A stretch of DNA of 64,000 nt from Candidatus Heimdallarchaeum aukensis (GTDB lineage: Archaea; Asgardarchaeota; Heimdallarchaeia; Heimdallarchaeales; Heimdallarchaeaceae), in assembly GCA_021513695.1 (NCBI GenBank), contig CP084166.1, positions 1,664,001 through 1,728,000 on the forward strand. The letters are read 5' to 3'. Positions 1 to 64,000 of this stretch are shown in pieces. Made by a program: the position numbers and the translations under genes. The notes beneath the pieces are model-generated. The model was not told the origin of the DNA and searched no databases. It saw only the letters and a list, made by a program, of their open reading frames with translations. Each line of letters begins with the position of its first letter. The first letter of the stretch is position 1.

Positions 1-101
1 GTACCTTTTCGTACTTCACCAGTCTTAGCTGCATTTTCTAAAATATTCAACGATTCTTTAACTAATTCTTCTGGAATTTCAAACTTTTTATAAATTGCCA
101 T
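1..101 (-). CDS. rpl7ae: 50S ribosomal protein L7Ae (N-terminal fragment, gene continues off the window edge)
   Basis: Reverse complement of 1..101 translates to MAIYKKFEIPEELVKESLNILENAAKTGEVRKG. This matches the conserved L7Ae N-terminus (YVKFEVP...A.ETGK.KKGTNE). Start codon is complement of 99..101, preceded by GGTGA on the minus strand. Confidence 0.6.
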   Translation of the reverse strand, partial: MAIYKKFEIPEELVKESLNILENAAKTGEVRKG

Positions 102-265
102 TTTTTCACCTCAGGAACTTAAAGCCCTTCATAAGGTCATCTGTAACAAACGTATTAATTTTATTTAAAAGGATTAGTATTTGAGAGAAAAGAAAACAAG
201 ATGTTGCAAGAAAGAGGGATTTTCAATAGAAAAAATGTGAAAGAAGAAAAGAAGAAAGCACATGA

Positions 266-985
266 TTATATCTGCAATTTTTCTTTTAGTTTTTCCTTAA
301 TATCTATATCTTTTGTGAAGCGATAGTGTAAATAGAGTAGAAATAAGCCTATCACTACAGTAGGGGTTAAGACGAACAACGACCAGCTTATTGTCCTTGA
401 GATAATTATTTCAAGACAAAATGTTAACCCTCCTATTCCAAATAAAATAAAAGCAGCAATATTTGCTCCCTTTTTCTTTACTAATATTGAAGCAAGTACG
501 ACCAATGAGGAGAATAAGATAGTAACAATTACAATAGGAAGGGCATAGGTAACATACCATTCTAATCTCCAATCATCAAAGTAATCCACCAAGGCCAAGA
601 ATCCCATGACAAATGAAACTTCACCCAGAACTAGAACAACTGGCTTCTTTGGAAACAACAAAGGGATTGCTGTAGTACCCCAAATAAATAAAAATGCTAA
701 CATCGGAAACCTAGCCCATGTTATACTTTTATTGATTATCAAATCTAAAAAGGTTGTAATCAAAAATGGTAAAGTAAGAGATATACTTACTATTTCTAAA
801 GCAAACATTCTTTTTTCTTTGTCAGTTCTTTTTCTTACTGGATTTTCTTCAATTGGTTCATCAGGATATTTTTTAGTAACCCGTGTCTCACTAACACCTT
901 CTAATTTTTGTATAGGAGTATCACATAAAGGGCATTTTTCTACTCCTGCATCAACCTCTACTCCACATCTAGAACAATATGGCAT
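266..985 (-). CDS. membrane protein with N-terminal C4 zinc ribbon
   Basis: The ORF begins MPYCSRCGVEVDAGVEKCPLCDTPI (CxxC-x13-CxxC). About 6 hydrophobic transmembrane-like segments follow. No recognisable enzymatic motif. Confidence 0.45.
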   Translation of the reverse strand: MPYCSRCGVEVDAGVEKCPLCDTPIQKLEGVSETRVTKKYPDEPIEENPVRKRTDKEKRMFALEIVSISLTLPFLITTFLDLIINKSITWARFPMLAFLFIWGTTAIPLLFPKKPVVLVLGEVSFVMGFLALVDYFDDWRLEWYVTYALPIVIVTILFSSLVVLASILVKKKGANIAAFILFGIGGLTFCLEIIISRTISWSLFVLTPTVVIGLFLLYLHYRFTKDIDIKEKLKEKLQI

Positions 986-1079
986 GTTTTTTACTCAGTC
1001 ACAGTATTTTTTAAATTTATGCTTGAATAATTTCAATCTAACTTTAACAAAAAAAATAGAGTAATTTCTCAAAAAAACC

Positions 1080-2432
1080 TTAATTAGATTCAACCTTAAC
1101 TGGAATACCCATTTTAACAATTTTTCTAAAGAAAGTTTTTTCCAGTTCTTTACAGTCACTGACATTTCCAAAGTTGATATACATTTTATCTTTAAAACTA
1201 ACAACACCACAGCTTACTTTTCTTGTAGGGTTAGTTCCAGGAAGAAATTGAAAATCCTCAATATGCTCTTCTATTTCTGAGGGAAGTTTTACAAGTCCTA
1301 AGTTTGACAGAGAACCAGAGTATCTTTTTTCACCATAACTCATGTAAATAAGTCGACCAAATAACTTTTTAACAAATAAGGGCATTATCCGCAGAATAGG
1401 ATTAAGTTCAGCTCTTACATTTTGCCTAATACTCTGGCTGATGTACTTATCATTGAGTTCGGTTCGCATGAAGTGGTATACTTCTTTCACTATTTCATTG
1501 AAAGTAAATTTACCAAGGCGAGGATCAATCCCAGGAGTAACAAATAAGGAAAAATTTCTCATGGTTTTACTAGGATAAATACGACGAAGATTTATGGGAA
1601 TTGAGACTCTTATAGGCTTTAATTTTCTCTTTGACTTATTTTTTAAAAGATTGAACTGAATTTCTTGTAAAGAGTCCAAATATATAGCTACGAGAAACTC
1701 AGTTACAGTCACATTATATTCTTTAGCTTTTTTTATGAATTCTTTTACAGGTATTATTCCTGTAGTAACATGATAAACACCTTCTTTTTCAAGTTTATAG
1801 GGGAGTCTGAATGCTTTTGGAGGAAGTTTGATCGAAGGTAAATCTTTATCATAGAATTTTTTGTAAGAATCTTCATATTCCTCAAAATTTGGTTCGTCGC
1901 TAATATCAAAAGCACCTTCAATTTTTGAGACTTCAACACCACGTAATTTCAAATATTCCACAACAAGAGTTTTTAGAAATATAATTCCACCTGTACCATC
2001 AGTTATTGAGTGGTGAAATTCAACTGCGATACGATTTTTGAAAGCTCTTACTCTTAAAGGAAAAGTACCTCTTTTTCTTACACGTAGTTCTTTACAAGGA
2101 TATTTTGAATCTGCTTCTACACGGGGAAAAGTTTTTAGCTTTCGGAGGTAATACCAAAAAAGACCAGGACGTAGATTTACTCTAAAATAAGGAAAGCGAA
2201 CTATGGTTCTATTGAGTGCAGTTTGAAGAAGGTTAACATTAATAGGTTCTTTTAAAGTTGCAGATAGTCGAAAAAGAGCAGGTATCCTTGATGAAGAGAC
2301 CAGTGAAAAGATTATCGCTGCATTATCTAAGCGAAACCATTCACGGAAACTTTCTTTATTTTCATTCATTTCTATCACAAATGCACTCTTAGACCTAATT
2401 GTTTTATCTTCATAAAGATATATCCAACGCAC
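1080..2432 (-). CDS. HHxxxDG acyltransferase, condensation-domain / WS-DGAT-like superfamily (paralog 1)
   Basis: Contains EFHHSITDGTGG, the catalytic HHxxxDG motif of CoA-dependent acyltransferases (NRPS condensation, WS/DGAT, PapA5). About 450 aa with a standalone domain architecture. Roughly 60% identical by eye to the next ORF. Confidence 0.55.
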   Translation of the reverse strand: MRWIYLYEDKTIRSKSAFVIEMNENKESFREWFRLDNAAIIFSLVSSSRIPALFRLSATLKEPINVNLLQTALNRTIVRFPYFRVNLRPGLFWYYLRKLKTFPRVEADSKYPCKELRVRKRGTFPLRVRAFKNRIAVEFHHSITDGTGGIIFLKTLVVEYLKLRGVEVSKIEGAFDISDEPNFEEYEDSYKKFYDKDLPSIKLPPKAFRLPYKLEKEGVYHVTTGIIPVKEFIKKAKEYNVTVTEFLVAIYLDSLQEIQFNLLKNKSKRKLKPIRVSIPINLRRIYPSKTMRNFSLFVTPGIDPRLGKFTFNEIVKEVYHFMRTELNDKYISQSIRQNVRAELNPILRIMPLFVKKLFGRLIYMSYGEKRYSGSLSNLGLVKLPSEIEEHIEDFQFLPGTNPTRKVSCGVVSFKDKMYINFGNVSDCKELEKTFFRKIVKMGIPVKVESN

Positions 2433-2491
2433 TATTTATACTTTCATTTAGCAAAATAATAAAGAAGTAAATTTAATTATAACCAATTTTT

Positions 2492-3826
2492 TTAATTGGT
2501 TTCAATCTTTACTCTCAATCCTAGTTTTCTTAATCTTGTGAAAAACAACCTCTCAACTTCTGATTCTTTCACCACTCTCCCAAAGTTAATATATAAATTA
2601 TCTTTAAAACTTACAATTGCACAACCTGTTTTTAATACTGGACTAGGGGCGGGAAGGAATTGAAAGTCTTCAATGTAGTTTTCTAATGGAACAGGCATTG
2701 AGACTTTACCTAAATTAGTTAAGACGCCAGAATAAAGAAACTCTCCAAGATGGTTATAAATTAATTTTCCAAACATTTTTTTGATGAATAATGGTGTTGT
2801 TTGCATAAGGGGATGAAGTTCTCCTCGTACATTTCTAGCGATTTGTTGATTAATATACTTATCATTTACTTCTATTCTCATATAATGATATACTTCTTTT
2901 ACTATTTCATCAAAAGTAAATTTACCAAGACGAGGATCAATCCCAGGAGTAACATAGAGAGAAAAGTTTCTCATGGTTTTACTGGGATAAATGCGACGAA
3001 GATTCACAGGAATCATTAACCGTATTGGTTTCAGTAATCTCTTTTTTTGCTTTTCAGGTAAAGAAAATAGAATTTCTTGTAAAACATCAATATAAACAGC
3101 TGAAATGAATTCGGTTAAAGATACAGAATGGCTTTTCGTGATCTTCAGTAAATCCCGTATCGGAACTATTCCAGTAGTAATATGATAAATACCCTTTTTT
3201 TCAAGCTTATAAGGAAGATGGAAAGCCCGCATAATCTTTTCAGGTTCAGGAACGGTTTTCTCATAATACCGCTTAAAAGCATCTTCAAATTCTTCAGGGT
3301 CGGGTTTCTGATCAGGACGAAAAACATCTTTCCAATCTTCTACATTAACCCCTAAAAGATTAAAATATTCACCCACTAGAGCTCGGAGAAAAGTTAAAGC
3401 TCCTGTACCATCAGTTAAAGAATGATGGAACTCCACTGCAATGCGATTCTGATAAGCACGAACACGAAAAGGAAGAAAACCACGCCTTCTTATTGGCATT
3501 TTTTGACAAGGATTACGTTCATCTAAGATAACTTTAGGCTTTCCTCTAATTTCACGCCAATGATACCAAGAAAAACCAGGACGTAAATTAACGGAATAAT
3601 ATGGAAAACGAGGGAGAATATTCTCAAAAGCTTGTTGCAAAATATTAACTTTCACTGGTTCTTTAAGAGTAGAGGATAGTCTGAATAAACAAGGGATCCT
3701 CCGACTAGAAACCAAACTAAATAGAGTAGCGGCATTATCCAAAAGATAACGATTGTTTTTACAAACGAGTTCTCTACTCACTATAAGTTCATTCATATTT
3801 TCTTTATCAGGGTGTGATTGTTTCAA
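2492..3826 (-). CDS. HHxxxDG acyltransferase, condensation-domain / WS-DGAT-like superfamily (paralog 2)
   Basis: Contains EFHHSLTDGTGA. Many blocks are shared with the upstream paralog (RIPxLFRLS, NLRPGxxWY, NRIAVEFHHS, IYPSKTMRNFSL, GIDPRLGKFTF, EDFQFLP). This is a tandem duplicate. Confidence 0.55.
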   Translation of the reverse strand: MKQSHPDKENMNELIVSRELVCKNNRYLLDNAATLFSLVSSRRIPCLFRLSSTLKEPVKVNILQQAFENILPRFPYYSVNLRPGFSWYHWREIRGKPKVILDERNPCQKMPIRRRGFLPFRVRAYQNRIAVEFHHSLTDGTGALTFLRALVGEYFNLLGVNVEDWKDVFRPDQKPDPEEFEDAFKRYYEKTVPEPEKIMRAFHLPYKLEKKGIYHITTGIVPIRDLLKITKSHSVSLTEFISAVYIDVLQEILFSLPEKQKKRLLKPIRLMIPVNLRRIYPSKTMRNFSLYVTPGIDPRLGKFTFDEIVKEVYHYMRIEVNDKYINQQIARNVRGELHPLMQTTPLFIKKMFGKLIYNHLGEFLYSGVLTNLGKVSMPVPLENYIEDFQFLPAPSPVLKTGCAIVSFKDNLYINFGRVVKESEVERLFFTRLRKLGLRVKIETN

Positions 3827-3902
3827 ATTCTCACCAACATACTCATTAGAAATTAACTACTTATTTGTTTACTAAACATTATTTAGGTAGATATTTAATG
3901 CT

Positions 3903-4724
3903 TCATTTTGCTGAAGAAGATGAATGAATAAAAAACTTTGCAATTCGTGTAGCAATATAAGCAACAACAGATAGTCCAAAAAGTAAGTATAACCCACTAT
4001 CAACTAATAAAGCAGCTGTCGCCCAATAAATGAAAGAAACAAACTTTTTAGTGAGAGTAAGATCACGAAGCAAATAGGGAATACGTAAAATAAGAGTAGC
4101 AGCAATAACATAAAGCATGGGAGCAAAACCTATGGAGATAAGTTTAGCTCGCAAAGTGGGGCCACGTCGGAAAGTAGTAAACTCTGGATGAAAATCAGGG
4201 CTCTTCCTTTTCTCGTACTTGGAGAGTAAAATAGGTATTGGGACAGTAACTTTGGAGAGAGAATCTTTTCTAACATGTATAAAGTGAAATCCACGTTCTT
4301 CAAAAAGTGCAATTAATTTGTAAGCAGCTTCAAAATCAACCTTTAAATCATAAGCAACAAGTTTTTTTGTACGAATACGAATTAAATAAGCTTTGTCATA
4401 AGATAACAAATAGATACCAAATAGTTCAGAGAAAAGCCACTCCTTATTATTTTTAGGCTCTCGAATGATAAATTTATCAACATTAAAATCAATGATTATT
4501 TCTCCACGGATAATTAAATAAACTAAAGTAAGCAAAAGAGCGTTTAACAAACCAAAATAAAACCAAAGACTTAAACCAAATAAATGTCCAATATGAATAT
4601 CATTTCGATAAGGGATATAATAAGCTAAAGAAGTAACTACAATAAGCAAAAATAGGGTAGAGTACCTAACACGCATCCGTTGCTCAAAATATCCATTATC
4701 AAAGGAGTAATCCATAGTTGTCAA
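3903..4724 (-). CDS. hypothetical polytopic membrane protein
   Basis: 273 aa with hydrophobic helices at both ends and a charged central domain. Same strand as the acyltransferase pair, immediately downstream of it. Confidence 0.4.
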   Translation of the reverse strand: MTTMDYSFDNGYFEQRMRVRYSTLFLLIVVTSLAYYIPYRNDIHIGHLFGLSLWFYFGLLNALLLTLVYLIIRGEIIIDFNVDKFIIREPKNNKEWLFSELFGIYLLSYDKAYLIRIRTKKLVAYDLKVDFEAAYKLIALFEERGFHFIHVRKDSLSKVTVPIPILLSKYEKRKSPDFHPEFTTFRRGPTLRAKLISIGFAPMLYVIAATLILRIPYLLRDLTLTKKFVSFIYWATAALLVDSGLYLLFGLSVVAYIATRIAKFFIHSSSSAK

Positions 4725-4840
4725 GATGTAATAAACAAGGAAACATTATAAAACTTTTTCATTATAATAATATTCTCCAAGGATAAAATAGTTAAAAATA
4801 AAGAAAAAGAAAAAAATAAAGAAGTAGAGAGAGAGAAGAA

Positions 4841-5395
4841 CTAAAAACTAAAGTCATCAAATTCTTGTTCCTGAATATATTGGGATAAGGATAACTCCAA
4901 AAAAGGAGAAAGAGCAACATAAGACCATTGACCAATTACTTCAACAAAAATAATCAAATCAGGATTTTCTAAATCAACCTTTCCAGAAGAAATCTTAGTA
5001 GCAATAGAGGAGATAATAGACTTTCTATCTAACTGAGTGTGCCGACGACGTAAAAGGATTTTCCATTTCTGCTCCGGCCCAATTTCACAAGAGAAGAGAG
5101 AACCAATTTGTGCAAAATTGTCTAAAGAAGAAGAAATTTCATACTGAAAAGGAACCAACTTTAGAGTGTATCTGAAAATAGAAGGATCAGACTCAACTAT
5201 ATCAGACAAAAGCTGTAAAGTATAAACAGAATCAGGATCAAAAAAAGCTAAAGATAAACCAGAAATTTTCTTAATGGGATAAACAGTAACATTATCATAA
5301 TCTAATAATTCAGTAAGAGCGTAATAGACCTCACTAGATGCACTTCGCTCAAAATTTCTAGCACTAGAAATAACAAAACCATTCTTTTTGTTCAT
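4841..5395 (-). CDS. THUMP domain-containing protein (tRNA-modification associated)
   Basis: C-terminal region GKVDLENPDLIIFVEVIGQWSYVALS resembles the THUMP signature (VDLknPDvvi.vei.g..ayvsl). About 184 aa, as in archaeal stand-alone THUMP proteins. Divergent from the tRNA gene. Confidence 0.5.
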   Translation of the reverse strand: MNKKNGFVISSARNFERSASSEVYYALTELLDYDNVTVYPIKKISGLSLAFFDPDSVYTLQLLSDIVESDPSIFRYTLKLVPFQYEISSSLDNFAQIGSLFSCEIGPEQKWKILLRRRHTQLDRKSIISSIATKISSGKVDLENPDLIIFVEVIGQWSYVALSPFLELSLSQYIQEQEFDDFSF

Positions 5396-5571
5396 AAGAA
5401 AGATGAAAAATAAAGATTTTAAAAGATTGCTTAAAGAGAAGAGAGAAAAAAAAGAAAAAAAAGAGAAAAAAGAGAATAAAGAGACGAACTATGCAAACAA
5501 TAAGAACAGAAAAGAAAAGTTAATAAAAGGTGTAAAAGAGTAGAAACAAGAAACATAAAAAAACAAAAAAA

Positions 5572-5693
5572 AGCGCGGTGGGATAGATGGTCAAGTCCGC
5601 TGGGCTCATATTTTAGCCCGCTTTAGAGCCTATAGCCGGGTTCTATAAGGAGAAACCCAGAGATCGGTGGTTCAAATCCACCCCGCGCTACCA
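5572..5693 (+). tRNA. initiator tRNA-Met (anticodon CAU) with a 44-nt intron at the canonical 37/38 position (5611..5654) and an encoded CCA
   Basis: Acceptor stem AGCGCGG/CCGCGCU with an A1:U72 pair, the archaeal initiator hallmark. D arm GGAU/GUCC around the loop AGAUGGUCAA. Anticodon arm CUGGG-CUCAUAA-CCCAG with three G:C pairs next to the loop. T arm GGUGG-UUCAAAU-CCACC, discriminator A73, CCA at 5691..5693. The intron is TTTTAGCCCG...AAGGAGAA. Confidence 0.8.
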
Positions 5694-5695
5694 GT

Positions 5696-5712
5696 CTTTT
5701 ATTTTTACAATT
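5696..5712 (+). terminator. oligo-T tract downstream of tRNA (archaeal-type terminator candidate)
   Basis: CTTTTATTTTTAC lies immediately after the CCA end. Archaeal RNAP terminates at oligo-T runs. Confidence 0.3.
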
Positions 5713-5848
5713 TTGTTATTTTTGTTTTCTATTTCTCTTAATTTTCATTTACTCTTTTACTAATTTCCATTTTTCTATTTCTTTTATTGTTTCAAATTTT
5801 ATTCTCCTTTTGTAAGCATTTAAATATTTGATTTTCATTTTTTATCTA

Positions 5849-6790
5849 ATGTCTGATGATTACATCGTTCAAGTTAAGCATTTATCCCGTCGTTTTGGTT
5901 CTCGTATGGTTGTTTATAATCTTTCCATGAATATTCCCAAAGGTTACATTTATGGTTTATTAGGTCCCAATGGTGCTGGTAAAAGTACTACTATTAAGAC
6001 TTTAACTGGCCGCATTCGCCCTACTTCTGGTAATGTTCGTGTTTTTGGTTTAGACCCTTGGACACATCGTAAGCTAATTAATTTTCGTCTTGGTTATTTA
6101 CCTGAGAACCCTTCTTTTTATCAAGATATGAAAGTTTTATCCTTTACTCGTCTTATGGCTCGTCTTTACAACTTTTCTCGTTCTGAAGCTCTTTCTCGTG
6201 CGCGTATTGTTTTAGATTTACTGGGATTGGGGCGTTTTGAAGATTACCGAGTTGGTAATTTATCTCAAGGTCAAAAACAACGTCTAGGCTTTGCTTGTGC
6301 CATCCTTAACGAACCTGAATTCCTTATTTTGGATGAGCCTACAGCTAATCTTGACCCTGAAGGTCGTGTTTATGTTATGGAATTAATTTCTCGTTTACGA
6401 GATGAAGGTAAAACTATTCTCATCAGCAGTCACATTTTACCTGAGATTGAGCGTATGTGTGACCATATTGGTATTATTTCTAATGGTCATCTTTTGACTT
6501 CTCAAAAGACTACTCAATTGATCAAAGATGTTTATGATCTTGAGTACAAGATTGTTGTTTCCGACCCTGAAACTTTGGTTAAGGAGTTTTCTGGCTGGGA
6601 TTTTATAGCTAATTTTACTCTTGAAGATAACCTAATTATTGTTGAAATCAAAAATGATCGCCTTAATGACTTATGGAAGGCCGTTCCCAAATTTTGCTCT
6701 GAAAATAACATTGAACTTCGTACTATGTCCCCTGTTAAAGATCCTTTGGAAAAGGTTTTCTTATCATTAGTTCACACTGGAGGTGCTTAA
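5849..6790 (+). CDS. ABC transporter ATP-binding protein (ABC-2 type)
   Basis: Walker A GPNGAGKST, signature LSQGQKQR, Walker B ILDEPTANLD and the H-loop are all present. The ORF track starts at TTG 5828; ATG at 5849 (MSDDYIV) is the more plausible start. Confidence 0.85.
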   Translation: MSDDYIVQVKHLSRRFGSRMVVYNLSMNIPKGYIYGLLGPNGAGKSTTIKTLTGRIRPTSGNVRVFGLDPWTHRKLINFRLGYLPENPSFYQDMKVLSFTRLMARLYNFSRSEALSRARIVLDLLGLGRFEDYRVGNLSQGQKQRLGFACAILNEPEFLILDEPTANLDPEGRVYVMELISRLRDEGKTILISSHILPEIERMCDHIGIISNGHLLTSQKTTQLIKDVYDLEYKIVVSDPETLVKEFSGWDFIANFTLEDNLIIVEIKNDRLNDLWKAVPKFCSENNIELRTMSPVKDPLEKVFLSLVHTGGA

Positions 6791-6792
6791 TT

Positions 6793-7665
6793 TTGAATAA
6801 CAGTTTCGCGACAGTTTTCAACAGATTTGGTAATTTTTATCGCCGTTCTGGTTTATCTTTGAAATCTTTCATTATTTCAAAACATACTTTTAATCAGAAT
6901 CTTAAAAACAAGCGTTTTTACATTATTTTCTTTTACTTTTTACTTCCTGTTTTAGGTAGTATTTTCGACGTTTTAATTTCTGAACCTTCTTATTATTCTG
7001 GAAAAGCTTACGCTGTTTATCAAATTCATCAGTCTCTCAATAATACTTTACAAGTTTGGTGGATGTCCATTTTTGGTCAATTATTTATTATCCTTATTGC
7101 AAGTGACGCTATTTCTAGTGAGTTTGAGAAAGGGACCATCTTGTCTCTTAAATCTCGCCCTATTAGTGACATAGACATTTTTTTGGGTAAGTTTATTGGA
7201 ATTACTCTTCTTTCTTCTATATTGGTTATTCCTGGGGGATTTATTATTTATCTCACTCAAATTTGGACTTATTCTCCAAAGAATTTTTGGTGGGTGTTCT
7301 GGCACTCTCTTGACGAATTAATTGTCAGTCTGTTAGTTGTAATATTGGGTTTTATGTTACTTCTAAGCATCTGTTTTCTCTTCTCTTCAATATTCAACAA
7401 ATCTCTTCAAGCTACTTTAGTTTCTTTACTTGTTATCTTTGCTGTCCAGCTCCTATCCTCTGTCTTTTCTTTTTCTGATAATTTAATAAGTAAATTTAAC
7501 ATCACTCGCTATTTACAACATTTTCTCAACCCTGTTCTATACAATGTCAATACAATAACTACATCAGGATCCATTACAAACGAGCTTATAGGCTTTATTG
7601 CTTTAATAGTCATTTTACAGATTATTGGTTTTTGGATTTTTAGTAAAAAGGAGGTTCATCAATGA
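6793..7665 (+). CDS. ABC-2 family transporter permease
   Basis: Six hydrophobic helices. TTG start sits 2 nt after the ATPase stop. The ORF end overlaps the next gene by 4 nt, giving an operon arrangement. Confidence 0.6.
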   Translation: MNNSFATVFNRFGNFYRRSGLSLKSFIISKHTFNQNLKNKRFYIIFFYFLLPVLGSIFDVLISEPSYYSGKAYAVYQIHQSLNNTLQVWWMSIFGQLFIILIASDAISSEFEKGTILSLKSRPISDIDIFLGKFIGITLLSSILVIPGGFIIYLTQIWTYSPKNFWWVFWHSLDELIVSLLVVILGFMLLLSICFLFSSIFNKSLQATLVSLLVIFAVQLLSSVFSFSDNLISKFNITRYLQHFLNPVLYNVNTITTSGSITNELIGFIALIVILQIIGFWIFSKKEVHQ

Positions 7666-8726
7666 AATTTAGATCTATTTCTCGAATAATGTGTTTAACT
7701 CTCGTTCTTTTTATTTTTAGTTCATCTATTATCTTTGCTGCAGAAACTACAACAGAGCAAGGAGCTAAAACCAGACTAGAGTTGTTAAAAGAATTTGTTC
7801 AGGATAATTACTTAAACGACAGTTTTTCTAACGAACTCGGACAGAACTCCTCTGTTGAATCCACTTACTATGGTGTTTTATTGTCTGATTATTTGAAAAT
7901 TAGTTATGACGTTTACGACATTATTTTCTACATCCAGAAACATCAGAAAAGCAATTATGGTTTTTCTAACCAAGTGGATCAAGAAACAACCATTAATGCT
8001 ACCTTTTTTGCTGTTCAAACATTAAAACAATTAGGTATTGGTAGCGAAGATCTTAACCATTGGCAGATTTTTCAATATCTTAACGAAACCATTTCTGAGA
8101 TTCTTTATAACCCCTCGACCTATGTTAATTTAACCACACAAGATATTTATTCCATTTATCGTTTCTTTCTAACTAGCTCTATTTTGAATGAAACTGTACT
8201 ATTTCCTTATAATTCCTTACTTGCCGCTCTAAAGCACATACAGTTCACAAATGGTACTTTCCCAAGTTTCTATTACGCTATTGAAGTTGTTTACCTTCTT
8301 TCTCTTTTTGAACAGTCGCCTATCGATGTACAAGGAACAATTCGTTATCTCAAGTCATTTCGTTTTAATGATACTGGATTTGCAAAAGACTCCTCTGACG
8401 TCATTTCTATAAAAGATACTTACTACGCAATCTCTACGATTTCTATGTTAGGTGGAGAAATCGAAAATAAGAATAAGATTGTCGATGCTATTTTAGATCT
8501 GCAAGCTCCTGAGGGAGGTTTTATGGATAAAAAAGGTCATAAGCCTACTCTTGAGAGTTCTTATCTCGCTTACCAGATCCTTGTTTTAGTCAACAATATA
8601 AACAGTTTAAACCAGCTAGCCTTTTTAGAATCTACTGGTTTTCTGAATTTTAACTTTATAATAATAGGGAGCATAACTCTATTTTCGTTGTTTATAATCA
8701 GAAAAAAAAGAAATAAAAAAGTTTAA
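7662..8726 (+). CDS. secreted, C-terminally membrane-anchored protein with prenyltransferase/squalene-oxidase-like (alpha-alpha toroid) repeats
   Basis: N-terminal signal peptide MKFRSISRIMCLTLVLFIFSSSIIFA. About six repeats with YY(G/A)(V/I) and GGF-type motifs (STYYGVLL, TFFAVQTL, FYYAIEVV, DTYYAIST, QAPEGGFMDKKGH, SSYLAYQIL). C-terminal transmembrane helix plus RKKRNKK tail. The 4-nt start overlap couples it to the permease. Confidence 0.45.
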   Translation: MKFRSISRIMCLTLVLFIFSSSIIFAAETTTEQGAKTRLELLKEFVQDNYLNDSFSNELGQNSSVESTYYGVLLSDYLKISYDVYDIIFYIQKHQKSNYGFSNQVDQETTINATFFAVQTLKQLGIGSEDLNHWQIFQYLNETISEILYNPSTYVNLTTQDIYSIYRFFLTSSILNETVLFPYNSLLAALKHIQFTNGTFPSFYYAIEVVYLLSLFEQSPIDVQGTIRYLKSFRFNDTGFAKDSSDVISIKDTYYAISTISMLGGEIENKNKIVDAILDLQAPEGGFMDKKGHKPTLESSYLAYQILVLVNNINSLNQLAFLESTGFLNFNFIIIGSITLFSLFIIRKKRNKKV

Positions 8727-8746
8727 TTTTTTTTAATTTCTATATT

Positions 8747-9751
8747 TTACTCTTTATAACCCCATTTTTCTATCATGTCTTTCCATTCAGCAGTTATCTT
8801 CTCTTTTTCTTCTGGAGGAATGGAATAATTTGCAGCCTTAAATTCTTTAATTGACTCAAGATATGTGTTAATTATTGGCCTTACTTTGTTAAAGTCTCCC
8901 AAAGATAGTTTCTCATAAATTCTTTCAAGATTCTCTATCGGATTTGCTATTAGATCTTCGTATTTTACTTCCACATACTGCCCCTCTGGGAGATTTTGAA
9001 TGTCCTCATATAATTTTTTATGCATTGTTTTATAAGTTGAGAAAATTAGTTCATCAAGGTCATAGGTTCTTTTTTGAAATTCATAGTATTTAATGTTATA
9101 TCGGTGTAATTTTCTTGTTGAATAGAATACATGATAAGGATTTCTATAAATATGCACAAATTTTGCTTTGGGAAAAATTTCATGCAAGATTTTCACTTTT
9201 GCAGTATCAGATGGATTCTTTAGTACTAGCTGTTTTCCTCCTTTAGTCAGTGTTAATTTCTTTATCATGTACTCAAAACTATTCTTAAACTCTTGAACGA
9301 CCTTTTCTTCTGCATTTTCAAATGTTAATGTTTTCATATATTTGTTTAAATGTCTTGGAAAGGCAATCGCTGCTAGAGGAGAATGGAGACATAAACTCAT
9401 TATTGCGAATTCATGCTCATGTGGCATACGGGGAGACATTCTTACATTATCTGTTGGTCTTTTTTTAGGAGTGAATGGGGCCATTAAATTATGAATTAGT
9501 TTATTACTTCCACATATTAGATGTGGAAAAGCTGTTTCTGCCATTGACATATATTCAAATTGTGGATCTAATGTTAATAATGTATGAAGATGTGTTGTCC
9601 CACTTCTCCAATGTCCAATAACAAAAATAGGTTCTTTATCTACAGTAATTTGTTTTATTTTTTTACCAAAACGAATTTTCTCATACCAGCGGAGAGGTGC
9701 TGTAACTAATACAATAAGCGTGATCCCAATAAATTTTGGAATATATTTCAT
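8747..9751 (-). CDS. sulfotransferase-family protein
   Basis: GHWRSGTTHLHTLL matches the 5'-phosphosulfate-binding motif (K/R-S-G-T-T). RNPYHVFYS matches the 3'-phosphate-binding RNP..S motif of PAPS-dependent sulfotransferases. N-terminal transmembrane helix. Confidence 0.55.
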   Translation of the reverse strand: MKYIPKFIGITLIVLVTAPLRWYEKIRFGKKIKQITVDKEPIFVIGHWRSGTTHLHTLLTLDPQFEYMSMAETAFPHLICGSNKLIHNLMAPFTPKKRPTDNVRMSPRMPHEHEFAIMSLCLHSPLAAIAFPRHLNKYMKTLTFENAEEKVVQEFKNSFEYMIKKLTLTKGGKQLVLKNPSDTAKVKILHEIFPKAKFVHIYRNPYHVFYSTRKLHRYNIKYYEFQKRTYDLDELIFSTYKTMHKKLYEDIQNLPEGQYVEVKYEDLIANPIENLERIYEKLSLGDFNKVRPIINTYLESIKEFKAANYSIPPEEKEKITAEWKDMIEKWGYKE

Positions 9752-9967
9752 CTTAATTCTGAACTTTATTTGCCATAAAAGTTTAAACCAAGTAATCGTG
9801 TTACATCCAATAATGATGATAACCTCCTCTATTTAGGAAAAAGACTACACTTTTAAATTTTAATATGTGCTAGCGCAAAGAATTAAACGACACTAAAAAA
9901 TATTTTGTTGATTAAAAAATATTTTTGAAAGAGAAAGATTTATGTTTTGTTGCGATTTTTGTTTTCA

Positions 9968-11581
9968 ATGATTAGTGGAAGCAAGTCTATTAGGGTGCCA
10001 ATATATGGAAAAAGAGGAATGGTTGCATCGAGTCAACCTTTAGCTTCAGAGGCAGGAATGAGGATCTTACAACAAGGAGGTAATGCTGCAGATGCAGCTG
10101 TTGCAGTTGCTGCTGCCCTAAATGTTACTGAACCCACCTCTACTGGAATAGGAGGAGACTGTTTTTGTTTGTATTGGGATAATAAGAAAAAAGAAGTTAC
10201 AGGAATTAATGGAAGTGGGAGAGCACCTAGTGAGTTATCTTTAGAGTTTTTACAAGAACAAGGGATAACAGATAGCTTACCACCCTTTAGTGTTCACACA
10301 GTAACAGTTCCTGGTGCTGCTGCAGGATGGGCAGACACTATAGAAAGATATGGAACAATGTCATTAAAAGAGGTTTTAGCTCCTGCTATCGAATTGGCTG
10401 AAGAAGGTTTTCCTGTTTCTCCAATAACTGCTTTTTTTTGGGATAGAGGTGTCACGCAATTAAAGAATGGGCCAAATGCAGAAGAGTTACTAATCAATGG
10501 AAGAGCACCAAGAGAAGGGGAAATAATGAAAAACCCCACATTAGCAAGCACATTTCGTGAATTAGCAGAACACGGAAAAGCGGGTTTTTACGAGGGTAGA
10601 ATAGCTGAATCTATCATTGATCTATTACAATCTCTTGGAGGAGTGATGACTTTAGAGGACCTAAAAAATCATAGAAGTACATTTGACAAGCCTATCTCCG
10701 TAAATTATAGGGGAGTTGATATTTTTGAAATTCCGCCTAATGGACAAGGAATAACAGCTTTAATTGCATTAAATATTCTTGAAGAGTTCGATCTCACAAA
10801 TATTCAACATTTATCTTCAGAATATTTTCATCTTCTTATTGAAATCATGAGAATTTCTTTTGCAGATACAAGGTGGTATGTAGCTGATCCTGATGTTGTT
10901 TCTGTTCCAACTTCTGAACTTCTCTCTAAAGAATATGCAATAGAAAGGAAAAAATTATTTAATCCAAAAAAAGCCACAATAGATGTTAAGAGAGGAACTC
11001 CTTTTTCCAGTTCAGATACAGTATATTTCTGCGTGGTTGATGGAGAAGGAAATGCCTGTAGTTTTATTAATTCGAATTATATGGGATTTGGAACAGGACT
11101 TATTCCAAAAAACTGTGGATTCACTCTGCAAAATAGAGGAGCTAATTTTTCTCTTGATCCAAAGCATCCAAATGCTTTAGCTCCAAACAAAAGACCATAT
11201 CACACAATAATACCAGGAATGGCAATAAAGAACAGAGAATTATACGCCCCCTTTGGTGTTATGGGGGGTTTCATGCAACCTCAAGGTCACGTTCAGATAT
11301 TAGTAAATATGATAGATTATGGCATGAATCCTCAACAAACACTAGATACACCCAGATTTTGCATCAGGGATGGAACAAGCAAGGGAAAAGTAGCTTTAGA
11401 AGAGAGTATAGATGTAACGGTAATGAGTGAATTAGCGAGAATGGGACACGAGGTTGTCCCAGTAACTGGCTGGGCAAGAGCTGTCTTTGGTAGAGGACAA
11501 ATAATTAAGAGAGATCCTGAAACTGGAGTTCTTTGTGGAGGAACAGACCCTAGAGCAGACGGTACAGTTATTGCATGGTAA
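9968..11581 (+). CDS. ggt: gamma-glutamyltranspeptidase (GGT family)
   Basis: TGIGGDCFCLYWD, VYFCVVDGEGNACSFINS(N), a GMxxxGG-like block and GGTDPRADG are GGT family hallmarks, including the catalytic Thr context. The track starts at TTG 9947; ATG is at 9968. Confidence 0.8.
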   Translation: MISGSKSIRVPIYGKRGMVASSQPLASEAGMRILQQGGNAADAAVAVAAALNVTEPTSTGIGGDCFCLYWDNKKKEVTGINGSGRAPSELSLEFLQEQGITDSLPPFSVHTVTVPGAAAGWADTIERYGTMSLKEVLAPAIELAEEGFPVSPITAFFWDRGVTQLKNGPNAEELLINGRAPREGEIMKNPTLASTFRELAEHGKAGFYEGRIAESIIDLLQSLGGVMTLEDLKNHRSTFDKPISVNYRGVDIFEIPPNGQGITALIALNILEEFDLTNIQHLSSEYFHLLIEIMRISFADTRWYVADPDVVSVPTSELLSKEYAIERKKLFNPKKATIDVKRGTPFSSSDTVYFCVVDGEGNACSFINSNYMGFGTGLIPKNCGFTLQNRGANFSLDPKHPNALAPNKRPYHTIIPGMAIKNRELYAPFGVMGGFMQPQGHVQILVNMIDYGMNPQQTLDTPRFCIRDGTSKGKVALEESIDVTVMSELARMGHEVVPVTGWARAVFGRGQIIKRDPETGVLCGGTDPRADGTVIAW

Positions 11582-11599
11582 AAGAAGGACTTTAATAAA

Positions 11600-13042
11600 T
11601 TAATTTGAAAAGACTAGAGATTTTACTACCACGGGAACAACCAAACCTCCTGCTTTAGGTTTGTCTATATCTATAAAATCTCCTTCTTCCACATCTATTT
11701 CATCAATAGAAACAATATTCTGTTTAACAGCTGTTTCTCTCACCATCACATTTCCTACAGAATTTGCTATATCTTTTTCAAAAACCAAGATAACTGGTAA
11801 TTCATTCTCTATTGTCTTGGGAATTGCTTTTTCTATCCCTTTTACAAAAGTAGTTAAACCTGCATAAGAACCACCTATTGCGCCCTTGAAGAGCAATGCA
11901 ACAACATCTTGGCCATCTATCTTATCAAACAGTTTATAACTTTTAATTATAGCTTTTGAAACAGTTTCAATACTTAACTGCTTTCCATTTAACTTTGGTT
12001 CGATTACAGGAATATTGTGTAAAGGTAGAATATCATTGTCAGAAACGTGTGTTGTAACACCAGAAACTTTGAGAGTATACTGTCCCGCACCTATTACTGT
12101 TGCTCTGATGAGCTCTTTAGGGGTATAAAGAGACAAGTTATGTTTTTTCACTAACTTTAGAATTTCAATACCCAAGTACTTACCAAGATCATTGTAATCT
12201 TCAGTTGTCCGTTCATAAATATATTCTGCCACGCCTCCAGAAAATGAATATTGATCAATTTCCTCTTCAAATGAAAGGGGATTAGTCATAAGCAAGTTTT
12301 GTGCAAGATTTGATGAATTTTTTTTGAAGAGGAGATCAAACAAACTTTCTGCGAGATATTTAGCTATTTTTTGCTTCGTTTCTTCAGAAATAGAAATTCC
12401 ATAGTCAAACTTTATTCCAATTATTGGCTCAAGATGACGAATGGGTTCTTCTATTCGAATGATTCTATTCTCGGAGTCAAAAGCTAATAATCTTCCTCCC
12501 ACATTTACACATGAAGCATCTACAACTTTACCATTGGAAACAACTGCAATATTAGATGTACCGCCACCAATATCAATATTAATAACATTTTTTTTATTTT
12601 CTTTTGAATACTTAACTGCTCCAGAACCCATAGCAGCAATAACGGATTCAAAATTGGGTCCTGCTGTAGCAGCAACAAATCGACCAGCTTTGTGTGCAAG
12701 AGCTTTTACTAAGTCTTCAGCATTGTGTTTTTTTGCGCTTTCACCAGTGATTATCACAGCTCCTGTGTCAATATCTTCTGGTTTAATATTTGCTTTTTTG
12801 TACTCTTCTTTAAGAAATTTGATGAGTTCAAAGTAGTCAATAGTTTGATTTTCAATATCAATTGGAGTAAGAATTATATTTCCTCTGTATAATATTTTTC
12901 TTTCTGTAACTTCGAATTTTAATCTTCCTTGTGGAGAATATACTTTCTCCAGCTTTAATAAAGAATACACAATGTGGCTTGTGGTAGTTCCTACATCGAT
13001 CCCTAGACTTTTCAAGTATATAGGTTTGTGCTCCTCATCCAT
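11600..13042 (-). CDS. eutA: EutA-like protein (ethanolamine ammonia-lyase reactivase family, ASKHA ATPase fold)
   Basis: Extended similarity to EutA across the whole length. LGIDVGTTTSHIVYS matches GIDIGTTTTQVIFS. AVIITGESAKK, NIDIGGGTSNIAV, CVNVGGRLL and the C-terminus GDFIDIDKPKAGGLVVPVVVKSLVFS match GDYIDIGTPLFGGSVVPVTVKSLAFPS. Confidence 0.7.
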   Translation of the reverse strand: MDEEHKPIYLKSLGIDVGTTTSHIVYSLLKLEKVYSPQGRLKFEVTERKILYRGNIILTPIDIENQTIDYFELIKFLKEEYKKANIKPEDIDTGAVIITGESAKKHNAEDLVKALAHKAGRFVAATAGPNFESVIAAMGSGAVKYSKENKKNVINIDIGGGTSNIAVVSNGKVVDASCVNVGGRLLAFDSENRIIRIEEPIRHLEPIIGIKFDYGISISEETKQKIAKYLAESLFDLLFKKNSSNLAQNLLMTNPLSFEEEIDQYSFSGGVAEYIYERTTEDYNDLGKYLGIEILKLVKKHNLSLYTPKELIRATVIGAGQYTLKVSGVTTHVSDNDILPLHNIPVIEPKLNGKQLSIETVSKAIIKSYKLFDKIDGQDVVALLFKGAIGGSYAGLTTFVKGIEKAIPKTIENELPVILVFEKDIANSVGNVMVRETAVKQNIVSIDEIDVEEGDFIDIDKPKAGGLVVPVVVKSLVFSN

Positions 13043-13184
13043 CCTAGTTCATAAAAAGGGATTCTACCTCTCTTTTAAATCTTTGTTTAAACGATAGATT
13101 ACAAATGGATTTTATTGATTTTCAAAACACGCCCAAAAAAACAATAAACTTTAAAATGTCTAATAAAACACCTAATTTAGATTA

Positions 13185-14174
13185 GTGATGTCGCAATTAA
13201 ATGTTGAAAAAACAGATTCATCTGAAGAAACTAAACTTGGTCCAAGAACAGAAAAAGAAGTTTGGCAAGATTGGGGAAAAAGTATTCTTTCATGGCTAAC
13301 TGATAAAATTCATTCTCCAATGGGTGTTTGGTTTATCAGTATCTGGTTAGTGAGTATCATCACAATGGGAATCACAAATATATTAAGAGGAGAATCATTT
13401 TTCAAGGGACCTAGTTACTGGATAGGAACGTTTCTTACTTATGGTTTGAATGTTGGACAAGATCCTACGTACAGATTCATTGCTAAGCCAGTAATTAATT
13501 GGATTTTCGCTCCAATGGTTGTCATTACTTTAGGGATAACCCTATTTGTTTTACCAGATTGTGGATTCTTTAGAAATGGAGCTTTTCCAAAAGAAGAACT
13601 TGATTTCCAAAAAACATATATGTTTTTCAACACTGAAGTCTGGGGAAGCGATTTAGTTAACCCAAATCATCCAAAATGGACAGCAATGTATCTTTGGATA
13701 GTGTGGATGCCAGTAATTCTAGGAACTGCAATTGCGTCTATATACAATTTTATCGTATTTAAGAAAATCCAAAAAAGAAAAAGAGCTATTCCGAAACCAA
13801 CTAACAGCTTACTATATAGCTTGATAGCATCTTTTATCGTTGGGATTGCAATGGCTCTAATGACAGGTAATATAGAGCTACGCTTTAGTGGAATCTTAAG
13901 ATCAATATTCATTGAAAGAAAGACAAATAGCTTCTTTATTTACGGAACTCAATACAATCTAAGTGGTCAATATCATCCCATTGGTTTAGCATTAACAATG
14001 TGGTTGATTAATTTTATACCCTTTGCTATTGTTTATCTGATGTTTTTGATCACAATGAATATTGATAAAATATGGATAAATAGAGAAAAAATTATTGAAA
14101 ATATAAAGACAAAAATAAAAAGAGAAAAAGTTGTTGATTTATTCCACGAGCAGCAAAAAATAAATCAAAACTAA
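13185..14174 (+). CDS. hypothetical polytopic membrane protein
   Basis: 329 aa with multiple hydrophobic helices and no recognisable catalytic motif. Divergent from the EutA-like gene. Confidence 0.4.
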   Translation: MMSQLNVEKTDSSEETKLGPRTEKEVWQDWGKSILSWLTDKIHSPMGVWFISIWLVSIITMGITNILRGESFFKGPSYWIGTFLTYGLNVGQDPTYRFIAKPVINWIFAPMVVITLGITLFVLPDCGFFRNGAFPKEELDFQKTYMFFNTEVWGSDLVNPNHPKWTAMYLWIVWMPVILGTAIASIYNFIVFKKIQKRKRAIPKPTNSLLYSLIASFIVGIAMALMTGNIELRFSGILRSIFIERKTNSFFIYGTQYNLSGQYHPIGLALTMWLINFIPFAIVYLMFLITMNIDKIWINREKIIENIKTKIKREKVVDLFHEQQKINQN

Positions 14175-14321
14175 TTTCTACAAATTTTTTCTTTTTTTCA
14201 GTTAAAGTCATTTAAATGCTTATAAAGGAACAATACTGAGAAGAATTTTTATGTTAAATCAACTGTATTAAATGGAATAATATATAATTCAAAGAAAAAT
14301 AAGTATAGTAGAAAGAAATAA

Positions 14322-15248
14322 ATGAACACCAATACTAGTTTAAAAAACAAATTTGATTCAAGTAGTAAAACAAAAGTTGTTTTATTAGCGGAGGATTTAA
14401 TAAAAATTTATAAAACAGGCGAAAGTGAAACACAAGCACTTAGAGGTGTTTCGCTGAAAGTTCATGAAGGAGAAAAAGTTTTTCTTATTGGTCCATCTGG
14501 AAGCGGAAAAACAACGTTAGTAAACATTCTAGCAGGAATTGATAAACCTACTTCTGGCAAAGTGTTTTGGGGAGATTTAAATGAAGATATCACAAGAAGC
14601 TCTCATGAAGAGATTATAAGAAATAGAAGAAATTATGTAGGAGTAATTTTTCAAGATTCAAAGCTTATACCACATTTAACAGTAGAAGAGAACATTAGAT
14701 TAACTGCTCATTATGCTAATTTAGACTTTGAAGAGACAGAGAGAAGATTAGAATTTATCCTAAAATTTATGGGGATATGGGATAAGAGAAATAAAAAACA
14801 GAACAGACTGTCAGGAGGAGAACAAAAAAGAGCAGCAATTGCCTCCACTTTAATTACGAACCCTAGAATAATTATAGGAGACGAACCGACAGGCAATCTA
14901 GATATAGTAACGTCTAGTAAAATTCTGGACTTGTTGGATAAAATTAACGTAGAATTAAATGTTGCTCTACTAATAGTCACCCACTCACAACTCGTCGCAC
15001 AAAGAGCTGATAGAATTATAGAATTTAGCGATGGAGTAATTCTAGCGCAGCATGGTAAGGATATACGTTTAAGAGAGCTAAAGCAAACCAGAGAATTAGA
15101 AATAGATAGACAAAATAGAATCCACATTCCACAATCAATTCTTGAAGAACTAAATAATCCAAAACATTTTACAATAAATTTAGAAAACAAAAAAATAGTC
15201 TTAAAACCCATATATCAACAAGAAGATGAAAATGAAAATAATAGCTAA
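14322..15248 (+). CDS. ABC transporter ATP-binding protein (MacB/LolD/FtsE-like) with C-terminal AbrB/SpoVT-like domain
   Basis: Walker A GPSGSGKTT, signature LSGGEQKRAAIA, Walker B IIGDEPTGNLD, H-loop THS. The C-terminal about 45 aa, RIHIPQSILEELNNPKHFTINLENKKIVLKPI, fits the swapped-hairpin AbrB/SpoVT pattern (r.tIPkeiree...gd.v.....ivLkp). Confidence 0.75.
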   Translation: MNTNTSLKNKFDSSSKTKVVLLAEDLIKIYKTGESETQALRGVSLKVHEGEKVFLIGPSGSGKTTLVNILAGIDKPTSGKVFWGDLNEDITRSSHEEIIRNRRNYVGVIFQDSKLIPHLTVEENIRLTAHYANLDFEETERRLEFILKFMGIWDKRNKKQNRLSGGEQKRAAIASTLITNPRIIIGDEPTGNLDIVTSSKILDLLDKINVELNVALLIVTHSQLVAQRADRIIEFSDGVILAQHGKDIRLRELKQTRELEIDRQNRIHIPQSILEELNNPKHFTINLENKKIVLKPIYQQEDENENNS

Positions 15249-15309
15249 AGCTAGAACTGCATTACATCATATATTTAAATCTAAAACAAAATCGTGAGAG
15301 AGTATCAAA

Positions 15310-15759
15310 ATGAAAGAGGACAATAAAGTATTAAACAATAAAAAGGAAATAAAAAATCAAGCGAAAATTGAGAAAACGCAAATAAAAGCTAAATGGGATG
15401 TAATTTTACTTACAGGCTTTTTTTCATCGTTGTTATTTTTTATATTAGATGTAATAATAGTGCTCATTTTCATACTTGGTTTAAAGAGAGATGCAATATT
15501 AACTCTTGTAGCGTTTGAATATGTTTTATTAGGAGAAGTAGCAATTGTTGTAATATGGGGGGCTTGTATAGGAAATATAAAACAATCAGTTGTAATTCAA
15601 AAGGTAAAAGAAAAAATTACAAAGTCTGAAACAATAAACAAATTTACGATTAAAGAAGCTACTTTCAATGCCATTTCATACTATTTTGCTGGGCTATTTC
15701 TATTCATTTATCTGATTGTTCTTCATAAAATATTGCAAATTTTGGTTAAAATTGCATAA
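15310..15759 (+). CDS. small membrane protein (about 4 TM)
   Basis: Hydrophobic 149-aa ORF following the ABC ATPase. Too small to be a canonical FtsX/MacB permease. Confidence 0.35.
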   Translation: MKEDNKVLNNKKEIKNQAKIEKTQIKAKWDVILLTGFFSSLLFFILDVIIVLIFILGLKRDAILTLVAFEYVLLGEVAIVVIWGACIGNIKQSVVIQKVKEKITKSETINKFTIKEATFNAISYYFAGLFLFIYLIVLHKILQILVKIA

Positions 15760-15923
15760 AAAGTAATAAGTAAAAAACTATGAATTTCAGTTAAAAATTT
15801 AAGAAAAACATGTTTAATTTAAATTTATCTGCTTATAATACCCAAAAAGTTTATTAAGTTTCTGTTGATTCTATAATTGCCTCCATTTATTTACTTTAGA
15901 TGGAAAAAAAGGTGAAATAAAAA

Positions 15924-17690
15924 ATGAATAAAAAAGCATTTTTAGGGATTGCACTGATATTTGTTGTTAGTGCATCAATGATCCCAGCATCCGCTGCAGA
16001 AGGAGACATTATACCTGCTTTCTATATTAACTTACTATCACCTAACACCAACCCTGCCAGAAATCAATGGGCTGCATTAATGGAAAACCAATTACCAAAA
16101 ATAGGAATTGGTATAGCTTTCCATGAGTCCACTGGTTGGGGTAACATCATGCCTCGTACATGGGCTTATCCAGTTGGTGAAGAAGGTAAGTTTGACTACA
16201 TCCCAACATATGAAGATGGTGGTTATGACATCCTTTTTGTAGGTTGGAGCTGGGGATTAGATTGGGATCCAACAGGTCTTTATGATTCAGCCAGTATTGT
16301 TCCTGCTGGAGACAATATGTACCAATACAGTAATCCTACTTTTGATGAAAAACTAGTAGAATATACTACTGAACTTGATGATACTGCTCGTATCGCTAAG
16401 GCTAAAGAATTACAAGCTATTCTCTATGATGATTTACCAGCAATTACACTCATCTATCCTAGAGAAGTATTTGGATTCTCTAAAGCTTTGAGTGGAATTG
16501 ATACCCTATTATTAGGTACAAGTGCTCATCGTCCAGAAAACTGGAGAACAACAGAAGCTGATTCTACCATTACTTATGCACTTCCTGCTGAATTAACAGA
16601 ATATAACATCTTTGTCCAAGAATCATATTATGATGCTCAATGGATGAGCTGTGTCTACTATGGTCTCTTCGGACGAAGTCAAGATGAACACTTAATGGTA
16701 CCAGTTTTAGCTGACAGTTACACTGTTTCAGACGATAAATTGGTATTCACTGTTGATATTAGTCCTGATGCCTACTTCAGCAATGGAGATCCAGTAACTG
16801 CATATGATGTTGACTACACATATGAATTACACATGACCCCTGCAGTTGCATCCAGTTCTTATGGTTATCTAACAACCTTCTTTGAGGACAATGATTCAAT
16901 TGTAGCTTTGGATGATGATACCGTTCAATTTACTTTGAAACAACCATATGCTTTCGCATTAGGTCTTCTAAGTTATGGTATAATCAACAAGAACTTAGTT
17001 CAAGCATACATTGATGAAAACGGTTATGACATGGGAGCTCTAGATACTGCTTTAGTTACTGGAGCAGGTCCATACATGCTAGACATTAATGACTATGACA
17101 CAGCTACAAGCACTGTAACTCTACATCCCAATCCTCATTGGGCTTTAACAGATGATGATCTTGTTGAAAGTTTAATCTTCACATTCATATCTGGTAAAGA
17201 TACAGCCATTGCTGCTCTCGCTGATGGAACAGTAGATATTGTTGACTCACAATACGCTCCTGTTGAATCAGATTATGAGGGAATTGATGCAAACGTTGTA
17301 GTTGCTAAAACTCCAGCTACACAAGAAATGGCTATTAACTTGAAGCACCCAATCATTGGTACTGGAGAACTCACTCCTGCTGGAACAGCTGATGCAGCAA
17401 AAAGCATCAGAAAAGCAATTAGCCATGCTGTTCCTCGTGACACCATCGTAACAGAAATTCTACAAGGTCTTGGAGCACCTGGTGTAAACCCAATGCCTGA
17501 TGCTTCAGTAGGTTTTGACACCAGTTTAGAACCATACACCTATGATCTTGAATTAGCTAAATCTTTGATTGAAGCTGCTGGATACACATTAGAAACTGAA
17601 ACAGCTGTTAAAACTGGAATCGCAGGATTAGTTTTCATTTCCTTCTTAGGTGTTGCTTCTTTAGTAGCATTAAGAAGATTTAGAAAATAA
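15924..17690 (+). CDS. extracellular solute-binding protein, family 5-like (Opp/Dpp type), with signal peptide and C-terminal TM anchor
   Basis: Signal peptide MNKKAFLGIALIFVVSASMIPASA. Large D/T/A/G-rich periplasmic-type domain of the size and composition of family-5 SBPs. C-terminal hydrophobic anchor GIAGLVFISFLGVASLVAL followed by RRFRK, as in archaeal SBPs. GGTGA ribosome-binding site at 15911. Confidence 0.5.
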   Translation: MNKKAFLGIALIFVVSASMIPASAAEGDIIPAFYINLLSPNTNPARNQWAALMENQLPKIGIGIAFHESTGWGNIMPRTWAYPVGEEGKFDYIPTYEDGGYDILFVGWSWGLDWDPTGLYDSASIVPAGDNMYQYSNPTFDEKLVEYTTELDDTARIAKAKELQAILYDDLPAITLIYPREVFGFSKALSGIDTLLLGTSAHRPENWRTTEADSTITYALPAELTEYNIFVQESYYDAQWMSCVYYGLFGRSQDEHLMVPVLADSYTVSDDKLVFTVDISPDAYFSNGDPVTAYDVDYTYELHMTPAVASSSYGYLTTFFEDNDSIVALDDDTVQFTLKQPYAFALGLLSYGIINKNLVQAYIDENGYDMGALDTALVTGAGPYMLDINDYDTATSTVTLHPNPHWALTDDDLVESLIFTFISGKDTAIAALADGTVDIVDSQYAPVESDYEGIDANVVVAKTPATQEMAINLKHPIIGTGELTPAGTADAAKSIRKAISHAVPRDTIVTEILQGLGAPGVNPMPDASVGFDTSLEPYTYDLELAKSLIEAAGYTLETETAVKTGIAGLVFISFLGVASLVALRRFRK

Positions 17691-17697
17691 AATTAAA

Positions 17698-17720
17698 TTT
17701 CTTTTTTTTTCTTTTTATTT
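17698..17720 (+). terminator. long oligo-T tract after the SBP gene
   Basis: TTTCTTTTTTTTTCTTTTTATTT lies immediately after the TAA stop. Confidence 0.35.
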
Positions 17721-17844
17721 ATTGATAAAATGTTTTATCTGTAGGCTATTTGTACATTCTCTGAAATTGTGTTTAGCTTTTGTAACAATTCTTAGAAATA
17801 TAGACCCTGAAAAATGAGAGGTTTACTAACTCTTTTATGGCTTT

Positions 17845-18171
17845 TTATTCTTTGGATTGTTTTTTAGCAAACTCACTTATTGGAAAAATTAGACCGAGTT
17901 CTATTAATAGAGTAAGCATCTTTTTGAAATTAACTACCTTGTAGGTTTTTTTAAGAGAAATTTGCTTTACCATTCTATTCTTAATCAGATAATTCAAACA
18001 TTTTTCTACTGATTCATGATTGATTCCTGTCACTTCAGCTAGTTCATCAAGTGTCATTCCTTCTTCATACATACTGAGTGAAACACCTACAACGCCTAAA
18101 TTTATTCTTTCCATTACTTCAGTTGGTAACATTTCAGAAAGATCTTTTTTTTCTTCAGTTTTTTCATCCAT
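17845..18171 (-). CDS. winged-helix DNA-binding protein (putative transcriptional regulator)
   Basis: The segment MTLDELAEVTGINHESVEKCLNYLIKNRMVKQ forms a helix-turn-helix recognition helix. Small 108-aa protein co-directional with the PRTase gene. Confidence 0.45.
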   Translation of the reverse strand: MDEKTEEKKDLSEMLPTEVMERINLGVVGVSLSMYEEGMTLDELAEVTGINHESVEKCLNYLIKNRMVKQISLKKTYKVVNFKKMLTLLIELGLIFPISEFAKKQSKE

Positions 18172-18183
18172 TTTAACTACACC

Positions 18184-18774
18184 TCACTTTTTAGTGAGAA
18201 CTTTTTCAAAATAGGATTCTACGAGATGAGGAGGAATGCCAATATCTTTCAACTGTTTTTTGATTTCAAGCACATTATGCTCTTCTTTTAATTCCTTGTA
18301 TTGGAAAGCTATAAATTCTCCATATTCCCAAGGATAAACTATCCATTTATCTGTTAAAGTAATGTAAAAATCTGGTACAATTACACTATGTTTTTTATAA
18401 TGTAGTGTCGCAGTTTTGATAGATTTTGGCTCTTTTGATTTTATGTGTTCCACTGCAGCCTGAAGACTTTTTCCTGAATCAGCTACGTCATCTACTATCA
18501 ATATTTTTTTATTTTTTACTTCAGCTGTTAGTTCTTGTGTTATAATTGGATTTTCTCTTACTTGTGAAGTATCTCGATAAAATTCTATTTTTATATTAGC
18601 GGTAAATTTATTTCCATAGAAATCAGAAAGCAATCGAGCTGGAATCCACCCACCACGAGCGATACCCACAATGATATCAGGAAATTCGTTAGCATTTATT
18701 AGTTTTTCAAACAAATAGTAACACATGTTGTATGCTTCATCCCAGCTTATTATTTCATACTGCAAAACTAGCAC
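18184..18774 (-). CDS. purine phosphoribosyltransferase (type I PRTase; hypoxanthine/guanine-xanthine PRT-like)
   Basis: PRPP-binding motif KKILIVDDVADSGKSL. Upstream loop IIVGIARGGWIPARLL is typical of archaeal HGPRT/Gpt-like enzymes. Confidence 0.7.
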   Translation of the reverse strand: MLVLQYEIISWDEAYNMCYYLFEKLINANEFPDIIVGIARGGWIPARLLSDFYGNKFTANIKIEFYRDTSQVRENPIITQELTAEVKNKKILIVDDVADSGKSLQAAVEHIKSKEPKSIKTATLHYKKHSVIVPDFYITLTDKWIVYPWEYGEFIAFQYKELKEEHNVLEIKKQLKDIGIPPHLVESYFEKVLTKK

Positions 18775-18831
18775 CTCAAGGATATATATCTGTTAAAGCT
18801 AATTTTTAAAAATATTGTTAAAGCTGCTACA

Positions 18832-19593
18832 GGTAGTGTCTAGTTTTCTTCCGACAAAATATTTGTGGGGACTCTAATAGTAAGATATGAAAACACAAAA
18901 ACTATCTACTCTTTTTAAGAGATGCAGAGTCCCCAAAAAAATAATAATAAAAGCGATTTATGAATATATTGGTTCAAAGAATGGTTTGAGGACAGTAGCA
19001 TGGAAGAATGGTTTAACGCATCAAACATTATGGTATTGGGTAAAGAAGTTCAGGCTCTTTAGGGAAAGTTTACATAGAGTTGTAGCAGAGAGAGGGGGAA
19101 TGCCAGAGATTATAGTAGTAGATGAAACAGAGATTAAGACCTCTCAAGGCTCAATGTATATGTGGTTCGCGTTAGATCCTTACAACAAGACTTTACTGGG
19201 TTTTAGTATTACTAAAGGACGGAGTAATCTTGAATGTTTACTAACTTTCCGTTATTGGCTCAAATGTTGGGGTTTTAAGCCCCGTATTGTCGTTACAGAT
19301 GCAGGAGTATGGTATCCTGTCTTACTTCGTCTCGGTATCAAAATCTCCGTTATCAAAGGTGGTTTACGCTCCTATATTGAACGTTTTAATGCTACTCTTA
19401 AGAGTTATCGTTGGTTTCATTCTATTCTCCACTGCACTTGTCCTATCCGTGCCGTCTATGGCTCTACTCATCTTTCTGGTTTTCTTACTCTCTTTATGCT
19501 CCATTATAATTTCGTTCGTCCTCATCAGAGCTTGGGACATCCTCCCCTTAGTTCCTTTTTACCTAGGAGGTGGTATAAAAACTAGACACTACC
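18832..19593 (+). mobile_element. compact insertion sequence (762 bp) with perfect 16-bp terminal inverted repeats and a 9-bp target-site duplication
   Basis: Left inverted repeat GGTAGTGTCTAGTTTT (18832..18847). Right inverted repeat AAAACTAGACACTACC (19578..19593) is the exact reverse complement. Both are flanked by the direct repeat GCTGCTACA (18823..18831 and 19594..19602). It encodes a single DDE transposase. Confidence 0.75.
18887..19585 (+). CDS. DDE transposase (rve/integrase-core type) with N-terminal HTH
   Basis: N-terminal HTH (GLTHQTLWYWVKKF). Catalytic D in VVDETEIK, D in VVTDAGVWY, E in ERFNATLK, plus the YNFVRPHQSLG motif typical of rve-core transposases (IS481/IS3-like). Confidence 0.7.
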   Translation: MKTQKLSTLFKRCRVPKKIIIKAIYEYIGSKNGLRTVAWKNGLTHQTLWYWVKKFRLFRESLHRVVAERGGMPEIIVVDETEIKTSQGSMYMWFALDPYNKTLLGFSITKGRSNLECLLTFRYWLKCWGFKPRIVVTDAGVWYPVLLRLGIKISVIKGGLRSYIERFNATLKSYRWFHSILHCTCPIRAVYGSTHLSGFLTLFMLHYNFVRPHQSLGHPPLSSFLPRRWYKN

Positions 19594-19661
19594 GCTGCTA
19601 CAACCCCTTAATATTATAAAAGTATCTTAGAAAAGTATTTAATACGTGAATCTTATCTTTA

Positions 19662-21947
19662 TTGAATAAACTTTTAGGTGATGATTTGTCATTCATAGAA
19701 CATTTGAATTTAACAGAAGATGAAAAAAAGATATATGCGTTTTTACTTAACTTTGGAAATTTGACAGCGATAGAACTAGCTAATTTTGCAGGAAAGAATT
19801 TTCAGACTGTAATAAATGCTTTAAACTCTTTAATTGAAAAAGGAGCAGTTGGTGAAACTAAAGGATATATCAAGAAGTATTTTGCTAGAATCCCATTATC
19901 ATATCTTGGAGAAAAGAGCTCAAATATTTCCAATCAAATCAACGAAAATCTTACTAAGGCCACTTCTTCTCTAACAAATGAAAAAGAAAAGCTCACAGAA
20001 CTTGCAACCAAAACAAAAACTGTGATTTCAGAAGAAATTGAGCGCAAGAAAAAAAGTTTAGATTCACAGATGAATACAAAAAAAGATGAAATACATTCCA
20101 ATATATCAGAAATTAAAGAAGAGGATTCAAACAAAATTGCAGAAATCCGATCTCAAATGGGAGAGGATATCAATTCTTTAAAGGATGAAATTACTTCAGA
20201 ACTTAGAGATAGTACGGGAAAAGCTTTAGAATCAATTTCTACTTCAAAAAAATCAATAGCGGATTCAAAAACAGAACTCATAACAAACTTAGAAAATAAT
20301 TCAGCAAAAATTATTGAGGAAACTGCAACTTCAGTCAAGACAAAAAGTGATGATATAAATAATGCAGTATCTAATCTTCAACCAAAATTAGAAGAATTGA
20401 AAGCTACCTATGTAAAAGAATTTGATGAAATTAGCAATATCACAAAAACAAACTTTGATCTAGCTAGATTAGATCTAAAGGAATTTAATGATAAACAAGC
20501 AACAAAAACTATTGATTATTCTCAAAACATAACAACAGAATTAGGTAAAACTCTAGACAATGCAACAGTGACAGTAAAAAGCCATTTAGATACGCTCAAT
20601 AATAACTTGGAAAATTTGTTAAATACCAAGACTGAGGAAATGGTACTGAAAATTAAAGAAACCTTAGCATCCTTGAGCAATGAAATCGAAGCAATAAAAG
20701 GTGATCTTGTAGCAGAGATGGTACAACAAAAAAGTGCTGTTTTAGCATCTACATTACTGAAAATAAAAGATGAGCTAGCCATCAAATTCACAGAGTTCTC
20801 AAACGAAGAACAACGAAGGAAACAGGAATTTATGAGTGAGAAAGATATTTTTTCACAAAAATTAGATGCCTATTATAATGAGACTATAGATGAATTTACC
20901 AAGAAAATTGAAGAAATAAAAACTAACGCTGAACAGAAAGTCAGCAGCATTAATTCAAAAGCTTTGGCTGAATTTACTTCACTCTCTGAACAGATAGTGT
21001 CGATCTTGTCTGAACACCAAGAAACTTTTAGTAAGAAAATAAACGACATTAAAAGCACAATTAGTGAAGAATTAGAAAAAAATGCTAATGTAAACAATGA
21101 AACGTTATCTAACATTGAGAATATGCTTAAAGCCATTATTGAAACCAACTCAACAAAAATAGAAGACTTATACGAAAAAACAAAAACAACTATAGAAACA
21201 CAAACAAAGATAATTCAGGAAGCAATTTTAAGCACAGTTGACAAAATAGTCAATGACACATTGGAAACAGCAAAAGCATTAGTTTCCATTTCAAAAGGCG
21301 AGATCGATAAAACAAAGAATTTCATCGAAGAGATGATAGAAAAGGAAATAGAAAACAGTTTTGGAATAATGGAAGAGACACATTCAAATCTCGAAAATCT
21401 AGCTAAAGAACTGATGAGTGTTTCTGTGAAGCTTGGTGAAGATTTTCAAACTTTAGAAGCAAAAACAACAGCAGTTAAAGAACCGGAAATAAATACAACT
21501 GCGATTATAGGTGTTGATGCAGTTGAAGAACACATAAAAGAGATATTGAAAAATGTACAAAGAAAGGGGACATTATTTGTACCAACAAAAAGGTCTGTTC
21601 CAGTAGAAGTCTTAAAAGCATTAAAAGGAACTGTGCAAATTACAGTAGTTACTAAAATTGACGAGGAGATGGACAAAGAGTGGATAAATGATTTGCTGAA
21701 TAATACACAAGCAAACATCATGATCAGAACAATACGAGAAGGAGGATTAGGTGGAGGAATGGGAACAGATATGCCTGTAATCTATGCTGTAGAGAGAGAC
21801 AGTTCTGAGGTGCTAGTAGCAATTGAAGATGAAACTACTAAAGAAGTAGTTGGGATACTATCAAACTCTACCGAATTTGCAAAAGTCCTATCATACACCA
21901 TACTTAGCAATTACTTAAGCGGAGCAGCTTCCAGACAAATAAGGTAA
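19662..21947 (+). CDS. TrmB-like winged-helix N-terminal domain fused to a coiled-coil region of about 600 aa and a C-terminal globular domain
   Basis: N-terminus LTEDEKKIYAFLLNFGNLTAIELANFAGKNFQTVINALNSLIEKGAV is a TrmB/MarR-type wHTH. Residues about 90-650 are E/K/T/S/N-rich heptad-like sequence. The C-terminal 130 aa are non-repetitive. TTG start. Confidence 0.5.
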   Translation: MNKLLGDDLSFIEHLNLTEDEKKIYAFLLNFGNLTAIELANFAGKNFQTVINALNSLIEKGAVGETKGYIKKYFARIPLSYLGEKSSNISNQINENLTKATSSLTNEKEKLTELATKTKTVISEEIERKKKSLDSQMNTKKDEIHSNISEIKEEDSNKIAEIRSQMGEDINSLKDEITSELRDSTGKALESISTSKKSIADSKTELITNLENNSAKIIEETATSVKTKSDDINNAVSNLQPKLEELKATYVKEFDEISNITKTNFDLARLDLKEFNDKQATKTIDYSQNITTELGKTLDNATVTVKSHLDTLNNNLENLLNTKTEEMVLKIKETLASLSNEIEAIKGDLVAEMVQQKSAVLASTLLKIKDELAIKFTEFSNEEQRRKQEFMSEKDIFSQKLDAYYNETIDEFTKKIEEIKTNAEQKVSSINSKALAEFTSLSEQIVSILSEHQETFSKKINDIKSTISEELEKNANVNNETLSNIENMLKAIIETNSTKIEDLYEKTKTTIETQTKIIQEAILSTVDKIVNDTLETAKALVSISKGEIDKTKNFIEEMIEKEIENSFGIMEETHSNLENLAKELMSVSVKLGEDFQTLEAKTTAVKEPEINTTAIIGVDAVEEHIKEILKNVQRKGTLFVPTKRSVPVEVLKALKGTVQITVVTKIDEEMDKEWINDLLNNTQANIMIRTIREGGLGGGMGTDMPVIYAVERDSSEVLVAIEDETTKEVVGILSNSTEFAKVLSYTILSNYLSGAASRQIR

Positions 21948-22076
21948 AAAACCCTTTTTTTTATTCTTTTTTCGCAAAAAATGCTAATTTCAAGGTATGA
22001 ATCACAGTTAGGTTTTTAGCGTAAAGATTATAAGCGAAAACAATTTTCCCTAGTTAACAACAAAGGTGAATAAAAA

Positions 22077-22253
22077 ATGCCAACAGTAGTAGATGAATCA
22101 TGTTGTGTAGGCTGTGGAGCTTGTGTAGATGTCTGCCCAGAGAACGTTTACGACCTTATAAATGACATTGCTGTTCCTGTTCGTAAAGAAGATTGCACAG
22201 ACTGCGGCCTATGTATTGACGAATGTCCTTCAGAATGTATTGATTTTGAATAA
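22077..22253 (+). CDS. 2x[4Fe-4S] ferredoxin (58 aa; below the ORF-track size cutoff)
   Basis: Translation is MPTVVDESCCVGCGACVDVCPENVYDLINDIAVPVRKEDCTDCGLCIDECPSECIDFE, with two CxxCxxCxxxCP clusters. GGTGA lies upstream. Confidence 0.65.
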   Translation: MPTVVDESCCVGCGACVDVCPENVYDLINDIAVPVRKEDCTDCGLCIDECPSECIDFE

Positions 22254-22336
22254 AGCAATATCTTTGCTTTTTCTTTTTGTTTTTAAATGCTATTTTCTAA
22301 ATTTTTAATTCGCACAGAAAAAAGAGATATTAAGTT

Positions 22337-22846
22337 TTAACCAAATTTTTTGTCACATCTCCCTCTATATTTACAATCCAAGCAAAATTCTCTTTCCCAA
22401 ATTCTTTGAAAAAAGTCTACTAACTTCCATATTTCCAAATAGTCCTCAATAATCACACCAATTTCCCAATTTCTTGCTGTGTCCTCAACTTTTCCCATTC
22501 CTGTTCCAGTCAAGTTTCCAGAGCCTACATATGCTTTTTTCCCATCAACAATAAACACCTTTCCATGGCTTCTTGGACAATGAAAAATTAGGGAGGGATC
22601 ATACTGTTCTATTTTCTTAACTAAAGTTGATTGTGTTGAATCCTTTCCGCTAATAATTCTTAAATCAATATCCTTACTCAATGCGATCAAAACTTCAGAG
22701 ATACGATATGTTTTTTTTGAAATAATTTGTACTCTAAAATCACTGGATACCCCTGTCATTATCCACAGACTTTCTTTTGCTTTAAACGCTACTTTACGTA
22801 AAAACTCGTCATAAATTTCTTTATTTACTATTACAGAGTTAGACAT
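22337..22846 (-). CDS. PLD-superfamily (single HKD motif) Nuc-like endonuclease / phosphodiesterase
   Basis: HGKVFIVDGKKAYVGSGNLT matches HxK(x4)D(x6)GSxN. The 169-aa single-HKD size fits Nuc/BfiI-type nucleases that dimerise. The C-terminal CLDCKYRGRCDKK may bind metal. Confidence 0.55.
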   Translation of the reverse strand: MSNSVIVNKEIYDEFLRKVAFKAKESLWIMTGVSSDFRVQIISKKTYRISEVLIALSKDIDLRIISGKDSTQSTLVKKIEQYDPSLIFHCPRSHGKVFIVDGKKAYVGSGNLTGTGMGKVEDTARNWEIGVIIEDYLEIWKLVDFFQRIWEREFCLDCKYRGRCDKKFG

Positions 22847-22947
22847 TAATTACCTCATTGGCTTTAGTTTTTTAAACTCTGCTAAAAAAAGTCTAGTTAT
22901 TAAATGTTTTATTAAACCTTAAATACTGAAACCACAGTTGTTGAATA

Positions 22948-25938
22948 ATGGAAAATATCGAAGCTGTGTGTATCAAAATTCTCTCTCAAAAGGGAGGAGA
23001 AAATCCCCTCACTTCATTATTAGTTGAAATAAACAAAATTCAATATGTTCTTAATCTTTGGACTCCTTGGAATGAAATTGGTGATTACATTCAACCTTAT
23101 ACCAAGATACGTGCTTTTAACGTTGACAAGATAAAAAATAGTGACTCGATCTACTATTCTGCCGGAAAAAAGGCCATAGTTGTCGTAGATCCAGATATTC
23201 TAATTAATGCGTCTACAATTGGAAATATTTCCTATTGCCCAAGAAGTTATTACATCAGTGAAAAAATGGGAGATACTCTTTCTCCTTTATCTGCAATTAA
23301 AGGAACAATTGTTCATGTAGCTTTGAGTACAGCTATCGCTTCTGGAAACTCTCCCACGGAAGTATTATCTGATGTTATTGATTACTATTCAATCCAATTC
23401 GAGCAACTAGGTTACTCTCGAGAAAATATTGAAACAGAAGTCTACAAAATGGTTGAAGCACTAGATCAATTTATTAAAACTCTTCCCACAGAAACAATTC
23501 CCGAGTCACTCTTTTTCTCACCTTACTTAGGAATCAGAGGAAGAATTGATGTACTTGCAGAGCGTATTTACGAACTTAAAACAGCTAAACTTGGTACAGA
23601 TGATGATGCACGATTTTCAGATATGATGCAAGTAACTCTTTATTCTTTTGGTTTAACAGATATGAAGGAAAGTATAGCACAAACAGATGGAACTGTTTTA
23701 TATGTAGGTTCAGAAACTCTTCAACCAAAAGAAGTAAACATTAGTTGGGGAATCTTAAGATATGCTATTCAAATGCGTAATATTGCCTATAGAATCTCTT
23801 TTTTAGATTATATTCCTCCTATTCTTGGCGAAAACCAATCCAGAAAATGCAGTAAATGTTCAGTTCAAGTTATGTGTAGCCTTTTTTGCGCAGGGTTAAA
23901 TCAATTTAGGAATTGTGAAATATGTAATCATTCTCATTTTTGCAGTAAAACAGTTTTATCTGAAAAAGAGCAAGAATATTTCAATAAATATAGTTACTTG
24001 TTGTCTCAGGAAAGGCTAGAAACAAACCGCAATTTAGCTGATTTGTGGAATCTTTCTCTAGAAGAGAGAGTAGAAAAAGGAAAAACTATAGTTAACTTAG
24101 TATTAAAAAATGAAATTTTAGAAAATGGAATAAGGACATTAGTTTTTTCTTGTAACAATCAGTCAGAGATAAGAGAAGGAGATGTTATCATCTTAAGTGA
24201 CGGGGAAGTAATTTCCAATCCAATTAGTACAGGAACTGTGACTAACATTACATCAACATCTATAGAAATAGAAACAAAAGCTCATCCTGAAAAAGTTTCT
24301 GTAATTGATTTGTATTCTATTGATGTGGGATTTAATCGTCAACAAAGAGGATTATTCAACTTTATTTTTAAATCTAATAATTTTAAAGATATAATCTTGG
24401 GGCATAAACCTCCTGTTATAAAAAAAGTCAAAGGAAATTTTGTACCTAACAATTCTTCTCAAAATGAAGCTATCCAAAAGATTCTTGGTACTGAAAATTA
24501 CTTATTGATTCAAGGCCCTGCAGGAACAGGAAAAACACATGTAATTGCCAAATCTGCAATTTTACTCGCTGATAAAAAAGAGAAGGTGCTTTTAACAGCT
24601 TATACAAATCGAGCTGTTGACAACATGTGTAAATATCTATTAGAAAATGGTTATCAAAATTTTGTTAGGTTAGGCTCTACGCATGCCACACAGAGAAAAA
24701 TAAGAAAATACACTTTGTTTTCAATATTGAAGAAAAATAAAAATAAAAAAGTACTCGATCTTCTTGACGAATATCAAATAATTGTTGCCACAACATCCAC
24801 TATTTCTTCACCAGTTTATTCTAATCTTGGAATACAAACAGTAATCGTTGATGAAGCAAGCCAGATGACTGAAACAACTCTGCTTTCTGCTTTAATAGAA
24901 GGTAAGAAATTTATTCTTGTTGGAGACCACAAGCAATTGCCCCCTGTTATTCAAAGTGTGCTGTGTAAAAACGAGGGGTTTGATATTTCATTATTTGAGA
25001 AATTGGCCAAATCTAATCCCCAATTTGTTCATTTACTAACAATCCAATTTAGAATGAATGAGAAAATAATGGAATTTTCAAACAAAAAGTTTTATGAGAA
25101 CAAACTAGAATGTTTTGATAACCTAATTGCACTCCAAAACTTATATGACTTAGGAAATTTCGCAGGAGATTTTCAGCAATTTGAAAATAAGGCTATCTAT
25201 GACCCAAAAATGCCTTTAGTATACGTTCAAGTAAATGGAAAATTCAATCCTGAAAAAAAACTGAATGCTATGGAAGCTGAAATTGTTGCTACAATAGCTA
25301 AAAACTTTTTGAGATTAGGAATAAGCACTGAACAAATTGGAGTTATTGCACCTTATCGAGGGCAAGTAGGTGAAATAAGAAGATATATACCAGGTGTTTC
25401 GGTCGATACTGTAGATAGGTTTCAAGGTTCTGACCGAGAGATTATAATTCTCTCATTAACAGAAACAAATATTCACGGTTTTAAGGGATTTTCAGATGAA
25501 AGAAGACTCAATGTTGCTATTACGCGGGCTAAAAAGAAACTGGTAGTAGTTGGAAACCCAAATCTTACTGAGGGAGAGTTAGGAGAGTACATTAGTTATC
25601 TAAGAGATAATGTAGAAAATGTTCAAGTTAAAGAGATAGAAGAAAGAGAGGAATTGATAGAAAAACAAATAAGAACGGTCATAGTTGCTGATTCCATATC
25701 AAAAGTTGCTTCATTTTTCAAAAAAGTTAAGGCAAAAGGAAAAGAATTATACAAATCAAAAGAAGAAATAAACAAATGTCCAATTTGTTTCCAACAAGTT
25801 TATGAGAATGCTATTCAATGTCCAATTTGTGAAAAACTTTATCATTACACTCACTTAATCCAATGGATTAAAGAAAAAGGAAGATGCCCTTACTGCAAAA
25901 CATCTTTATCTATATATTCTGTCTATGCAGAAGAGTAA
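22948..25938 (+). CDS. Cas4/Dna2-like PD-(D/E)xK nuclease (Fe-S cluster) fused to an SF1B Upf1/Dna2-like helicase, with a C-terminal RING/PHD-like zinc finger
   Basis: N-terminal nuclease carries RecB motifs: GRIDVL (motif II), YELKTAK (E-x-K) and QVTLY (QxxxY). A Cas4/Dna2-type 4-Cys set is present: YCPRSY plus CSKCSVQVMCSLFC. Helicase motifs include Walker A GPAGTGKTHV, motif II VIVDEASQ, VGDHKQLPP, DRFQGSDREIIILS and motif VI NVAITRAKKKLVVVG. The C-terminus reads CPIC-x10-CPIC-x4-H-x2-H-x12-CPYC. Confidence 0.7.
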   Translation: MENIEAVCIKILSQKGGENPLTSLLVEINKIQYVLNLWTPWNEIGDYIQPYTKIRAFNVDKIKNSDSIYYSAGKKAIVVVDPDILINASTIGNISYCPRSYYISEKMGDTLSPLSAIKGTIVHVALSTAIASGNSPTEVLSDVIDYYSIQFEQLGYSRENIETEVYKMVEALDQFIKTLPTETIPESLFFSPYLGIRGRIDVLAERIYELKTAKLGTDDDARFSDMMQVTLYSFGLTDMKESIAQTDGTVLYVGSETLQPKEVNISWGILRYAIQMRNIAYRISFLDYIPPILGENQSRKCSKCSVQVMCSLFCAGLNQFRNCEICNHSHFCSKTVLSEKEQEYFNKYSYLLSQERLETNRNLADLWNLSLEERVEKGKTIVNLVLKNEILENGIRTLVFSCNNQSEIREGDVIILSDGEVISNPISTGTVTNITSTSIEIETKAHPEKVSVIDLYSIDVGFNRQQRGLFNFIFKSNNFKDIILGHKPPVIKKVKGNFVPNNSSQNEAIQKILGTENYLLIQGPAGTGKTHVIAKSAILLADKKEKVLLTAYTNRAVDNMCKYLLENGYQNFVRLGSTHATQRKIRKYTLFSILKKNKNKKVLDLLDEYQIIVATTSTISSPVYSNLGIQTVIVDEASQMTETTLLSALIEGKKFILVGDHKQLPPVIQSVLCKNEGFDISLFEKLAKSNPQFVHLLTIQFRMNEKIMEFSNKKFYENKLECFDNLIALQNLYDLGNFAGDFQQFENKAIYDPKMPLVYVQVNGKFNPEKKLNAMEAEIVATIAKNFLRLGISTEQIGVIAPYRGQVGEIRRYIPGVSVDTVDRFQGSDREIIILSLTETNIHGFKGFSDERRLNVAITRAKKKLVVVGNPNLTEGELGEYISYLRDNVENVQVKEIEEREELIEKQIRTVIVADSISKVASFFKKVKAKGKELYKSKEEINKCPICFQQVYENAIQCPICEKLYHYTHLIQWIKEKGRCPYCKTSLSIYSVYAEE

Positions 25939-25953
25939 GGCGAAAAAATATAA

Positions 25954-27480
25954 CTAATTAAAAAACTCATCTAGCGATGGTTGTTGCTTTTTATTCTTTT
26001 TTTGTTTCTTCTGCATCTCTTTCACTTTGGATTCCTTACTTTTTTGAGCTGTGGATTCAGTGTTTTTTTCTTTTTTCTTTTTCTTACTTTTTTTAACATT
26101 CAGTTCTTCAGTTTCTTCATCTCGCTTTTCTTCTTCAAAGTGTGAAATTAAAGGTGTTACTTTTGAAGGAGGAGACGAGAGAGTTACTTCTTTTGCAAAA
26201 TCAACATACAATTCATCCATATATTCCAGAATTAACTTTGTTTGTTTAGCATTTTTTTCAGTTAAATAATCGATCTCATCTGCTTCAAGATTCAACCAAG
26301 TAGCTATTCCTGCAGCCATTTTTGCATCATTTTTAAAAATGGATCTCATGTATGGATAAATGTCTTGTTTAAATTGAGAAGAAGAGCAGTGAAATTTTGA
26401 TTTGCTTTTTTTAATGATTGACGTGAGCTTAGCTTCTTTCATTCTTAATCTGCCAATTTTCGCCCAGTAGGAGGGAAAAGTATATCTGACTTGCTTATAG
26501 GGCGAAGTTTTCATTAATCCTACACTAGAAATAAATACAAAAAAATATTTCAGAAAAATCCAATTTTGAGTTAAATATGCTTGAGATAAATAGAAGTCTG
26601 CTTCCGCTATAAGTGAATACATATTATCTAATTCTTTTGGACTTTTAGCTTGCTTATAGCTGTGCTCGTCTACGTAATTTAACAACTCTCTGTAATCTAC
26701 ATCTAAGCCCTCAATAGCTTTTCTTGCTGATTCTAAGCTTTTTGCGTAATAAATTTTTGATAATGCTTGATTTAGTTTTTGTTCTTGATTTCTTTGGGAA
26801 AATTCAAATTTTACATCAACCGATAATGAATCTTTAAGAGCAATACTTTCTAAATCATTCAAAGCTGAACGTGCATCACCTGAGCTGTTTTTTGCGATGT
26901 CCAATAAAACTTCATCATCAATTGTAAGATTCTCTTTTTTAACAATACGCCTTAGTAACTCAATTATTTCATCAATTGTTAAATGATGAAATTCAACAAT
27001 TTTCATGTGCCTTTTTACAGAACTTAACGATTTAGCTTCAACATCATTAGCTGTGGCAATGATGGGAATTTGAGTTCCCTTAATTGCTTTTTCTAAAGCT
27101 TTTCCTCCTCCTCTATCTTGATTTCCAAATAATCCATCAGCTTCATCAACAATGATCATTTTTCTAACTGTTCCACCTTGCAAAACTGTTCCTTCAGTGG
27201 AAGCCTTACCAACAAGTAATTCAACAGCTTTTTTATTTCTTTTATCACTTGCATTGACTTCAATATACTCATAATTATATTTTCTAGCTAAATATAAGGC
27301 TACGCTTGTTTTTCCTACTCCAGCAGGACCAACTAATAAAATAACTTTTTTCTTTTCTTGATTCCAATTTCGTAGCCATCTTTCAATTTCTTTTACTACA
27401 AGCTTATTTCCAACAAAATCATCAAGTACTTTGGGTCTATATTTCTCCACAAATGGTAAATTAAGAGATTCGGAACTCAT
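25954..27480 (-). CDS. rfcL: replication factor C large subunit
   Basis: EKYRPKVLDDFVGN, Walker A GPAGVGKTS and Walker B IIVDEADG are present. There is a long Lys-rich C-terminal tail ending in the PIP-box QPSLDEFF. Start taken at MSSESLN (27480) rather than the upstream track start. Confidence 0.8.
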   Translation of the reverse strand: MSSESLNLPFVEKYRPKVLDDFVGNKLVVKEIERWLRNWNQEKKKVILLVGPAGVGKTSVALYLARKYNYEYIEVNASDKRNKKAVELLVGKASTEGTVLQGGTVRKMIIVDEADGLFGNQDRGGGKALEKAIKGTQIPIIATANDVEAKSLSSVKRHMKIVEFHHLTIDEIIELLRRIVKKENLTIDDEVLLDIAKNSSGDARSALNDLESIALKDSLSVDVKFEFSQRNQEQKLNQALSKIYYAKSLESARKAIEGLDVDYRELLNYVDEHSYKQAKSPKELDNMYSLIAEADFYLSQAYLTQNWIFLKYFFVFISSVGLMKTSPYKQVRYTFPSYWAKIGRLRMKEAKLTSIIKKSKSKFHCSSSQFKQDIYPYMRSIFKNDAKMAAGIATWLNLEADEIDYLTEKNAKQTKLILEYMDELYVDFAKEVTLSSPPSKVTPLISHFEEEKRDEETEELNVKKSKKKKKEKNTESTAQKSKESKVKEMQKKQKKNKKQQPSLDEFFN

Positions 27481-27538
27481 AAGGCAAAATAGAATAAAAG
27501 TTTTAACTATAAAAAATATTCTCAAGAAGAGAATGGAG

Positions 27539-28222
27539 CTATTCTTTCTTATCTTTTATATCTTTGGTAAACAGCATTTTTCCTAGAATTCCTCCTATTC
27601 CTCCTCCGATAAGACCGATAATTCCTACAAAAATAAATGAACCTATAACTAGGGTAAAAAAAAACATAACAAAAAATAATAGAAAACCTGATATTCCAGC
27701 AATATTCCAATCAAAGGATACAGCCATTATTGAAAAAACAATATCTAGAAAAATAAATGATAAAGTTGCAGAAGTAGAACCAGCTCGTAATCCTCCTCTT
27801 GATACTAGACCTCCAGCGAAGGAGCCAACTAACCATATTCCAAGGATAAGAAAATATAACCCTGCGTTTCCAAATTTATTACCAATAGCAAACGATTGAT
27901 CTATGTTCAATTCAGAAAACATTGGTAAAAAGCCGATAGGTAAATTAAACTTAAACGGAATAAAGAGGTTCACAATTAACAACATTAACAAAATTGTAAA
28001 AAAATGTCCTCCAAAACCATATCTGTCAACTAGATAATCATGAGCTTCAATTAATGGAACAATATCAATTGTAGGCCATAAAATGAACATAATTAATACT
28101 ACTACAAGTGTGCAAGTCACAAAACCAATAAAAGATCTTACTATTCTTCGTCCAAACATCTTGTAAATATTGTCTCTTCTGTTATTTATTTCTTTGCAAA
28201 AAAACGAGAAATTATCTCCCAA
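27539..28222 (-). CDS. hypothetical glycine-rich polytopic membrane protein
   Basis: 227 aa with about 6 TM helices and GxxxG-rich stretches (IGLIGGGIGGILG). No catalytic motifs. Confidence 0.4.
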   Translation of the reverse strand: MGDNFSFFCKEINNRRDNIYKMFGRRIVRSFIGFVTCTLVVVLIMFILWPTIDIVPLIEAHDYLVDRYGFGGHFFTILLMLLIVNLFIPFKFNLPIGFLPMFSELNIDQSFAIGNKFGNAGLYFLILGIWLVGSFAGGLVSRGGLRAGSTSATLSFIFLDIVFSIMAVSFDWNIAGISGFLLFFVMFFFTLVIGSFIFVGIIGLIGGGIGGILGKMLFTKDIKDKKE

Positions 28223-28254
28223 AAATTTTTATCAGTATTAACTTTCTTTTAAGT

Positions 28255-29082
28255 ATGGTTTTAATTGGACAAACATTACAAGCCTATAAAGGTCTAAGTA
28301 CAGAACAACTCTTACTTTTTGTAAAGGCATTAGGTTTTGAATCTTGTGAAATAAATCCAGCAGGAACTTCTTTAAATAATGTAGAAAAAATAATCTCTAA
28401 AGTCGGAAAAATGAAGTTGACCTTTCATCTTCCTATACAAGGAATTGAAGGATATGATTTTTCGCAAGAAGATAAAGCTGACCAAATCAATAATGTTATT
28501 TCCCTCATAAATAACTATGGAGAAAAACTTAACCTTCTTCTAGCTGTTGTTCACCCCCCTGAAGGGAACGGTAATATTGAAGTTTTAGTGAAAAATCTAA
28601 AAAAATTAAATATTCCAATTGTTTTAGAAAATGTTGTATGGTACTCAAATGAGGAGTTTAAAGAAATTTATGAAAAACTTAAGATTGAACTAGGGGATCA
28701 ATTGAAAGGCTGGTTATTTGATGTTGCTCATTCTTATTTGAGAAATGGGAGAAAACATTATTTAGATATTCTAGATTTACTTCCTTTTTCAGAATTAGAA
28801 GAGATACATCTATCAGACTGTTTAGAAGGAGAAGATTCTCACTATGCTTTCGGAGCAGGAATTCTCCCCATTGACGAGATATTAAGAGAAATTAAAGAAA
28901 GAGGGTATAATAAAATTATAGTAAATGAAATTGATGCACACCCTACAATTTGGGACGTAATTGATTCCTACAGAAAAGTGGCTAGAACATTTAAGAAAAA
29001 ATTATATCGAAAGGTCACATTTAGACTAGCGATAACTAAGCCAATAATACAAGCAAAACTAAAGAAAAATAAGATAATTTAA
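28255..29082 (+). CDS. xylose-isomerase-like TIM-barrel protein (sugar phosphate isomerase/epimerase or AP-endonuclease-2 family)
   Basis: LVLENVV, WLFDVAHSY and EIHLSDC are blocks typical of metal-binding strands in the xylose-isomerase-like TIM barrel. Confidence 0.4.
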   Translation: MVLIGQTLQAYKGLSTEQLLLFVKALGFESCEINPAGTSLNNVEKIISKVGKMKLTFHLPIQGIEGYDFSQEDKADQINNVISLINNYGEKLNLLLAVVHPPEGNGNIEVLVKNLKKLNIPIVLENVVWYSNEEFKEIYEKLKIELGDQLKGWLFDVAHSYLRNGRKHYLDILDLLPFSELEEIHLSDCLEGEDSHYAFGAGILPIDEILREIKERGYNKIIVNEIDAHPTIWDVIDSYRKVARTFKKKLYRKVTFRLAITKPIIQAKLKKNKII

Positions 29083-29096
29083 TTTTTATTTTTTTA

Positions 29097-29354
29097 TTAG
29101 TGTTCAGTTGTTTTTTGAATTATTTTTAGAGAAACATCTATAAGCTTAAGATAAGAGTTCATTGCAGCACGAGCTGAAACACTGTCTTTTGCTTTAATTA
29201 ATAGAAAAAGATCTTTTTTATCTCTATTAATAGAAGCAACAGCCCTATCAGTGACTAGATTTTTTGTTTCAATTTCTAAACTTGACGCAATAATTTTACA
29301 CATATTTTCATCTTCAAAAGATATTTTTGAAGTAAACTCTATCTCATTAATCAT
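29097..29354 (-). CDS. pcc1: KEOPS complex subunit Pcc1
   Basis: 85 aa. AKDSVSARAAMNSYLKLIDVSLKI matches the Pcc1 signature (A.D..alRA.lNsylr.i). It sits at the distal end of the exosome superoperon, where Pcc1 is typically found. Confidence 0.5.
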   Translation of the reverse strand: MINEIEFTSKISFEDENMCKIIASSLEIETKNLVTDRAVASINRDKKDLFLLIKAKDSVSARAAMNSYLKLIDVSLKIIQKTTEH

Positions 29355-29365
29355 TTTAGAACCAC

Positions 29366-29944
29366 TTAATTTGCTGTCTCAATCTTTCGTGAAACTATCT
29401 TTATTTTCATTCTGGGTCCAACGGAGTTATTTTCTGAATCTAAAAATTCTATAAAAATTATCCGTTCATCTTTATCTATATAATCAGCATACATTGTTAA
29501 ATAACTATTTCTTTCAAGGTCATCAATATTCTGTTCTGTAATATTAAATATCGTTCTCAATATTCTCTCTTCACTTATATCTATATTGGAGATCAAGATA
29601 AGATTGCTAGGTTGTCTAATTTTTTTTGCATGATAATCACGAGACAAAGTTAGCCCTCTAAGTTTAATTGCAAATGGAAGCTCCTCATGTTCAGAGCTTG
29701 ATAAGTTGAAAACTCTCCAGAAATTTGGATTACCTTTAACTGAATTTATGACAACTGCAACTTCAAATCCTTCAGAATGTAATTTTGTTAAAGTAAAACT
29801 TAAGTTCTGCGTGCCTCTTGTAAATTTTTTAGAGCTTGGGATAACGCTTACAATGTCTTTAAGAAATGTTCTTGTTTTATTTGACGGATCACGTGATGTT
29901 GTAAAAGCTACTTTAGTCATACCTTTGTTAAATAACCTATACAT
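29366..29944 (-). CDS. Brix-domain ribosome biogenesis protein (Imp4/Brix family)
   Basis: N-terminus VAFTTSRDPSNKTRTFLKDI is typical of the archaeal Brix domain (ittSrkps...). Its size and superoperon position after L37Ae fit. Confidence 0.6.
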   Translation of the reverse strand: MYRLFNKGMTKVAFTTSRDPSNKTRTFLKDIVSVIPSSKKFTRGTQNLSFTLTKLHSEGFEVAVVINSVKGNPNFWRVFNLSSSEHEELPFAIKLRGLTLSRDYHAKKIRQPSNLILISNIDISEERILRTIFNITEQNIDDLERNSYLTMYADYIDKDERIIFIEFLDSENNSVGPRMKIKIVSRKIETAN

Positions 29945-29997
29945 AAAAAGATAATGATTTTAGGTAAAAATTGGAAAGTATAAAATAATGAAAAAAT

Positions 29998-30270
29998 TTA
30001 CTCTGAACTTTCTGCGATTCTTGTAATTCTTCTTAAAATACTTCTTCCTGCACTTGTTTGTGGTTCCCAAGCTCCGCCAGCTCTTTTTTCTCCACAAGAG
30101 GTACATACCCAAATTCCTAAACCATCACGCTTAAATGTGCGTTTTAAACACCTAGGGCATTTATATTTTGCTTTACTTCTATTTTCTACTTCTCTTACAC
30201 GTTTTCGAATGGTACTTCCATAACGTGTTCCGAATCGTCCAGTTGAACCAACTTTTTTTGTACGAGCCAT
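29998..30270 (-). CDS. rpl37ae: 50S ribosomal protein L37Ae
   Basis: MARTKKVGSTGRFGTRYGSTIRKRV plus the C4 zinc ribbon CPRC...CTSC. Confidence 0.85.
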   Translation of the reverse strand: MARTKKVGSTGRFGTRYGSTIRKRVREVENRSKAKYKCPRCLKRTFKRDGLGIWVCTSCGEKRAGGAWEPQTSAGRSILRRITRIAESSE

Positions 30271-30362
30271 AGTAATCACGAAAGTTTTTCTTCTATATCC
30301 TTACTATCAAAAAAAAAAGTGTATTTTTTAACGTTTCGTTATTGAAGATTAAAAAAAGGGAT

Positions 30363-31196
30363 TTAATTTCCCTTCTTCTTAAATTCCTCTATTGCTTTTA
30401 ACAATTCTGCTCGATAGCTCTTTGAAACTTCAAGACATTCTTTAGCTATAGGAACAAGTTCATCAGGTTTTAAGACCCCTATTCCTCCTTTTTGAGCAGA
30501 AACAATGTGTTCTTCTTCATCAAATCCAAAAGTAATTCTGCAATCTGCAATTCTTTCTTCTTTTAATATTGGATCTATGATTCTATGTTTTCCTATTTTA
30601 TAGCTAGTTACAGTTACAGGATAATGATCTAATTCAAGGACCTCTTTTTCGTCAAGGACTTCAGGTTCTCCTTCTTCATTTATTTTTACTTTAGGAATCT
30701 TTGTTGTAGATAATGCAGCTAAGGAAGCCAAGGTTGCAGCATCAATCAGATTCCCGTCAGCATTCAAAACATACATATCAATGAAGAGTATCCAAACATA
30801 TTTTCCTGGTACAATACATAGCTTTGAGAGATCAATACAATGTGATTCTCTAATTGCTCTATCTGTAACTCGTGCTAATTCTATTGCATCGTCTCCTGGA
30901 GGACCAGATTCATAATATGGTGATGCAATAGGTGAAAGTTCTGCACTTGTTGTAATCACTCCAGAGTCTGGAGTATCTGGAAAAGGAGAACCTAGTGTTG
31001 CTTTTACACCAGCAATAATCTTTGTTTCACCTAGAGTTACTATAGCTGAACCTTCTGCTTTTGTTTCAACAAAATTCAACTCAAATTTAATTGGTCTATG
31101 TTCCTGTTTTTCTCTTCCTCCAATTCTCTTTCCTTGATCTAATAACGTTAAAATGTAATCTTTTTCTATTTCTGAAACAACATAATCATCTGACAT
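30363..31196 (-). CDS. rrp42: exosome complex component Rrp42 (RNase PH-like, inactive subunit)
   Basis: RNase PH-like fold (GRIGGREKQEHRPIKFE..., GSAIVTLGETKIIAGVKA). Located directly downstream of Rrp41. Confidence 0.8.
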   Translation of the reverse strand: MSDDYVVSEIEKDYILTLLDQGKRIGGREKQEHRPIKFELNFVETKAEGSAIVTLGETKIIAGVKATLGSPFPDTPDSGVITTSAELSPIASPYYESGPPGDDAIELARVTDRAIRESHCIDLSKLCIVPGKYVWILFIDMYVLNADGNLIDAATLASLAALSTTKIPKVKINEEGEPEVLDEKEVLELDHYPVTVTSYKIGKHRIIDPILKEERIADCRITFGFDEEEHIVSAQKGGIGVLKPDELVPIAKECLEVSKSYRAELLKAIEEFKKKGN

Positions 31197-31198
31197 TT

Positions 31199-32380
31199 TT
31201 ATTCCTCCAAGTCATTTATTTCTTCATGCTCTGTTTCATCGTCCTCTGATTCAGTGGTATTAGTAGTTGTAGTATCATCATTTTCTTCAGGTTTTTCAGT
31301 TCCTAGACTGTTTAGTTCCTTTTCTAATTCTTTTTCATCTTCATCTAGCTCTTCATTCAGTTCTTCGGCTATGTCACTAACTAAATCTTGATGCTCATCA
31401 GTTTCAACTTCAGAGACTTCTTCAACTTCAGAGACTTCTTCAACTTCAGAGACTTCTTCAACTTCAGAGACTTCCTCAATTTCTATGGTTGTTTTTTCAC
31501 CAGTCTTCTTTTCTTCAGTTTCTTCAGACGCAACAGCTTCATCAATAGCTGTTTCATCAACTGAAGCTTCGCTTTCAGCTAAAGATTGGCTTACAATTTC
31601 CATGGTATCCTCTTCTTCTGCTTCTTCCTCTTCTGGTTCTCCAGCAAATTCTGCTCTAATTTGAGCATATTTTTCTCTTAAAGCTTCCTTCTGAATTTCA
31701 TATATTTGCTTAGCACCTTCAATTGCTAGTTTTACTGCTTCTTCAAATTGCTCAATTGTAAAAACTCCATCTAATTGCAAGAGAGAGATTTCGTCCAATG
31801 TTGCAGAATATCCAATTGGGATATCGCCAGAGCCTTTTTGATCTTCAATATCATGAAGATCCAATACTACTGTGTCATTTACCAACCCAGCTGCGACCCC
31901 TGAAATTATTCCTCGCATGGGGATACCAGCATCAGCCAAAGCTGTGCATGCGGCAGTTAAGCTTGCACACCTTGTTCCACCATCTGCTTGTAAAACTTGA
32001 ATATAAATATCAATTGTCGTTCTTGGAAAATCCTTGGTAAGGATCACAGAATTTAAAGCATCTGATATGACTTTTGATATTTCTCTTTCCCTTCTTGAGG
32101 GAGCAGGGCTTTTTCTTTCAGCTACAGAAAAAGTCGACATTCTATAATAACACTGAACCAATGCTCTATCGGGTAAAGCTAAATGTTTTGGATGAAGTTC
32201 TCTTGGTCCATAAACTGCAGCTAGAATTTTATTATTTCCCATATATATGAGAGCACTACCATCAGCATTATTTAAAACACCTACTTCTATTTTCGTAGGA
32301 CGAAGTTCATTAAATTTTCTTCCATCAGTTCTTTTTCCTGTTTTTTCATCAATTAATTTTACTGAACCATCACCGGCCAT
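31199..32380 (-). CDS. rrp41: exosome complex exonuclease Rrp41 (RNase PH) with an acidic C-terminal extension of about 145 aa containing tandem EVSEVE repeats
   Basis: Residues 1 to about 245 carry the RNase PH catalytic core (GRKFNELRP, TGKRTDGR, LQADGGTR). Residues 250-393 are about 45% Asp/Glu, with 4x EEVSEV encoded by 18-bp DNA repeats. Confidence 0.85.
   Translation of the reverse strand: MAGDGSVKLIDEKTGKRTDGRKFNELRPTKIEVGVLNNADGSALIYMGNNKILAAVYGPRELHPKHLALPDRALVQCYYRMSTFSVAERKSPAPSRREREISKVISDALNSVILTKDFPRTTIDIYIQVLQADGGTRCASLTAACTALADAGIPMRGIISGVAAGLVNDTVVLDLHDIEDQKGSGDIPIGYSATLDEISLLQLDGVFTIEQFEEAVKLAIEGAKQIYEIQKEALREKYAQIRAEFAGEPEEEEAEEEDTMEIVSQSLAESEASVDETAIDEAVASEETEEKKTGEKTTIEIEEVSEVEEVSEVEEVSEVEEVSEVETDEHQDLVSDIAEELNEELDEDEKELEKELNSLGTEKPEENDDTTTTNTTESEDDETEHEEINDLEE
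31402..31478. repeat. 4 copies of an 18-bp tandem repeat (CAACTTCAGAGACTTCTT) inside the rrp41 3' region
   Basis: Direct reading of sequence. Encodes (EVSEVE)n in the Rrp41 tail on the minus strand. Confidence 0.8.
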
Positions 32381-32384
32381 ATAA

Positions 32385-33071
32385 TCACCTTTTTGAGTTT
32401 AAAAATTCATTAATTCTATTCGTTAGATTTTGTGTATGAGCTTCTCGCTCAATTTTCTTAATTGCTTCAATAGCACGTAATTCGTCTTGAATTTTTTTTC
32501 CTTGAACCCATATTCTTCCGTTTTGCCCTGTTATAATTTGGCATCTTGTTAATCTTTTTATCATATTTATCATACTACCTTTCTTTCCTATCACTCTTGG
32601 AATATGAGCAGCTTCAATTTCTATTACTCTCCCTCCTTTTAATTTTCCAAGTCCACGCTCTTTGGTTGAAAGGTTAGGATCTTTTGTTCTATCAAAAGCA
32701 ATTATTTTTGCTAAAACGATATCTCCAACATCGAAAATTTTTCTTGCGTCAGCCATTATTGGGTCAAAACGTTTTGTTACAGCATTCATACTTGTGAGAA
32801 CACCAACATATGGAGAACCAATGTCTAGTATCCAGTTTGTTAATCCAACATCTATAACTAATCCAATTACTAGATCTCCTGCTCTTGGCAGATATTTACC
32901 TTTTAATGATTTTACAGAGATATAATCTCCTCGATCTCTAAATAATCCAACAACAGTAGCATAGTAATTGTTGTCTTGTCTTACGACTCCACTACCATAC
33001 TTAAAATGACCGGTCGCAAGTTTATCTCCCGGTACAACTATGGCATGATTTTCAAAAAATATTTCATTCAT
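32385..33071 (-). CDS. rrp4: exosome complex RNA-binding subunit Rrp4 (S1 + KH)
   Basis: N-terminal domain VVPGDKL. S1-like domain with GDLVIGLV. KH motif IPRVIGKKGSMINMIKRLTRCQIITGQNGRIWV. Sits upstream of rrp41 in the canonical order. Confidence 0.75.
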   Translation of the reverse strand: MNEIFFENHAIVVPGDKLATGHFKYGSGVVRQDNNYYATVVGLFRDRGDYISVKSLKGKYLPRAGDLVIGLVIDVGLTNWILDIGSPYVGVLTSMNAVTKRFDPIMADARKIFDVGDIVLAKIIAFDRTKDPNLSTKERGLGKLKGGRVIEIEAAHIPRVIGKKGSMINMIKRLTRCQIITGQNGRIWVQGKKIQDELRAIEAIKKIEREAHTQNLTNRINEFLNSKR

Positions 33072-33117
33072 ATTTTTTCACAACTCCTAATAATAATTGT
33101 TTCTTTACACCATTTCT

Positions 33118-33870
33118 TTATTCGGATAATCGCTCTAACACTTTTACTTGCGATTTTCCTTTTGACTTTGTCATTATTTCATCTAAGAAGTCTGCTTGTA
33201 ATCCAGCGGGTATTTGAATAACAGCAACTAGTGAACCGTCATCAAGCCATTCTTCCTGTAACAATTCTCCTTTACCGTGCAAAACTCCATAAATTGGTCC
33301 GGTATAGCTAGGAGGTATTTTTACAGCTAATTTTACAGTTTCTAGCCTAATTGGCATGACGGGTTTTAATAGTTTAATAATTTCATGAGCTTGATCTTTA
33401 ACTGGTTCATTAAACTTTATATTCACTCCAAGATCCAAAATGGCTTTTTCTAATCGATCCTTTGGAATTGGGGTATTTGTACGAGGATTTATACAATGTA
33501 GATGAATATAATCAACAATTTCTGCTCTCTTTTCTTTTTGGATTTCTTGTCTTTGCTCTTGTGTGAGCTGTAAATTTCCTTCTTTAAGTATTTTTACTGC
33601 TATTTCCCGTTCTGTTAGATCTCCAAAAACAGCTATAATGTCATCTTCACTTGCTTTTTCTCCTCTTGAAAGATTTTCATAGACGGTATATGACTCAAAA
33701 ATATCATCAACAGGAACATCTTCTCCTTGCCTAAACAACCAAGCAGGTTCAGGATTAACCAATAATTCAAACCTTCTACCATGTGTTTGCAATCGAACTA
33801 TCGATTTTCCTCTCAAATCAATACGTCTATCAATAGTGCTGCCAGTATATCCATGACCCATTTTTTTCAC
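33118..33870 (-). CDS. SBDS-family ribosome maturation protein
   Basis: RLQTHGRRFELLVNP...AWLFRQGED...ENLSRGEKASEDDI...ILKEGNLQLTQEQR matches the SBDS N-terminal FYSH domain. It is upstream of rrp4 as in the archaeal exosome superoperon. Confidence 0.7.
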   Translation of the reverse strand: MKKMGHGYTGSTIDRRIDLRGKSIVRLQTHGRRFELLVNPEPAWLFRQGEDVPVDDIFESYTVYENLSRGEKASEDDIIAVFGDLTEREIAVKILKEGNLQLTQEQRQEIQKEKRAEIVDYIHLHCINPRTNTPIPKDRLEKAILDLGVNIKFNEPVKDQAHEIIKLLKPVMPIRLETVKLAVKIPPSYTGPIYGVLHGKGELLQEEWLDDGSLVAVIQIPAGLQADFLDEIMTKSKGKSQVKVLERLSE

Positions 33871-34023
33871 ACTCTAAAATGTCAAAGTTGAAATTTTCCT
33901 TTTTAATAAGATATTCAACACCTAATTTATAAGGCTTATTAAGATTGAGAATAAACAAATATTATATCAATACTTAAAAAAAGTAGAGGAACAGACACAT
34001 AAATAAGAAAGTAGTTGAAATAT

Positions 34024-34863
34024 ATGCCTGAGGGTCCCGAAGTAGAATGTGTAAAAAATGCATTACAAAAACTTGTAGGTGAAAAAATCAAAAAAATAGG
34101 ATTAACAGAGCAATCACAAAAATATAAGAAATATCAAGGAAAAAGTAAACAATTTGAATATTTTATTGGAAAAACTATCAGAAAAATCACTAGATATGGA
34201 AAATATCTTGTTTGGGAATTCGACTCCAAAAAAGTGATCCTTAATCATCTAGGGATGACAGGAATGTGGTATTTAAGTAATAATGGAGAGGATATAAAAA
34301 GTGCAACTCATCCTAAACTATTTATAGAAACAGTATCTGGAATCAATGCTGTTTTTAGTGATATTAGAAATTTTGGTCAATTAAGAATTTTTAACAATCT
34401 TTCGGAAATAAAGAAATATTCTCCCATAAAGGATCTTGGGATAGATGGATTAACTCTGCCCTTTCCAACTGAACTTTTTATTAAAAAATTAGATGAGAAA
34501 AAGTATGTGAATAAACAGATTGCTAACATTCTACTTGATCAGAAATTAGTTGCAGGAATAGGTAATATCTATAAATCTGAATCCTTACATCTAGCAAAAA
34601 TAGATCCCCGTAAAATTGTAAAGAATCTTTCATTAGAAGAGAAAAAAAGATTAGCTAGTGCTATTTCACAAATACTTCAAAAGGCAGTAAAAAGTGGTGG
34701 AAGCTCAATAAGTACTTATAGATTGCCATCAGGAGAAGAAGGTAGTGGACAACAATGGCATCAGGTATATCGAAAGCAATATTGCGCAAACTGTAACTCA
34801 AAAATCGAAAAAATAATTCAAAACAAAAGAACAACATACTTTTGTCCAAAATGTCAAAAGTAA
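34024..34863 (+). CDS. Fpg/Nei-family DNA glycosylase (formamidopyrimidine-DNA glycosylase / endonuclease VIII)
   Basis: N-terminal MPEGPEVE (catalytic Pro2, Glu3), internal H2TH region, C-terminal zinc finger CANCNSKIEKIIQNKRTTYFCPKCQ. Confidence 0.75.
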   Translation: MPEGPEVECVKNALQKLVGEKIKKIGLTEQSQKYKKYQGKSKQFEYFIGKTIRKITRYGKYLVWEFDSKKVILNHLGMTGMWYLSNNGEDIKSATHPKLFIETVSGINAVFSDIRNFGQLRIFNNLSEIKKYSPIKDLGIDGLTLPFPTELFIKKLDEKKYVNKQIANILLDQKLVAGIGNIYKSESLHLAKIDPRKIVKNLSLEEKKRLASAISQILQKAVKSGGSSISTYRLPSGEEGSGQQWHQVYRKQYCANCNSKIEKIIQNKRTTYFCPKCQK

Positions 34864-34937
34864 TTTAGAAGTCCAAACCTAGACAATCACGAAGTTACTC
34901 CAAAACAGTTAAATCTGTAATAACAAAGTTAGTCTTA

Positions 34938-36908
34938 ATGAGTCTGGAGAATTTAATAGAAATTGTTTCAAAAGAATTATCTGGTGAACGTGCAAAAAGA
35001 TACACAGCAAAAGTTTCTAGCTATCATAGAATACAAGCTAGTTCAGGATTTTTTGATGCAATAGAATTTATAAGAAGTGAACTTGAGAGATTAGGAGATA
35101 AAAATTATAAAATTGAAGAATTTATCGCTGATGGGAAAAAAAATAATTATTCTTGGTATTCACCAATTTCTTGGGAAATTAACGATGGTTTTCTAAGAAT
35201 GATAGAACCTGAAAATCTTTACTTATGTAGGTTTAATGAAACACCAGAAAGCATTGCAACACATTCAAAAGAAACAGATATTAAAGCAGAATTAGTTGAT
35301 ATTGAGGATGCAACCAATAAAGAACTCCTCAAAAAAGAAAATATTGAAGGGAAGATTGTATTAACAAGTGCCTCTGTTAAAAACATAAAAGAAAAAATTT
35401 ACAAATTAGGTGCTCTAGGAGTAATAATTTATCCTTCAGAAAAACGAGCAGTGGGAAAAGAAAATTTAATTCAATATGTTGGATTGTGGCCAAATGAATC
35501 AGATGCGGAAATGACAACATTTGGTTTTTCAATATCTAGAAAACAAGCAATAATGCTGAAGAACTATCTTAAAAAAGAAAAAGTGCTTCTTCATGCAAAA
35601 ATTGATTCTAAGCTTTATGCTGGAAAGCTCCACGTTTTGACAACAAAAATAGATGGAAATAGAGAAAGTGATGAAGAAATCGTTCTAATAGCCCACATTT
35701 GTCATCCCTACCCTTCTGCTAATGATAATGCATCAGGAAGTGGACTGCTATTAGAGATATATAGAACATTAAAAAAACTAATAGAAAAAAAGATTGTTGT
35801 TCCTAAAAGATCAATCAGATTTTTATGGGTACCAGAATTTAATGGAACAATTCCTTGGATAAAAAAACAAATAGAAAAAGGTACGTGGAATCCTGTTTTC
35901 TGCATTAATTTAGATATGGTAGGAGAACATCCAGGAATAATTGGAGAACCATTTACTGTAAGTCAATCAAGTGTTTCCACACCATTTTTTCTTAATGATT
36001 TAATAGCAGAATTAATAGAAAAATGCAAGGATAACCCATTATTAATTGAACAATCAGGTTGGAGCCACCCCTGGAATTGCAGAATGAAACCTTTTGCAGG
36101 AGGTTCTGATCACATCTTATTTACTGATGAACCAGTTAGAATTCCTTCTGTGATGTTTGGGCATGAAGACAGATTTTGGCATACAAACTTAGATACGATA
36201 GAGAAGGTTGATCCAACAGAACTAAAACGAGTTGGTGTCCTGGCAGCTTCTACAGTTTTGTCATCCTTAAATGAAACACAATTCAGTAATGAAATTCTAT
36301 TATCATATCTTACAGGATTTCTTAACAGAAAAAGTCAAGTTATTAAATTTTTACAGACTGAATTAAAAAAATTACAGAAAAGAAGTAACAATAATCTTGA
36401 AATGAAAATATTAGAAAGAGTGGGTGATTCCTTTTTCTTTAATGAGAAAGAAAAGGTAAGAAGTATTAAAACCAATTTTAAAAATTTTAATAAAGAATTG
36501 TTGGATTTTATAGAGTCAGAGCTAAAACACACAAAAAATGAATTAAACAAATTAACATTAAAAAATAAGGTAGACAATAATTTTGAGATTGATGAATTGT
36601 ACTTGAAAAAAGTTGAAAGAAGATGGGAAGGGCCATTTAACATTAGCGAGATTTTTTCTTTGTTAAACGAAGAGAAGAAAGAACAAGATATTCTCACAAA
36701 AGAAGAAAAAACCTTGATTAAGAAGTTTATTCAATCATCTTATTTTGGTGGTTCAGTTCTTGAACTAATAAATTTAATTAATAACGAGAGAACATTACTT
36801 AATATTTTAGTAGAGTATACTTTAACCTTTTACAATATTCCAGAGTTAAATGTAATAGAAAATTTCTTTAAATACCTAAAATCTAAGGAACTTATTAGAT
36901 TAGTATAA
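34938..36908 (+). CDS. M28-like (Zn-aminopeptidase fold) protein with PA-like insert and long C-terminal helical extension
   Basis: IVLIAHICHPYPSANDNASGSGLLLEI and INLDMVGEH resemble M28 metal-binding blocks (H.D..GANDDGSG / D.vG). The first ligand block is atypical (HIC instead of HxD). The C-terminal 200 aa are K/E/N-rich helical. Confidence 0.4.
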   Translation: MSLENLIEIVSKELSGERAKRYTAKVSSYHRIQASSGFFDAIEFIRSELERLGDKNYKIEEFIADGKKNNYSWYSPISWEINDGFLRMIEPENLYLCRFNETPESIATHSKETDIKAELVDIEDATNKELLKKENIEGKIVLTSASVKNIKEKIYKLGALGVIIYPSEKRAVGKENLIQYVGLWPNESDAEMTTFGFSISRKQAIMLKNYLKKEKVLLHAKIDSKLYAGKLHVLTTKIDGNRESDEEIVLIAHICHPYPSANDNASGSGLLLEIYRTLKKLIEKKIVVPKRSIRFLWVPEFNGTIPWIKKQIEKGTWNPVFCINLDMVGEHPGIIGEPFTVSQSSVSTPFFLNDLIAELIEKCKDNPLLIEQSGWSHPWNCRMKPFAGGSDHILFTDEPVRIPSVMFGHEDRFWHTNLDTIEKVDPTELKRVGVLAASTVLSSLNETQFSNEILLSYLTGFLNRKSQVIKFLQTELKKLQKRSNNNLEMKILERVGDSFFFNEKEKVRSIKTNFKNFNKELLDFIESELKHTKNELNKLTLKNKVDNNFEIDELYLKKVERRWEGPFNISEIFSLLNEEKKEQDILTKEEKTLIKKFIQSSYFGGSVLELINLINNERTLLNILVEYTLTFYNIPELNVIENFFKYLKSKELIRLV

Positions 36909-37093
36909 AAACTAAGGAATGATTATATTCCTTAGCATTTTTTGAAACAACAGATTGAGTATAGAAGTAAAAGCATTGGATAGATTATCCACATAAGAGT
37001 TTTAAGATATATTATTTCAGAAACGAAATTATTTTAATATATGAAAGGTATACACCTTTAAGGAATTTAATTATATAGTTGGAGAAAAATAAA

Positions 37094-37999
37094 ATGTCTA
37101 AAGATCAAATAAAAAGTTTAGTTAATTCAGTAGCTGTATTAAAAGAAATGGTAGAAAATATTGTCAAAGTCGTACAAAAAAGATTTGAAGAGTTTGAGAA
37201 AGAAATTACAGCAATAAAAAATGAACTCCAAGAGATCCGAACAGGAACTAGTGTAGAAAGTTCTTATGATTATACAGCATTAGAAAAGAAGTTAAACAAA
37301 TTAGAAACTCGATTCGAAAAATTAAATGAAAAGTTCCTTCTATCAATCGCTGCAAAAACTGTTGAAAAAAGAGAAACAGAAGTAATTCCTAAAACTCCAG
37401 CAGTAGAACCTAAACCAGCACCACAAGTAACAACTCCAGTAGCAGAATCTAAACCAGCACCACAAGTAACAACTCCAGTAGCAGAATCTAAACCAGCACC
37501 ACAAGTAACAACTCCAGTAGCAGAATCTAAACCAGCACCACAAGTAACAACTCCAGCAGCAGAATCTAAACCAGCACCACAAGTAACAACTCCAGTAGTA
37601 GAACCAAAACCAACTCCTCAAGTAACAACTCCAGCACCACAAGTAACAACACCGCCACCAGAACCAAAACCAACTCCTCAAGTAACAACTCCAGCACCAC
37701 AAGTAACAACACCGCCACCAGAACCAAAACCAACTCCACAAGTAACAGCACCAGCTACAAAACCCGTCCCCTCTAGTGAGAGAGATGTTAGTCCAATAGC
37801 TAAAGAAGCGCCTAGTGCACCAATACCTGCTCCTCCAAAGCTTGAACAACCAACCTCACCTCAATCGTTTAGTCCATCACGCATTGACACTGTAGCAAGA
37901 TCATTAGAAAAAAAAGAAACACCAAGTACAGCAGAGGAACCAGCTTCAGGAGACAAAGCTGAATTGCTAAAAGCGTTAAAGAAATTAGAAGAGTTATAA
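37094..37999 (+). CDS. coiled-coil N-terminal domain + Pro/Thr-rich tandem-repeat protein
   Basis: N-terminal about 100 aa are heptad-like (LVNSVAVLKEMVENIVKVVQKRFEEFEKEITAIKNELQEI). Then about 7 copies of ESKPAPQVTTPVA and 2 copies of a 20-aa PT-rich unit. The track starts at TTG 37079; ATG is at 37094. Confidence 0.5.
   Translation: MSKDQIKSLVNSVAVLKEMVENIVKVVQKRFEEFEKEITAIKNELQEIRTGTSVESSYDYTALEKKLNKLETRFEKLNEKFLLSIAAKTVEKRETEVIPKTPAVEPKPAPQVTTPVAESKPAPQVTTPVAESKPAPQVTTPVAESKPAPQVTTPAAESKPAPQVTTPVVEPKPTPQVTTPAPQVTTPPPEPKPTPQVTTPAPQVTTPPPEPKPTPQVTAPATKPVPSSERDVSPIAKEAPSAPIPAPPKLEQPTSPQSFSPSRIDTVARSLEKKETPSTAEEPASGDKAELLKALKKLEEL
37402..37750. repeat. tandem 39-bp repeats (x5) followed by 60-bp repeats (x2+) within a coding region
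   Basis: AGCAGAATCTAAACCAGCACCACAAGTAACAACTCCAGT is repeated almost perfectly. A GAACCAAAACCAACTCCTCAAGTAACAACTCCAGCACCACAAGTAACAACACCGCCACCA unit is repeated after it. Confidence 0.85.
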
Positions 38000-38067
38000 T
38001 CTTTATTTTTTAAAGTAAAAATTATAATAAGAAAAAATTCTTTAATGCTTGAAAATCATTGTATTTA

Positions 38068-39105
38068 ATGATTTTTCCTTTTATAATTTATCTATTAGCA
38101 TTTGTTTTACCAGCATTAATTTCTCTAGCCATATTTCCAATTTTTATAAGAAAAATGTTATCTATAGGTAAATATGGGATTGATATTCACAAGAAAGAAC
38201 AACCGAAAGTCGCCGAAATGGGGGGTATAGTTACTTTATCTGCAATAATTATTAGTTCAGTAATTCTAATATTATTGATTCAAGATCAGTCAATAAAATT
38301 AGAGATTATGATATTTACCATAACTTTAACTATTGCAGGAATTATAGGTATAGTTGATGATATTCGTCCATTAGGAGCGATTACAAAACCCATACTTTTA
38401 TTATTTGCAGCATTACCAATAATAATTTCTGGATATTTTACTCCGCAACCAGTATTACCGTTTGTTGGAAAAACTAGGCTAACAATTGTTTATTATCTAT
38501 TACTCCCATTTGTAATCTCTGTTACATCTAATGCGGTTAACATGATTGATGTTTATAATGGTTCTATGGCTTCAACTACAATAATTATTTTAATATGCAT
38601 TTTTATCTCAAATGGAATAATAAATGGTTTCCAATTTACTACTCTTAGCACAACCAACATTTACATTTTAATTATGATAGCTGCAGCTTTTTCTTTTTGG
38701 ATTTTCAATCGGTATCCTGCAAAAGTTTTTGCGGGAGATACTGGCAGTTTAATTTTTGGAGCATCACTTGGTGCAATAGCTGTACTAGGTAAGTTAGAAA
38801 TAGTCGTTATTATTGCAATGATTCCTTTAATAATGAACTCTTTTGGAATAATAAGTAGTGTAAAAGGATTGAAAGAAAGAAGAGAAATTAAAGTACGTCC
38901 AACTTCGATGACTGAAGATTGGAAGCTTCAAGCAACAAGAGATTCCCAAGCCCCAATCACATTAGCAGGACTAGTATTACAAAAAGGGCCGCTACGTGAA
39001 GATGATGTAGTTAAAGCTTTTAATATCTTAGTCATCATCAGTGGATTTTTGTCCATAATTACAGCGATATTAATCTGGGTAACAGAAACTTTTTTGGTGA
39101 ATTAA
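38068..39105 (+). CDS. UDP-GlcNAc:dolichyl-phosphate GlcNAc-1-phosphate transferase-like (GT4 / MraY-WecA-AglH family)
   Basis: Polytopic membrane protein with NAVNMIDVYNG(S) and FAGDTGSLIFG motifs, the conserved Asp-containing loops of the MraY/WecA/AglH family. Confidence 0.7.
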   Translation: MIFPFIIYLLAFVLPALISLAIFPIFIRKMLSIGKYGIDIHKKEQPKVAEMGGIVTLSAIIISSVILILLIQDQSIKLEIMIFTITLTIAGIIGIVDDIRPLGAITKPILLLFAALPIIISGYFTPQPVLPFVGKTRLTIVYYLLLPFVISVTSNAVNMIDVYNGSMASTTIIILICIFISNGIINGFQFTTLSTTNIYILIMIAAAFSFWIFNRYPAKVFAGDTGSLIFGASLGAIAVLGKLEIVVIIAMIPLIMNSFGIISSVKGLKERREIKVRPTSMTEDWKLQATRDSQAPITLAGLVLQKGPLREDDVVKAFNILVIISGFLSIITAILIWVTETFLVN

Positions 39106-39378
39106 ATGAAGTATTATAAAATAGTTCCAAGATTGAAGAATATAATAGGATTAGAATTTTTTGTCTTTATAAGTTTTTTAGCTATCTGTGAATTAATCAA
39201 TATATTGATAGTGAATCTTGTTCCAAATACTAGTAATACATTCTGGGCTTTTGTATACGGAATTTTAGAAATAGGAGGAAGTGCAGTCCTAGTAGGAATT
39301 TGGTTGATAATTTGGTACGTTTTGACAAAAAAACTAATGAAAAATGATAACGAAACCGAATCTATAGAAGAGGAATAA
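39106..39378 (+). CDS. small membrane protein (2-3 TM), translationally coupled to the GT4 gene
   Basis: Starts 1 nt after the GT4 stop. Hydrophobic. Confidence 0.35.
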   Translation: MKYYKIVPRLKNIIGLEFFVFISFLAICELINILIVNLVPNTSNTFWAFVYGILEIGGSAVLVGIWLIIWYVLTKKLMKNDNETESIEEE

Positions 39379-39407
39379 AAACAGAAAGAAAAATAAATAC
39401 ATAAAAG

Positions 39408-40073
39408 TTATGAAGAAACTTTTTGTGATTCTAAAAGATATAATCTTTTCTTTAATGAATGATACTTTTTAGCAAATTCTAGGCTAGAGACTTCATAATC
39501 CTCAAACTGTTGTTCAAGTGCAAATAATTCATTCTCAACTTTTAATATTTCATCCTCAAGTAGTTTTGATTTCTCTTGAGCAATAACATTTTCAGAAACA
39601 CTGCTTCTCTCTTTTCGCTCGATCTCTGCTAATTCCCTCTTTTTCTGTTCTAATATTCGAACTAATTGAGATTTTTGATTATTTAACATCGCAATTTCTG
39701 ATGTTGGATCTTCCCATGTAGTTTCAGCATATGAAACCATTTTTGCTCTTACTCTTTGAAACAGACGCTTTACTTCTGCAATTACTTGAAAAATATGATA
39801 AGTTGGCCTCCACCGAGCTAACATTCTCATAGAAAGGATTCCATCTTCGACATTTGGATGTTCCATGGGAGTATTGACATAGATAGTTGGAGGAACATTT
39901 GGAAAATCATTAGGAATAACAATTTCTATTTCAGCATTTTTGGTGCCATTATAGGTTTGAACTGGAACAAAACCTTTCCATATTCTTAAATTGCCATCTT
40001 TAGGTTCAAAACCATAAGCTCTTTCATAAATAAATTGGGCCTCTCGACTTAGAATTTCATCGGAAATGGTCAT
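39408..40073 (-). CDS. UEV (inactive ubiquitin-E2 variant) domain + coiled-coil protein, TSG101/Vps23 (ESCRT-I)-like
   Basis: N-terminal about 120 aa, IEIVIPNDFPNVPPTIYVNTPMEHPNVEDGILSMRMLARWRP, has the E2/UEV beta-hairpin-PP-HPN-x3-G layout. Ser/Met stand where the catalytic Cys would be, so it is non-catalytic. The C-terminal 100 aa are continuous heptad coiled coil. Confidence 0.55.
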   Translation of the reverse strand: MTISDEILSREAQFIYERAYGFEPKDGNLRIWKGFVPVQTYNGTKNAEIEIVIPNDFPNVPPTIYVNTPMEHPNVEDGILSMRMLARWRPTYHIFQVIAEVKRLFQRVRAKMVSYAETTWEDPTSEIAMLNNQKSQLVRILEQKKRELAEIERKERSSVSENVIAQEKSKLLEDEILKVENELFALEQQFEDYEVSSLEFAKKYHSLKKRLYLLESQKVSS

Positions 40074-40278
40074 ATTTAATCAACGCTCCTTGAATCTAAA
40101 TAGCGAATCCACTATAAATAGCTTCCTTTTTAACTTTAAAGAATTCTATTTTATTTACAATATCAAATATTTCATTTCTAAAACTTTGTTTTTGATAATA
40201 GCTAAATATTTTCTCAAAATTAGGTATCTCTAACTTTAAAAATAAAATAGTTTGAGTTAGATTCAAACAGTGGAAAAA

Positions 40279-42114
40279 ATGAGAATCGCTATCATCGATA
40301 TAGAAAAATGTAAACCTTCAAAGTGTGGCAAAGTGTGTTACAAATACTGCCCTCCAGTTAGAATGGGACAGGAAACTATTACATTTGATGGACCAGAAAA
40401 TAAAGCAATAATACATGAAGAACTGTGTACTGGTTGTGGTATTTGCATTAAAAAATGTCCTTTCCATTGTATAAAGATCATAAATTTGCCTGAAGAGCTG
40501 GATGATCAAGTCACACACAGATATAGCATTAATGGCTTCAAATTACATCGACTACCAATGCCTGCATTTGGAAGTGTGATTGGATTAGTGGGTCAAAATG
40601 GTTCAGGAAAAACTACAACCCTTAATATTCTATCAGGAGAGTTAAAACCAAATCTTGGTAATTACGAGAATCCTCCTGAATGGGACGAAGTAATAGAACA
40701 TTACAGAGGAACAATAATACAAGATTACTTTTCAAAGCTAGTAAATAAAGAATTAAGAGTAGTAAAAAAACCACAAAGCGTTGACAGACTACCAAGAGTA
40801 GTTAAAGGAAAAGTCTTCGAATTGTTGAAAAAAGTCGACGAAAGGGGAATTATAGACGAAATAAAAACAGAGTTTTCTTTAGAAAATGTATGGAACAGAG
40901 AGATTTCTAAACTTAGTGGAGGAGAACTTCAACGACTTGCGATTGCTGCCACAGTGGCAAGAGATGCTGATGTATACATGTTTGATGAACCAACAAGTTA
41001 CTTAGATATAAATGAAAGAGTTCGTATTTCTAAATATATTAATGATATGCAAGCAGCAAATAGAACAATTATTGTAGTTGAACATGACTTAGCAATGCTG
41101 GATTATGTAAGTGAAAATATTCATATTTATTATGGACAAGCGGGAGCTTATGGAATTGTAAGTCAACCAATGAGTGTCCGTGAGGGAATAAATGTTTTCT
41201 TAGATGGCTATATACCCTCAGAAAACATGCGATTCAGAGATACAAGTATAGTTTTTAGAAAAGCTTCACTTGCTTCAACAAGCTTATCACATAGAATTGC
41301 AATTAGATATGGAGATATAACAAAAGAATTCGATACATTTAAACTACAAGTAAAAGGAGGAGAAATACATAAGGGAGAAGTTGTAGGAATAATAGGTCCG
41401 AATGGTATTGGTAAAACAACTTTTGTCAAGATACTAGCAGGAGTTCTAGAACCCACTACAATGTCTCAACCTGTTGAATTATTAAGTGAAATCCTTGAAA
41501 TAGATAAGAAACAAGCAGATGATGAAGAGAGAAAAGTTATTGTTAGTCATAAACCCCAATACCTCTACACTGAATCAGAAGAAACAGTCGAAAGCTATCT
41601 AGGAAAAATAAGCCCTGAAATTTTTACGGGGGCATGGTTCAGAACAGAAATAGTTAGACCACTAGATATAGAGAAATTAAAAGATCAACCATTAAGTGAA
41701 TTGTCAGGGGGAGAACTTCAAAGAGTCTCTATTGCAGCGTGTCTATCTAGAAAAGCACATTTATATCTGTTAGATGAACCATCAGCATATATTTCTGCAG
41801 AAGATAGAGTAAGCACTGCAAGAGTGATAAAAAGAGTAATCAGTCATTATGAAGCAACAGCACTAGTAGTAGAACACGATGTTATGATGCTTAATTTTCT
41901 AAGTGATAATCTCATTGTCTTTGACGGAACTCCAGGAAGAGAAGGAAAAAGCACTTCTATTATGTCTCTACAACAAGGAATGAATAAGTTTCTCAAAAAA
42001 ATGGAAATAACTTTCAGACAAGACCCAAAAACCCTTCGACCACGCGTTAATAAGAAAGATTCTCAATTGGATAAAAAACAAAAAGCTGAAGGAAAATATT
42101 TTGTTGCTCTTTAA
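40279..42114 (+). CDS. abcE1: ABCE1 (RNase L inhibitor / Rli1 ribosome recycling factor)
   Basis: N-terminal Fe-S domain (CKPSKCGKVCYKYCP; CTGCGICIKKCP) and two ABC cassettes (GQNGSGKTT / LSGGELQR and GPNGIGKTT / LSGGELQR). Confidence 0.9.
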   Translation: MRIAIIDIEKCKPSKCGKVCYKYCPPVRMGQETITFDGPENKAIIHEELCTGCGICIKKCPFHCIKIINLPEELDDQVTHRYSINGFKLHRLPMPAFGSVIGLVGQNGSGKTTTLNILSGELKPNLGNYENPPEWDEVIEHYRGTIIQDYFSKLVNKELRVVKKPQSVDRLPRVVKGKVFELLKKVDERGIIDEIKTEFSLENVWNREISKLSGGELQRLAIAATVARDADVYMFDEPTSYLDINERVRISKYINDMQAANRTIIVVEHDLAMLDYVSENIHIYYGQAGAYGIVSQPMSVREGINVFLDGYIPSENMRFRDTSIVFRKASLASTSLSHRIAIRYGDITKEFDTFKLQVKGGEIHKGEVVGIIGPNGIGKTTFVKILAGVLEPTTMSQPVELLSEILEIDKKQADDEERKVIVSHKPQYLYTESEETVESYLGKISPEIFTGAWFRTEIVRPLDIEKLKDQPLSELSGGELQRVSIAACLSRKAHLYLLDEPSAYISAEDRVSTARVIKRVISHYEATALVVEHDVMMLNFLSDNLIVFDGTPGREGKSTSIMSLQQGMNKFLKKMEITFRQDPKTLRPRVNKKDSQLDKKQKAEGKYFVAL

Positions 42115-42118
42115 ACCT

Positions 42119-42580
42119 TCACTTTTTATCTTTTAAATGATTAAACCATTCTGGAAGTTTAATTTCATCTATTGGTACACTATCTCCAGGTAAATATGGT
42201 TTGATATCCAACACTGGAGTTCCATCTATGGCATCAATTCTATCGATAAATATCTTATTTTCCTCTATTTTCAGAACTTTAACCTTAGTCAATCCAATAG
42301 GGTTAGGTCTAGCAGGACTACGACAAGCGAAAACTCCTGTTTCCACTTCCATATCGAGATTTGGAGGATGAGCTAACACTTGTGAACGATCTTTTGGTGT
42401 ATCCCTCATTGAAATCCACCATAATACAAAAATATAATTGAAAAATTGGAGATGCCTTAATCCTGGAGAATAATGTTTAGACAATTCAATAAAACAAGAA
42501 TCTTCTTCAACTCTAACTTTCCCAATTTGCTGTACTTTGAAATATGACATAATGTCACTTTTTTTCTCATTTCTTATCAA
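42119..42580 (-). CDS. TsaA/TrmO-like (YaeB/UPF0066 family) tRNA methyltransferase
   Basis: RSPARPNPIGLT and GTPVLDIKPY blocks match the TrmO/TsaA family signature. The true start is possibly the internal Met at about 42550. Confidence 0.6.
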   Translation of the reverse strand: MIRNEKKSDIMSYFKVQQIGKVRVEEDSCFIELSKHYSPGLRHLQFFNYIFVLWWISMRDTPKDRSQVLAHPPNLDMEVETGVFACRSPARPNPIGLTKVKVLKIEENKIFIDRIDAIDGTPVLDIKPYLPGDSVPIDEIKLPEWFNHLKDKK

Positions 42581-42697
42581 ACTTTCTCTTTAAATTAAGA
42601 TTATGACTATTTATCTGAAATGAGTATTACAAAAGTATATAGTAAAAAAAGACTATTCTAGTCTATTATTTTGAAAAAAGAATAGGAGACGGATTAT

Positions 42698-42928
42698 TTG
42701 AAAATAACAAGTAACCAATATTTAAATGATAGATATGATATTAATCACAGCCAATCATTCAATGAAAAGCAAACTAAAGAAACACTTATTGTTTTTCAAT
42801 GTGCAGAATGTGGAACAAACTATTTTTTTCCACCGACAAGATGTAAGCAAGCAAATTGCAAAAATATTCACTTTAAGCCTATTATAGTCTCAGGAATAGA
42901 AAAAGAAAAAATCTATAGCGGGTTTTAA
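42698..42928 (+). CDS. small zinc-ribbon protein
   Basis: CAECGTNYFFPPTRCKQANCKNIHF carries a CxxC...CxxxxC arrangement. 76 aa, no further similarity recognised. Confidence 0.3.
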   Translation: MKITSNQYLNDRYDINHSQSFNEKQTKETLIVFQCAECGTNYFFPPTRCKQANCKNIHFKPIIVSGIEKEKIYSGF

Positions 42929-43068
42929 ATATACTTTTTAATTATAAAATTGAATAATTTTTTTGTTTCAGAGGTGTTGTAAAAATAAACATAAATAATA
43001 AGCTTTAAAATTTAACTTCAAAATTTGCATTAACAACGAGATGTCGAAAGGAATCGTTGGTGAGTATA

Positions 43069-43698
43069 ATGGCAAAAAGTATGTACAGATATATCGGTGA
43101 TTTTTGGAAGAAAAGAAACAGTCCAGAATTCAAGGAATTAATGCGAACAAGGATTATCGCATGGAGAAGAGAAGGAACACTTCAAAGAGTAGAAAGACCA
43201 ACAAGAATAGATAGAGCAAGAGCTCTAGGCTATAAAGCAAAACAAGGATATATTGTTGTTCGTTCAAGAGTAAGAAGAGGAGGAAGAAGAAAGAAGCGAC
43301 CTGTTCGAGGAAGAAAGTCAAGAAACTTAGGTGTAAACAAAATCACTCCAAAAAAGAGCATAAAATTAATTGCTGAAGAACGTGCTGCAAGAAAATATCC
43401 AAACTTAGAAGTTCTGAATAGCTATTGGGTTGGACAAGATGGAAGACACAAATGGTTTGAAATAATCATGGTTGATCCTCAACACCCAGCAATAGCAAAA
43501 GATCATCGAACTTCCTGGCTATCAGACTTTGAATACAGAGGAGACAAAAAATATTACTTAAAACGTGGTAACCAGAGAGGAAGAGTATTCAGAGGAAAAA
43601 CTAGCGCAGGAAAGAAGATGAGAGGACAAAGGAAAAAAGGTAAAGGAACAGAAAAGAACAGACCTTCTTTAAGAAGACATCGCCGAAGAGGAAATTAA
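43069..43698 (+). CDS. rpl15e: 50S ribosomal protein L15e
   Basis: [15 protein letters not shown]...[45 protein letters not shown] matches the L15e signature. Confidence 0.85.
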
Positions 43699-43755
43699 AG
43701 ACCTTTTTTCTACTTTATCATTTTTTCTTTTAAACCAGTTAATTGAGGGAAACAA

Positions 43756-44214
43756 TTGACCATTGAAATAAATAGAATTGAACTCATTATGTCAGTTCAC
43801 GCAACTGAAAGCATGAAAAAAAATGACCAAGCCTTGACAAATATTATTTCTGAAGAGTTATTAAAAAAGAATAAAATAATTACTGAAGAATTTGAGGGAG
43901 GATATGGAAATCCAATAATCATAAAGAAAGTTGAACTAGCAAGAAAAAAAGACATAGAGGAATTTATTACTTTTTTCTCAGAAAGGTTGACTGAAGAAAG
44001 CAAGAAAAAACTTTTTTCAGAATTTGAAGAAAGATTTGATGAAAACAAAAATAGATTCTATATAAGAATAGAAAAAGAAGAAGCGTATAAAGGAATTTTA
44101 AAAACAGAAAATAGCCCAAGAAATGTAAAAATTGAGTTAAGACTAAAAACTTTTGATATCAATCCCGATTATAAAAAATTCCTAACAAACAAAGGAATAT
44201 TAAAAGAGAATTAA
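43756..44214 (+). CDS. hypothetical acidic protein
   Basis: ORF of 152 aa between rpl15e and ileS. No motifs recognised. Start uncertain. Confidence 0.3.
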   Translation: MTIEINRIELIMSVHATESMKKNDQALTNIISEELLKKNKIITEEFEGGYGNPIIIKKVELARKKDIEEFITFFSERLTEESKKKLFSEFEERFDENKNRFYIRIEKEEAYKGILKTENSPRNVKIELRLKTFDINPDYKKFLTNKGILKEN

Positions 44215-44248
44215 AAAAGGAAATAATAGATAAAAACTTTAGAAAAAG

Positions 44249-47200
44249 TTAGACTTTGTCTATTCCTATCGTAATTTTGTGATTATCAAATTCCCAATCT
44301 TTGACAAATTCAGATTTGGCGGTACCAAAAGTAAGCTCGGTTGCTAGTGTTTCTTCCATTATATAATCCTTGAACTGAGTGATAGATTCTTTGCCAAAAC
44401 CATCAGTGGTTATAGTTAGTTTTATTTTTTGTGTATATTCTAGATTCATATCTTTACGCATGGTTTGAATACGGCGTACAACATCACGAACATAACCTTC
44501 ACGTCGTAATTCATCTGTAAGTTCGGTATTTAGAAGTATCTGGTAACTACCAACTTCTTGACCTTCAAATCCCTCACTAACCTTTATCTGATAGATTATA
44601 TCATCAGGAGTGAGAACATAGTCGACACCGTCAACAGTTATTGTAACATTTTCTCCAGAACTAAATTTCTCCACATAACCGCGAGCAACAGAAGAATCGA
44701 GAGCTTCAAGATACTGCTTTATTTTAGAGATAGCACCTTTAACCTTCTTGGCAAGAACTTTGAAATTAGGTTTGAGAGTATAGCTTATCAGTTCCTCAGA
44801 ACCTGTTTTTACAGTTAATTGTTTAACATTTAACTCTTCAAGTATTACTTTTTCATATTTTGTCAAGATAGGATCTTTCTCGTGGGGAGTTACTACTATA
44901 AGTTCAGATAAAGGTTGGCGCATCTTTATATTTGCACTAGAACGAAGGCTTCGTCCTGCAGTTACAATCTTCAACACTATATCCATTTCTGATGAAAGCT
45001 GCTCATTAACATATTCCTTTTTGAAGGCAGGAAAGTCACATAAATGAACGCTTTCTGGGGCAGAACTGTCAACATTAAGAACTAGATTCTGGTACATTCG
45101 TTCAGTTAAGAAGGGGATAAATGGAGCTAGAAGCTTAATTAAGGTAACTAAAACTTCGTAAGTAGTAGAATAAGCAGACTTTTTGTCTTTATCGAGTTCC
45201 TCTTTCCAGAAACGACGGCGAGATTGACGAAGATACCAGTTTGAAAAATTGTCTACAAAAGACTCGAAAGCTTTTACCGCTAAATGAACAGAAAGATCAT
45301 CCATAGCCTTAGTAACTTTATCAACCAAATATTCTAATTCACTAAGTAACCAACGATCTAACTCCGGACGTTCAGAGAAGGAAACATTGAATTTAGAGGG
45401 AGAAAAGTTATCGACATTGGCATTGGAAACAAAGAATGAGTAACTATTCCACAAAGTAAGGATAAATTTACGCAAAGACTCTTGAACTAAACGATCAGAA
45501 AAGCGTGCATCACTCCAAGTAGGAGATGAGTAAAGATACCAACGTATAGCATCAGCTCCATGTACATTTATTATCTCCTCAGGAGCGATATAGTTACCCA
45601 AACGCTTACTAAGCTTACGACCAGTTTCATCTAAGATAAGACCCATAGTCAAGACAGACTTATAGGCAGAGGTGTCAAAAAGAAGGGTACTGATAGCCAA
45701 AAGACTGTAAAACCACCCTCTTGTCTGGTCAATAGCCTCGGTTATGAAATCAAACGGAAAATATTTCTTAAACATATCATTGGATTTTTCGAATGGGTAG
45801 TGGAATTGAGCAAAAGGTGCAGCTCCACTATCGTACCAGCAATCTATTACATAAGGTACTCTTTCTGCTTCTTCTTCACATTCTGGGCATTTGAATTTTA
45901 TTTCATCCACCCATGGTCTATGTAAGTTAAAATCTTTTGCAAATTCTTTTCCATATAGTTCTCTTAATTCTGCTTTGCTTCCTACAAATGTTCTATGCCC
46001 ATTTTTACATATCCATATTGGTAATGGTGTTCCCCAATATCTGTTTCTTGATAGCGCCCAATCTCTCACGTTCTCTATGAAATTCCCAAATCGTCCATGT
46101 TTCAAATATTCTGGTTTCCAGAATATCTTTTCGTTGTTTTCTATTAATTTTTCTTTCATTTTTGTCATTTCTATGTACCAAGTTGGTGTCGAGTAGTATA
46201 GTAGTGGCGAATCACATCTTGGGCAGAATGGATACGTATGTTTATATTTCTCTTTTTTCCATAACAGTCCTCTCTCTCTCAATTGTTCTATTATTTTTGG
46301 GTCAGCTTTTTTCACGTGTAATCCTTTAAAATCAGTTATTCTTTCATCAAATGTTCCATCTTCCAGCACTGGATTGAGAACTGGTAATTTGTATTTTCTT
46401 CCTGTTTCTGCGTCATCTTCTCCAAATGCTGGTGCAGAATGTACTATTCCTGTTCCTTCTGTTGTTGTTACATAATCAGCTAGTGTTACATAAAATGCTT
46501 TTTTCTTTGGTTTTATATATGGAAATAGTTGCTCATACTTTTTCTTTTCTAGTTCTTTTCCTTTGAATTTCTTTAATACTTTATATTCTTCTTTTAGAAG
46601 TACTTTTGCTCTTTCTTCTGCTAGTATCAATTTTTCTCCATTATACTCTATCCACACATAATCTATTTCTGGATGAGCTGTTAGACATACATTGCTTATT
46701 AAAGTCCATGGAGTTGTTGTCCAAGCTAGGAAATATGTGTCTTCAAAATCTTTGGCTTTAAACTTTACAAATATTGCAGGATCAGTTGTTTCTTTCATCC
46801 CTTGTCCTGCTTCGTGAGTAGATAATGGTGTTCCGCATCTTGTACAGTAAGGAACTACTTTATGTCCTAGATATATCAACCCTTTTTTCCATATTTCTTT
46901 TAATGACCACCATACGCTTTCTATGTAATTTTCATCTAGAGTTATATAGGGGTGGTCCATATCTAGCCAAAAGCCTATTCTGTTTGTCATATCTCGCCAA
47001 GCTTTTTCGTATTTGAACACACTCTCTTTGCATTCTTGGTTAAATTCTTTTATTCCATACTTTTCTATCTCGTTCTTATCTTTTATACCAAGGGCTTTTT
47101 CTACTTCTCTTTCAACTGGTAAACCGTGTGTATCCCAACCAGCTATTCTAGGTTGAACATCATAACCTTTCATTGTCTTATATCGTAAGAACACATCTTT

Positions 47201-47407
47201 AATAGAACGAGTTAATACGTGACCCATATGAGGTTGACCATTTGCTGTTGGAGGGCCTTCTAACCATCTGAACAGTTCTTTTCCTTTATTTTTCTCTCTT
47301 GATTTTTCAAATACTTTCTTTTCTTTCCAGAATTTTAGTACATTTTCTTCTTCTTTTGCAAACTCTTGTGTCGTTTTCACAGGTTCAAAAACGTTACCAC
47401 TACTCAT
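44249..47407 (-). CDS. ileS: isoleucyl-tRNA synthetase (archaeal type)
   Basis: HIGH-type motif PPTANGQPHMGH, KMSKS-type motif KLSKRLGN, the CP1 editing domain and C-terminal zinc-binding cysteines are present. 1052 aa. Confidence 0.9.
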   Translation of the reverse strand: MSSGNVFEPVKTTQEFAKEEENVLKFWKEKKVFEKSREKNKGKELFRWLEGPPTANGQPHMGHVLTRSIKDVFLRYKTMKGYDVQPRIAGWDTHGLPVEREVEKALGIKDKNEIEKYGIKEFNQECKESVFKYEKAWRDMTNRIGFWLDMDHPYITLDENYIESVWWSLKEIWKKGLIYLGHKVVPYCTRCGTPLSTHEAGQGMKETTDPAIFVKFKAKDFEDTYFLAWTTTPWTLISNVCLTAHPEIDYVWIEYNGEKLILAEERAKVLLKEEYKVLKKFKGKELEKKKYEQLFPYIKPKKKAFYVTLADYVTTTEGTGIVHSAPAFGEDDAETGRKYKLPVLNPVLEDGTFDERITDFKGLHVKKADPKIIEQLRERGLLWKKEKYKHTYPFCPRCDSPLLYYSTPTWYIEMTKMKEKLIENNEKIFWKPEYLKHGRFGNFIENVRDWALSRNRYWGTPLPIWICKNGHRTFVGSKAELRELYGKEFAKDFNLHRPWVDEIKFKCPECEEEAERVPYVIDCWYDSGAAPFAQFHYPFEKSNDMFKKYFPFDFITEAIDQTRGWFYSLLAISTLLFDTSAYKSVLTMGLILDETGRKLSKRLGNYIAPEEIINVHGADAIRWYLYSSPTWSDARFSDRLVQESLRKFILTLWNSYSFFVSNANVDNFSPSKFNVSFSERPELDRWLLSELEYLVDKVTKAMDDLSVHLAVKAFESFVDNFSNWYLRQSRRRFWKEELDKDKKSAYSTTYEVLVTLIKLLAPFIPFLTERMYQNLVLNVDSSAPESVHLCDFPAFKKEYVNEQLSSEMDIVLKIVTAGRSLRSSANIKMRQPLSELIVVTPHEKDPILTKYEKVILEELNVKQLTVKTGSEELISYTLKPNFKVLAKKVKGAISKIKQYLEALDSSVARGYVEKFSSGENVTITVDGVDYVLTPDDIIYQIKVSEGFEGQEVGSYQILLNTELTDELRREGYVRDVVRRIQTMRKDMNLEYTQKIKLTITTDGFGKESITQFKDYIMEETLATELTFGTAKSEFVKDWEFDNHKITIGIDKV

Positions 47408-47764
47408 TCATTTTTCCTCTCCTAAAAAATTATTAGTAAATCTTCGATGGACTGCGCTAAGAGTACGTGTAAAAAATGTTTCCTTAGTGAATTTCGCGAT
47501 CCATCCTTTTTTTTACCTCAACAGTCTATTTTTATCCTTTATTTTAAATCTTTCTTTTCTTCTTACCTTATATTTTACTTTGAAGTCAATTTTTCTCACT
47601 TTTCTAGAATTCTCACTTTTCCCTTATTTAGGAATTTATTCTATGCTTTTATCCTTACACATCAATTTTTTCAAACAAGCATTGTAAAATAATGAAAAAG
47701 TAAAAATTATTGGATCTTAGTTTTTCAAAAGTATAAGAATATAAAAAGCACTTTCATCCTTTTT

Positions 47765-47977
47765 TTAACGTATAAAAATACTTAATATTGTCGTAATTAT
47801 CAACACTGTTACCCCAGCAACCACTAACCAAAACACTATATCAAACAGATAAATCATTTTTGGAACTTTTACTTTTTCCCATTTCCTTACTACAGTTTTG
47901 TTTAAATTCTTTTCTGAGCTCATTTTTCCACCTTTCTCCTTATTATCTATACCTTTCCTATTCCACTTTTCTCCCAT
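47765..47977 (-). CDS. small single-pass membrane protein
   Basis: K-rich N-terminus then one TM helix (IYLFDIVFWLVVAGVTVLIITTILSIF). Overlaps the 5' end of the next ORF unless it starts at the internal Met. Confidence 0.25.
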   Translation of the reverse strand: MGEKWNRKGIDNKEKGGKMSSEKNLNKTVVRKWEKVKVPKMIYLFDIVFWLVVAGVTVLIITTILSIFIR

Positions 47978-48465
47978 TTCTGAAATTGTTCAAGTAAGTT
48001 TTCTATTTCCCCGGATACACCTTTTTTGTCTACGAAAACAGTTTTTCCTTTAATTCGTATATTGTCTGTTGGTAAATCTAGCAAAAACTTCTGCAATGCT
48101 AGTTCATCAGTAAATCCTAACAGTTCAGCCATTGTCTCTATTTCTATTTCTTCATATTTCATTAATATTTGTTCAAATTTTGCTTTTCTTTCTTCCTCTG
48201 TTAATTCCTTAATTATTTTTTCTCCTTTCTTCTTTATTTTGACAAATCTGTCTTCTTTTAGCTCGCCCTCTATTTTTCTTTTTTCTATTAGTGATTGAAT
48301 TATAGCTCTTACTTCATCTTCTTCTATACCTGTGATTTCAGTTATTTTATTTACTTCTCTAACCATTTCAAGTTGAGTTAAAATTGTTTGTTCTTTTATT
48401 TGTCTCTGTATTTTTGGAATTTTCTTTTTTATATAATATCTTGAAAATGGACCTATGATTTTCAT
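47947..48465 (-). CDS. small protein with two predicted winged-helix modules
   Basis: Segments TQLEMVREVNKITEITGIEEDEVRAIIQSLIEKRKIEG and ETMAELLGFTDELALQKFLLDLPTDNIRIKGKTVFV each look like wHTH units. The linker is charged and helical. Confidence 0.35.
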   Translation of the reverse strand: MKIIGPFSRYYIKKKIPKIQRQIKEQTILTQLEMVREVNKITEITGIEEDEVRAIIQSLIEKRKIEGELKEDRFVKIKKKGEKIIKELTEEERKAKFEQILMKYEEIEIETMAELLGFTDELALQKFLLDLPTDNIRIKGKTVFVDKKGVSGEIENLLEQFQKWEKSGIGKV

Positions 48466-48599
48466 TTTATTCTTTTAATACTTGGTTGCTTTGACTATTT
48501 AATTTTTCTTAGAATTTTCTAATATTATTATAACAACAAGAGTAATGTTAAAAAGCTCCTTTCCTTTTTTTTATATGACTACATTATATGTAGTCGTTC

Positions 48600-48664
48600 G
48601 TGGCGATGACTTAACCGTCCCAGTCTGACTATTCAAATGATGACCCTACGACACAATGAGCCAC
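48600..48664 (+). ncRNA. candidate C/D box sRNA (2'-O-methylation guide)
   Basis: Terminal stem GTGGC/GCCAC. C-like box GCGATGA (48603..48609), D' CTGA (48625..48628), C' TGATGA (48638..48643). Exactly 12 nt later comes a degenerate D box ATGA (48656..48659) before the closing stem. A perfect 8-bp hairpin (48577..48595) lies just upstream. Confidence 0.3.
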
Positions 48665-48789
48665 ATTAATTAGTTCTTTTCGCTTTTTGCAGCAGTTTAC
48701 ATTTCTTTTTTCGTAATTGTAACTTGTTAATTGAACATTCTCTTTTAAAAAAGCAATATTTAATTAATTATTCAGTATTTTTTTCTTTA

Positions 48790-50370
48790 ATGAGTAACTC
48801 TTCTACTTTTCAAATTGTTATCCCTCAATCAGGACATCATGAACCAATTACTGTAATTAAGGAAATAAATAGATTAATTTTCACTGGAGATGCCTCAGGT
48901 AAAATTTGTATTTGGAATACATCTTTTGATTCTGAATTAGGTTTTATTAAAGCTCATTCCTCTTCTATTACTGATATTGAATGGTTCCCTTTTTCACCTT
49001 CTATTATCACATCATCACAGGGTTTAGATATTCGCTTATGGTCATGGGATAACTTTTCATTACTGCAATCGCAACAAGTTCATGGGTCCGTTGTTATTAA
49101 CATTGACTTTCTTGGTGACTATATTATCACAGGAGGACGTGACAGATTACTAAAGAAATGGTCTTTTTCTGAGGGAAAATTTCATCTTGTAAAACAGGTT
49201 AAAATTCCTTATTTAGAAGAGTTTTTTGTTTTTGACGATAAAATTCTTATTTCTTGTTCTGACGGATCAATTTCTATTTACGATTCAGATTTTAACCCCT
49301 TATCTTATTTAACCTTGAAAAGAAATAAACTTGTATCTGCAATTAGGAAATCAGGAAAATACCTTTCTACATACAAGAAAGACCCTTATACTGTTATTGG
49401 ACATTTGGAGGGTGTTCGAGGTCTTTCTGTTACTTGTTTCACTTTTGATGAAAAATTTCTTTATTTAGGACACTTCTATGGCATCATTACAGTATGGAAA
49501 AAGAAGGATTTCAAGCTTTCACATATTTTTGTTTCTCACGACAAAAATATTACGTCTATTCATATATTTAAAGGAAAAGTTGTAACAATTGCTCTTGATT
49601 CTAAGGTTGCAGTTTTTGATATAGCCAAAGAAAAACATCATTCCTATGAATTGCCTTATCGTCCTCTATGTTTAATTCAATTAAAAAATGAAAATTTTGT
49701 TATTGGGTTTGATAATGGTTTAATTGGAGTTTATGATAGTAATTTTAATGAAATCAAAAAAAGAGTTCCTGTTCAAAATATTAATTGTTGTTCAATTTCT
49801 CCTGAATTTATTTTAATAGGTACTAATAATGGGTATGTTAAACGATACACTATTCCAAATCTTGAAGAAATAGCACACTTCCATATTAATTCATCAATTC
49901 TAGGAATTTTCTACTATGATAGTATGATAGCTATTATTGATAGTGATAGTAATCTTAGAATATATGAAGCAAATTTAGCTTTTTCAGAGATTAAGCAATT
50001 ATTAATTCCTTTGAGAAAAGAAGAACTAACACTACAAGGATATAATAGATACATTGTTTTGTCTCCCAATTTGATCTTTGATTTTGAAAAGATGGAAATT
50101 ATGAAGGGAGAAGTCTCCTCTTCAACGAAAAAGAAATATTCAGAGTCAATAGTATACTCTTTTTCTTTTGAAACAGGAAATATTATTCTTAACATTGATG
50201 AAAATAAATTAAACATGTTTCTTGAAAAAGGAGACTACTCTGTCTATCCTGAAGGCATTTTGAGAAGTTTGAAAAAACTGATTCACAATGTTTCCTCACC
50301 TTTAAGACAGATTGGTGAATCTACTTGGATTAACATTGACATTCTTGAACAAGCAAGAAAACTCAGATGA
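48790..50370 (+). CDS. WD40-repeat (beta-propeller) protein
   Basis: Multiple WD-like repeats (GKICIWNT, DIRLWSWDN, LLKKWSF, ITVWKKKD) are spaced about 40-45 aa apart. The track starts at TTG 48724; ATG is at 48790. Confidence 0.55.
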   Translation: MSNSSTFQIVIPQSGHHEPITVIKEINRLIFTGDASGKICIWNTSFDSELGFIKAHSSSITDIEWFPFSPSIITSSQGLDIRLWSWDNFSLLQSQQVHGSVVINIDFLGDYIITGGRDRLLKKWSFSEGKFHLVKQVKIPYLEEFFVFDDKILISCSDGSISIYDSDFNPLSYLTLKRNKLVSAIRKSGKYLSTYKKDPYTVIGHLEGVRGLSVTCFTFDEKFLYLGHFYGIITVWKKKDFKLSHIFVSHDKNITSIHIFKGKVVTIALDSKVAVFDIAKEKHHSYELPYRPLCLIQLKNENFVIGFDNGLIGVYDSNFNEIKKRVPVQNINCCSISPEFILIGTNNGYVKRYTIPNLEEIAHFHINSSILGIFYYDSMIAIIDSDSNLRIYEANLAFSEIKQLLIPLRKEELTLQGYNRYIVLSPNLIFDFEKMEIMKGEVSSSTKKKYSESIVYSFSFETGNIILNIDENKLNMFLEKGDYSVYPEGILRSLKKLIHNVSSPLRQIGESTWINIDILEQARKLR

Positions 50371-50415
50371 CTGCATCTTCGATTTCTTTAATAATCTAAA
50401 CTATAACTCTTTGAT

Positions 50416-50997
50416 ATGCATAACATATTATTTATTACCCACAATAAACATAAATTCGAAGAAGCGTATGAAAAGGCTAAATTATTTAATATTAACTTGC
50501 AGTGGATTAACGTAGAGTACGAAGAAATTCAAGATGATAGTCTTGAAGAGATTGCTCGTTCAAGTTGTTTAAAAATCCTAGAACTTAGACCAGACTTAAA
50601 GGACAAATCTTTCTTCATTGAAGATGCTGGTTTGTTTATTGATTATCTGAAAGGTTTCCCTGGTCCTTATTCTTCATATGTATTCCGTACAATAGGTAAT
50701 CATGGCATTCTAAAATTGCTTTATGATGTTCCAGATAATAAACGTTCTGCTTTTTTTAAGTCAGTGATAGCTTATTACAACGCTGGACAAATTGAACTGT
50801 TCTCAGGGATAGCTCAAGGCAAAATAATCAAAGAATTAAGAGGAACACAGGGATTTGGTTTTGATCCTATTTTTATGCCAGTAGGGAGTAACAAAACTTT
50901 CGCTCAAATGAATAAAGAATCAAAGAATTTAAAAGGACACAGAGGAAAAAGTCTTCAAGAACTCTTCACGTCCCTATCAAACCGCCTTCGTCTCTAA
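50416..50997 (+). CDS. non-canonical purine NTP pyrophosphatase (Ham1/RdgB/ITPase)
   Basis: ITHNKHKFEE, FFIEDAGLFI and GFGFDPIF motifs are characteristic of the Ham1 family. Confidence 0.8.
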   Translation: MHNILFITHNKHKFEEAYEKAKLFNINLQWINVEYEEIQDDSLEEIARSSCLKILELRPDLKDKSFFIEDAGLFIDYLKGFPGPYSSYVFRTIGNHGILKLLYDVPDNKRSAFFKSVIAYYNAGQIELFSGIAQGKIIKELRGTQGFGFDPIFMPVGSNKTFAQMNKESKNLKGHRGKSLQELFTSLSNRLRL

Positions 50998-51014
50998 AAG
51001 ATAGGTGATAAATT

Positions 51015-51467
51015 ATGGCAAGAATGCATGCAAGAACAAAAGGAAAAGCTGGATCTACAAGACCTTATCGTAATGAAGCTCCAGATTGGTTGGAATATGA
51101 TAAAGAATTTATCTTAAAGAAGATAGAAGAACTTAGAAGGCAAGGTTTACCATCTGCAATGATTGGTGTAATATTGAGAGATCAATATGGAGTTCCTTCA
51201 GTTAAAGAAGTGTTAGGAAAAAAACTCGTTAAAATCTTAGAAGAAAAAGATTTGAAACCAAAGTATCCTGAAGATTTAACCGCACTAGTACGTAAAGCTG
51301 TTAACATCCGAAGGCATTTGGAAGAAAATCCAAAGGACTTACATAATCGTAGAGGACTTATGTTAGTCGAATCTAAGATTAGACGATTAGTTAAATACTA
51401 CAAGAGAAAAGGTGTATTTCCACCAAACTTCAAATATCAGCCAGATAAAGCTGGGTTATTGCTTTAG
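51015..51467 (+). CDS. rps15: 30S ribosomal protein S15 (uS15, S13e-type)
   Basis: [18 protein letters not shown] and the C-terminal [31 protein letters not shown] match the archaeal S15 signature. Confidence 0.85.
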
Positions 51468-51521
51468 GAACCAATTTTTCCTTTCGATAGTCTTTTATTT
51501 TTCTTTTTTTATGTTCAATAA

Positions 51522-52976
51522 GTGGAAAAGATGAGTGAAGAGGTCACTGAAGAGATTTATACAAACTTAAAAAATATGGCAAAAGAATTTTCATCTCTAA
51601 TCCAAAATACTCTTGGAACACATTTAATTTTAACAAATCCTACAATTGATGGGTTGTGTTCGTCATCAATTATATTTGACTTGTTATCAGATAAAAAAAG
51701 CGGAGTGCAAGTTTCTTTTAAAAAAACAACACGAAATTTACAGAAACTAAAAGAAAAAAAATTTGATAATATTTGGCTTATAAATTTTAAACTAACAAAA
51801 GAAGATATTGAGGTATTGAAAGAGAGCAATAAAACAATTTTTATTATAAATTATAGGATGAATAAAGAAGTTTTTTCAATGTTCAATAAGAATGAAATGA
51901 TGCATGTCTTATCTTCAGTGTCTCTAAATTTAAATGAAAGATTCCTTACTTCATCAGGGTTATTATATTTTGTAGCAAAAGCATATAAAGAGGACTATTA
52001 TAAATATGGAATTCAAGCTCTTTTAGGTGCTCTAGCTGAAGGGCAGATAGAAACATCAAATCAAGAGTTTATGGGTTTTAACAGATTTATTCTTAATGAA
52101 TTAATAGATGCAAATATTCTTTCTCTTGTTCATGGTACTAGAATAAGGGGTAGAGAAACAAAACCTATTCATTTAGCTCTTATGCACTCAATTGACCCAT
52201 ACTTTCCAGGTTTAACTGGAAATGAGGAAGCTTGTACTGCTTTCATTTCTAGAATTGGAATAACAATGAAAGATCAAAATAATGAATGGAGAAAAATAAG
52301 TGATCTCACAAAAAAAGAGATGCAAACATTAAATGATGCTTTAATTTCACTAATTGTTAGCGAAGGTAAAAATGTTAATGACATAAGTAAACTTATTGGA
52401 CCTATTTATGTTTTGAAAAATGAACAAAAAGAGACCTATACTAGAAACTTAGATGAGTTTTTACTCTTAATTGAGGGCGCTGTAAACCTTGAACTTTATG
52501 GTCTTGCTTTCGCTGTGCTATTAGGAAATAGAACATACCAATACAATCAAATTGTATATGAAATAGATAATTATTATGGAGAATCGAGCCAAATCATCGG
52601 TGAGATAGAGAATAATCAGATTACGTTAGAAGATAGAAAATATTTCACAGTAATCAAGGGGTTATCATCTCCAAACAACTATAATGTGTTGAAAAAACTT
52701 TGTCAAAGTGGAAAATTTGACCTTGATAAACCAATATTTTTCCTGTTTAAAAAACGAAAATACAGCGAAATCTTTGTTTACGAATCGTCTGTCCAAAAAA
52801 TCAAAGGATATCTAATATATCCTATCTTTGCAAAGTTAAAAGAAGAGAAAATTATAGAAGAAATTTCCGATAAAGATGACTTTTTTACCATAAAAATACT
52901 AAACGATTCCTTAGATAAAGCTTATTCTGAAATTGAGAATAAAATGGATTATCACTATCACGGAGAAAAGCAATGA
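51522..52976 (+). CDS. RecJ/Cdc45-like DHH-fold protein, probably catalytically inactive
   Basis: It sits directly downstream of rps15, the conserved position of the archaeal RecJ/GAN/Cdc45 homolog. The N-terminal block HLILTNPTIDGLCSSSIIFDLL aligns to DHH motif I (hhhhxhDxDGhxSxAIhxxxL), but the DxD aspartates are replaced by N-P-T. No intact DHH or GGGH motif is visible. Confidence 0.35.
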   Translation: MEKMSEEVTEEIYTNLKNMAKEFSSLIQNTLGTHLILTNPTIDGLCSSSIIFDLLSDKKSGVQVSFKKTTRNLQKLKEKKFDNIWLINFKLTKEDIEVLKESNKTIFIINYRMNKEVFSMFNKNEMMHVLSSVSLNLNERFLTSSGLLYFVAKAYKEDYYKYGIQALLGALAEGQIETSNQEFMGFNRFILNELIDANILSLVHGTRIRGRETKPIHLALMHSIDPYFPGLTGNEEACTAFISRIGITMKDQNNEWRKISDLTKKEMQTLNDALISLIVSEGKNVNDISKLIGPIYVLKNEQKETYTRNLDEFLLLIEGAVNLELYGLAFAVLLGNRTYQYNQIVYEIDNYYGESSQIIGEIENNQITLEDRKYFTVIKGLSSPNNYNVLKKLCQSGKFDLDKPIFFLFKKRKYSEIFVYESSVQKIKGYLIYPIFAKLKEEKIIEEISDKDDFFTIKILNDSLDKAYSEIENKMDYHYHGEKQ

Positions 52977-53025
52977 TGCCATTGACACTAAATATAAACT
53001 GATTATCCAATGGAGGATATTATAT

Positions 53026-53292
53026 ATGAAAAAAGTAAATAAAACAAAAACAAAGATCACCATAATTTGTAAAGATTCTCAAACTGCAAAAATAATAAAA
53101 GAGTGTTTAGAACCAGAAAACGATATTTTAGGCAATCGAACTCAAATTACATCGATTCTGAGAGAGAATAATTTAGAGATAACTATTAATTCTACAGCTT
53201 CAATTTCGTCCTTAAGAAATACTATAGATGATATTTTTCATACTATAAGATTAACAGAGAGTGTTTTATTAAAGACAGAACGAGAGGCATAA
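53026..53292 (+). CDS. hypothetical small protein
   Basis: About 88 aa starting MKKVNKTK, located between the RecJ-like gene and rps3ae. No motif recognised. Confidence 0.3.
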   Translation: MKKVNKTKTKITIICKDSQTAKIIKECLEPENDILGNRTQITSILRENNLEITINSTASISSLRNTIDDIFHTIRLTESVLLKTEREA

Positions 53293-53391
53293 AAGATTTG
53301 TAAGCATTCACAAGCTTTAAAATACCTTGCTCTGAATTGAAAATGTTCAGAAAATAGTGAGGAAAATCTGAAGTAATAGGAAGGTACAGCG

Positions 53392-54027
53392 ATGTCATCA
53401 AGTAGTAGACGTAAAAGAGCACAAAGAAAAGTCGTTGATAAGTTTAAATTAAAATCTTGGTATCAAGTACAAGCAGCGCCATATATCACAGATCAGGTTT
53501 TAGGAGAAACCATAGCAGATGATCCACAAAAACTATATGGCCGAGTCATTGAAATGGCTAAATTGGGGATACTAGATGATATTATTGCAGATTTAAATTT
53601 AAAGGTTAGATTCAAAATTGTTAATGTCGAAGGTACAGTCTGTAGGACAGAATTTGTTGGACACGAAATCTCTAAAGAACAAATTCGTTCTCTTATCAGG
53701 AGAAATCGTAGTAGAGTAGAAAGCATACAAAATGTTACTACAAAAGACAAAGCTAAACTCAGGATTAGTACCATTATTGTTACTCCAATGAGATGTGGAA
53801 CAAGCACACAAAAAGTAATAAGAAAAGCAATACAAGAGTATATTGATAAGAAAGCTAAAGAAGAAACTTTTCAAACATTTGCTTTAAACTTAGTAAATAG
53901 AAGCATAGCTTCAGAAGTTGAAGCAATTGTAAATAAGATTTATCCAACTATTCTTGTAGAAATTAGAAAAAGCAAGGTATTAGCTTTTCCAGGTGGAAAA
54001 ACATTAGATAAGATTATTTCCGCCTAG
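53392..54027 (+). CDS. rps3ae: 30S ribosomal protein S3Ae (eS1)
   Basis: KVVDKFKLKSWYQVQAPYI matches the S3Ae N-terminal signature. 211 aa. Confidence 0.85.
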   Translation: MSSSSRRKRAQRKVVDKFKLKSWYQVQAAPYITDQVLGETIADDPQKLYGRVIEMAKLGILDDIIADLNLKVRFKIVNVEGTVCRTEFVGHEISKEQIRSLIRRNRSRVESIQNVTTKDKAKLRISTIIVTPMRCGTSTQKVIRKAIQEYIDKKAKEETFQTFALNLVNRSIASEVEAIVNKIYPTILVEIRKSKVLAFPGGKTLDKIISA

Positions 54028-54170
54028 TTTTATATTTATTTATTATTTTGTTTCTTTTTCATTAAGTTAATTTTTATTCAACTGACTTTTCTAAATAAAT
54101 CAGTAATGTCAACTTTTAAAAATAAACTTGTATCATCTGACAATAGTAAAGGAAAAGGTGAATACTAACT

Positions 54171-54566
54171 TTGTCCCAAGCACTAGAATTCAAATTAAAT
54201 ATTGGAGATAAAAAGGGTAAAGCTTATGTTAAAATTGTCAAAGAAGAACAGGCTAATGCATTAATTGGTTATAAAATCGGACAAACAGTTCAAGGAAGCC
54301 TTATTGGATTAGAGGACTGGACTTTTATTATAACTGGTGGAAGTGATAGATCAGGGTTCCCCATGAGAAAAAGTGTAGATGGTCCTGGAAGAAAAAAACA
54401 TCTTCTACGTGGTGGTGTAGGATATCACCCTCCTCGTAAAGGAAGAAGAGCTCGAAAGAGTGTTCGAGGAAATACAATTTCAGAAGCAATTTACCAAATT
54501 AACCTTAAGGTGGAAAAAGAAGGGAAAAAGCCTTTAGAAGAGCTTATAGGTGAAACCTCTTCATAA
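54171..54566 (+). CDS. rps6e: 30S ribosomal protein S6e
   Basis: FKLNIGDKKGKAYVKIV, GGSDRSGFPMRKSVDGPGRKK and LLRGGVGYHPPRKGRRARKSVRGNTIS match S6e. TTG start. Confidence 0.8.
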   Translation: MSQALEFKLNIGDKKGKAYVKIVKEEQANALIGYKIGQTVQGSLIGLEDWTFIITGGSDRSGFPMRKSVDGPGRKKHLLRGGVGYHPPRKGRRARKSVRGNTISEAIYQINLKVEKEGKKPLEELIGETSS

Positions 54567-54645
54567 TTTTTACCGAAACACTATTTTAATTACAATTTTT
54601 TAGTTCTGAAAAAACTTATATTTTTACAAAAATTTGAGCTAAATA

Positions 54646-55128
54646 ATGAAAAAAAGAGATTCTTGGAATGAATATTTCTTAAAAATCGCTGACTTAGTAT
54701 CAACGAGATCTACGTCTCCTCATAGAAGGGTAGGTGCAGTACTAGTTAAAGACACACGGATTATCGCCACAGGTTATAACGGTACCCCAAGGGGTTTTCC
54801 ACATGAAATAGACACGGGCTGCCCTCGTGAAGAATTAAAACGTCAAGGAAAAATTAAATCAGGAGAGAGATATGAACTTTGTTCAGAAGTGCATGCAGAA
54901 ATAAATGCAATTATCCAATGCGCATTATATGGAGTATCATGTGAAAATGCAACTTTATATTGCTCTACTGTTCCTTGTAAACTTTGTGCTCGTGCATTAG
55001 TGAATGCAAAAATAAAGGAAGTTTTTGTTTTAGAGGATAACATGGGGGTAGACGGTCGAGACATTCTAAAAACAGCTAATATCCCAGTATATGTTTTAGA
55101 AAAAGAAAAGTTTAAGCAACTTGTTTAA
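54646..55128 (+). CDS. dCMP deaminase (cytidine/deoxycytidylate deaminase zinc-binding family)
   Basis: Zinc ligand motifs HAEINAI and PCKLCARAL. N-terminal NEYFLKIADLVSTRST... is typical of dCMP deaminase (ComEB-like). Confidence 0.75.
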   Translation: MKKRDSWNEYFLKIADLVSTRSTSPHRRVGAVLVKDTRIIATGYNGTPRGFPHEIDTGCPREELKRQGKIKSGERYELCSEVHAEINAIIQCALYGVSCENATLYCSTVPCKLCARALVNAKIKEVFVLEDNMGVDGRDILKTANIPVYVLEKEKFKQLV

Positions 55129-55142
55129 ATGAAGTTAAACAC

Positions 55143-55469
55143 TTATTCAATTGCACTTTTTGCTTTTTTTATTGTTCCTGAAATATAAACGGGGAATATT
55201 ATTACTGGAATAGAATTAATTTCGTTAATCAAGGCCATTGTTATAAGAGTGTTTTTAAGTGATTTTTGAGTACAACGCAACAATCCTTTTCCATCTTGTT
55301 CTCTATATTCTTCAAAAAAAAGACCAGCTTCAGTTGTTTTAGTAATTCCAAACAAGAGCTGATATTTTTGCCAAAATATCCTCTTAATGTCAGATAACTT
55401 TAATACTTCTTTTGCAATGGTTTTATAAACAATGTATCTGTCACGTATATTATCAATCATTTTTCTCAC
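55143..55469 (-). CDS. hypothetical protein
   Basis: 108 aa. It overlaps the 3' end of the upstream ORF by 17 nt, so it may be co-transcribed. No motif recognised. Confidence 0.3.
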   Translation of the reverse strand: MRKMIDNIRDRYIVYKTIAKEVLKLSDIKRIFWQKYQLLFGITKTTEAGLFFEEYREQDGKGLLRCTQKSLKNTLITMALINEINSIPVIIFPVYISGTIKKAKSAIE

Positions 55470-56301
55470 CTACTATTTCAACCCCATCAAAAACATATTT
55501 TTCACTTAGTCTAGTTAAGTTTGAAATAAGAATTGTTAATTGTTCATTAAAAACTGCATTTTTTGATTTATTAAAGGGTATTCCAATTAATTCTCCAAGA
55601 TAGCGTAATTGTTGCGATGTTCTTAGATGATAAGGTGTCATTGGTCTAACTGTAAGAATAAACTTATTTTTTTTGGCTATCAAATTTGTAATTTTTTTTG
55701 CTGAACGTATAGTCAAACTTAATTGTTTTGTATCGTTAGATTGAATTAAATGGTCTAAACATAATTCAAAGGTCATATTATGTTGTTTCGCTAGCGATAT
55801 CAGTCCTTCATCAACTGCTTTTTTATTGGAAATATCTATCGTCAAATAGTCGACTCTTCGATCATGGGTAGCCCACTTCGCTACCTCCAAATTATTACAA
55901 AAAACACTAATAATTTCAAACTTTTTTCGATATTTATTTAGTTCATTTTTTAAATTAACTATAGACTCTCCTCTCAAAGTTTTTCTAGAGAAAAGGAAAG
56001 TAGTATTTGGGGAGTTTCTTATTTCTTTAACAGCGCATTTTATTCTATCGTCATCTGTTTCACATTCTTGAATTTGTGAGAATATTGATGAGATGGCTTT
56101 TACTTTTTCACGTGAATCTTTTATTTTCTCTTGTATAAACTGATCAATCTTTTTTCTCTCATAATTTTCTATGCCCAAGAGCTTAATACCTAGTTTTTTA
56201 GAAAAAACAATGAATTCTAGCAATCTATCGTTATCTTTTACCTCAATAAAATTTTCACATGATAGAATTGAGAGTTTATTTTTTGTCTCACCAATTAACA
56301 T
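55453..56301 (-). CDS. hypothetical protein; possibly RNase P protein subunit Rpp30-like TIM barrel
   Basis: Weak resemblance only, by size and the C-terminal ILTVRPMTPYHLRT...GIP region. No metal-ligand motifs confirmed. Confidence 0.25.
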   Translation of the reverse strand: MLIGETKNKLSILSCENFIEVKDNDRLLEFIVFSKKLGIKLLGIENYERKKIDQFIQEKIKDSREKVKAISSIFSQIQECETDDDRIKCAVKEIRNSPNTTFLFSRKTLRGESIVNLKNELNKYRKKFEIISVFCNNLEVAKWATHDRRVDYLTIDISNKKAVDEGLISLAKQHNMTFELCLDHLIQSNDTKQLSLTIRSAKKITNLIAKKNKFILTVRPMTPYHLRTSQQLRYLGELIGIPFNKSKNAVFNEQLTILISNLTRLSEKYVFDGVEIVGEKND

Positions 56302-56462
56302 TTTTTCATAACCATATAATCAAAAACTTCAGAATTCAAAAACGTTTTTTTAGACTAAAATTCAAAAAAAATAAGCCAACCTAAATAGCTAACCAATTAA
56401 TTTATAAGTAGTATATTGATTTCCATCAAGAAGTAACCTCAATTAAGAATGGTGATATAAAT

Positions 56463-56927
56463 ATGAGTATTTATCAAACATTTTGGAAAGATAAAAGAAA
56501 TCGTACTGCACTAGTATCCTCTATTATAGCTATTGCAATGCTCATTTTAGTCATTTTCCTAGCATCTTTAAAGCAGGACTTTGTCCCTGATTGGTTAAAG
56601 TGGATGTATACACCTGGAGAATATAATATTGGTTTGACAATTATTACTTTTGTTTGCTTGGCAATCCTTTATTTATTTACATTAATAGCCATTGCAACAA
56701 TAAATGAAATAAGAGCAAACCTACCAGGTTGGGGAAGTATCATTTTAAGTACGATTATTACATTTCTCATTGGAATAATGGCCACATTCATAAAACCTGA
56801 AGAAGCAGAAAAATACTGGAATTATACAGCAGGAATGAGATGGACAATTTTTGGTTCTTTGTTTGCATTTGTAATTTTAAGCGTAGTTTACTTGTTTTTC
56901 ACAGAAACCCCAGAAGAAACAAACTAA
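56463..56927 (+). CDS. small polytopic membrane protein
   Basis: Four hydrophobic helices. 154 aa. Confidence 0.4.
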   Translation: MSIYQTFWKDKRNRTALVSSIIAIAMLILVIFLASLKQDFVPDWLKWMYTPGEYNIGLTIITFVCLAILYLFTLIAIATINEIRANLPGWGSIILSTIITFLIGIMATFIKPEEAEKYWNYTAGMRWTIFGSLFAFVILSVVYLFFTETPEETN

Positions 56928-57038
56928 CATTTTTCTTATTTTTTTGTCGCTTATTATTATTAAATCAGAATTTAGTATCATTTTTCATTAAATAATTACT
57001 CATTAAAAAAATAAACTTCAGGCGTTTATTTATGGAGG

Positions 57039-57464
57039 TTAAGCGTTTACTTCACTTAATACTATTTCTTTTATTTCTGGAATCTCTTTTAATATAAGTT
57101 TAATTTCTTCAGCTGTTTTGCTTAAATCTTTCTTCTGGAAAAACCCTTCCCAAAGACACTTATTCTCCATAAGGCATAAGCCAGTGCTATAAATAACTTT
57201 ACTTGCAAATTCTGAGATTTTAGTCATGACCTTTGCTACAATCTCTGGTGTGAGTGGATATATCGAAATGGATAGTCTAAGTATTGAACTAGTTACAGGG
57301 AAAAAGTATAATGCTCTTGCATTTTTTGCATATATACTTAAGATTGGTCCATCTTTAGTCATTTTAGATAGTTCTTCTTTTATATCCTCTGAAATTTCAA
57401 CATCCATCGCATTCTCGTAAACTTTTGAATATGTCAACATAGATGTTTTGTTCATAGAAATCAC
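57039..57464 (-). CDS. hypothetical protein, possibly V4R-like (Bet3/TRAPP-related) small-molecule-binding domain
   Basis: The C-terminal half contains GLCLMENKCLWEGF, reminiscent of the conserved Cys-x5-Cys-x-(W/F)-x-G motif of V4R domains. Very tentative. Confidence 0.25.
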   Translation of the reverse strand: MISMNKTSMLTYSKVYENAMDVEISEDIKEELSKMTKDGPILSIYAKNARALYFFPVTSSILRLSISIYPLTPEIVAKVMTKISEFASKVIYSTGLCLMENKCLWEGFFQKKDLSKTAEEIKLILKEIPEIKEIVLSEVNA

Positions 57465-57639
57465 TTTTTAGATATTCAAGCTAACATAACATGAACTAGT
57501 TATTAACTTTAATGCTGTTAAAAACTATTAATTTCCATATATTAGTTTTTCTTTTTTTTTAATGAAATCTTTTTTTAATTCTTCTAGTATAATCACCCAA
57601 TTGTTTAAAAATAATTTTGAAAGAAGTAATACGGTTAAA

Positions 57640-58854
57640 ATGAATTTCGCTATAATTAATGGAGTAATATATACTGTCAATAAAAAAAATGCAGTTATTA
57701 AAAATGGTACAATTCTTGTAAAAGACGGTAAAATAGAAAAAATATCTCCTGAAATAATAAAGCCAGAAGGATATGAAGTAATTGATGCCGCAGGAGGACA
57801 CATTCTTCCTGGTTTCATTGATTCTCACACTCATCAAGGGCTATTTGATGGTTCTGTAGGTTGGGCTGGTTTTGATGGAAATGAAATGACTGACCCTGCA
57901 ACGCCTTATGTAAGAGCTATTGATGCTATTAATCCTGAGGATCCAGCATTAGTTGAAGCAAGAATTGGTGGAGTTACCACTATTCAAACAGGTCCAGGAT
58001 CAGGAAATGTAATAGGGGGAACGGATACTATTATTAAAACTTGGTCTGAAAGCAAAATAATAGATGATATGATATTAAAGGAACCATCGTGTTTAAAGTC
58101 AGCCCTAGGTGAAAACCCAAAAAGAGTCTATGGGACAGATAAGAAACTTCCTTCAACAAGAATGGGAAATGCTGCAGTATTTAGAAAAGCTTTTGTTGAA
58201 GCTCAAAACTATGCTAAAAAATGGGAAGAATATGAAACAAAGAAGAAGCTTGCTCTTGAAAAAGGAGATAAGGACAAAATACCTTCTGAACCTGAACGAG
58301 ACATAGGCAAAGAGGTACTTGTGAAAGTATTACGTAAAGAAATTCCTTTAAACATGCATTGCCATCAAGCAAACGATATTGTCACAGCAATTAGGTTAGC
58401 TGAAGAATTTGATATAAACCTTGTCTTAATTCACGCTACTGAAGGACATAAGATTGCAGATTACATTGCAAAGAAAGGAGTATCAGCTTCTGTCGGACCT
58501 TCATTAGTGGGTTTTGAGAAAGTAGAACTTAGAGATATAACATTTAAAACACCAGCTATTCTTTGGAAAGCTGGAGTAAAAATTTCAATACAAAGTGATT
58601 CATTTACAAGACTATGCTATTTTCCGATTTTGCCATGTATGGCTATAAAAGAAGGATTACCAGTGGATGAAGCATTAAGAGCTGTTACAATAAATGCTGC
58701 AGAGATGATAGGTGTTAGTGATCGAATTGGTAGTTTAGAGGAAGGAAAAGATGCTGACCTTGTAATTTGGTCTGATCATCCTCTAAAGAATTTCTATGCT
58801 CAAAACAAACTTACCATGATTAATGGAAGTATAGCCTACAAAAAAGAAGAGTAA
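57640..58854 (+). CDS. metal-dependent amidohydrolase-superfamily protein
   Basis: LPGFIDSHTHQG is the HxH metal-binding motif of strand 1 of amidohydrolases. Downstream His/Asp ligands are present (HCHQANDIV, IHATEGH, WSDHP). ATG at 57640 preferred over the upstream 57562 start. Confidence 0.7.
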   Translation: MNFAIINGVIYTVNKKNAVIKNGTILVKDGKIEKISPEIIKPEGYEVIDAAGGHILPGFIDSHTHQGLFDGSVGWAGFDGNEMTDPATPYVRAIDAINPEDPALVEARIGGVTTIQTGPGSGNVIGGTDTIIKTWSESKIIDDMILKEPSCLKSALGENPKRVYGTDKKLPSTRMGNAAVFRKAFVEAQNYAKKWEEYETKKKLALEKGDKDKIPSEPERDIGKEVLVKVLRKEIPLNMHCHQANDIVTAIRLAEEFDINLVLIHATEGHKIADYIAKKGVSASVGPSLVGFEKVELRDITFKTPAILWKAGVKISIQSDSFTRLCYFPILPCMAIKEGLPVDEALRAVTINAAEMIGVSDRIGSLEEGKDADLVIWSDHPLKNFYAQNKLTMINGSIAYKKEE

Positions 58855-58861
58855 GTATTAA

Positions 58862-59215
58862 TTAAGCTCGTTCATAATAACCTGGAGTTCTATGAGGACC
58901 AAAAGATTCTAGTCCCTCTTCTTTCAATTGCAACAATAACTCCTCTTTCTCTTTTTCTGATATTTCATTTCTTTTAAACAAAAAATTAATTATCTCTATT
59001 GCCTCATCAACTGTCTTGCATCGACATATAAAATCTACAACTCCTGGCTCATAACCTCTGAATTTTCTTATTTTTTTTGTTCCTTTGCTTGTTCTTGCCT
59101 CGTGTTCAGCTAGAATCTGTTCACTTTCTTTTAGTTCTCTATAAATTGCTGGAAAAAATTCTTTGATGTTTTCCTCCAAATCTCCAGAGTTAGCTTTTTT
59201 TTGCTTATCTTCCAT
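58862..59215 (-). CDS. hypothetical protein
   Basis: 117 aa, charged and helical. No motif recognised. Confidence 0.3.
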   Translation of the reverse strand: MEDKQKKANSGDLEENIKEFFPAIYRELKESEQILAEHEARTSKGTKKIRKFRGYEPGVVDFICRCKTVDEAIEIINFLFKRNEISEKEKEELLLQLKEEGLESFGPHRTPGYYERA

Positions 59216-59311
59216 AATTAAAGATAAAATTTACTAATTAAAAGACTTATGATTTATAATTTTGAAGTTTAATTTCTAATATTGACGATTTAAACTTTGT
59301 TTTTTTGAAAC

Positions 59312-60112
59312 TTAATTAACAGTGAGATCTACTGCAATATGCGCGATATTTGGCGATAAAGAGCGTATTTTTCTTGTAAATTGTATACTAATTTTATTTG
59401 TTAAGCTATTTTCTCTAACTACCTTCTCCAATCTTTCTTTAGCAATCTTTTCAATATCATTTTTATTTTCCTTTTTTCCTATATATCCAGAAATTTGCCA
59501 GTGTATAGTCCCCTTTTCATCAGACAAAGCTTTTATTGCTAACGAAAGAGCTCTGTCAGCGAGCATTGGAAGAGGTAAAATTATTCTATCAGCATAATTG
59601 ATAAATTGTTTTTTCACTATTTCAAAAGCATCTCCTAAGTAAGGAATTACATTATTTTTACATTTATTAGCTTCAATATTTTTGATCATATACTGATAAG
59701 CAACAGGATTTAACTCGATACTATGAATCACTGAAGAAGGCTTTTTTCTTGCTATGCAAATAGAAAAAGGTCCAACCCCTGAAAAAAAGTTTATTATTTT
59801 CTCATTTTCCTGCACCTTGCTTGCAATACGTTGCCTTTCAAAGCTTAGCCTAGGGGAGAAGAATACTTTTGCCGGATTGAGATAAAATTTGCAACCATAT
59901 TCTCTATGAATTGTATCAAATTTTTTTTCTCCCATAAAGTATCTTAAAGAGGGAACTCTTTCTTCATTGGAGACTTTATTAGTTTGCAAGAGAACTGTTC
60001 GTATATACTTTTTTTTTGATAATTGCTCTTCTGCAAATCTTTTTAAGTCTTTTAAATTCCCCTTTGACCTAATAATTAGTATATGACCTATTTGCTCAGA
60101 AATAACATTCAT
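59312..60112 (-). CDS. tRNA methyltransferase, Trm5/Taw2 (Met-10+) class I SAM-MTase family
   Basis: SAM-binding motif INFFSGVGPFSICIA (compare DxFAGVGPFxI) and a downstream NP/acidic block. The 266-aa size fits the Trm5/Taw2/Tyw2 family. Confidence 0.6.
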   Translation of the reverse strand: MNVISEQIGHILIIRSKGNLKDLKRFAEEQLSKKKYIRTVLLQTNKVSNEERVPSLRYFMGEKKFDTIHREYGCKFYLNPAKVFFSPRLSFERQRIASKVQENEKIINFFSGVGPFSICIARKKPSSVIHSIELNPVAYQYMIKNIEANKCKNNVIPYLGDAFEIVKKQFINYADRIILPLPMLADRALSLAIKALSDEKGTIHWQISGYIGKKENKNDIEKIAKERLEKVVRENSLTNKISIQFTRKIRSLSPNIAHIAVDLTVN

Positions 60113-60171
60113 AGTTTCTTGTAAAATGTATTACAGAATAGTTTAAAATCTTAATTGTATATTAACCAATA

Positions 60172-61335
60172 ATGAAAAGAGTTTTTGTTATTGGAGTAGG
60201 TCTAACTAAGTTTGGAAAGCATGAACACTTAAGTACAAGAGATCTTTTTTTTCATGCTTCAAAAAAAGCCATCGCAGATGCAAAAATAGATATTAACGAT
60301 GTAGATGGGATATACTTTGGTAATCTCTCTTCTGACAGATTTGAACATCAAGCACATACAGCAGCAATTAATGCTTCAAATTTTTCCTCACGTAATTTTC
60401 CTTCTACAAGGATAGAAGACGCTTGTGCTTCTGGAGGAGTAGCGGTAGCTCAAGCATATTTAGCGATAAAATCGGGTCTTCACGACACAATTCTTGTAGG
60501 CGGAGCAGAAAAGATGACAAATCTAAGTACTCCAGAAGTTACAGATGTTTTAGGTACATGTGCAGATAATATTTTTGAACTCCCACACGGTATAACATTT
60601 CCTGGATTATATGCGTTAATGGCCAGAGCTCATATGCATAAGTACGGAACTACAAAGGAGCATTTGTCAATGGTTGCTGTAAAGAATCACTTTAACGCTT
60701 TAAAGAATCCTTATGCTCAATTTCACAAAGAAATAACTTTAGAAAAAGCGATGAACTCTGTAATTGTTTCAGACCCATTAAATTTGTATGATTGTTCGCC
60801 CATCACTGACGGAGGTGCTGCACTTATATTAACTACAGAGGAAAAAATAAAAAATCTTGACGTCACACCCGTAGAAATTGTAGGTGTGGGGCAAGCTTCT
60901 GATTCTATTAGTTTAGCGAACAGAAAATCACTTACAAGCATTGAAGCAAACAAAATTGCATCAAAACGAGCTTATAATATGGCTGAAATTACTCCAAAAA
61001 ACATAGATGTTGCAGAAGTACATGATTGTTTTACGATTGCGGAAATAATTACCACTGAAGATTTAGGCTTTTTTGAAGAAGGAAAAGGAGGAAAAGCGGT
61101 TGAGGAAGGGATAACGTCTATAGATGGAGATTTACCAATAAATACAGACGGGGGATTAAAAGCCAAAGGTCATCCTATTGGAGCTACAGGAGTTGCTCAG
61201 ATAATTGAACTAGTTCACCAGATCAGAGGAACAGCAGGAGATAGGCAATTAAATGGAGTAAAATACGGACTTGCTCAAAACATGGGCGGTTCTGGGGCAA
61301 CTAGCGTGGTACATATTCTTAAGGAGGTTGATTAA
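60172..61335 (+). CDS. thiolase-family protein (acetyl-CoA C-acetyltransferase-like, archaeal type)
   Basis: Catalytic Cys in EDACASGG. C-terminal blocks NTDGGLKAKGHPIGATG and NMGGSGAT. Confidence 0.85.
   Translation: MKRVFVIGVGLTKFGKHEHLSTRDLFFHASKKAIADAKIDINDVDGIYFGNLSSDRFEHQAHTAAINASNFSSRNFPSTRIEDACASGGVAVAQAYLAIKSGLHDTILVGGAEKMTNLSTPEVTDVLGTCADNIFELPHGITFPGLYALMARAHMHKYGTTKEHLSMVAVKNHFNALKNPYAQFHKEITLEKAMNSVIVSDPLNLYDCSPITDGGAALILTTEEKIKNLDVTPVEIVGVGQASDSISLANRKSLTSIEANKIASKRAYNMAEITPKNIDVAEVHDCFTIAEIITTEDLGFFEEGKGGKAVEEGITSIDGDLPINTDGGLKAKGHPIGATGVAQIIELVHQIRGTAGDRQLNGVKYGLAQNMGGSGATSVVHILKEVD
61321..61327 (+). promoter_or_regulatory. Shine-Dalgarno-like AAGGAGG upstream of the DUF35 GTG start
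   Basis: GGAGG lies 9 nt before GTG 61337, inside the 3' end of the thiolase gene. This suggests translational coupling. Confidence 0.4.
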
Positions 61336-61336
61336 A

Positions 61337-61708
61337 GTGGATTCAATTCTAAATAGTTTTATTGACGGACTAAAAAACGAGAAAATTCTATACAATCGGT
61401 GCAATCAGTGTGAAAAAGATTTTCTTCCACCAGCATACCATTGTCCCACTTGTGGTAACGACAAACTAGAAATTAAGGAGGCCAAAAAAGAAGGCACAAT
61501 CGAAACCTTTACTGTTGTTCATGTTGCTCCAACAGATTTTATTGAAGAAGCCCCATATATCGTAGGGATAGTTCAACTCAATAATAATCTAAGAATAATG
61601 GCGCGTATTAAAACTACACAAATTGAGAATATAAGAATAGGAGACAAAGTAAAAGCGGCATTTGATAAAAACAAGCAAGATGTGTCTATTCTTTTCTTTA
61701 CTTTTTAG
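61337..61708 (+). CDS. DUF35-type OB-fold/zinc-ribbon protein (thiolase/HMG-CoA synthase partner)
   Basis: CNQCEKDFLPPAYHCPTCG rubredoxin-like zinc ribbon followed by an OB-fold segment. Immediately follows the thiolase gene as in archaeal thiolase-DUF35 pairs. GTG start 2 nt after the thiolase stop. Confidence 0.7.
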   Translation: MDSILNSFIDGLKNEKILYNRCNQCEKDFLPPAYHCPTCGNDKLEIKEAKKEGTIETFTVVHVAPTDFIEEAPYIVGIVQLNNNLRIMARIKTTQIENIRIGDKVKAAFDKNKQDVSILFFTF

Positions 61709-61712
61709 TTTT

Positions 61713-62111
61713 TTATATTTCTCCTACAAGTTTCAATTGTTTTTTTCCAACTAACGTAATGCACAAAATCCCTTCTTTATGCAACCTTTTTCTCAGATTT
61801 ACATCCGTTGTTGCTACAATTCCATTATATTGTTTGGCCAGACGAATCAATTCATCATCAGTGTGCTCTTCAGTTTTTGATGGTAGAATTTCATATTTTT
61901 GAGCTATTGATAAAGCTAGTTTTGCTTTTTTTTGTACAGCTGATTTTCCGTTATTTATCAAGTTTTGTAGTTCTTTTATCACGACTTCTGGTATGACTAC
62001 TTTTAAAGAAAAAGGGAGAGTTTCTAATTGTCCTAAGTTTACTTTTTTCTCTGCTGGTAACATCAAGATACAACTATCTAGAAGTATTAACCGTTTTTTT
62101 GTTGAGATCAT
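61713..62111 (-). CDS. PIN-domain protein
   Basis: N-terminal LILLDSCILM with acidic residues and a C-terminal TTDVNLRKRL block, arranged like PIN catalytic Asp positions. Start overlaps the aIF2-gamma stop by 4 nt. Confidence 0.5.
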   Translation of the reverse strand: MISTKKRLILLDSCILMLPAEKKVNLGQLETLPFSLKVVIPEVVIKELQNLINNGKSAVQKKAKLALSIAQKYEILPSKTEEHTDDELIRLAKQYNGIVATTDVNLRKRLHKEGILCITLVGKKQLKLVGEI

Positions 62112-63391
62112 TTGTCATCAATTATTTCTCCAACTCCAATTAGACGGAATCTTCTTTGAATCCTTCGGGATATAGCAACTTTTTCTTTAACTCGTGAAGC
62201 TATTTCTCTTGTTAACTTAACTTTTACCCAATCCCCTTTAATATCTGTAATTACACCAGCAGTTTTAGCCGTCCCAACATTTAACATTAAAGTTTCATTT
62301 TTAGCTAATGGTTGAACCTCTGTAATTTCTTCAGAACCCACAACATATTTCATCAGTTGAACTTTCATTGTTAACTCGCTAAGTATTGGTGGCGAATGAC
62401 CTGGAGAAGTTACAATGTTTCCAGACATTTTGTCAGCTCTAGCAAAAGATGGATCCAAATCTGTTCCTAATCCAACTAATCCACCAGGATGAGCAATGTC
62501 TGTAAATCCTTGGTCTCCAATTGCAATACTTACCACTTTGGTCTTTATTGGAACATATTCGGTTTTTTTACCTCTTTTAAGAGAAAGACCAGGTACAATC
62601 TCAATTTCATCACCAACTCTTACCACTCCACTCTTAATAGAGCCACCTAACACTGCTCCCTTGAGTTTTTTGGGTTTTGTCCCTGGCCGATTGATATCAA
62701 AAGAACGTGCAACATGCATTTCAAATGGGCTTTCTTCATCTACTTTAGGACTTGGTATAGTTTCCTCAATTGCTTTAATTAGTAGATCTAAATTTGCTTT
62801 ATGCATTGCACTAATTGGAATAATAGGAGCATTTTCAGCGATTGTTCCTTTTATAAAATCCTTTATCTGTTGATAGTTTTTCTTTGCTTGTTCCTCTGAT
62901 ACAAGTTCAATTTTATTTTGAGCTATTACAATATTTGAGATACCTAAAATTTCCATAGCAGCTAGATGCTCACGAGTTTGAGGTTGAGGACACTCTGTAT
63001 TAGCTGCAATAAGTAGAATTGCACCATCCATTATATTTGCTCCAGAAAGGAGTGTTGCCATGAGTATTTCATGACCAGGACAATCAACAAAAGAGACTTT
63101 TCGTAATAATTCTGTCTCAACTTTATGAATAGGACATATTTTCTCTGTGGTGTAACACTCAGGGTCACTACATTGAGGACACTTTCTAAATTCAGCATCT
63201 GCATACCCAAGTCTTATGGAAATTCCTCTTTTTAATTCTTCTGAGTGGGTATCAGGAAATTTTCCAGAAAGAGCTTGAACTAGCGTTGATTTACCATTAT
63301 CTACATGTCCAATTGTCCCGATATTTACTTCAGCTTGGATAATAGGCTCACTCTTTTTATTAGACGGTGTGTTCTTTTGTTCTTTGCTCAT
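62108..63391 (-). CDS. eif2g: translation initiation factor 2 subunit gamma (aIF2-gamma)
   Basis: G1 GHVDNGKST, zinc ribbon CPQC...CPIHK, G3 DCPGH, G4 NKIE. Domains II and III follow. Confidence 0.9.
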   Translation of the reverse strand: MSKEQKNTPSNKKSEPIIQAEVNIGTIGHVDNGKSTLVQALSGKFPDTHSEELKRGISIRLGYADAEFRKCPQCSDPECYTTEKICPIHKVETELLRKVSFVDCPGHEILMATLLSGANIMDGAILLIAANTECPQPQTREHLAAMEILGISNIVIAQNKIELVSEEQAKKNYQQIKDFIKGTIAENAPIIPISAMHKANLDLLIKAIEETIPSPKVDEESPFEMHVARSFDINRPGTKPKKLKGAVLGGSIKSGVVRVGDEIEIVPGLSLKRGKKTEYVPIKTKVVSIAIGDQGFTDIAHPGGLVGLGTDLDPSFARADKMSGNIVTSPGHSPPILSELTMKVQLMKYVVGSEEITEVQPLAKNETLMLNVGTAKTAGVITDIKGDWVKVKLTREIASRVKEKVAISRRIQRRFRLIGVGEIIDDK

Positions 63392-63883
63392 CTTAAGTCT
63401 TTATTATCTACTGGATTAATATAGTTAATGGTGTTTAACCATGCTAAATTTTTGTTTACATATTTTATAGGATAGTTGCATACAAAAAAATAGGAAAATA
63501 CATGAAAAGAAAAAAAAATAATACGTATTAAATAATGATTTCTAATTATCATGCAAAAACAGCAACAAAAAAAATAAACAACTCATTTTTTGAACTAATA
63601 CAGAGATATTCATTAATTTTTAATCAACTATTTAATAGATAGTTGGTTTGTTTTTCAGTCCATCACACCGAAATAGAACAATTTTACAAATTTCCTGCAA
63701 AAATTTAAACATCAAGAATAATTATTATTTTTTTCTTGTAAAAAATAGATGCAAGATAAAAAATTTCACGAGTTATGCCATTTTCACTAGTTTAAACTAT
63801 TTAAACCAGCGTTTTTGGTAAAAGGATTTAAAAAGACAACTGAAAACGTTAATTTAACCTACAAAAAGGGATGTATCTGAAAA

Positions 63884-64000
63884 ATGGCAATTTCTTCAGG
63901 AACAACAAACCTAAATTTAGATACGCAGAAAATTGAACTGCTAGAAAAACTACCTCCAAGCGCAAGAAGAGTTTTTAAGATCGTGAAAGAAAAAGGCCCA
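63884..64000 (+). CDS. 5' end of an ORF, possibly a wHTH protein (continues beyond the window)
   Basis: ATG at 63884 gives MAISSGTTNLNLDTQKIELLEKLPPSARRVFKIVKEKGP, open to the window edge. The ELLEKLPPSARRVFKIV stretch resembles the N-terminus of an HTH-type regulator. Confidence 0.25.
   Translation, partial: MAISSGTTNLNLDTQKIELLEKLPPSARRVFKIVKEKGP

Follow-up and report, generated by a model that had tools for sequence, protein, structure and literature searches.

Locus and gene neighbourhood

The window analysed here (the whole stretch of DNA under study, 64 kb in length) contains a gene for a 221-residue protein in which a UEV domain precedes a helical stalk and a hairpin resembling the steadiness box (SB) of Vps23. 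As stated in the initial annotation, a transferase gene with a coupled small membrane-protein gene lies on one side of it and ABCE1 on the other. The following features were located.

38068..39105 (+): PF00953 polyprenyl-phosphate HexNAc-1-P transferase homologue (MraY/WecA/AglH/Alg7 family), E 1.8e-28
39106..39378 (+): gene for a small protein of 90 aa (hydrophobic segments of membrane type), placed tail-to-tail to the UEV gene across a 29-nt gap
39408..40073 (-): UEV-stalk-steadiness-box gene, 221 aa, ORF with ATG start
40081..40118 (-): putative expression signals upstream of the ATG at 40073, as read from the sequence
40086-40090 (-): putative GGAG-type ribosome-binding site AGGAG upstream of the UEV gene ATG
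40113-40118 (-): putative TATA-like element TTTATA upstream of the UEV gene ATG
40270-42114 (+): ABCE1, neighbour of the UEV gene

The ORF product is 100% identical to the database protein K9W45_07335 of Candidatus Heimdallarchaeum aukensis, which bears out the earlier assignment of the contig to the Asgard archaea. The string PNDFPNVPPTIYVNTPMEHPNVEDG quoted in that annotation corresponds to residues 54-78 of the product. There are 22 close homologues of 218-223 aa, one of which is a 174-aa fragment. The protein is an Asgard Vps23/TSG101-like protein, which is a known kind, Asgard UEV-Vps23 proteins having already been described in 2022-2024 (PMC9192718; bioRxiv 10.1101/2023.07.25.550441). 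Within this kind, the window gene is a second, less-studied Vps23-like copy, and the main ESCRT-I protein of its relatives is encoded elsewhere.

The transferase is also matched by TIGR00445 mraY, at 2.2e-20 and below the cut-off of that model. Its earlier designation as 'GT4' is correct in the sense of Pfam Glycos_transf_4 (the polyprenyl-phosphate HexNAc-1-P transferase family) and incorrect in the sense of CAZy GT4. The gene for the 90-aa membrane protein begins at the base following the transferase stop codon; no Pfam or NCBIfam family could be assigned to its product, and a gene for 89-111 aa occupies the equivalent position in all eight of the related loci examined. No ubiquitin or ESCRT gene was found within ±10 kb of the UEV gene, in agreement with the initial placement of the gene outside any such cluster; an adjacent E2 gene was likewise absent, and the 64-kb window contains no second UEV. 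In all loci examined the UEV gene is located away from ubiquitin/ESCRT genes and is surrounded by housekeeping genes; clustering with ubiquitin/ESCRT genes is common in many Asgard lineages, though not strictly required of a Vps23 gene. The small membrane protein and the PF00953 transferase are its sole conserved neighbours, and the transferase keeps adjoining the UEV gene even at loci with rearranged outer flanks.

The UEV domain and the lost catalytic cysteine

The N-terminal region carries three features that define its class.

39738..40061 (-): UEV (inactive E2-fold) domain, residues 5-112 (Pfam, AF2 and Foldseek)
39852..39860 (-): HPN motif, His72-Pro73-Asn74 (codons cat-cca-aat), kept despite the lost active-site Cys
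39831..39833 (-): Ser81 (TCT) at the E2 catalytic cysteine position, by alignment to UBE2A

This region had been described initially as an E2 fold with Ser/Met replacing the catalytic Cys, that is, as a UEV domain, and searches with the UEV and UQ_con profiles had been proposed. Both profiles match above their curated cut-offs, UQ_con at residues 23-108 (E 2.1e-11, 44 bits) and UEV (PF05743) with E 1.1e-6 and 29 bits. The AF2 secondary structure of the domain is helix-4 strands-helix-helix, with a pLDDT of 83-90 over residues 21-110, and the top PDB matches of this model in Foldseek are E2s (probability 1.00). The nearest structures are canonical E2s (Rad6, UbcH5 and Ubc13) rather than the TSG101 UEV, and TSG101 is absent among the top 50 PDB matches. 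An extended beta-hairpin 'tongue' as in TSG101 was considered and is not claimed, the strand lengths in the model fitting those of ordinary E2s.

In the alignment with human UBE2A/Rad6, the catalytic Cys corresponds to Ser81 and the next Leu to Met82, and the number of Cys residues in the whole 221-aa protein is zero. The HPN motif is invariant across 23 aligned family sequences. The catalytic column is S, A, D or E in 22/22 close homologues, with Glu in most of them; Cys occupies it in 11 of the 13 Cys-bearing E2 sequences used as outgroup. The description as a UEV domain is therefore upheld by the Pfam matches, the UBE2A alignment and the lack of any Cys, and in the absence of the catalytic Cys the carriage of ubiquitin as a thioester by this domain is impossible. 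In the AF2 model the chain enters the linker and the stalk after a helix at 94-107 and lacks the pair of C-terminal helices that E2 enzymes have.

The initial annotation had also raised the possibility of an active E2 from which a sequencing error had removed the catalytic Cys; at Ser81 this would mean TCT read for TGT. The Ser81 codon is indeed one base from the Cys codon TGT, and of the two Pfam profiles UQ_con scores higher than UEV. However, assemblies from NCBI, JGI, ENA and Logan contain the identical 221-aa protein on several independent contigs, every one of the 22 homologues lacks Cys in this column, and the stalk stands in place of the two C-terminal helices of an E2. A sequencing error is thus refuted as the source of the missing Cys.

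It is also improbable that the protein acts as a cofactor of the Mms2/Uev1 type, which would join an active E2 through its inactive domain and so direct the building of a given ubiquitin chain type, while the coiled coil would just oligomerize. Such a role would suit a domain that is nearer to canonical E2s than to TSG101 and has kept HPN, and Cys-bearing E2s are also encoded in Heimdallarchaeal genomes (PMC9192718). However, no E2 gene is adjacent, and the window protein aligns over its full length with UEV-Vps23 proteins. Mms2/Uev1 proteins are not known to have a stalk or a steadiness box.

The Cys-less domain most likely binds ubiquitin non-covalently in a UEV-like manner. Ubiquitin is bound by Asgard UEV domains, including those of HeimAB125_14070 and of an unclustered 'Heimdall UEV-Vps23' (PMC9192718; bioRxiv 10.1101/2023.07.25.550441, Table S1), and the KD of Heimdall UEV constructs for ubiquitin is 4-7 µM (bioRxiv 10.1101/2023.07.25.550441). 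A link of the window gene to the 'Heimdall UEV-Vps23' tested by SPR (GCA_016839875.1 JAEOTK010000223.1_89) was sought through P0017 and P0003, which belong to other assemblies.

Linker, stalk and C-terminal hairpin

The remainder of the chain is divided as follows.

39708..39737 (-): short flexible linker, residues 113-122 (pLDDT <50 at 115-122; alignments are variable and gapped here)
39501..39707 (-): helical stalk, residues 123-191 (AF2 models)
39414..39566 (-): steadiness-box-like helical hairpin, residues ~170-220 (hhalign, BLASTP and Foldseek)

Residues 123-220 are helical in two AlphaFold2 models (full-length and isolated C-terminal), as expected from the helical stalk that had been claimed to follow the UEV domain. 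The stalk is a single helix in the isolated C-terminal model (pLDDT 90) and is interrupted at 158-160 in the full-length model; its Pfam matches are weak and of the coiled-coil type (Tropomyosin, ADIP and Mod_r). The hairpin starts with an acidic helix, EDEILKVENELFALEQQFEDYE, which a 5-residue loop joins to a basic helix, EFAKKYHSLKKRLYLLESQK, and is the best-conserved portion of the family among the 22 close homologues.

A steadiness-box-like C-terminus, the search for which had been suggested at the outset, was found using hhalign, Foldseek and BLASTP; by these comparisons the hairpin is homologous and structurally similar to the steadiness boxes of Vps23. In hhalign, the C-terminus of the narrow family matches the SB profile of Pfam-positive Asgard UEV-Vps23 proteins (94.6%, E 6.8e-8) as well as the Vps23-SB segment of a UEV-Vps23-Vps28 fusion protein (E 9.6e-5). 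The Asgard SB profile, which represents the longer Asgard SBs, in turn matches yeast Vps23 (2f66, 2p22 and 2caz) and human TSG101 (6vme_B) across the whole hairpin, if marginally (E 0.014-0.15 in HMMER against PDB sequences). Furthermore, in a tblastn search P0038, an Asgard UEV-Vps23 that is positive for Vps23_core (28.6 bits, cut-off 26.8), aligns with the entire 221-aa protein at 33% identity over 252 columns (E 6e-34). In Foldseek, the first-ranked PDB match of the AF2 C-terminal model is yeast Vps23-C (2f6m_C, probability 0.99, rmsd 0.6 Å), and ESCRT-I headpiece chains make up ~12 of the 32 top matches; the Foldseek E-values for the hairpin are 0.7-4 and not significant, a 50-residue helical hairpin being a simple shape.

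Pfam Vps23_core (PF09454) gave no match at E<=1 to the 221-aa protein or its closest relatives, and HMMER profiles of the C-terminus (mixed short-type and narrow-family) retrieved no Vps23/TSG101 PDB chain at E<=10. Among 54 members of the wider family, 18 are matched by Vps23_core (best E 1.4e-7) and 11 by Mod_r (PF07200; best E 3.1e-5); the Mod_r match of the window protein itself, at residues 100-213, is weak (E 0.046; 14.1 bits, cut-off 30.1). The claim of a TSG101/Vps23 architecture stands as regards the UEV domain and the stalk, and has to be qualified in that the steadiness-box-like hairpin is too divergent for Vps23_core and the UEV domain is nearer to canonical E2s.

The SB profile also weakly matched 8WHN, the Prometheoarchaeum OST1/ribophorin I (E 0.088). 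This match was attractive at first given the glycosylation gene next to the UEV gene; it concerns a different protein, in the form of a four-helix bundle, and was rejected as due to chance.

Paralogy with the UEV-Vps23-Vps28 fusion

Five related genomes hold both the stand-alone gene and a gene for a 470-aa UEV-Vps23-Vps28 fusion (GCA_021399395.1, contig JAUVXV010000001.1, GCA_054001415.1, GCA_964514425.1 and the sister species Ca. H. endolithica). The fusion gene is located between E1/ubiquitin and Vps22/Vps25/Vps4/Snf7, that is, within a cluster of ubiquitin, ESCRT-II, Vps4 and ESCRT-III genes, whereas the window gene lies outside any such cluster. Since the ESCRT-cluster fusion is a separate gene in these five genomes, the window gene is a stand-alone paralogue, and the earlier implication that it encodes 'the' ubiquitin-binding ESCRT-I subunit is not supported as it stands. 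The steadiness box was also sought in three unassigned proteins of the ESCRT cluster (x101, x136 and x212), and all three were negative.

The UEV domain closest to that of the window protein is found in the fusion (HeimAB125_14070 = OLS31938.1; P0048, P0247 and L013). The two share HPNV-D/E-x-x-LSMR at the dead active site, and the UEV domains of P0048 and the window protein are 48% identical. BLASTP against HeimAB125_14070 gives E 3e-30, with UEV paired with UEV and the hairpin with the Vps23-SB, and the stalk and Vps23-type hairpin of the fusion are homologous to those of the window protein. Only the fusion, at ~470 aa, has in addition a Vps28 N-hairpin and a Vps28 C-terminal domain. Experiments have demonstrated that the AB_125 member of the fusion family binds ubiquitin (PMC9192718).

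A scan of genome contigs for the fusion gave H. endolithica and 28 other loci, with H. aukensis itself not among them, and word-indexed protein searches gave no match on the 3,081,793-bp H. aukensis contig; metagenomes yielded two endolithica-like fragments only. As the fusion is found in the sister species, we infer its presence in H. aukensis.

Comparison with known Vps23-type proteins

Asgard UEV-Vps23 proteins (asCOG005829/007313; Odin, Hel, Hod, Wukong and others) combine, as the window protein does, a Cys-less UEV, a stalk and an acidic/basic SB hairpin. They align with it end to end and often keep HPN. However, the window protein is shorter (221 aa compared with 236-300 aa), its linker has 10 residues in place of a long Pro/Ser-rich segment, its hairpin falls below detection by Pfam Vps23_core, and its gene co-exists with that of a second, ESCRT-clustered UEV protein. 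UEV-Vps23 genes of Heimdall, Kari and Gerd have been reported as unclustered with ubiquitin (bioRxiv 10.1101/2023.07.25.550441).

With eukaryotic TSG101/Vps23 the window protein shares the domain order UEV-stalk-steadiness box and a Pfam UEV match above cut-off, and its hairpin superposes on TSG101 (6vme_B) as well as on yeast Vps23-C, in the latter case at 0.6 Å over 50 columns. It differs in lacking a proline-rich region and a PTAP-type partner context, in keeping HPN, in a UEV that is structurally nearer to Rad6 and UbcH5, and in not matching Vps23_core directly. Eukaryotic Vps37 (Mod_r) likewise has a stalk helix and a steadiness-box hairpin, and the window protein may supply a third headpiece hairpin as Vps37 does in eukaryotes; however, Vps37 has no UEV domain, the Mod_r score of the window protein is below the curated cut-off, and orthology is not claimed.

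Proposed function

The window gene probably encodes a stand-alone ubiquitin adaptor of Vps23 architecture, built of three modules and docking into a steadiness-box assembly. The UEV would capture ubiquitin or ubiquitylated cargo, and the ~70-residue stalk helix and the hairpin would dock the protein into the assembly. The probable partner is the UEV-Vps23-Vps28 fusion of the lineage, whose gene would lie at another place in the genome, in the ubiquitin-ESCRT cluster. Ubiquitin binding, the identity of this partner, membership of the ESCRT-I complex and any role in membrane remodelling are inferred.

A rather unlikely alternative is that the protein is a ubiquitin(-like) receptor independent of ESCRT, that it forms homo-oligomers by means of the coiled coil and hairpin, may be connected with the neighbouring glycosylation genes, and is equivalent to 'UEV_X', which was described as a UEV with a GvpG-like helical segment (Lu et al., bioRxiv 10.1101/2023.07.25.550441). 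By the published description, 'UEV_X' (OLS29001.1; Gerd-, Heimdall- and Kariarchaeia) resembles the window protein in being a short UEV protein with a helical C-terminus at ~170-210, and both genes lie outside Ub/ESCRT clusters in Heimdall-related lineages. This alternative would account for a gene that is never clustered with Ub/ESCRT genes, for a trio of UEV, 90-aa membrane protein and PF00953 genes that outlasts two independent flank rearrangements, and for a hairpin that Vps23_core does not match directly; moreover, the ESCRT-I role is already taken by the fusion. However, the UEV gene and its transferase and membrane-protein neighbours are convergent and are therefore not co-transcribed, and the conserved synteny may be plain inheritance, since all loci examined belong to one family-level clade. 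The demonstrable homology of the hairpin to Vps23-type steadiness boxes also speaks against it. With respect to GvpG (PF05120), no match to the window protein was obtained at E<=1. A faint GvpG match at 159-197 was obtained for P0028, a short and distant relative, and resembles the published description of UEV_X, but relatives of this type are without HPN, and the window protein falls outside their clade in a crude NJ tree of the UEV domain (no bootstrap, ~110 columns, a rough guide only). The distant short relatives P0028, P0025 and P0032 lie on contigs of 1-4 kb, on which the gene context is uninformative. If an ESCRT-independent role were nevertheless correct, the protein would illustrate how a ubiquitin receptor can be recruited into another process.

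As to the favoured role as an adaptor docking into a steadiness-box assembly, a more specific arrangement can be considered. The ESCRT-I headpiece consists of three steadiness-box-type hairpins packed together, the third of which comes from Vps37 in eukaryotes. It is possible, if doubtful, that ESCRT-I of the Heimdallarchaeaceae has two chains, in which the fusion gives two headpiece hairpins and the stand-alone protein, in the place held by Vps37 in eukaryotes, gives the third together with a second stalk helix. In Odinarchaeal ESCRT-I there are two Vps23 copies per Vps28, with the second copy in the Vps37 position, and no Asgard Vps37 is known (PMC9192718).

No new principle emerges from the window gene, since its family has already been catalogued and the label 'E2 variant' is in use for close relatives. 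Asgard UEV-Vps23 proteins are central evidence that ubiquitin-directed ESCRT sorting existed before eukaryotes, and the Heimdallarchaeaceae count among the nearest relatives of eukaryotes known; this family holds two Vps23-type genes that differ in architecture and genomic home. A stand-alone protein serving as third headpiece subunit would bear on the apparent absence of Vps37 from Asgard archaea and on the origin of the heterotetrameric eukaryotic ESCRT-I. If a two-chain ESCRT-I exists, the stand-alone protein would be a living intermediate that illustrates how Vps37 may have come from a Vps23 duplicate that later shed its UEV. The two-chain arrangement fits with the detection of no other steadiness-box protein in the cluster and with the occurrence of both genes in all five of the genomes checked.

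Gene, locus and identity

The UEV protein is encoded tail-to-tail with two genes on the opposite strand.

38068 (or 38059)–39105, + strand: 345- or 348-residue membrane protein, a PF00953 transferase (ORF call)
39106–39378, + strand: 90-residue protein with hydrophobic membrane-type segments, beginning one base past the transferase stop codon
39408–40073, − strand: 221-residue UEV ORF, tail-to-tail with the 90-residue protein and transferase genes

As read from the sequence, a putative ribosome-binding motif (AGGAG) and TTTATA box lie 5′ of the ATG of the UEV gene and oligo-T runs lie 3′ of its stop codon. The protein is 100% identical in a database match to K9W45_07335 of Candidatus Heimdallarchaeum aukensis, on a contig of 3,081,793 bp, and the identical sequence is also present in independent NCBI, JGI, ENA and Logan assemblies. 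The Asgard assignment of the contig made in the initial annotation is therefore correct, and the gene is not a one-off assembly product.

N-terminal UEV domain

The N-terminal domain had been read as a UEV lacking the catalytic Cys, and profile searches agreed, with Pfam matches to UQ_con (E = 2.1e-11) and UEV (E = 1.1e-6) that each exceed the curated threshold. The closest solved structures by sequence are those of Rad6/UBE2A, the alignment of which (HPNV-EDGILSMRML on HPNVyADGSICLDIL) places Ser81 at the catalytic Cys; the whole protein contains no cysteine. Its 22 homologues come only from Heimdallarchaeaceae-type MAGs, with 48–75% identity and lengths of 218–223 residues except for one 174-residue fragment. 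In the resulting 23-sequence alignment HPN is invariant and the catalytic column is occupied by S, A, D or E, most commonly E. The Ser81 codon (TCT) is a single base from TGT; a sequencing error hiding a catalytic Cys is nevertheless ruled out by this family-wide pattern and by the agreement of the independent assemblies.

The AlphaFold2 model (mean pLDDT 80) consists of a helix (5–18), four strands and helices 83–86 and 94–107, after which the chain exits the E2 domain and thus lacks the pair of C-terminal helices found in true E2s. A Foldseek search of the PDB gave a probability of 1.00 to the E2 enzymes Rad6, UbcH5, Ubc13 and Ubc9 and to Mms2 complexes, and no TSG101 entry was among the top 50 matches. 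The domain is a UEV by definition, i.e. an inactive E2 fold, and belongs to the little-diverged kind that retains HPN.

C-terminal stalk and steadiness-box-type hairpin

The coiled-coil stalk expected after the UEV domain was recovered in the model, in which a low-confidence linker (113–122) is followed by helical residues 123–191, a loop (192–196) and helical residues 197–220. Modelled alone, residues 121–221 form a 69-residue helix with a 24-residue helix folded back on it (pLDDT 90). The first arm of this hairpin is acidic (EDEILKVENELFALEQQFEDYE) and the second basic (EFAKKYHSLKKRLYLLESQK), the charge pattern of Asgard and eukaryotic steadiness boxes according to Lu et al. (bioRxiv 10.1101/2023.07.25.550441), and the hairpin is the best-conserved stretch in the 23-sequence alignment.

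Direct searches were negative: Pfam Vps23_core did not match the protein at E ≤ 1, and HMMER profiles of the C-terminus retrieved no Vps23 or TSG101 chain from the PDB. Indirect searches were positive. Among 1.8 billion representative proteins, profile searching recovered 754 relatives at E ≤ 0.001, and the match was full-length for about 60 of them. Vps23_core was matched by 18 of 54 aligned relatives (best E = 1.4e-7), namely the longer ones (236–300 residues), such as P0038 (28.6 bits; cut-off 26.8), whose alignment with the window protein runs from end to end (33% identity, E = 6e-34). Using the C-terminus of the narrow family (the protein and its 22 homologues), hhalign found a match to the steadiness-box profile of the longer relatives with a probability of 94.6% and E = 6.8e-8; its 49 columns correspond to residues 170–218. 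That steadiness-box profile in turn matched yeast Vps23 (2f66/2f6m, 2p22, 2caz) and human TSG101 (6vme_B), in each case along the entire hairpin (E = 0.014–0.15). Furthermore, a Foldseek search of 350,542 PDB chains with the C-terminal model ranked yeast Vps23-C first (2f6m_C; probability 0.99, rmsd 0.6 Å over 50 columns), and about 12 of the top 32 matches were ESCRT-I headpiece chains (2f66, 2caz, 2p22, 6vme), although the E-values of 0.7–4 are non-significant for so small a motif. Taken together, these results indicate that the C-terminus is most probably a divergent hairpin of the steadiness-box type, which gives the protein a Vps23-like architecture.

The longer-protein profile also weakly matched Prometheoarchaeum OST1/ribophorin I (PDB 8WHN; E = 0.088, residues 102–149), in a cytoplasmic four-helix bundle (PMC11417166). 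This is probably a chance likeness of LExxxxxGxI-type helical motifs, which also match phycobilisome linker proteins.

A paralogue of the cluster-resident fusion

Among the relatives, proteins of 445–490 residues match UQ_con, Vps23_core and VPS28. They include HeimAB125_14070, a UEV-Vps23-Vps28 fusion for which ubiquitin binding was demonstrated by Hatano et al. (PMC9192718). The fusion cluster runs in the order Arf-like GTPase, ubiquitin, ThiF-type E1, fusion, 101-residue protein, EAP30 (Vps22), Vps25, Vps4 and two Snf7. In five genomes, the fusion co-occurs with an orthologue of the window gene.

Genomes containing both the stand-alone gene and the fusion
GCA_021399395.1: stand-alone P0214 on JAAFKJ010000115; fusion P0247 on JAAFKJ010000007
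JAUVXV010000001.1 (single 701-kb contig): stand-alone within 201–222 kb; fusion within 321–339 kb
GCA_054001415.1: stand-alone P0003; fusion P0048
GCA_964514425.1: stand-alone P0006; fusion L031
Ca. H. endolithica (complete genome): stand-alone K9W46_07915; fusion with full cluster

K9W46_07915 falls into one 90%-identity cluster with the window protein. H. aukensis itself was missing from the fusion hits of the protein, genome-contig and metagenome searches, and its possession of the fusion is presumed from the sister species.

The UEV domain is 48% identical to that of the fusion P0048, and BLASTP against HeimAB125_14070 (E = 3e-30) aligned UEV on UEV and the hairpin on the Vps23-type steadiness box, to which the hairpin was also matched by hhalign (E = 9.6e-5). 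In addition, the narrow family adjoins the fusion clade in a crude neighbour-joining tree. The stand-alone gene and the fusion are therefore paralogues, one fused to Vps28 within the ubiquitin–ESCRT cluster and the other short, stand-alone and located elsewhere; the window gene is a second copy, distinct from the cluster-resident ESCRT-I protein. The proposal of a TSG101/Vps23-like ESCRT-I subunit is supported for the architecture but not for a role as 'the' ESCRT-I subunit; the cluster-resident protein is the fusion.

Wherever the region is present, the gene directly 3′ of the fusion encodes a helical, conserved protein of about 101 residues (L009:6388-6693, L013:9454-9760 and 26 other loci, L014–L041). 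It matched no Pfam family and showed no steadiness-box similarity (hhalign 9.7%); it belongs to the ubiquitin–ESCRT cluster of Heimdallarchaea as an uncharacterised component.

Genomic neighbourhood

The placement of the gene between ABCE1 and a transferase with a small membrane protein was found to recur. In eight related loci, with sequence identities to the window protein as low as 48%, the gene lies tail-to-tail with an 89–111-residue membrane protein and a PF00953 transferase. The other flank is mostly ABCE1, which in two loci is swapped for a WD40 gene and for the M28 peptidase, respectively, with the trio kept. This persistence is weak evidence of a functional link, because transcription is convergent and the loci all belong to a single family-level clade whose entire housekeeping neighbourhood is syntenic (L15e, TrmO, ABCE1, Fpg, SBDS and exosome subunits). 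The transferase, initially called a GT4, is indeed AglH-type (MraY/WecA/AglH/Alg7 family) but not CAZy GT4. The 90-residue membrane protein matched no known family in Pfam or NCBIfam.

On the other side of the transferase, a 306-residue protein (37079–37999, + strand) combines an N-terminal coiled coil with about eight tandem Pro/Thr-rich repeats of about 13 residues (…ESKPAPQVTTPVA…) and matched no Pfam or NCBIfam family. In most related loci its position adjoining the transferase is occupied by a no-family gene of 255–295 residues.

Probable function

Asgard UEV domains, an unclustered 'Heimdall UEV-Vps23' among them, bind ubiquitin with micromolar affinity (bioRxiv 10.1101/2023.07.25.550441), and the UEV domain of the window protein would likewise bind ubiquitin or ubiquitylated cargo, while its hairpin would enter a steadiness-box assembly. 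In the ESCRT-I of Odinarchaea, each Vps28 is accompanied by two copies of Vps23, and no Vps37 is known from Asgard archaea (PMC9192718). Weak Pfam matches to Mod_r (Vps37) occur within the window-protein family, and no steadiness-box similarity was seen in the three unassigned proteins of the fusion cluster. That the protein fills the third headpiece position, that of Vps37, beside the two hairpins of the fusion is a tentative and rather unlikely assignment. The chief alternative is a ubiquitin receptor that acts independently of ESCRT and may be related to the neighbouring membrane genes. Such a receptor might correspond to the uncharacterised 'UEV_X' group that Lu et al. reported, compared here by description; the relatives that best fit this description (faint GvpG match, no HPN) form a clade separate from the window protein.

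The literature already covers the UEV-Vps23 proteins of Asgard archaea, the fusion of Heimdall and one more group of UEV proteins (PMC9192718; PMC10936438; bioRxiv 10.1101/2023.07.25.550441), and NCBI labels close homologues 'ubiquitin-conjugating enzyme E2 variant'; the protein is therefore only a new member of a recognised class of eukaryotic-signature proteins. What is added here is evidence for a steadiness-box-type hairpin in the short Heimdallarchaeaceae protein, the explicit paralogy of this protein with the cluster-resident fusion in the same genomes, and the conserved, so far unexplained pairing of the UEV gene with an AglH-like transferase operon.

Other genes in the window

Five further genes were noted.

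18887–19585, + strand: 232-residue ORF, weak integrase-core match (rve_3, E = 1.8e-5, under cut-off)
19662–21947, + strand: 761-residue protein beside it, TrmB-type winged-helix N-terminus and long helical-repeat region
22948–25938, + strand: 996-residue protein, Dna2-like PD-(D/E)XK nuclease and SF1 helicase (AAA_11/AAA_12; IGHMBP2-family TIGR00376, E = 2.7e-92)
47947–48465, − strand: 172-residue protein, PCI-domain match (E = 1.4e-5)
48724–50370, + strand: 548-residue WD40 protein adjoining the PCI gene, many β-propeller matches, among them weak ones to Vps11/Vps41/HPS5-type propellers

The 232-residue ORF may be a mobile-element remnant. At the C-terminus of the 996-residue protein lies a RING finger (zf-RING_2, residues 942–984, E = 3.4e-5; 24.5 bits, slightly below the 27.3 cut-off), and judging from sequence this protein may be a helicase–E3 ligase fusion, in a genome that possesses a ubiquitin system. 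The PCI and WD40 genes are kept near the UEV locus in relatives.

What the first reader, a model, noticed from the sequence alone, without database searches (positions are those of the whole stretch)
51015..52976. rps15-linked RecJ/Cdc45-like protein that appears to have lost its DHH catalytic residues
In archaea the RecJ/GAN/Cdc45 homolog of the CMG helicase is conserved immediately downstream of rps15. The 484-aa ORF in that position aligns to DHH motif I in spacing and hydrophobic pattern (LILTNPTIDGLCSSSIIFDLL versus hhhhxhDxDGxxSxAIhxxxL). However, the metal-binding aspartates are N-P-T, and no DHH or GGGH motifs are evident. An inactivated, purely structural Cdc45-like subunit is the eukaryotic state. 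Finding it in an Asgard-like genome would be relevant to CMG evolution.
Basis: partly seen in the sequence, partly recalled or inferred. Interest (0 to 1): 0.5.

Follow-up and report, generated by a model that had tools for sequence, protein, structure and literature searches.

The report
Nuclease-dead RecJ/Cdc45 homolog in Heimdallarchaeum
The gene after ribosomal protein S15 in this Heimdallarchaeum genome encodes a well-folded, selectively maintained relative of the archaeal replication nuclease GAN/RecJ that has lost nearly all its catalytic residues, but the loss arose inside one Asgard sub-lineage, so it parallels eukaryotic Cdc45 and is not its ancestor.

Summary

The catalytic motifs are gone:
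- Motif I DxD is T-I-D.
- Motif II Asp is Asn.
- DHH is N-Y-R.
- Motif IV Asp is Glu.
- GGGH is absent.
- The substrate-binding Arg residues are replaced.

The window is from Ca. Heimdallarchaeum aukensis. The same dead version sits in the same Ham1-S15-RecJ-Pcc1-S3Ae cluster in 29 related species, including AB_125. It is under purifying selection (dN/dS 0.10). The CID and the GINS-contact residues are its best-conserved parts. It is most likely a purely structural Cdc45-like CMG subunit.

More distant Heimdall- or Hodarchaeota-labelled genomes keep intact motifs at the same locus. The protein also resembles GAN far more than Cdc45. The inactivation is therefore derived and lineage-specific, another case of a pattern described in 2012 for Crenarchaeota and Halobacteria. 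Interest is moderate. A second, active paralog could not be searched for outside the 64 kb.

The parts
50416..50997 (+). Ham1/ITPase-family gene, first gene of the conserved cluster
   Evidence: Pfam Ham1p_like 3e-44. It lies directly upstream of S15 in the dead-clade loci wherever the contig extends far enough; in L010 and L032 the upstream region is cut off by the contig end.
51015..51467 (+). rps15 (uS15, archaeal/eukaryotic S13/S15 type)
   Evidence: Pfam Ribosomal_S13_N 9e-26 and Ribosomal_S15 7e-19.
51531..52976 (+). RecJ/GAN/Cdc45-family gene, 481 aa, catalytically degenerate (alternative GTG start at 51522 gives 484 aa)
51642..51650 (+). Motif I remnant T38-I39-D40 (active form D-x-D); second Asp retained
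   Evidence: Alignments. D40 is conserved at >=90% in both dead and active groups.
51705..51719 (+). Beta-2 edge strand V59-Q-V-S-F63, equivalent to GAN F55-Q56-L57-S58, which pairs with the Gins51 C-terminal domain
   Evidence: Alignment to 5GHR. GAN contact residues from PMC5100581. Strand E59-63 in the model.
51777..51785 (+). Motif II remnant L83-I-N85 (active form [FL]-x-D; Asp to Asn here, Gly in most of the clade)
   Evidence: The pairwise phmmer alignment places a Lys opposite the Asp instead; under either alignment no Asp is present.
51849..51857 (+). Motif III remnant N107-Y108-R109 in place of D-H-H
52026..52046 (+). Motif IV remnant G166-ALAEG-Q172 (active form GAxxDxQ; Asp to Glu170, Lys in most of the clade)
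52131..52415 (+). CID (CMG-interacting domain) insertion, residues ~201-295; the most conserved part of the protein
   Evidence: Pfam DHH_CID 4e-20. Most invariant columns fall here. Mean top-residue frequency 0.78; dN/dS 0.06.
52497..52532 (+). Helix Y323-GLAFAVLLGN-R334, equivalent to the GAN L313/V315/A316/L319 hydrophobic patch that contacts Gins51C
   Evidence: Alignment to 5GHR. Contact residues from PMC5100581. R334 is invariant.
52611..52901 (+). DHHA1-like domain (residues ~361-457) without GGGH. F415-VYES-419 replaces the S-x-R substrate-binding Arg (GAN R410 is Tyr417 here). I445-SDKDDFF-T453 replaces E-GGGH-NIAAG.
52947..52973 (+). Clade-specific C-terminal motif D-Y-H-Y-H-G-E-K-Q (consensus EYHxKG; Gly478 >=90% conserved); extended by Lys/Glu-rich tails in many relatives
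   Evidence: The last 10 residues of the model have low confidence.
53023..53292 (+). Pcc1 (KEOPS subunit) gene
   Evidence: Pfam Pcc1 9e-6, 26.5 bits against a cutoff of 20.9. Found downstream of the RecJ-like gene in the dead-clade loci except L013, which ends at the contig edge.
53392..54027 (+). rps3Ae (eS1) gene
   Evidence: Pfam Ribosomal_S3Ae 1e-53.

Best explanation
The gene encodes the positional and sequence ortholog of the archaeal GINS-associated nuclease GAN/RecJ (the archaeal Cdc45 counterpart). In the lineage containing Heimdallarchaeum and Heimdall AB_125 it has lost phosphoesterase catalysis and become a non-enzymatic scaffold.

Shown:
- It keeps the whole DHH-CID-linker-DHHA1 fold.
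- It lacks four of the five metal or catalytic motif groups and the substrate-binding Arg and His residues.
- It is conserved in synteny in 29 species.
- It evolves under purifying selection, strongest in the CID and linker.

Inferred: it still docks onto GINS. The contacts would be the beta-2 edge strand and the hydrophobic helix patch that GAN uses for Gins51C. It would reach MCM through the CID, acting as the 'C' of an archaeal CMG helicase without nuclease activity, as Cdc45 does in eukaryotes and as the crenarchaeal and haloarchaeal dead RecJ orthologs are thought to do.

Inferred: the retained Asp40 is structural, and 5'-flap or primer processing is left to other nucleases such as Fen1 and the Dna2-like protein encoded in the same window.

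The inactivation is a derived, lineage-specific event, parallel to the eukaryotic one and not ancestral to it.
For: Identity and fold:
- phmmer: PfuRecJ 6e-20, GAN 5e-14.
- Clade profile: PfuRecJ 5e-56, GAN 7e-53 over the full length.
- AF2 model: pLDDT 89.4.
- Foldseek: 1e-27, TM about 0.7.
- Pfam DHH_CID: 4e-20.

Loss of catalysis:
- Motif table for the window and 29 species.
- 28 columns that are >=90% conserved in active orthologs are lost, including the DxD first Asp, the motif II Asp, D and the second H of DHH, the motif IV Asp, GGGH, and the GAN R307 and R410 equivalents.
- The R373A mutant (the equivalent Arg) abolishes MjRecJ2 activity (PMC11193018).

Function retained:
- dN/dS is 0.10 overall; CID 0.06; linker 0.02.
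- The CID has the highest conservation.
- The GAN-Gins51C contact residues F55-Q-L-S58 and L313/V315/A316/L319 (PMC5100581) align to V-Q-V-S and L/F/A/L.

Orthology:
- The Ham1-S15-RecJ-Pcc1-S3Ae order is kept across the 29 dead-clade loci wherever the contig extends far enough.
- Active orthologs of other Asgard lineages have the same context.
- The neighbourhood was described in PMC3307487.

Derived state:
- The dead clade is monophyletic on a long stem.
- In the exhaustive search the clade's six full-length 50%-identity representatives score 466-779 bits. Scores then drop to 318 bits for active Asgard RecJs. 119 of the top 150 representatives have all motifs intact.
Against: - No biochemical data exist. 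GINS or MCM binding is inferred only from conservation of a few contact positions and of the CID.
- GINS and MCM genes are not in the window, so no co-variation could be examined.
- One metal-ligand Asp (D40) is invariant. Several clade members keep a His of DHH or a DxD, so residual or altered metal binding cannot be formally excluded.
- The rest of the genome could not be searched. If another RecJ/Cdc45 paralog exists, it might be the CMG subunit instead.
- In some Euryarchaeota GAN is dispensable (PMC11193018), so CMG membership of RecJ orthologs is not universal.
Confidence: 0.7

Rival explanations
1. Neofunctionalised protein: the dead RecJ ortholog no longer works in the replicative helicase. 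It uses its conserved CID, DHHA1-like domain and clade-specific C-terminal YHxKG/charged tail for another role, for example ssDNA or RNA binding, or a partner in the translation/KEOPS context in which it is encoded.
For: - The gene sits among ribosomal-protein and Pcc1 genes.
- The clade has about 30 newly fixed residues and a new C-terminal motif absent from active orthologs.
- The protein evolves much faster than its neighbours: 33-38% identity across the clade against about 70% for S15.
- GAN is not essential for replication in some archaea (PMC11193018).
Against: - The S15/Pcc1/S3 context is ancestral for bona fide GAN/RecJ orthologs and does not indicate a translation role (PMC3307487).
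- The residues GAN uses to bind Gins51C, and the CID, are the conserved parts.
- The substrate-binding Arg and His residues needed for nucleic-acid binding in the cleft are lost.
Confidence: 0.15
2. Still an enzyme: the protein retains phosphoesterase or nuclease activity through a non-canonical active site built around Asp40 and other residues.
For: - D40 is invariant.
- Many clade members keep one His of the DHH motif (N-H-x).
- Two keep D-P-D and one keeps D-H-K.
- The DHH-like and DHHA1-like domains remain under purifying selection, with dN/dS 0.18 and 0.10.
Against: - No alternative acidic or His cluster is conserved. The former motif positions vary freely within the clade (N/H/E/D/G; H/Q/N/Y; K/E/D/R), which indicates relaxed constraint.
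- In Heimdallarchaeum itself all of DHH, motif II, motif IV and GGGH are gone, as are the essential Arg and His of DHHA1.
- Single substitutions at these positions inactivate characterised RecJs (PfuRecJ D83A was used as a mutant in 5X4I; MjRecJ2 R373A).
Confidence: 0.06
3. Shared-derived with eukaryotes: the dead Heimdallarchaeales protein represents the state from which eukaryotic Cdc45 descends, by vertical descent or transfer, so the inactivation predates eukaryogenesis.
For: - Both are nuclease-dead DHH-CID-DHHA1 proteins.
- Motif II Asp is Asn in Heimdallarchaeum, as on the Cdc45 branch (PMC5100581).
- The clade profile picks up Cdc45 N-terminal DHH regions weakly, at 1e-3 to 0.08.
- Heimdallarchaeia are among the closest archaeal relatives of eukaryotes (PMC8813620).
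Against: - There is no Pfam CDC45 hit.
- The substitution patterns differ. Cdc45 keeps DxD and the Asp of DHH; this clade loses them.
- Hodarchaeota- and other Heimdall-labelled genomes keep active orthologs at the locus.
- The published tree places Cdc45 nearest Lokiarchaeia RecJ (PMC12680538).
- Asn at motif II is specific to the genus; the rest of the clade has Gly.
Confidence: 0.04
4. Decaying gene or annotation artefact: the ORF is a pseudogenised RecJ that merely remains open.
For: All catalytic motifs are lost, and divergence is fast relative to neighbouring genes.
Against: - An intact full-length ORF is kept in 29 species with conserved synteny.
- dN/dS is 0.10, similar to neighbouring housekeeping genes.
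- The AF2 model is confident.
- There are 17 invariant and about 60 nearly invariant columns over 46 sequences.
Confidence: 0.01

Closest known systems
GAN (GINS-associated nuclease) of Thermococcus kodakarensis and RecJ of Pyrococcus furiosus (PDB 5GHR, 5X4H; arCOG00427)
   Same: - Same four-part architecture (DHH, inserted CID, long linker helix, DHHA1) and the same length, about 480 aa.
- Same S15-RecJ-Pcc1-S3 gene neighbourhood.
- The Gins51C-contact strand and helix residues are conserved.
   Different: - GAN and PfuRecJ have all catalytic motifs and are active 5'-3' exonucleases. Here motifs I (first Asp), II, III, IV and GGGH, and the substrate-binding R307/R410/H440 equivalents, are replaced.
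- It scores far below the NCBIfam equivalog cutoffs: 154 against 360, and 71 against 850.
- It has a clade-specific C-terminal YHxKG motif.
Inactivated S15-linked RecJ orthologs of Crenarchaeota (arCOG00432, arCOG05692, Sulfolobus RecJdbh/Cdc45 SSO0295 family) and Halobacteria (arCOG00428)
   Same: Same phenomenon: the RecJ ortholog encoded next to S15/Pcc1/S3 has an inactivated DHH domain and is interpreted as a dedicated structural replication component (PMC3307487).
   Different: - The lineage is different (Asgard, Heimdallarchaeales) and the event appears to be separate. The nearest relatives in an exhaustive search are active Asgard RecJs.
- The match to the SSO0295 family model is only 33 bits against a cutoff of 350 and covers only the CID.
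- Unlike the Sulfolobus protein it keeps a full-length DHH-like domain. That the Sulfolobus protein lacks the nuclease domain is taken from PMC3307487.
Eukaryotic Cdc45 (PDB 5DGO, 6CC2, CMG structures)
   Same: - Nuclease-dead DHH-CID-DHHA1 protein.
- Proposed analogous role as a non-catalytic CMG subunit.
   Different: - Sequence similarity is marginal: profile E 1e-3 to 0.08, N-terminal region only, and no Pfam CDC45 hit.
- Structural scores are lower than to GAN.
- A different set of catalytic residues is lost. Cdc45 has D83N, H106S and D166Q while keeping others; here almost everything except the second motif I Asp is lost.
- The solved Cdc45 chains are longer, 500-570 residues against 481.
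RecJ-Cdc45 of Methanothermobacter thermautotrophicus (PDB 7BHI) and RecJ2 of Methanocaldococcus jannaschii (7YKV)
   Different: - MjRecJ2 is an active 3'-5' nuclease that does not bind GINS (PMC11193018).
- Sequence identity is only 15-18%.
- The catalytic status of the 7BHI protein was not examined here.

Membership tests
Archaeal RecJ/GAN/Cdc45 family (arCOG00427-type) | DHH fold, CID insertion, long linker helix and DHHA1 fold in one ~480-aa chain | tested here: met
Archaeal RecJ/GAN/Cdc45 family (arCOG00427-type) | Encoded in the conserved S15 - RecJ - Pcc1 - S3Ae neighbourhood | tested here: met
   The neighbourhood is defined in PMC3307487.
Archaeal RecJ/GAN/Cdc45 family (arCOG00427-type) | Intact DHH motifs I-IV and DHHA1 GGGH (active phosphoesterase site) | tested here: not met
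   T-I-D, L-I-N, N-Y-R, GALAEGQ, and no GGGH. No Pfam DHH or DHHA1 hit at E<=1.
Archaeal RecJ/GAN/Cdc45 family (arCOG00427-type) | Reaches the NCBIfam equivalog cutoffs (RecJ_archaeal NF053576; GAN_nuclease NF053575) | tested here: not met
   154.5 bits against 360, and 71 bits against 850.
Archaeal RecJ/GAN/Cdc45 family (arCOG00427-type) | Binds the C-terminal domain of Gins51 through the DHH beta-2 strand and a helix patch | tested here: inconclusive
   The contact positions are conserved in type (V-Q-V-S; L/F/A/L), but no complex was modelled or measured.
Archaeal RecJ/GAN/Cdc45 family (arCOG00427-type) | Metal-dependent ssDNA exonuclease activity stimulated by GINS | not testable with these tools
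   Needs biochemistry. The sequence predicts absence of activity.
Eukaryotic Cdc45 (Pfam CDC45 PF02724) | Significant match to Cdc45 sequence models | tested here: not met
   No CDC45 hit in Pfam at E<=1. The clade profile hits Cdc45 chains only at E 1e-3 to 0.08 over about 110 N-terminal residues.
Eukaryotic Cdc45 (Pfam CDC45 PF02724) | Cdc45 fold is the closest structural neighbour | tested here: not met
Eukaryotic Cdc45 (Pfam CDC45 PF02724) | Catalytically inactive DHH domain | tested here: met
   The pattern of substitutions differs from the D83N/H106S/D166Q of the Cdc45 branch.
Eukaryotic Cdc45 (Pfam CDC45 PF02724) | Stoichiometric subunit of the CMG helicase, contacting MCM2/5 through the CID | not testable with these tools
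   The CID is the most conserved region, but no interaction data exist.
Known inactivated archaeal RecJ orthologs (SSO0295/RecJdbh family, arCOG00432, arCOG05692, arCOG00428) | Sequence membership in the SSO0295 family model | tested here: not met
   32.9 bits against a cutoff of 350; only residues 203-282 (the CID) match.
Known inactivated archaeal RecJ orthologs (SSO0295/RecJdbh family, arCOG00432, arCOG05692, arCOG00428) | S15-linked RecJ ortholog with an inactivated DHH domain (functional class) | tested here: met
   The class is defined in PMC3307487.
Known inactivated archaeal RecJ orthologs (SSO0295/RecJdbh family, arCOG00432, arCOG05692, arCOG00428) | Common descent with the crenarchaeal or haloarchaeal dead clades | tested here: inconclusive
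   No arCOG00428 or arCOG00432 sequences were placed in a tree. The exhaustive profile search shows that the next-best relatives are active Asgard RecJs, and the NJ tree nests the clade among Asgard sequences. This suggests an independent origin.

The most novel reading that the evidence does not exclude
The dead RecJ of Heimdallarchaeales is not just a parallel loss. It is evolutionarily connected to eukaryotic Cdc45, either as its source or through gene exchange around eukaryogenesis. In that case a non-catalytic 'C' subunit of CMG, with its new C-terminal YHxKG/charged-tail module, already existed in an Asgard lineage close to the eukaryotic stem.
Probability: 0.04. Interest if true: 0.75.

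Novelty: new member of a known kind. Interest (0 to 1): 0.35.

Why it matters
This adds an Asgard lineage, the Heimdallarchaeum/AB_125 clade, to the archaeal groups in which the replication-associated RecJ/GAN nuclease has been turned into a non-catalytic protein while staying in its ancestral S15-Pcc1-S3 gene cluster.

The same transition happened on the eukaryotic stem to give Cdc45. The clade therefore offers a natural comparison of what must be kept (CID, GINS-contact strand and helix) and what can be discarded (metal site, substrate-binding Arg and His) when the nuclease becomes a helicase scaffold.

It also cautions against reading the trait as a eukaryote-like ancestral feature. More distant Heimdall- and Hodarchaeota-labelled genomes keep the active enzyme at this locus, so the loss is convergent.

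I found no paper in the searchable library that describes the loss in Heimdallarchaeales. The 2025 Asgard replisome study does not contain the term DHH.

Tried and rejected
- Second active paralog. hmmsearch with RecJ profiles against all six-frame ORFs of the 64-kb window found only this gene. The top 120 hits of two protein searches seeded with active Asgard RecJs contained no protein named Heimdallarchaeaceae or Heimdallarchaeum. This is suggestive only: many hits are unnamed and 1,849 and 3,041 proteins passed the thresholds.
- Supplementary copy-number tables of PMC12680538 are not held.
- A text search for assembly GCA_014730365, to get the order-level taxonomy of an active-type genome, found nothing.
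- NCBI taxonomy gave no sub-class detail for the unclassified MAGs. The lineage labels of the active-type genomes are therefore the submitters' own.
- The afdb50 fold library was unavailable.
- A first MAFFT run on 150 representatives timed out and was repeated with faster settings.
- The pseudogene idea was rejected on dN/dS and conservation.
- Membership in the Sulfolobus SSO0295 family was rejected.
- Motif II alignment is ambiguous. The pairwise phmmer alignment places the motif II Asp opposite Lys, and the multiple alignments place it opposite Asn85. The multiple alignment is preferred, and under neither is an Asp present.
- The NJ tree is crude. It pairs the dead clade with a long-branched Micrarchaeia sequence, probably by long-branch attraction. 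It was used only to show monophyly and the long stem.
Full report
**What is there.** The interval holds two co-oriented genes.
- rps15 is at 51015-51467. Pfam Ribosomal_S13_N and Ribosomal_S15 match at 9e-26 and 7e-19.
- After a 63-nt spacer comes an ORF ending at 52976. It is 484 aa from a GTG at 51522.
- The public annotation of the identical protein is 481 aa, and the N-termini of 45 homologs agree with it. Both favour the ATG at 51531.
- The identical protein is from Candidatus Heimdallarchaeum aukensis, locus tag K9W45_07395, on a 3.08-Mb contig. Its lineage is Heimdallarchaeaceae, Heimdallarchaeales.
- The gene order is Ham1 - S15 - this ORF - Pcc1 - S3Ae - S6e - dCMP deaminase.

**It is a RecJ/GAN/Cdc45-family protein.**
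- In Pfam only the CMG-interacting-domain model DHH_CID matches: 4e-20, residues 210-292 of the 484-aa form. DHH, DHHA1 and CDC45 do not match.
- NCBIfam RecJ_archaeal and GAN models match over most of the length but far below their cutoffs: 154 against 360, and 71 against 850.
- phmmer finds P. furiosus RecJ at 6e-20, T. kodakarensis GAN at 5e-14 and the M. thermautotrophicus RecJ-Cdc45 at 4e-13.
- A profile of the clade finds PfuRecJ at 5e-56, GAN at 7e-53 and the Mth protein at 2e-36, full length.
- An AlphaFold2 model built on 46 sequences is confident: pLDDT 89.4, pTM 0.86.
- By sequence the clade profile reaches Cdc45 only at 1e-3 to 0.08, over the N-terminal ~110 residues.

**The catalytic machinery is gone.** Active S15-linked orthologs from Helarchaeota, Odin, Atabey, Bathyarchaeia and Heimdall-labelled MAGs share five motifs: SH[IL]DADG, [FL]xD[LM]GxGQ, ILDHH, GAxxDxQD and GGGH. 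In 481-aa numbering the window protein has the following.

| Motif | Active consensus | Window protein |
|---|---|---|
| I | D-x-D | T38-I39-D40 (in TNPTIDG) |
| II | x-D | L-I-N85 |
| III | D-H-H | N107-Y108-R109 |
| IV | GAxxDxQ | GALA-E170-GQ |
| DHHA1 | E-GGGH-NIAAG | ISDKDDFFT (445-453) |

The first Asp is Thr38. The second is retained as D40, which is invariant in both dead and active sequences.
- Substrate-binding residues named for GAN are also replaced (PMC5100581). R307 is Asn and R410 is Tyr417. H440 falls in the acidic stretch.
- The Arg equivalent to R410 is essential in MjRecJ2: R373A is inactive (PMC11193018).
- In all, 28 alignment columns that are >=90% conserved among 19 active orthologs are lost or variable in the dead clade.

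**It is a clade character, not a one-off.**
- A scan of one genome per GTDB species found the same type of protein in 29 Heimdall-type genomes. These include Ca. H. endolithica (83% identity) and Heimdallarchaeota AB_125 (35%).
- Across all 29 loci the order Ham1 - S15 - RecJ-like - Pcc1 - S3Ae is kept wherever the contig extends far enough to show it.
- All 29 lack the motif II Asp (Gly or Asn), the motif IV Asp (mostly Lys) and GGGH.
- The former DHH triplet is highly variable: NH[KEDQ], HHE, NQE, EHK, DNK, GNK, DHK, NY[RK]. The first motif I Asp is mostly lost. This is the signature of relaxed constraint at these sites.
- An exhaustive HMMER search of 1.84 billion 50%-identity representatives shows a discrete family. 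Six full-length clusters score 466-779 bits (P0021, P0001, P0040, P0024, P0045, P0214). Scores then fall to 318 bits for active Asgard RecJs.
- Among the top 150 representatives, 119 have all five motifs. The dead-clade representatives have none, apart from chance Asp matches at the motif IV position in two of them. Three unrelated sequences show partial degeneration.

**The gene is functional.**
- Against H. endolithica the gene has dN/dS 0.10. Neighbouring housekeeping genes range from 0.01 to 0.41.
- The strongest constraint is in the CID (0.06) and linker helix (0.02). It is weaker in the DHH-like core (0.18) and the DHHA1-like domain (0.10).
- Conservation within the clade is highest in the CID, with a mean top-residue frequency of 0.78. 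Most invariant columns lie in GRE[ST]xPIHLAL...PGLTGNExACT.
- The residues GAN uses to bind the Gins51 C-terminal domain are the beta-2 strand F55-Q56-L57-S58 and the patch L313/V315/A316/L319 (PMC5100581). They align to V-Q-V-S (59-62) and L325/F327/A328/L331 in YGLAFAVLLGNR.
- The clade has also fixed about 30 residues of its own. It has a C-terminal EYHxKG motif that is often followed by a Lys/Glu-rich tail.

**The inactivation is derived.**
- Proteins with intact motifs and Pfam DHH+CID+DHHA1 occupy the same S15-linked position in other genomes. Some are labelled Heimdallarchaeota (P0078, P0070, P0189, P0198) and one is labelled Hodarchaeota (P0194).
- Those genomes are more distant organisms. 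Their S15 and S3Ae are 42-57% and 35-42% identical to the window's, against 68-77% and 54-64% within the dead clade.
- A rough NJ tree shows the dead clade as monophyletic on a long stem among Asgard sequences.
- Within the clade the protein has diverged to 33-38% identity while S15 stays near 70%. This fits accelerated evolution after loss of catalysis.
- The labels of the active-type MAGs are the submitters' own. I could not obtain GTDB order assignments.
- From my own knowledge, AB_125 corresponds to Kariarchaeaceae and LC-3/Heimdallarchaeum to Heimdallarchaeaceae. Together these form Heimdallarchaeales, which would make the dead state an order-level trait.

**Comparison with what is known.**
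- Makarova, Koonin and Kelman (2012; PMC3307487) described the S15-RecJ-Pcc1-S3 neighbourhood.
- They showed that the RecJ ortholog in it was independently inactivated in Crenarchaeota (arCOG00432, 05692, 05902) and Halobacteria (arCOG00428).
- They inferred that such proteins are dedicated structural replication components, and that the archaeo-eukaryotic ancestor had an active nuclease.
- Oyama et al. (PMC5100581) note that on the Cdc45 branch D83, H106 and D166 became Asn, Ser and Gln.
- The Heimdallarchaeales protein is a further instance of this known pattern, in a new lineage and with more complete erosion than Cdc45.
- It is not a member of the Sulfolobus SSO0295 family: 33 bits against a cutoff of 350.
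- The 2025 Asgard replisome study treats Cdc45/RecJ phylogenetically and finds eukaryotic Cdc45 nearest Lokiarchaeia RecJ, with probable HGT. It does not contain the term DHH (PMC12680538).
- A search for RecJ with Heimdallarchaeota found nothing relevant. The specific observation therefore appears unreported in the searchable library, but it is conceptually expected.

**Most likely mechanism.**
- Shown: a folded, conserved, catalytically stripped GAN ortholog.
- Inferred: it still binds GINS through the beta-2 strand and helix patch, and MCM through the CID. It would then act as a non-enzymatic Cdc45-like subunit of the archaeal CMG helicase.
- Inferred: nuclease tasks are left to other enzymes. 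The same window encodes a Dna2-like nuclease-helicase next to the RFC large subunit.
- Rivals are a neofunctionalised non-CMG role (about 0.15), residual non-canonical catalysis (about 0.06), a direct evolutionary link to Cdc45 (about 0.04) and a decaying gene (about 0.01).

**Limits.**
- Only 64 kb of the genome could be read. It holds no second RecJ-family gene and no GINS or MCM gene.
- No interaction was modelled or measured.

**Verdict.** It overstates the bearing on the origin of eukaryotic CMG, because the loss is a lineage-specific, convergent event of a kind already known in other archaea.

Noticed in passing
window 22948-25938 (+) and 25954-27525 (-): A 996-aa Dna2-like nuclease-helicase matches Pfam Dna2, PD-(D/E)XK and AAA_11/AAA_12. 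It lies tail-to-tail with a 523-aa RFC large-subunit-like AAA+ protein (AAA, RCF1-5 lid, Rad17 P-loop). Asgard Dna2 homologs related to eukaryotic Dna2 are mentioned in PMC12680538. A Dna2 could take over 5'-end processing in a lineage whose GAN is dead, but this is speculation.
   Followed up: partly
window 52947-52973 (C-terminus of the RecJ-like protein); relatives P0003, P0004, P0045 and others: The dead clade has a conserved C-terminal EYHxKG motif (Gly478 >=90%). Many members add long Lys/Glu- or Thr/Glu-rich low-complexity tails of up to about 80 aa. Active orthologs lack the motif. It may be a new interaction or DNA-binding module.
   Followed up: partly
proteins P0252, P0343, P0276 (representative search): A few RecJ-family representatives outside the Heimdall dead clade show partial erosion of catalytic motifs, for example NAD/NHH/no GGGH, NAD/DHE/TSGR, and DHN/GGGR. 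This hints at further independent inactivations in unidentified lineages.
   Followed up: no
window 39408-40073 (-): A 221-aa ORF matches the ubiquitin-conjugating enzyme (E2, UQ_con) domain at 2e-11. It is a typical Asgard eukaryotic-signature protein and lies next to ABCE1/RLI (40270-42114).
   Followed up: no
window 48724-50370 (+): A 548-aa multi-WD40 beta-propeller protein lies directly upstream of the Ham1-S15 cluster. It is conserved at this position in H. endolithica (83% identity, dN/dS 0.14) but was not matched upstream of Ham1 in the other dead-clade loci.
   Followed up: partly
window 19662-21947 (+): A 761-aa protein has an N-terminal TrmB-type winged helix and a long helical, apolipoprotein-like (probably coiled-coil) region. 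This is an unusual architecture of unknown function.
   Followed up: no
window 30363-33870 (-) and 34015-34863 (+): An exosome gene cluster (two RNase PH subunits, an Rrp4-like cap protein and SBDS) is followed by an Fpg/Nei-type DNA glycosylase. The Rrp41-like ORF is long, at 393 aa.
   Followed up: no
locus L033 (Micrarchaeia contig JBAZVU010000138.1): The only non-Heimdall locus recovered by the dead-clade patterns encodes a RecJ with intact DHH and GGH but an unusual motif I (GHYDCDG). It groups with the dead clade in the NJ tree, probably through long-branch attraction.
   Followed up: no
P0001 and relatives: The precomputed annotation lists a Pfam family PF27767 on this protein and on some active orthologs. 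The family is absent from the Pfam copy searched here, so its identity could not be checked.
   Followed up: no
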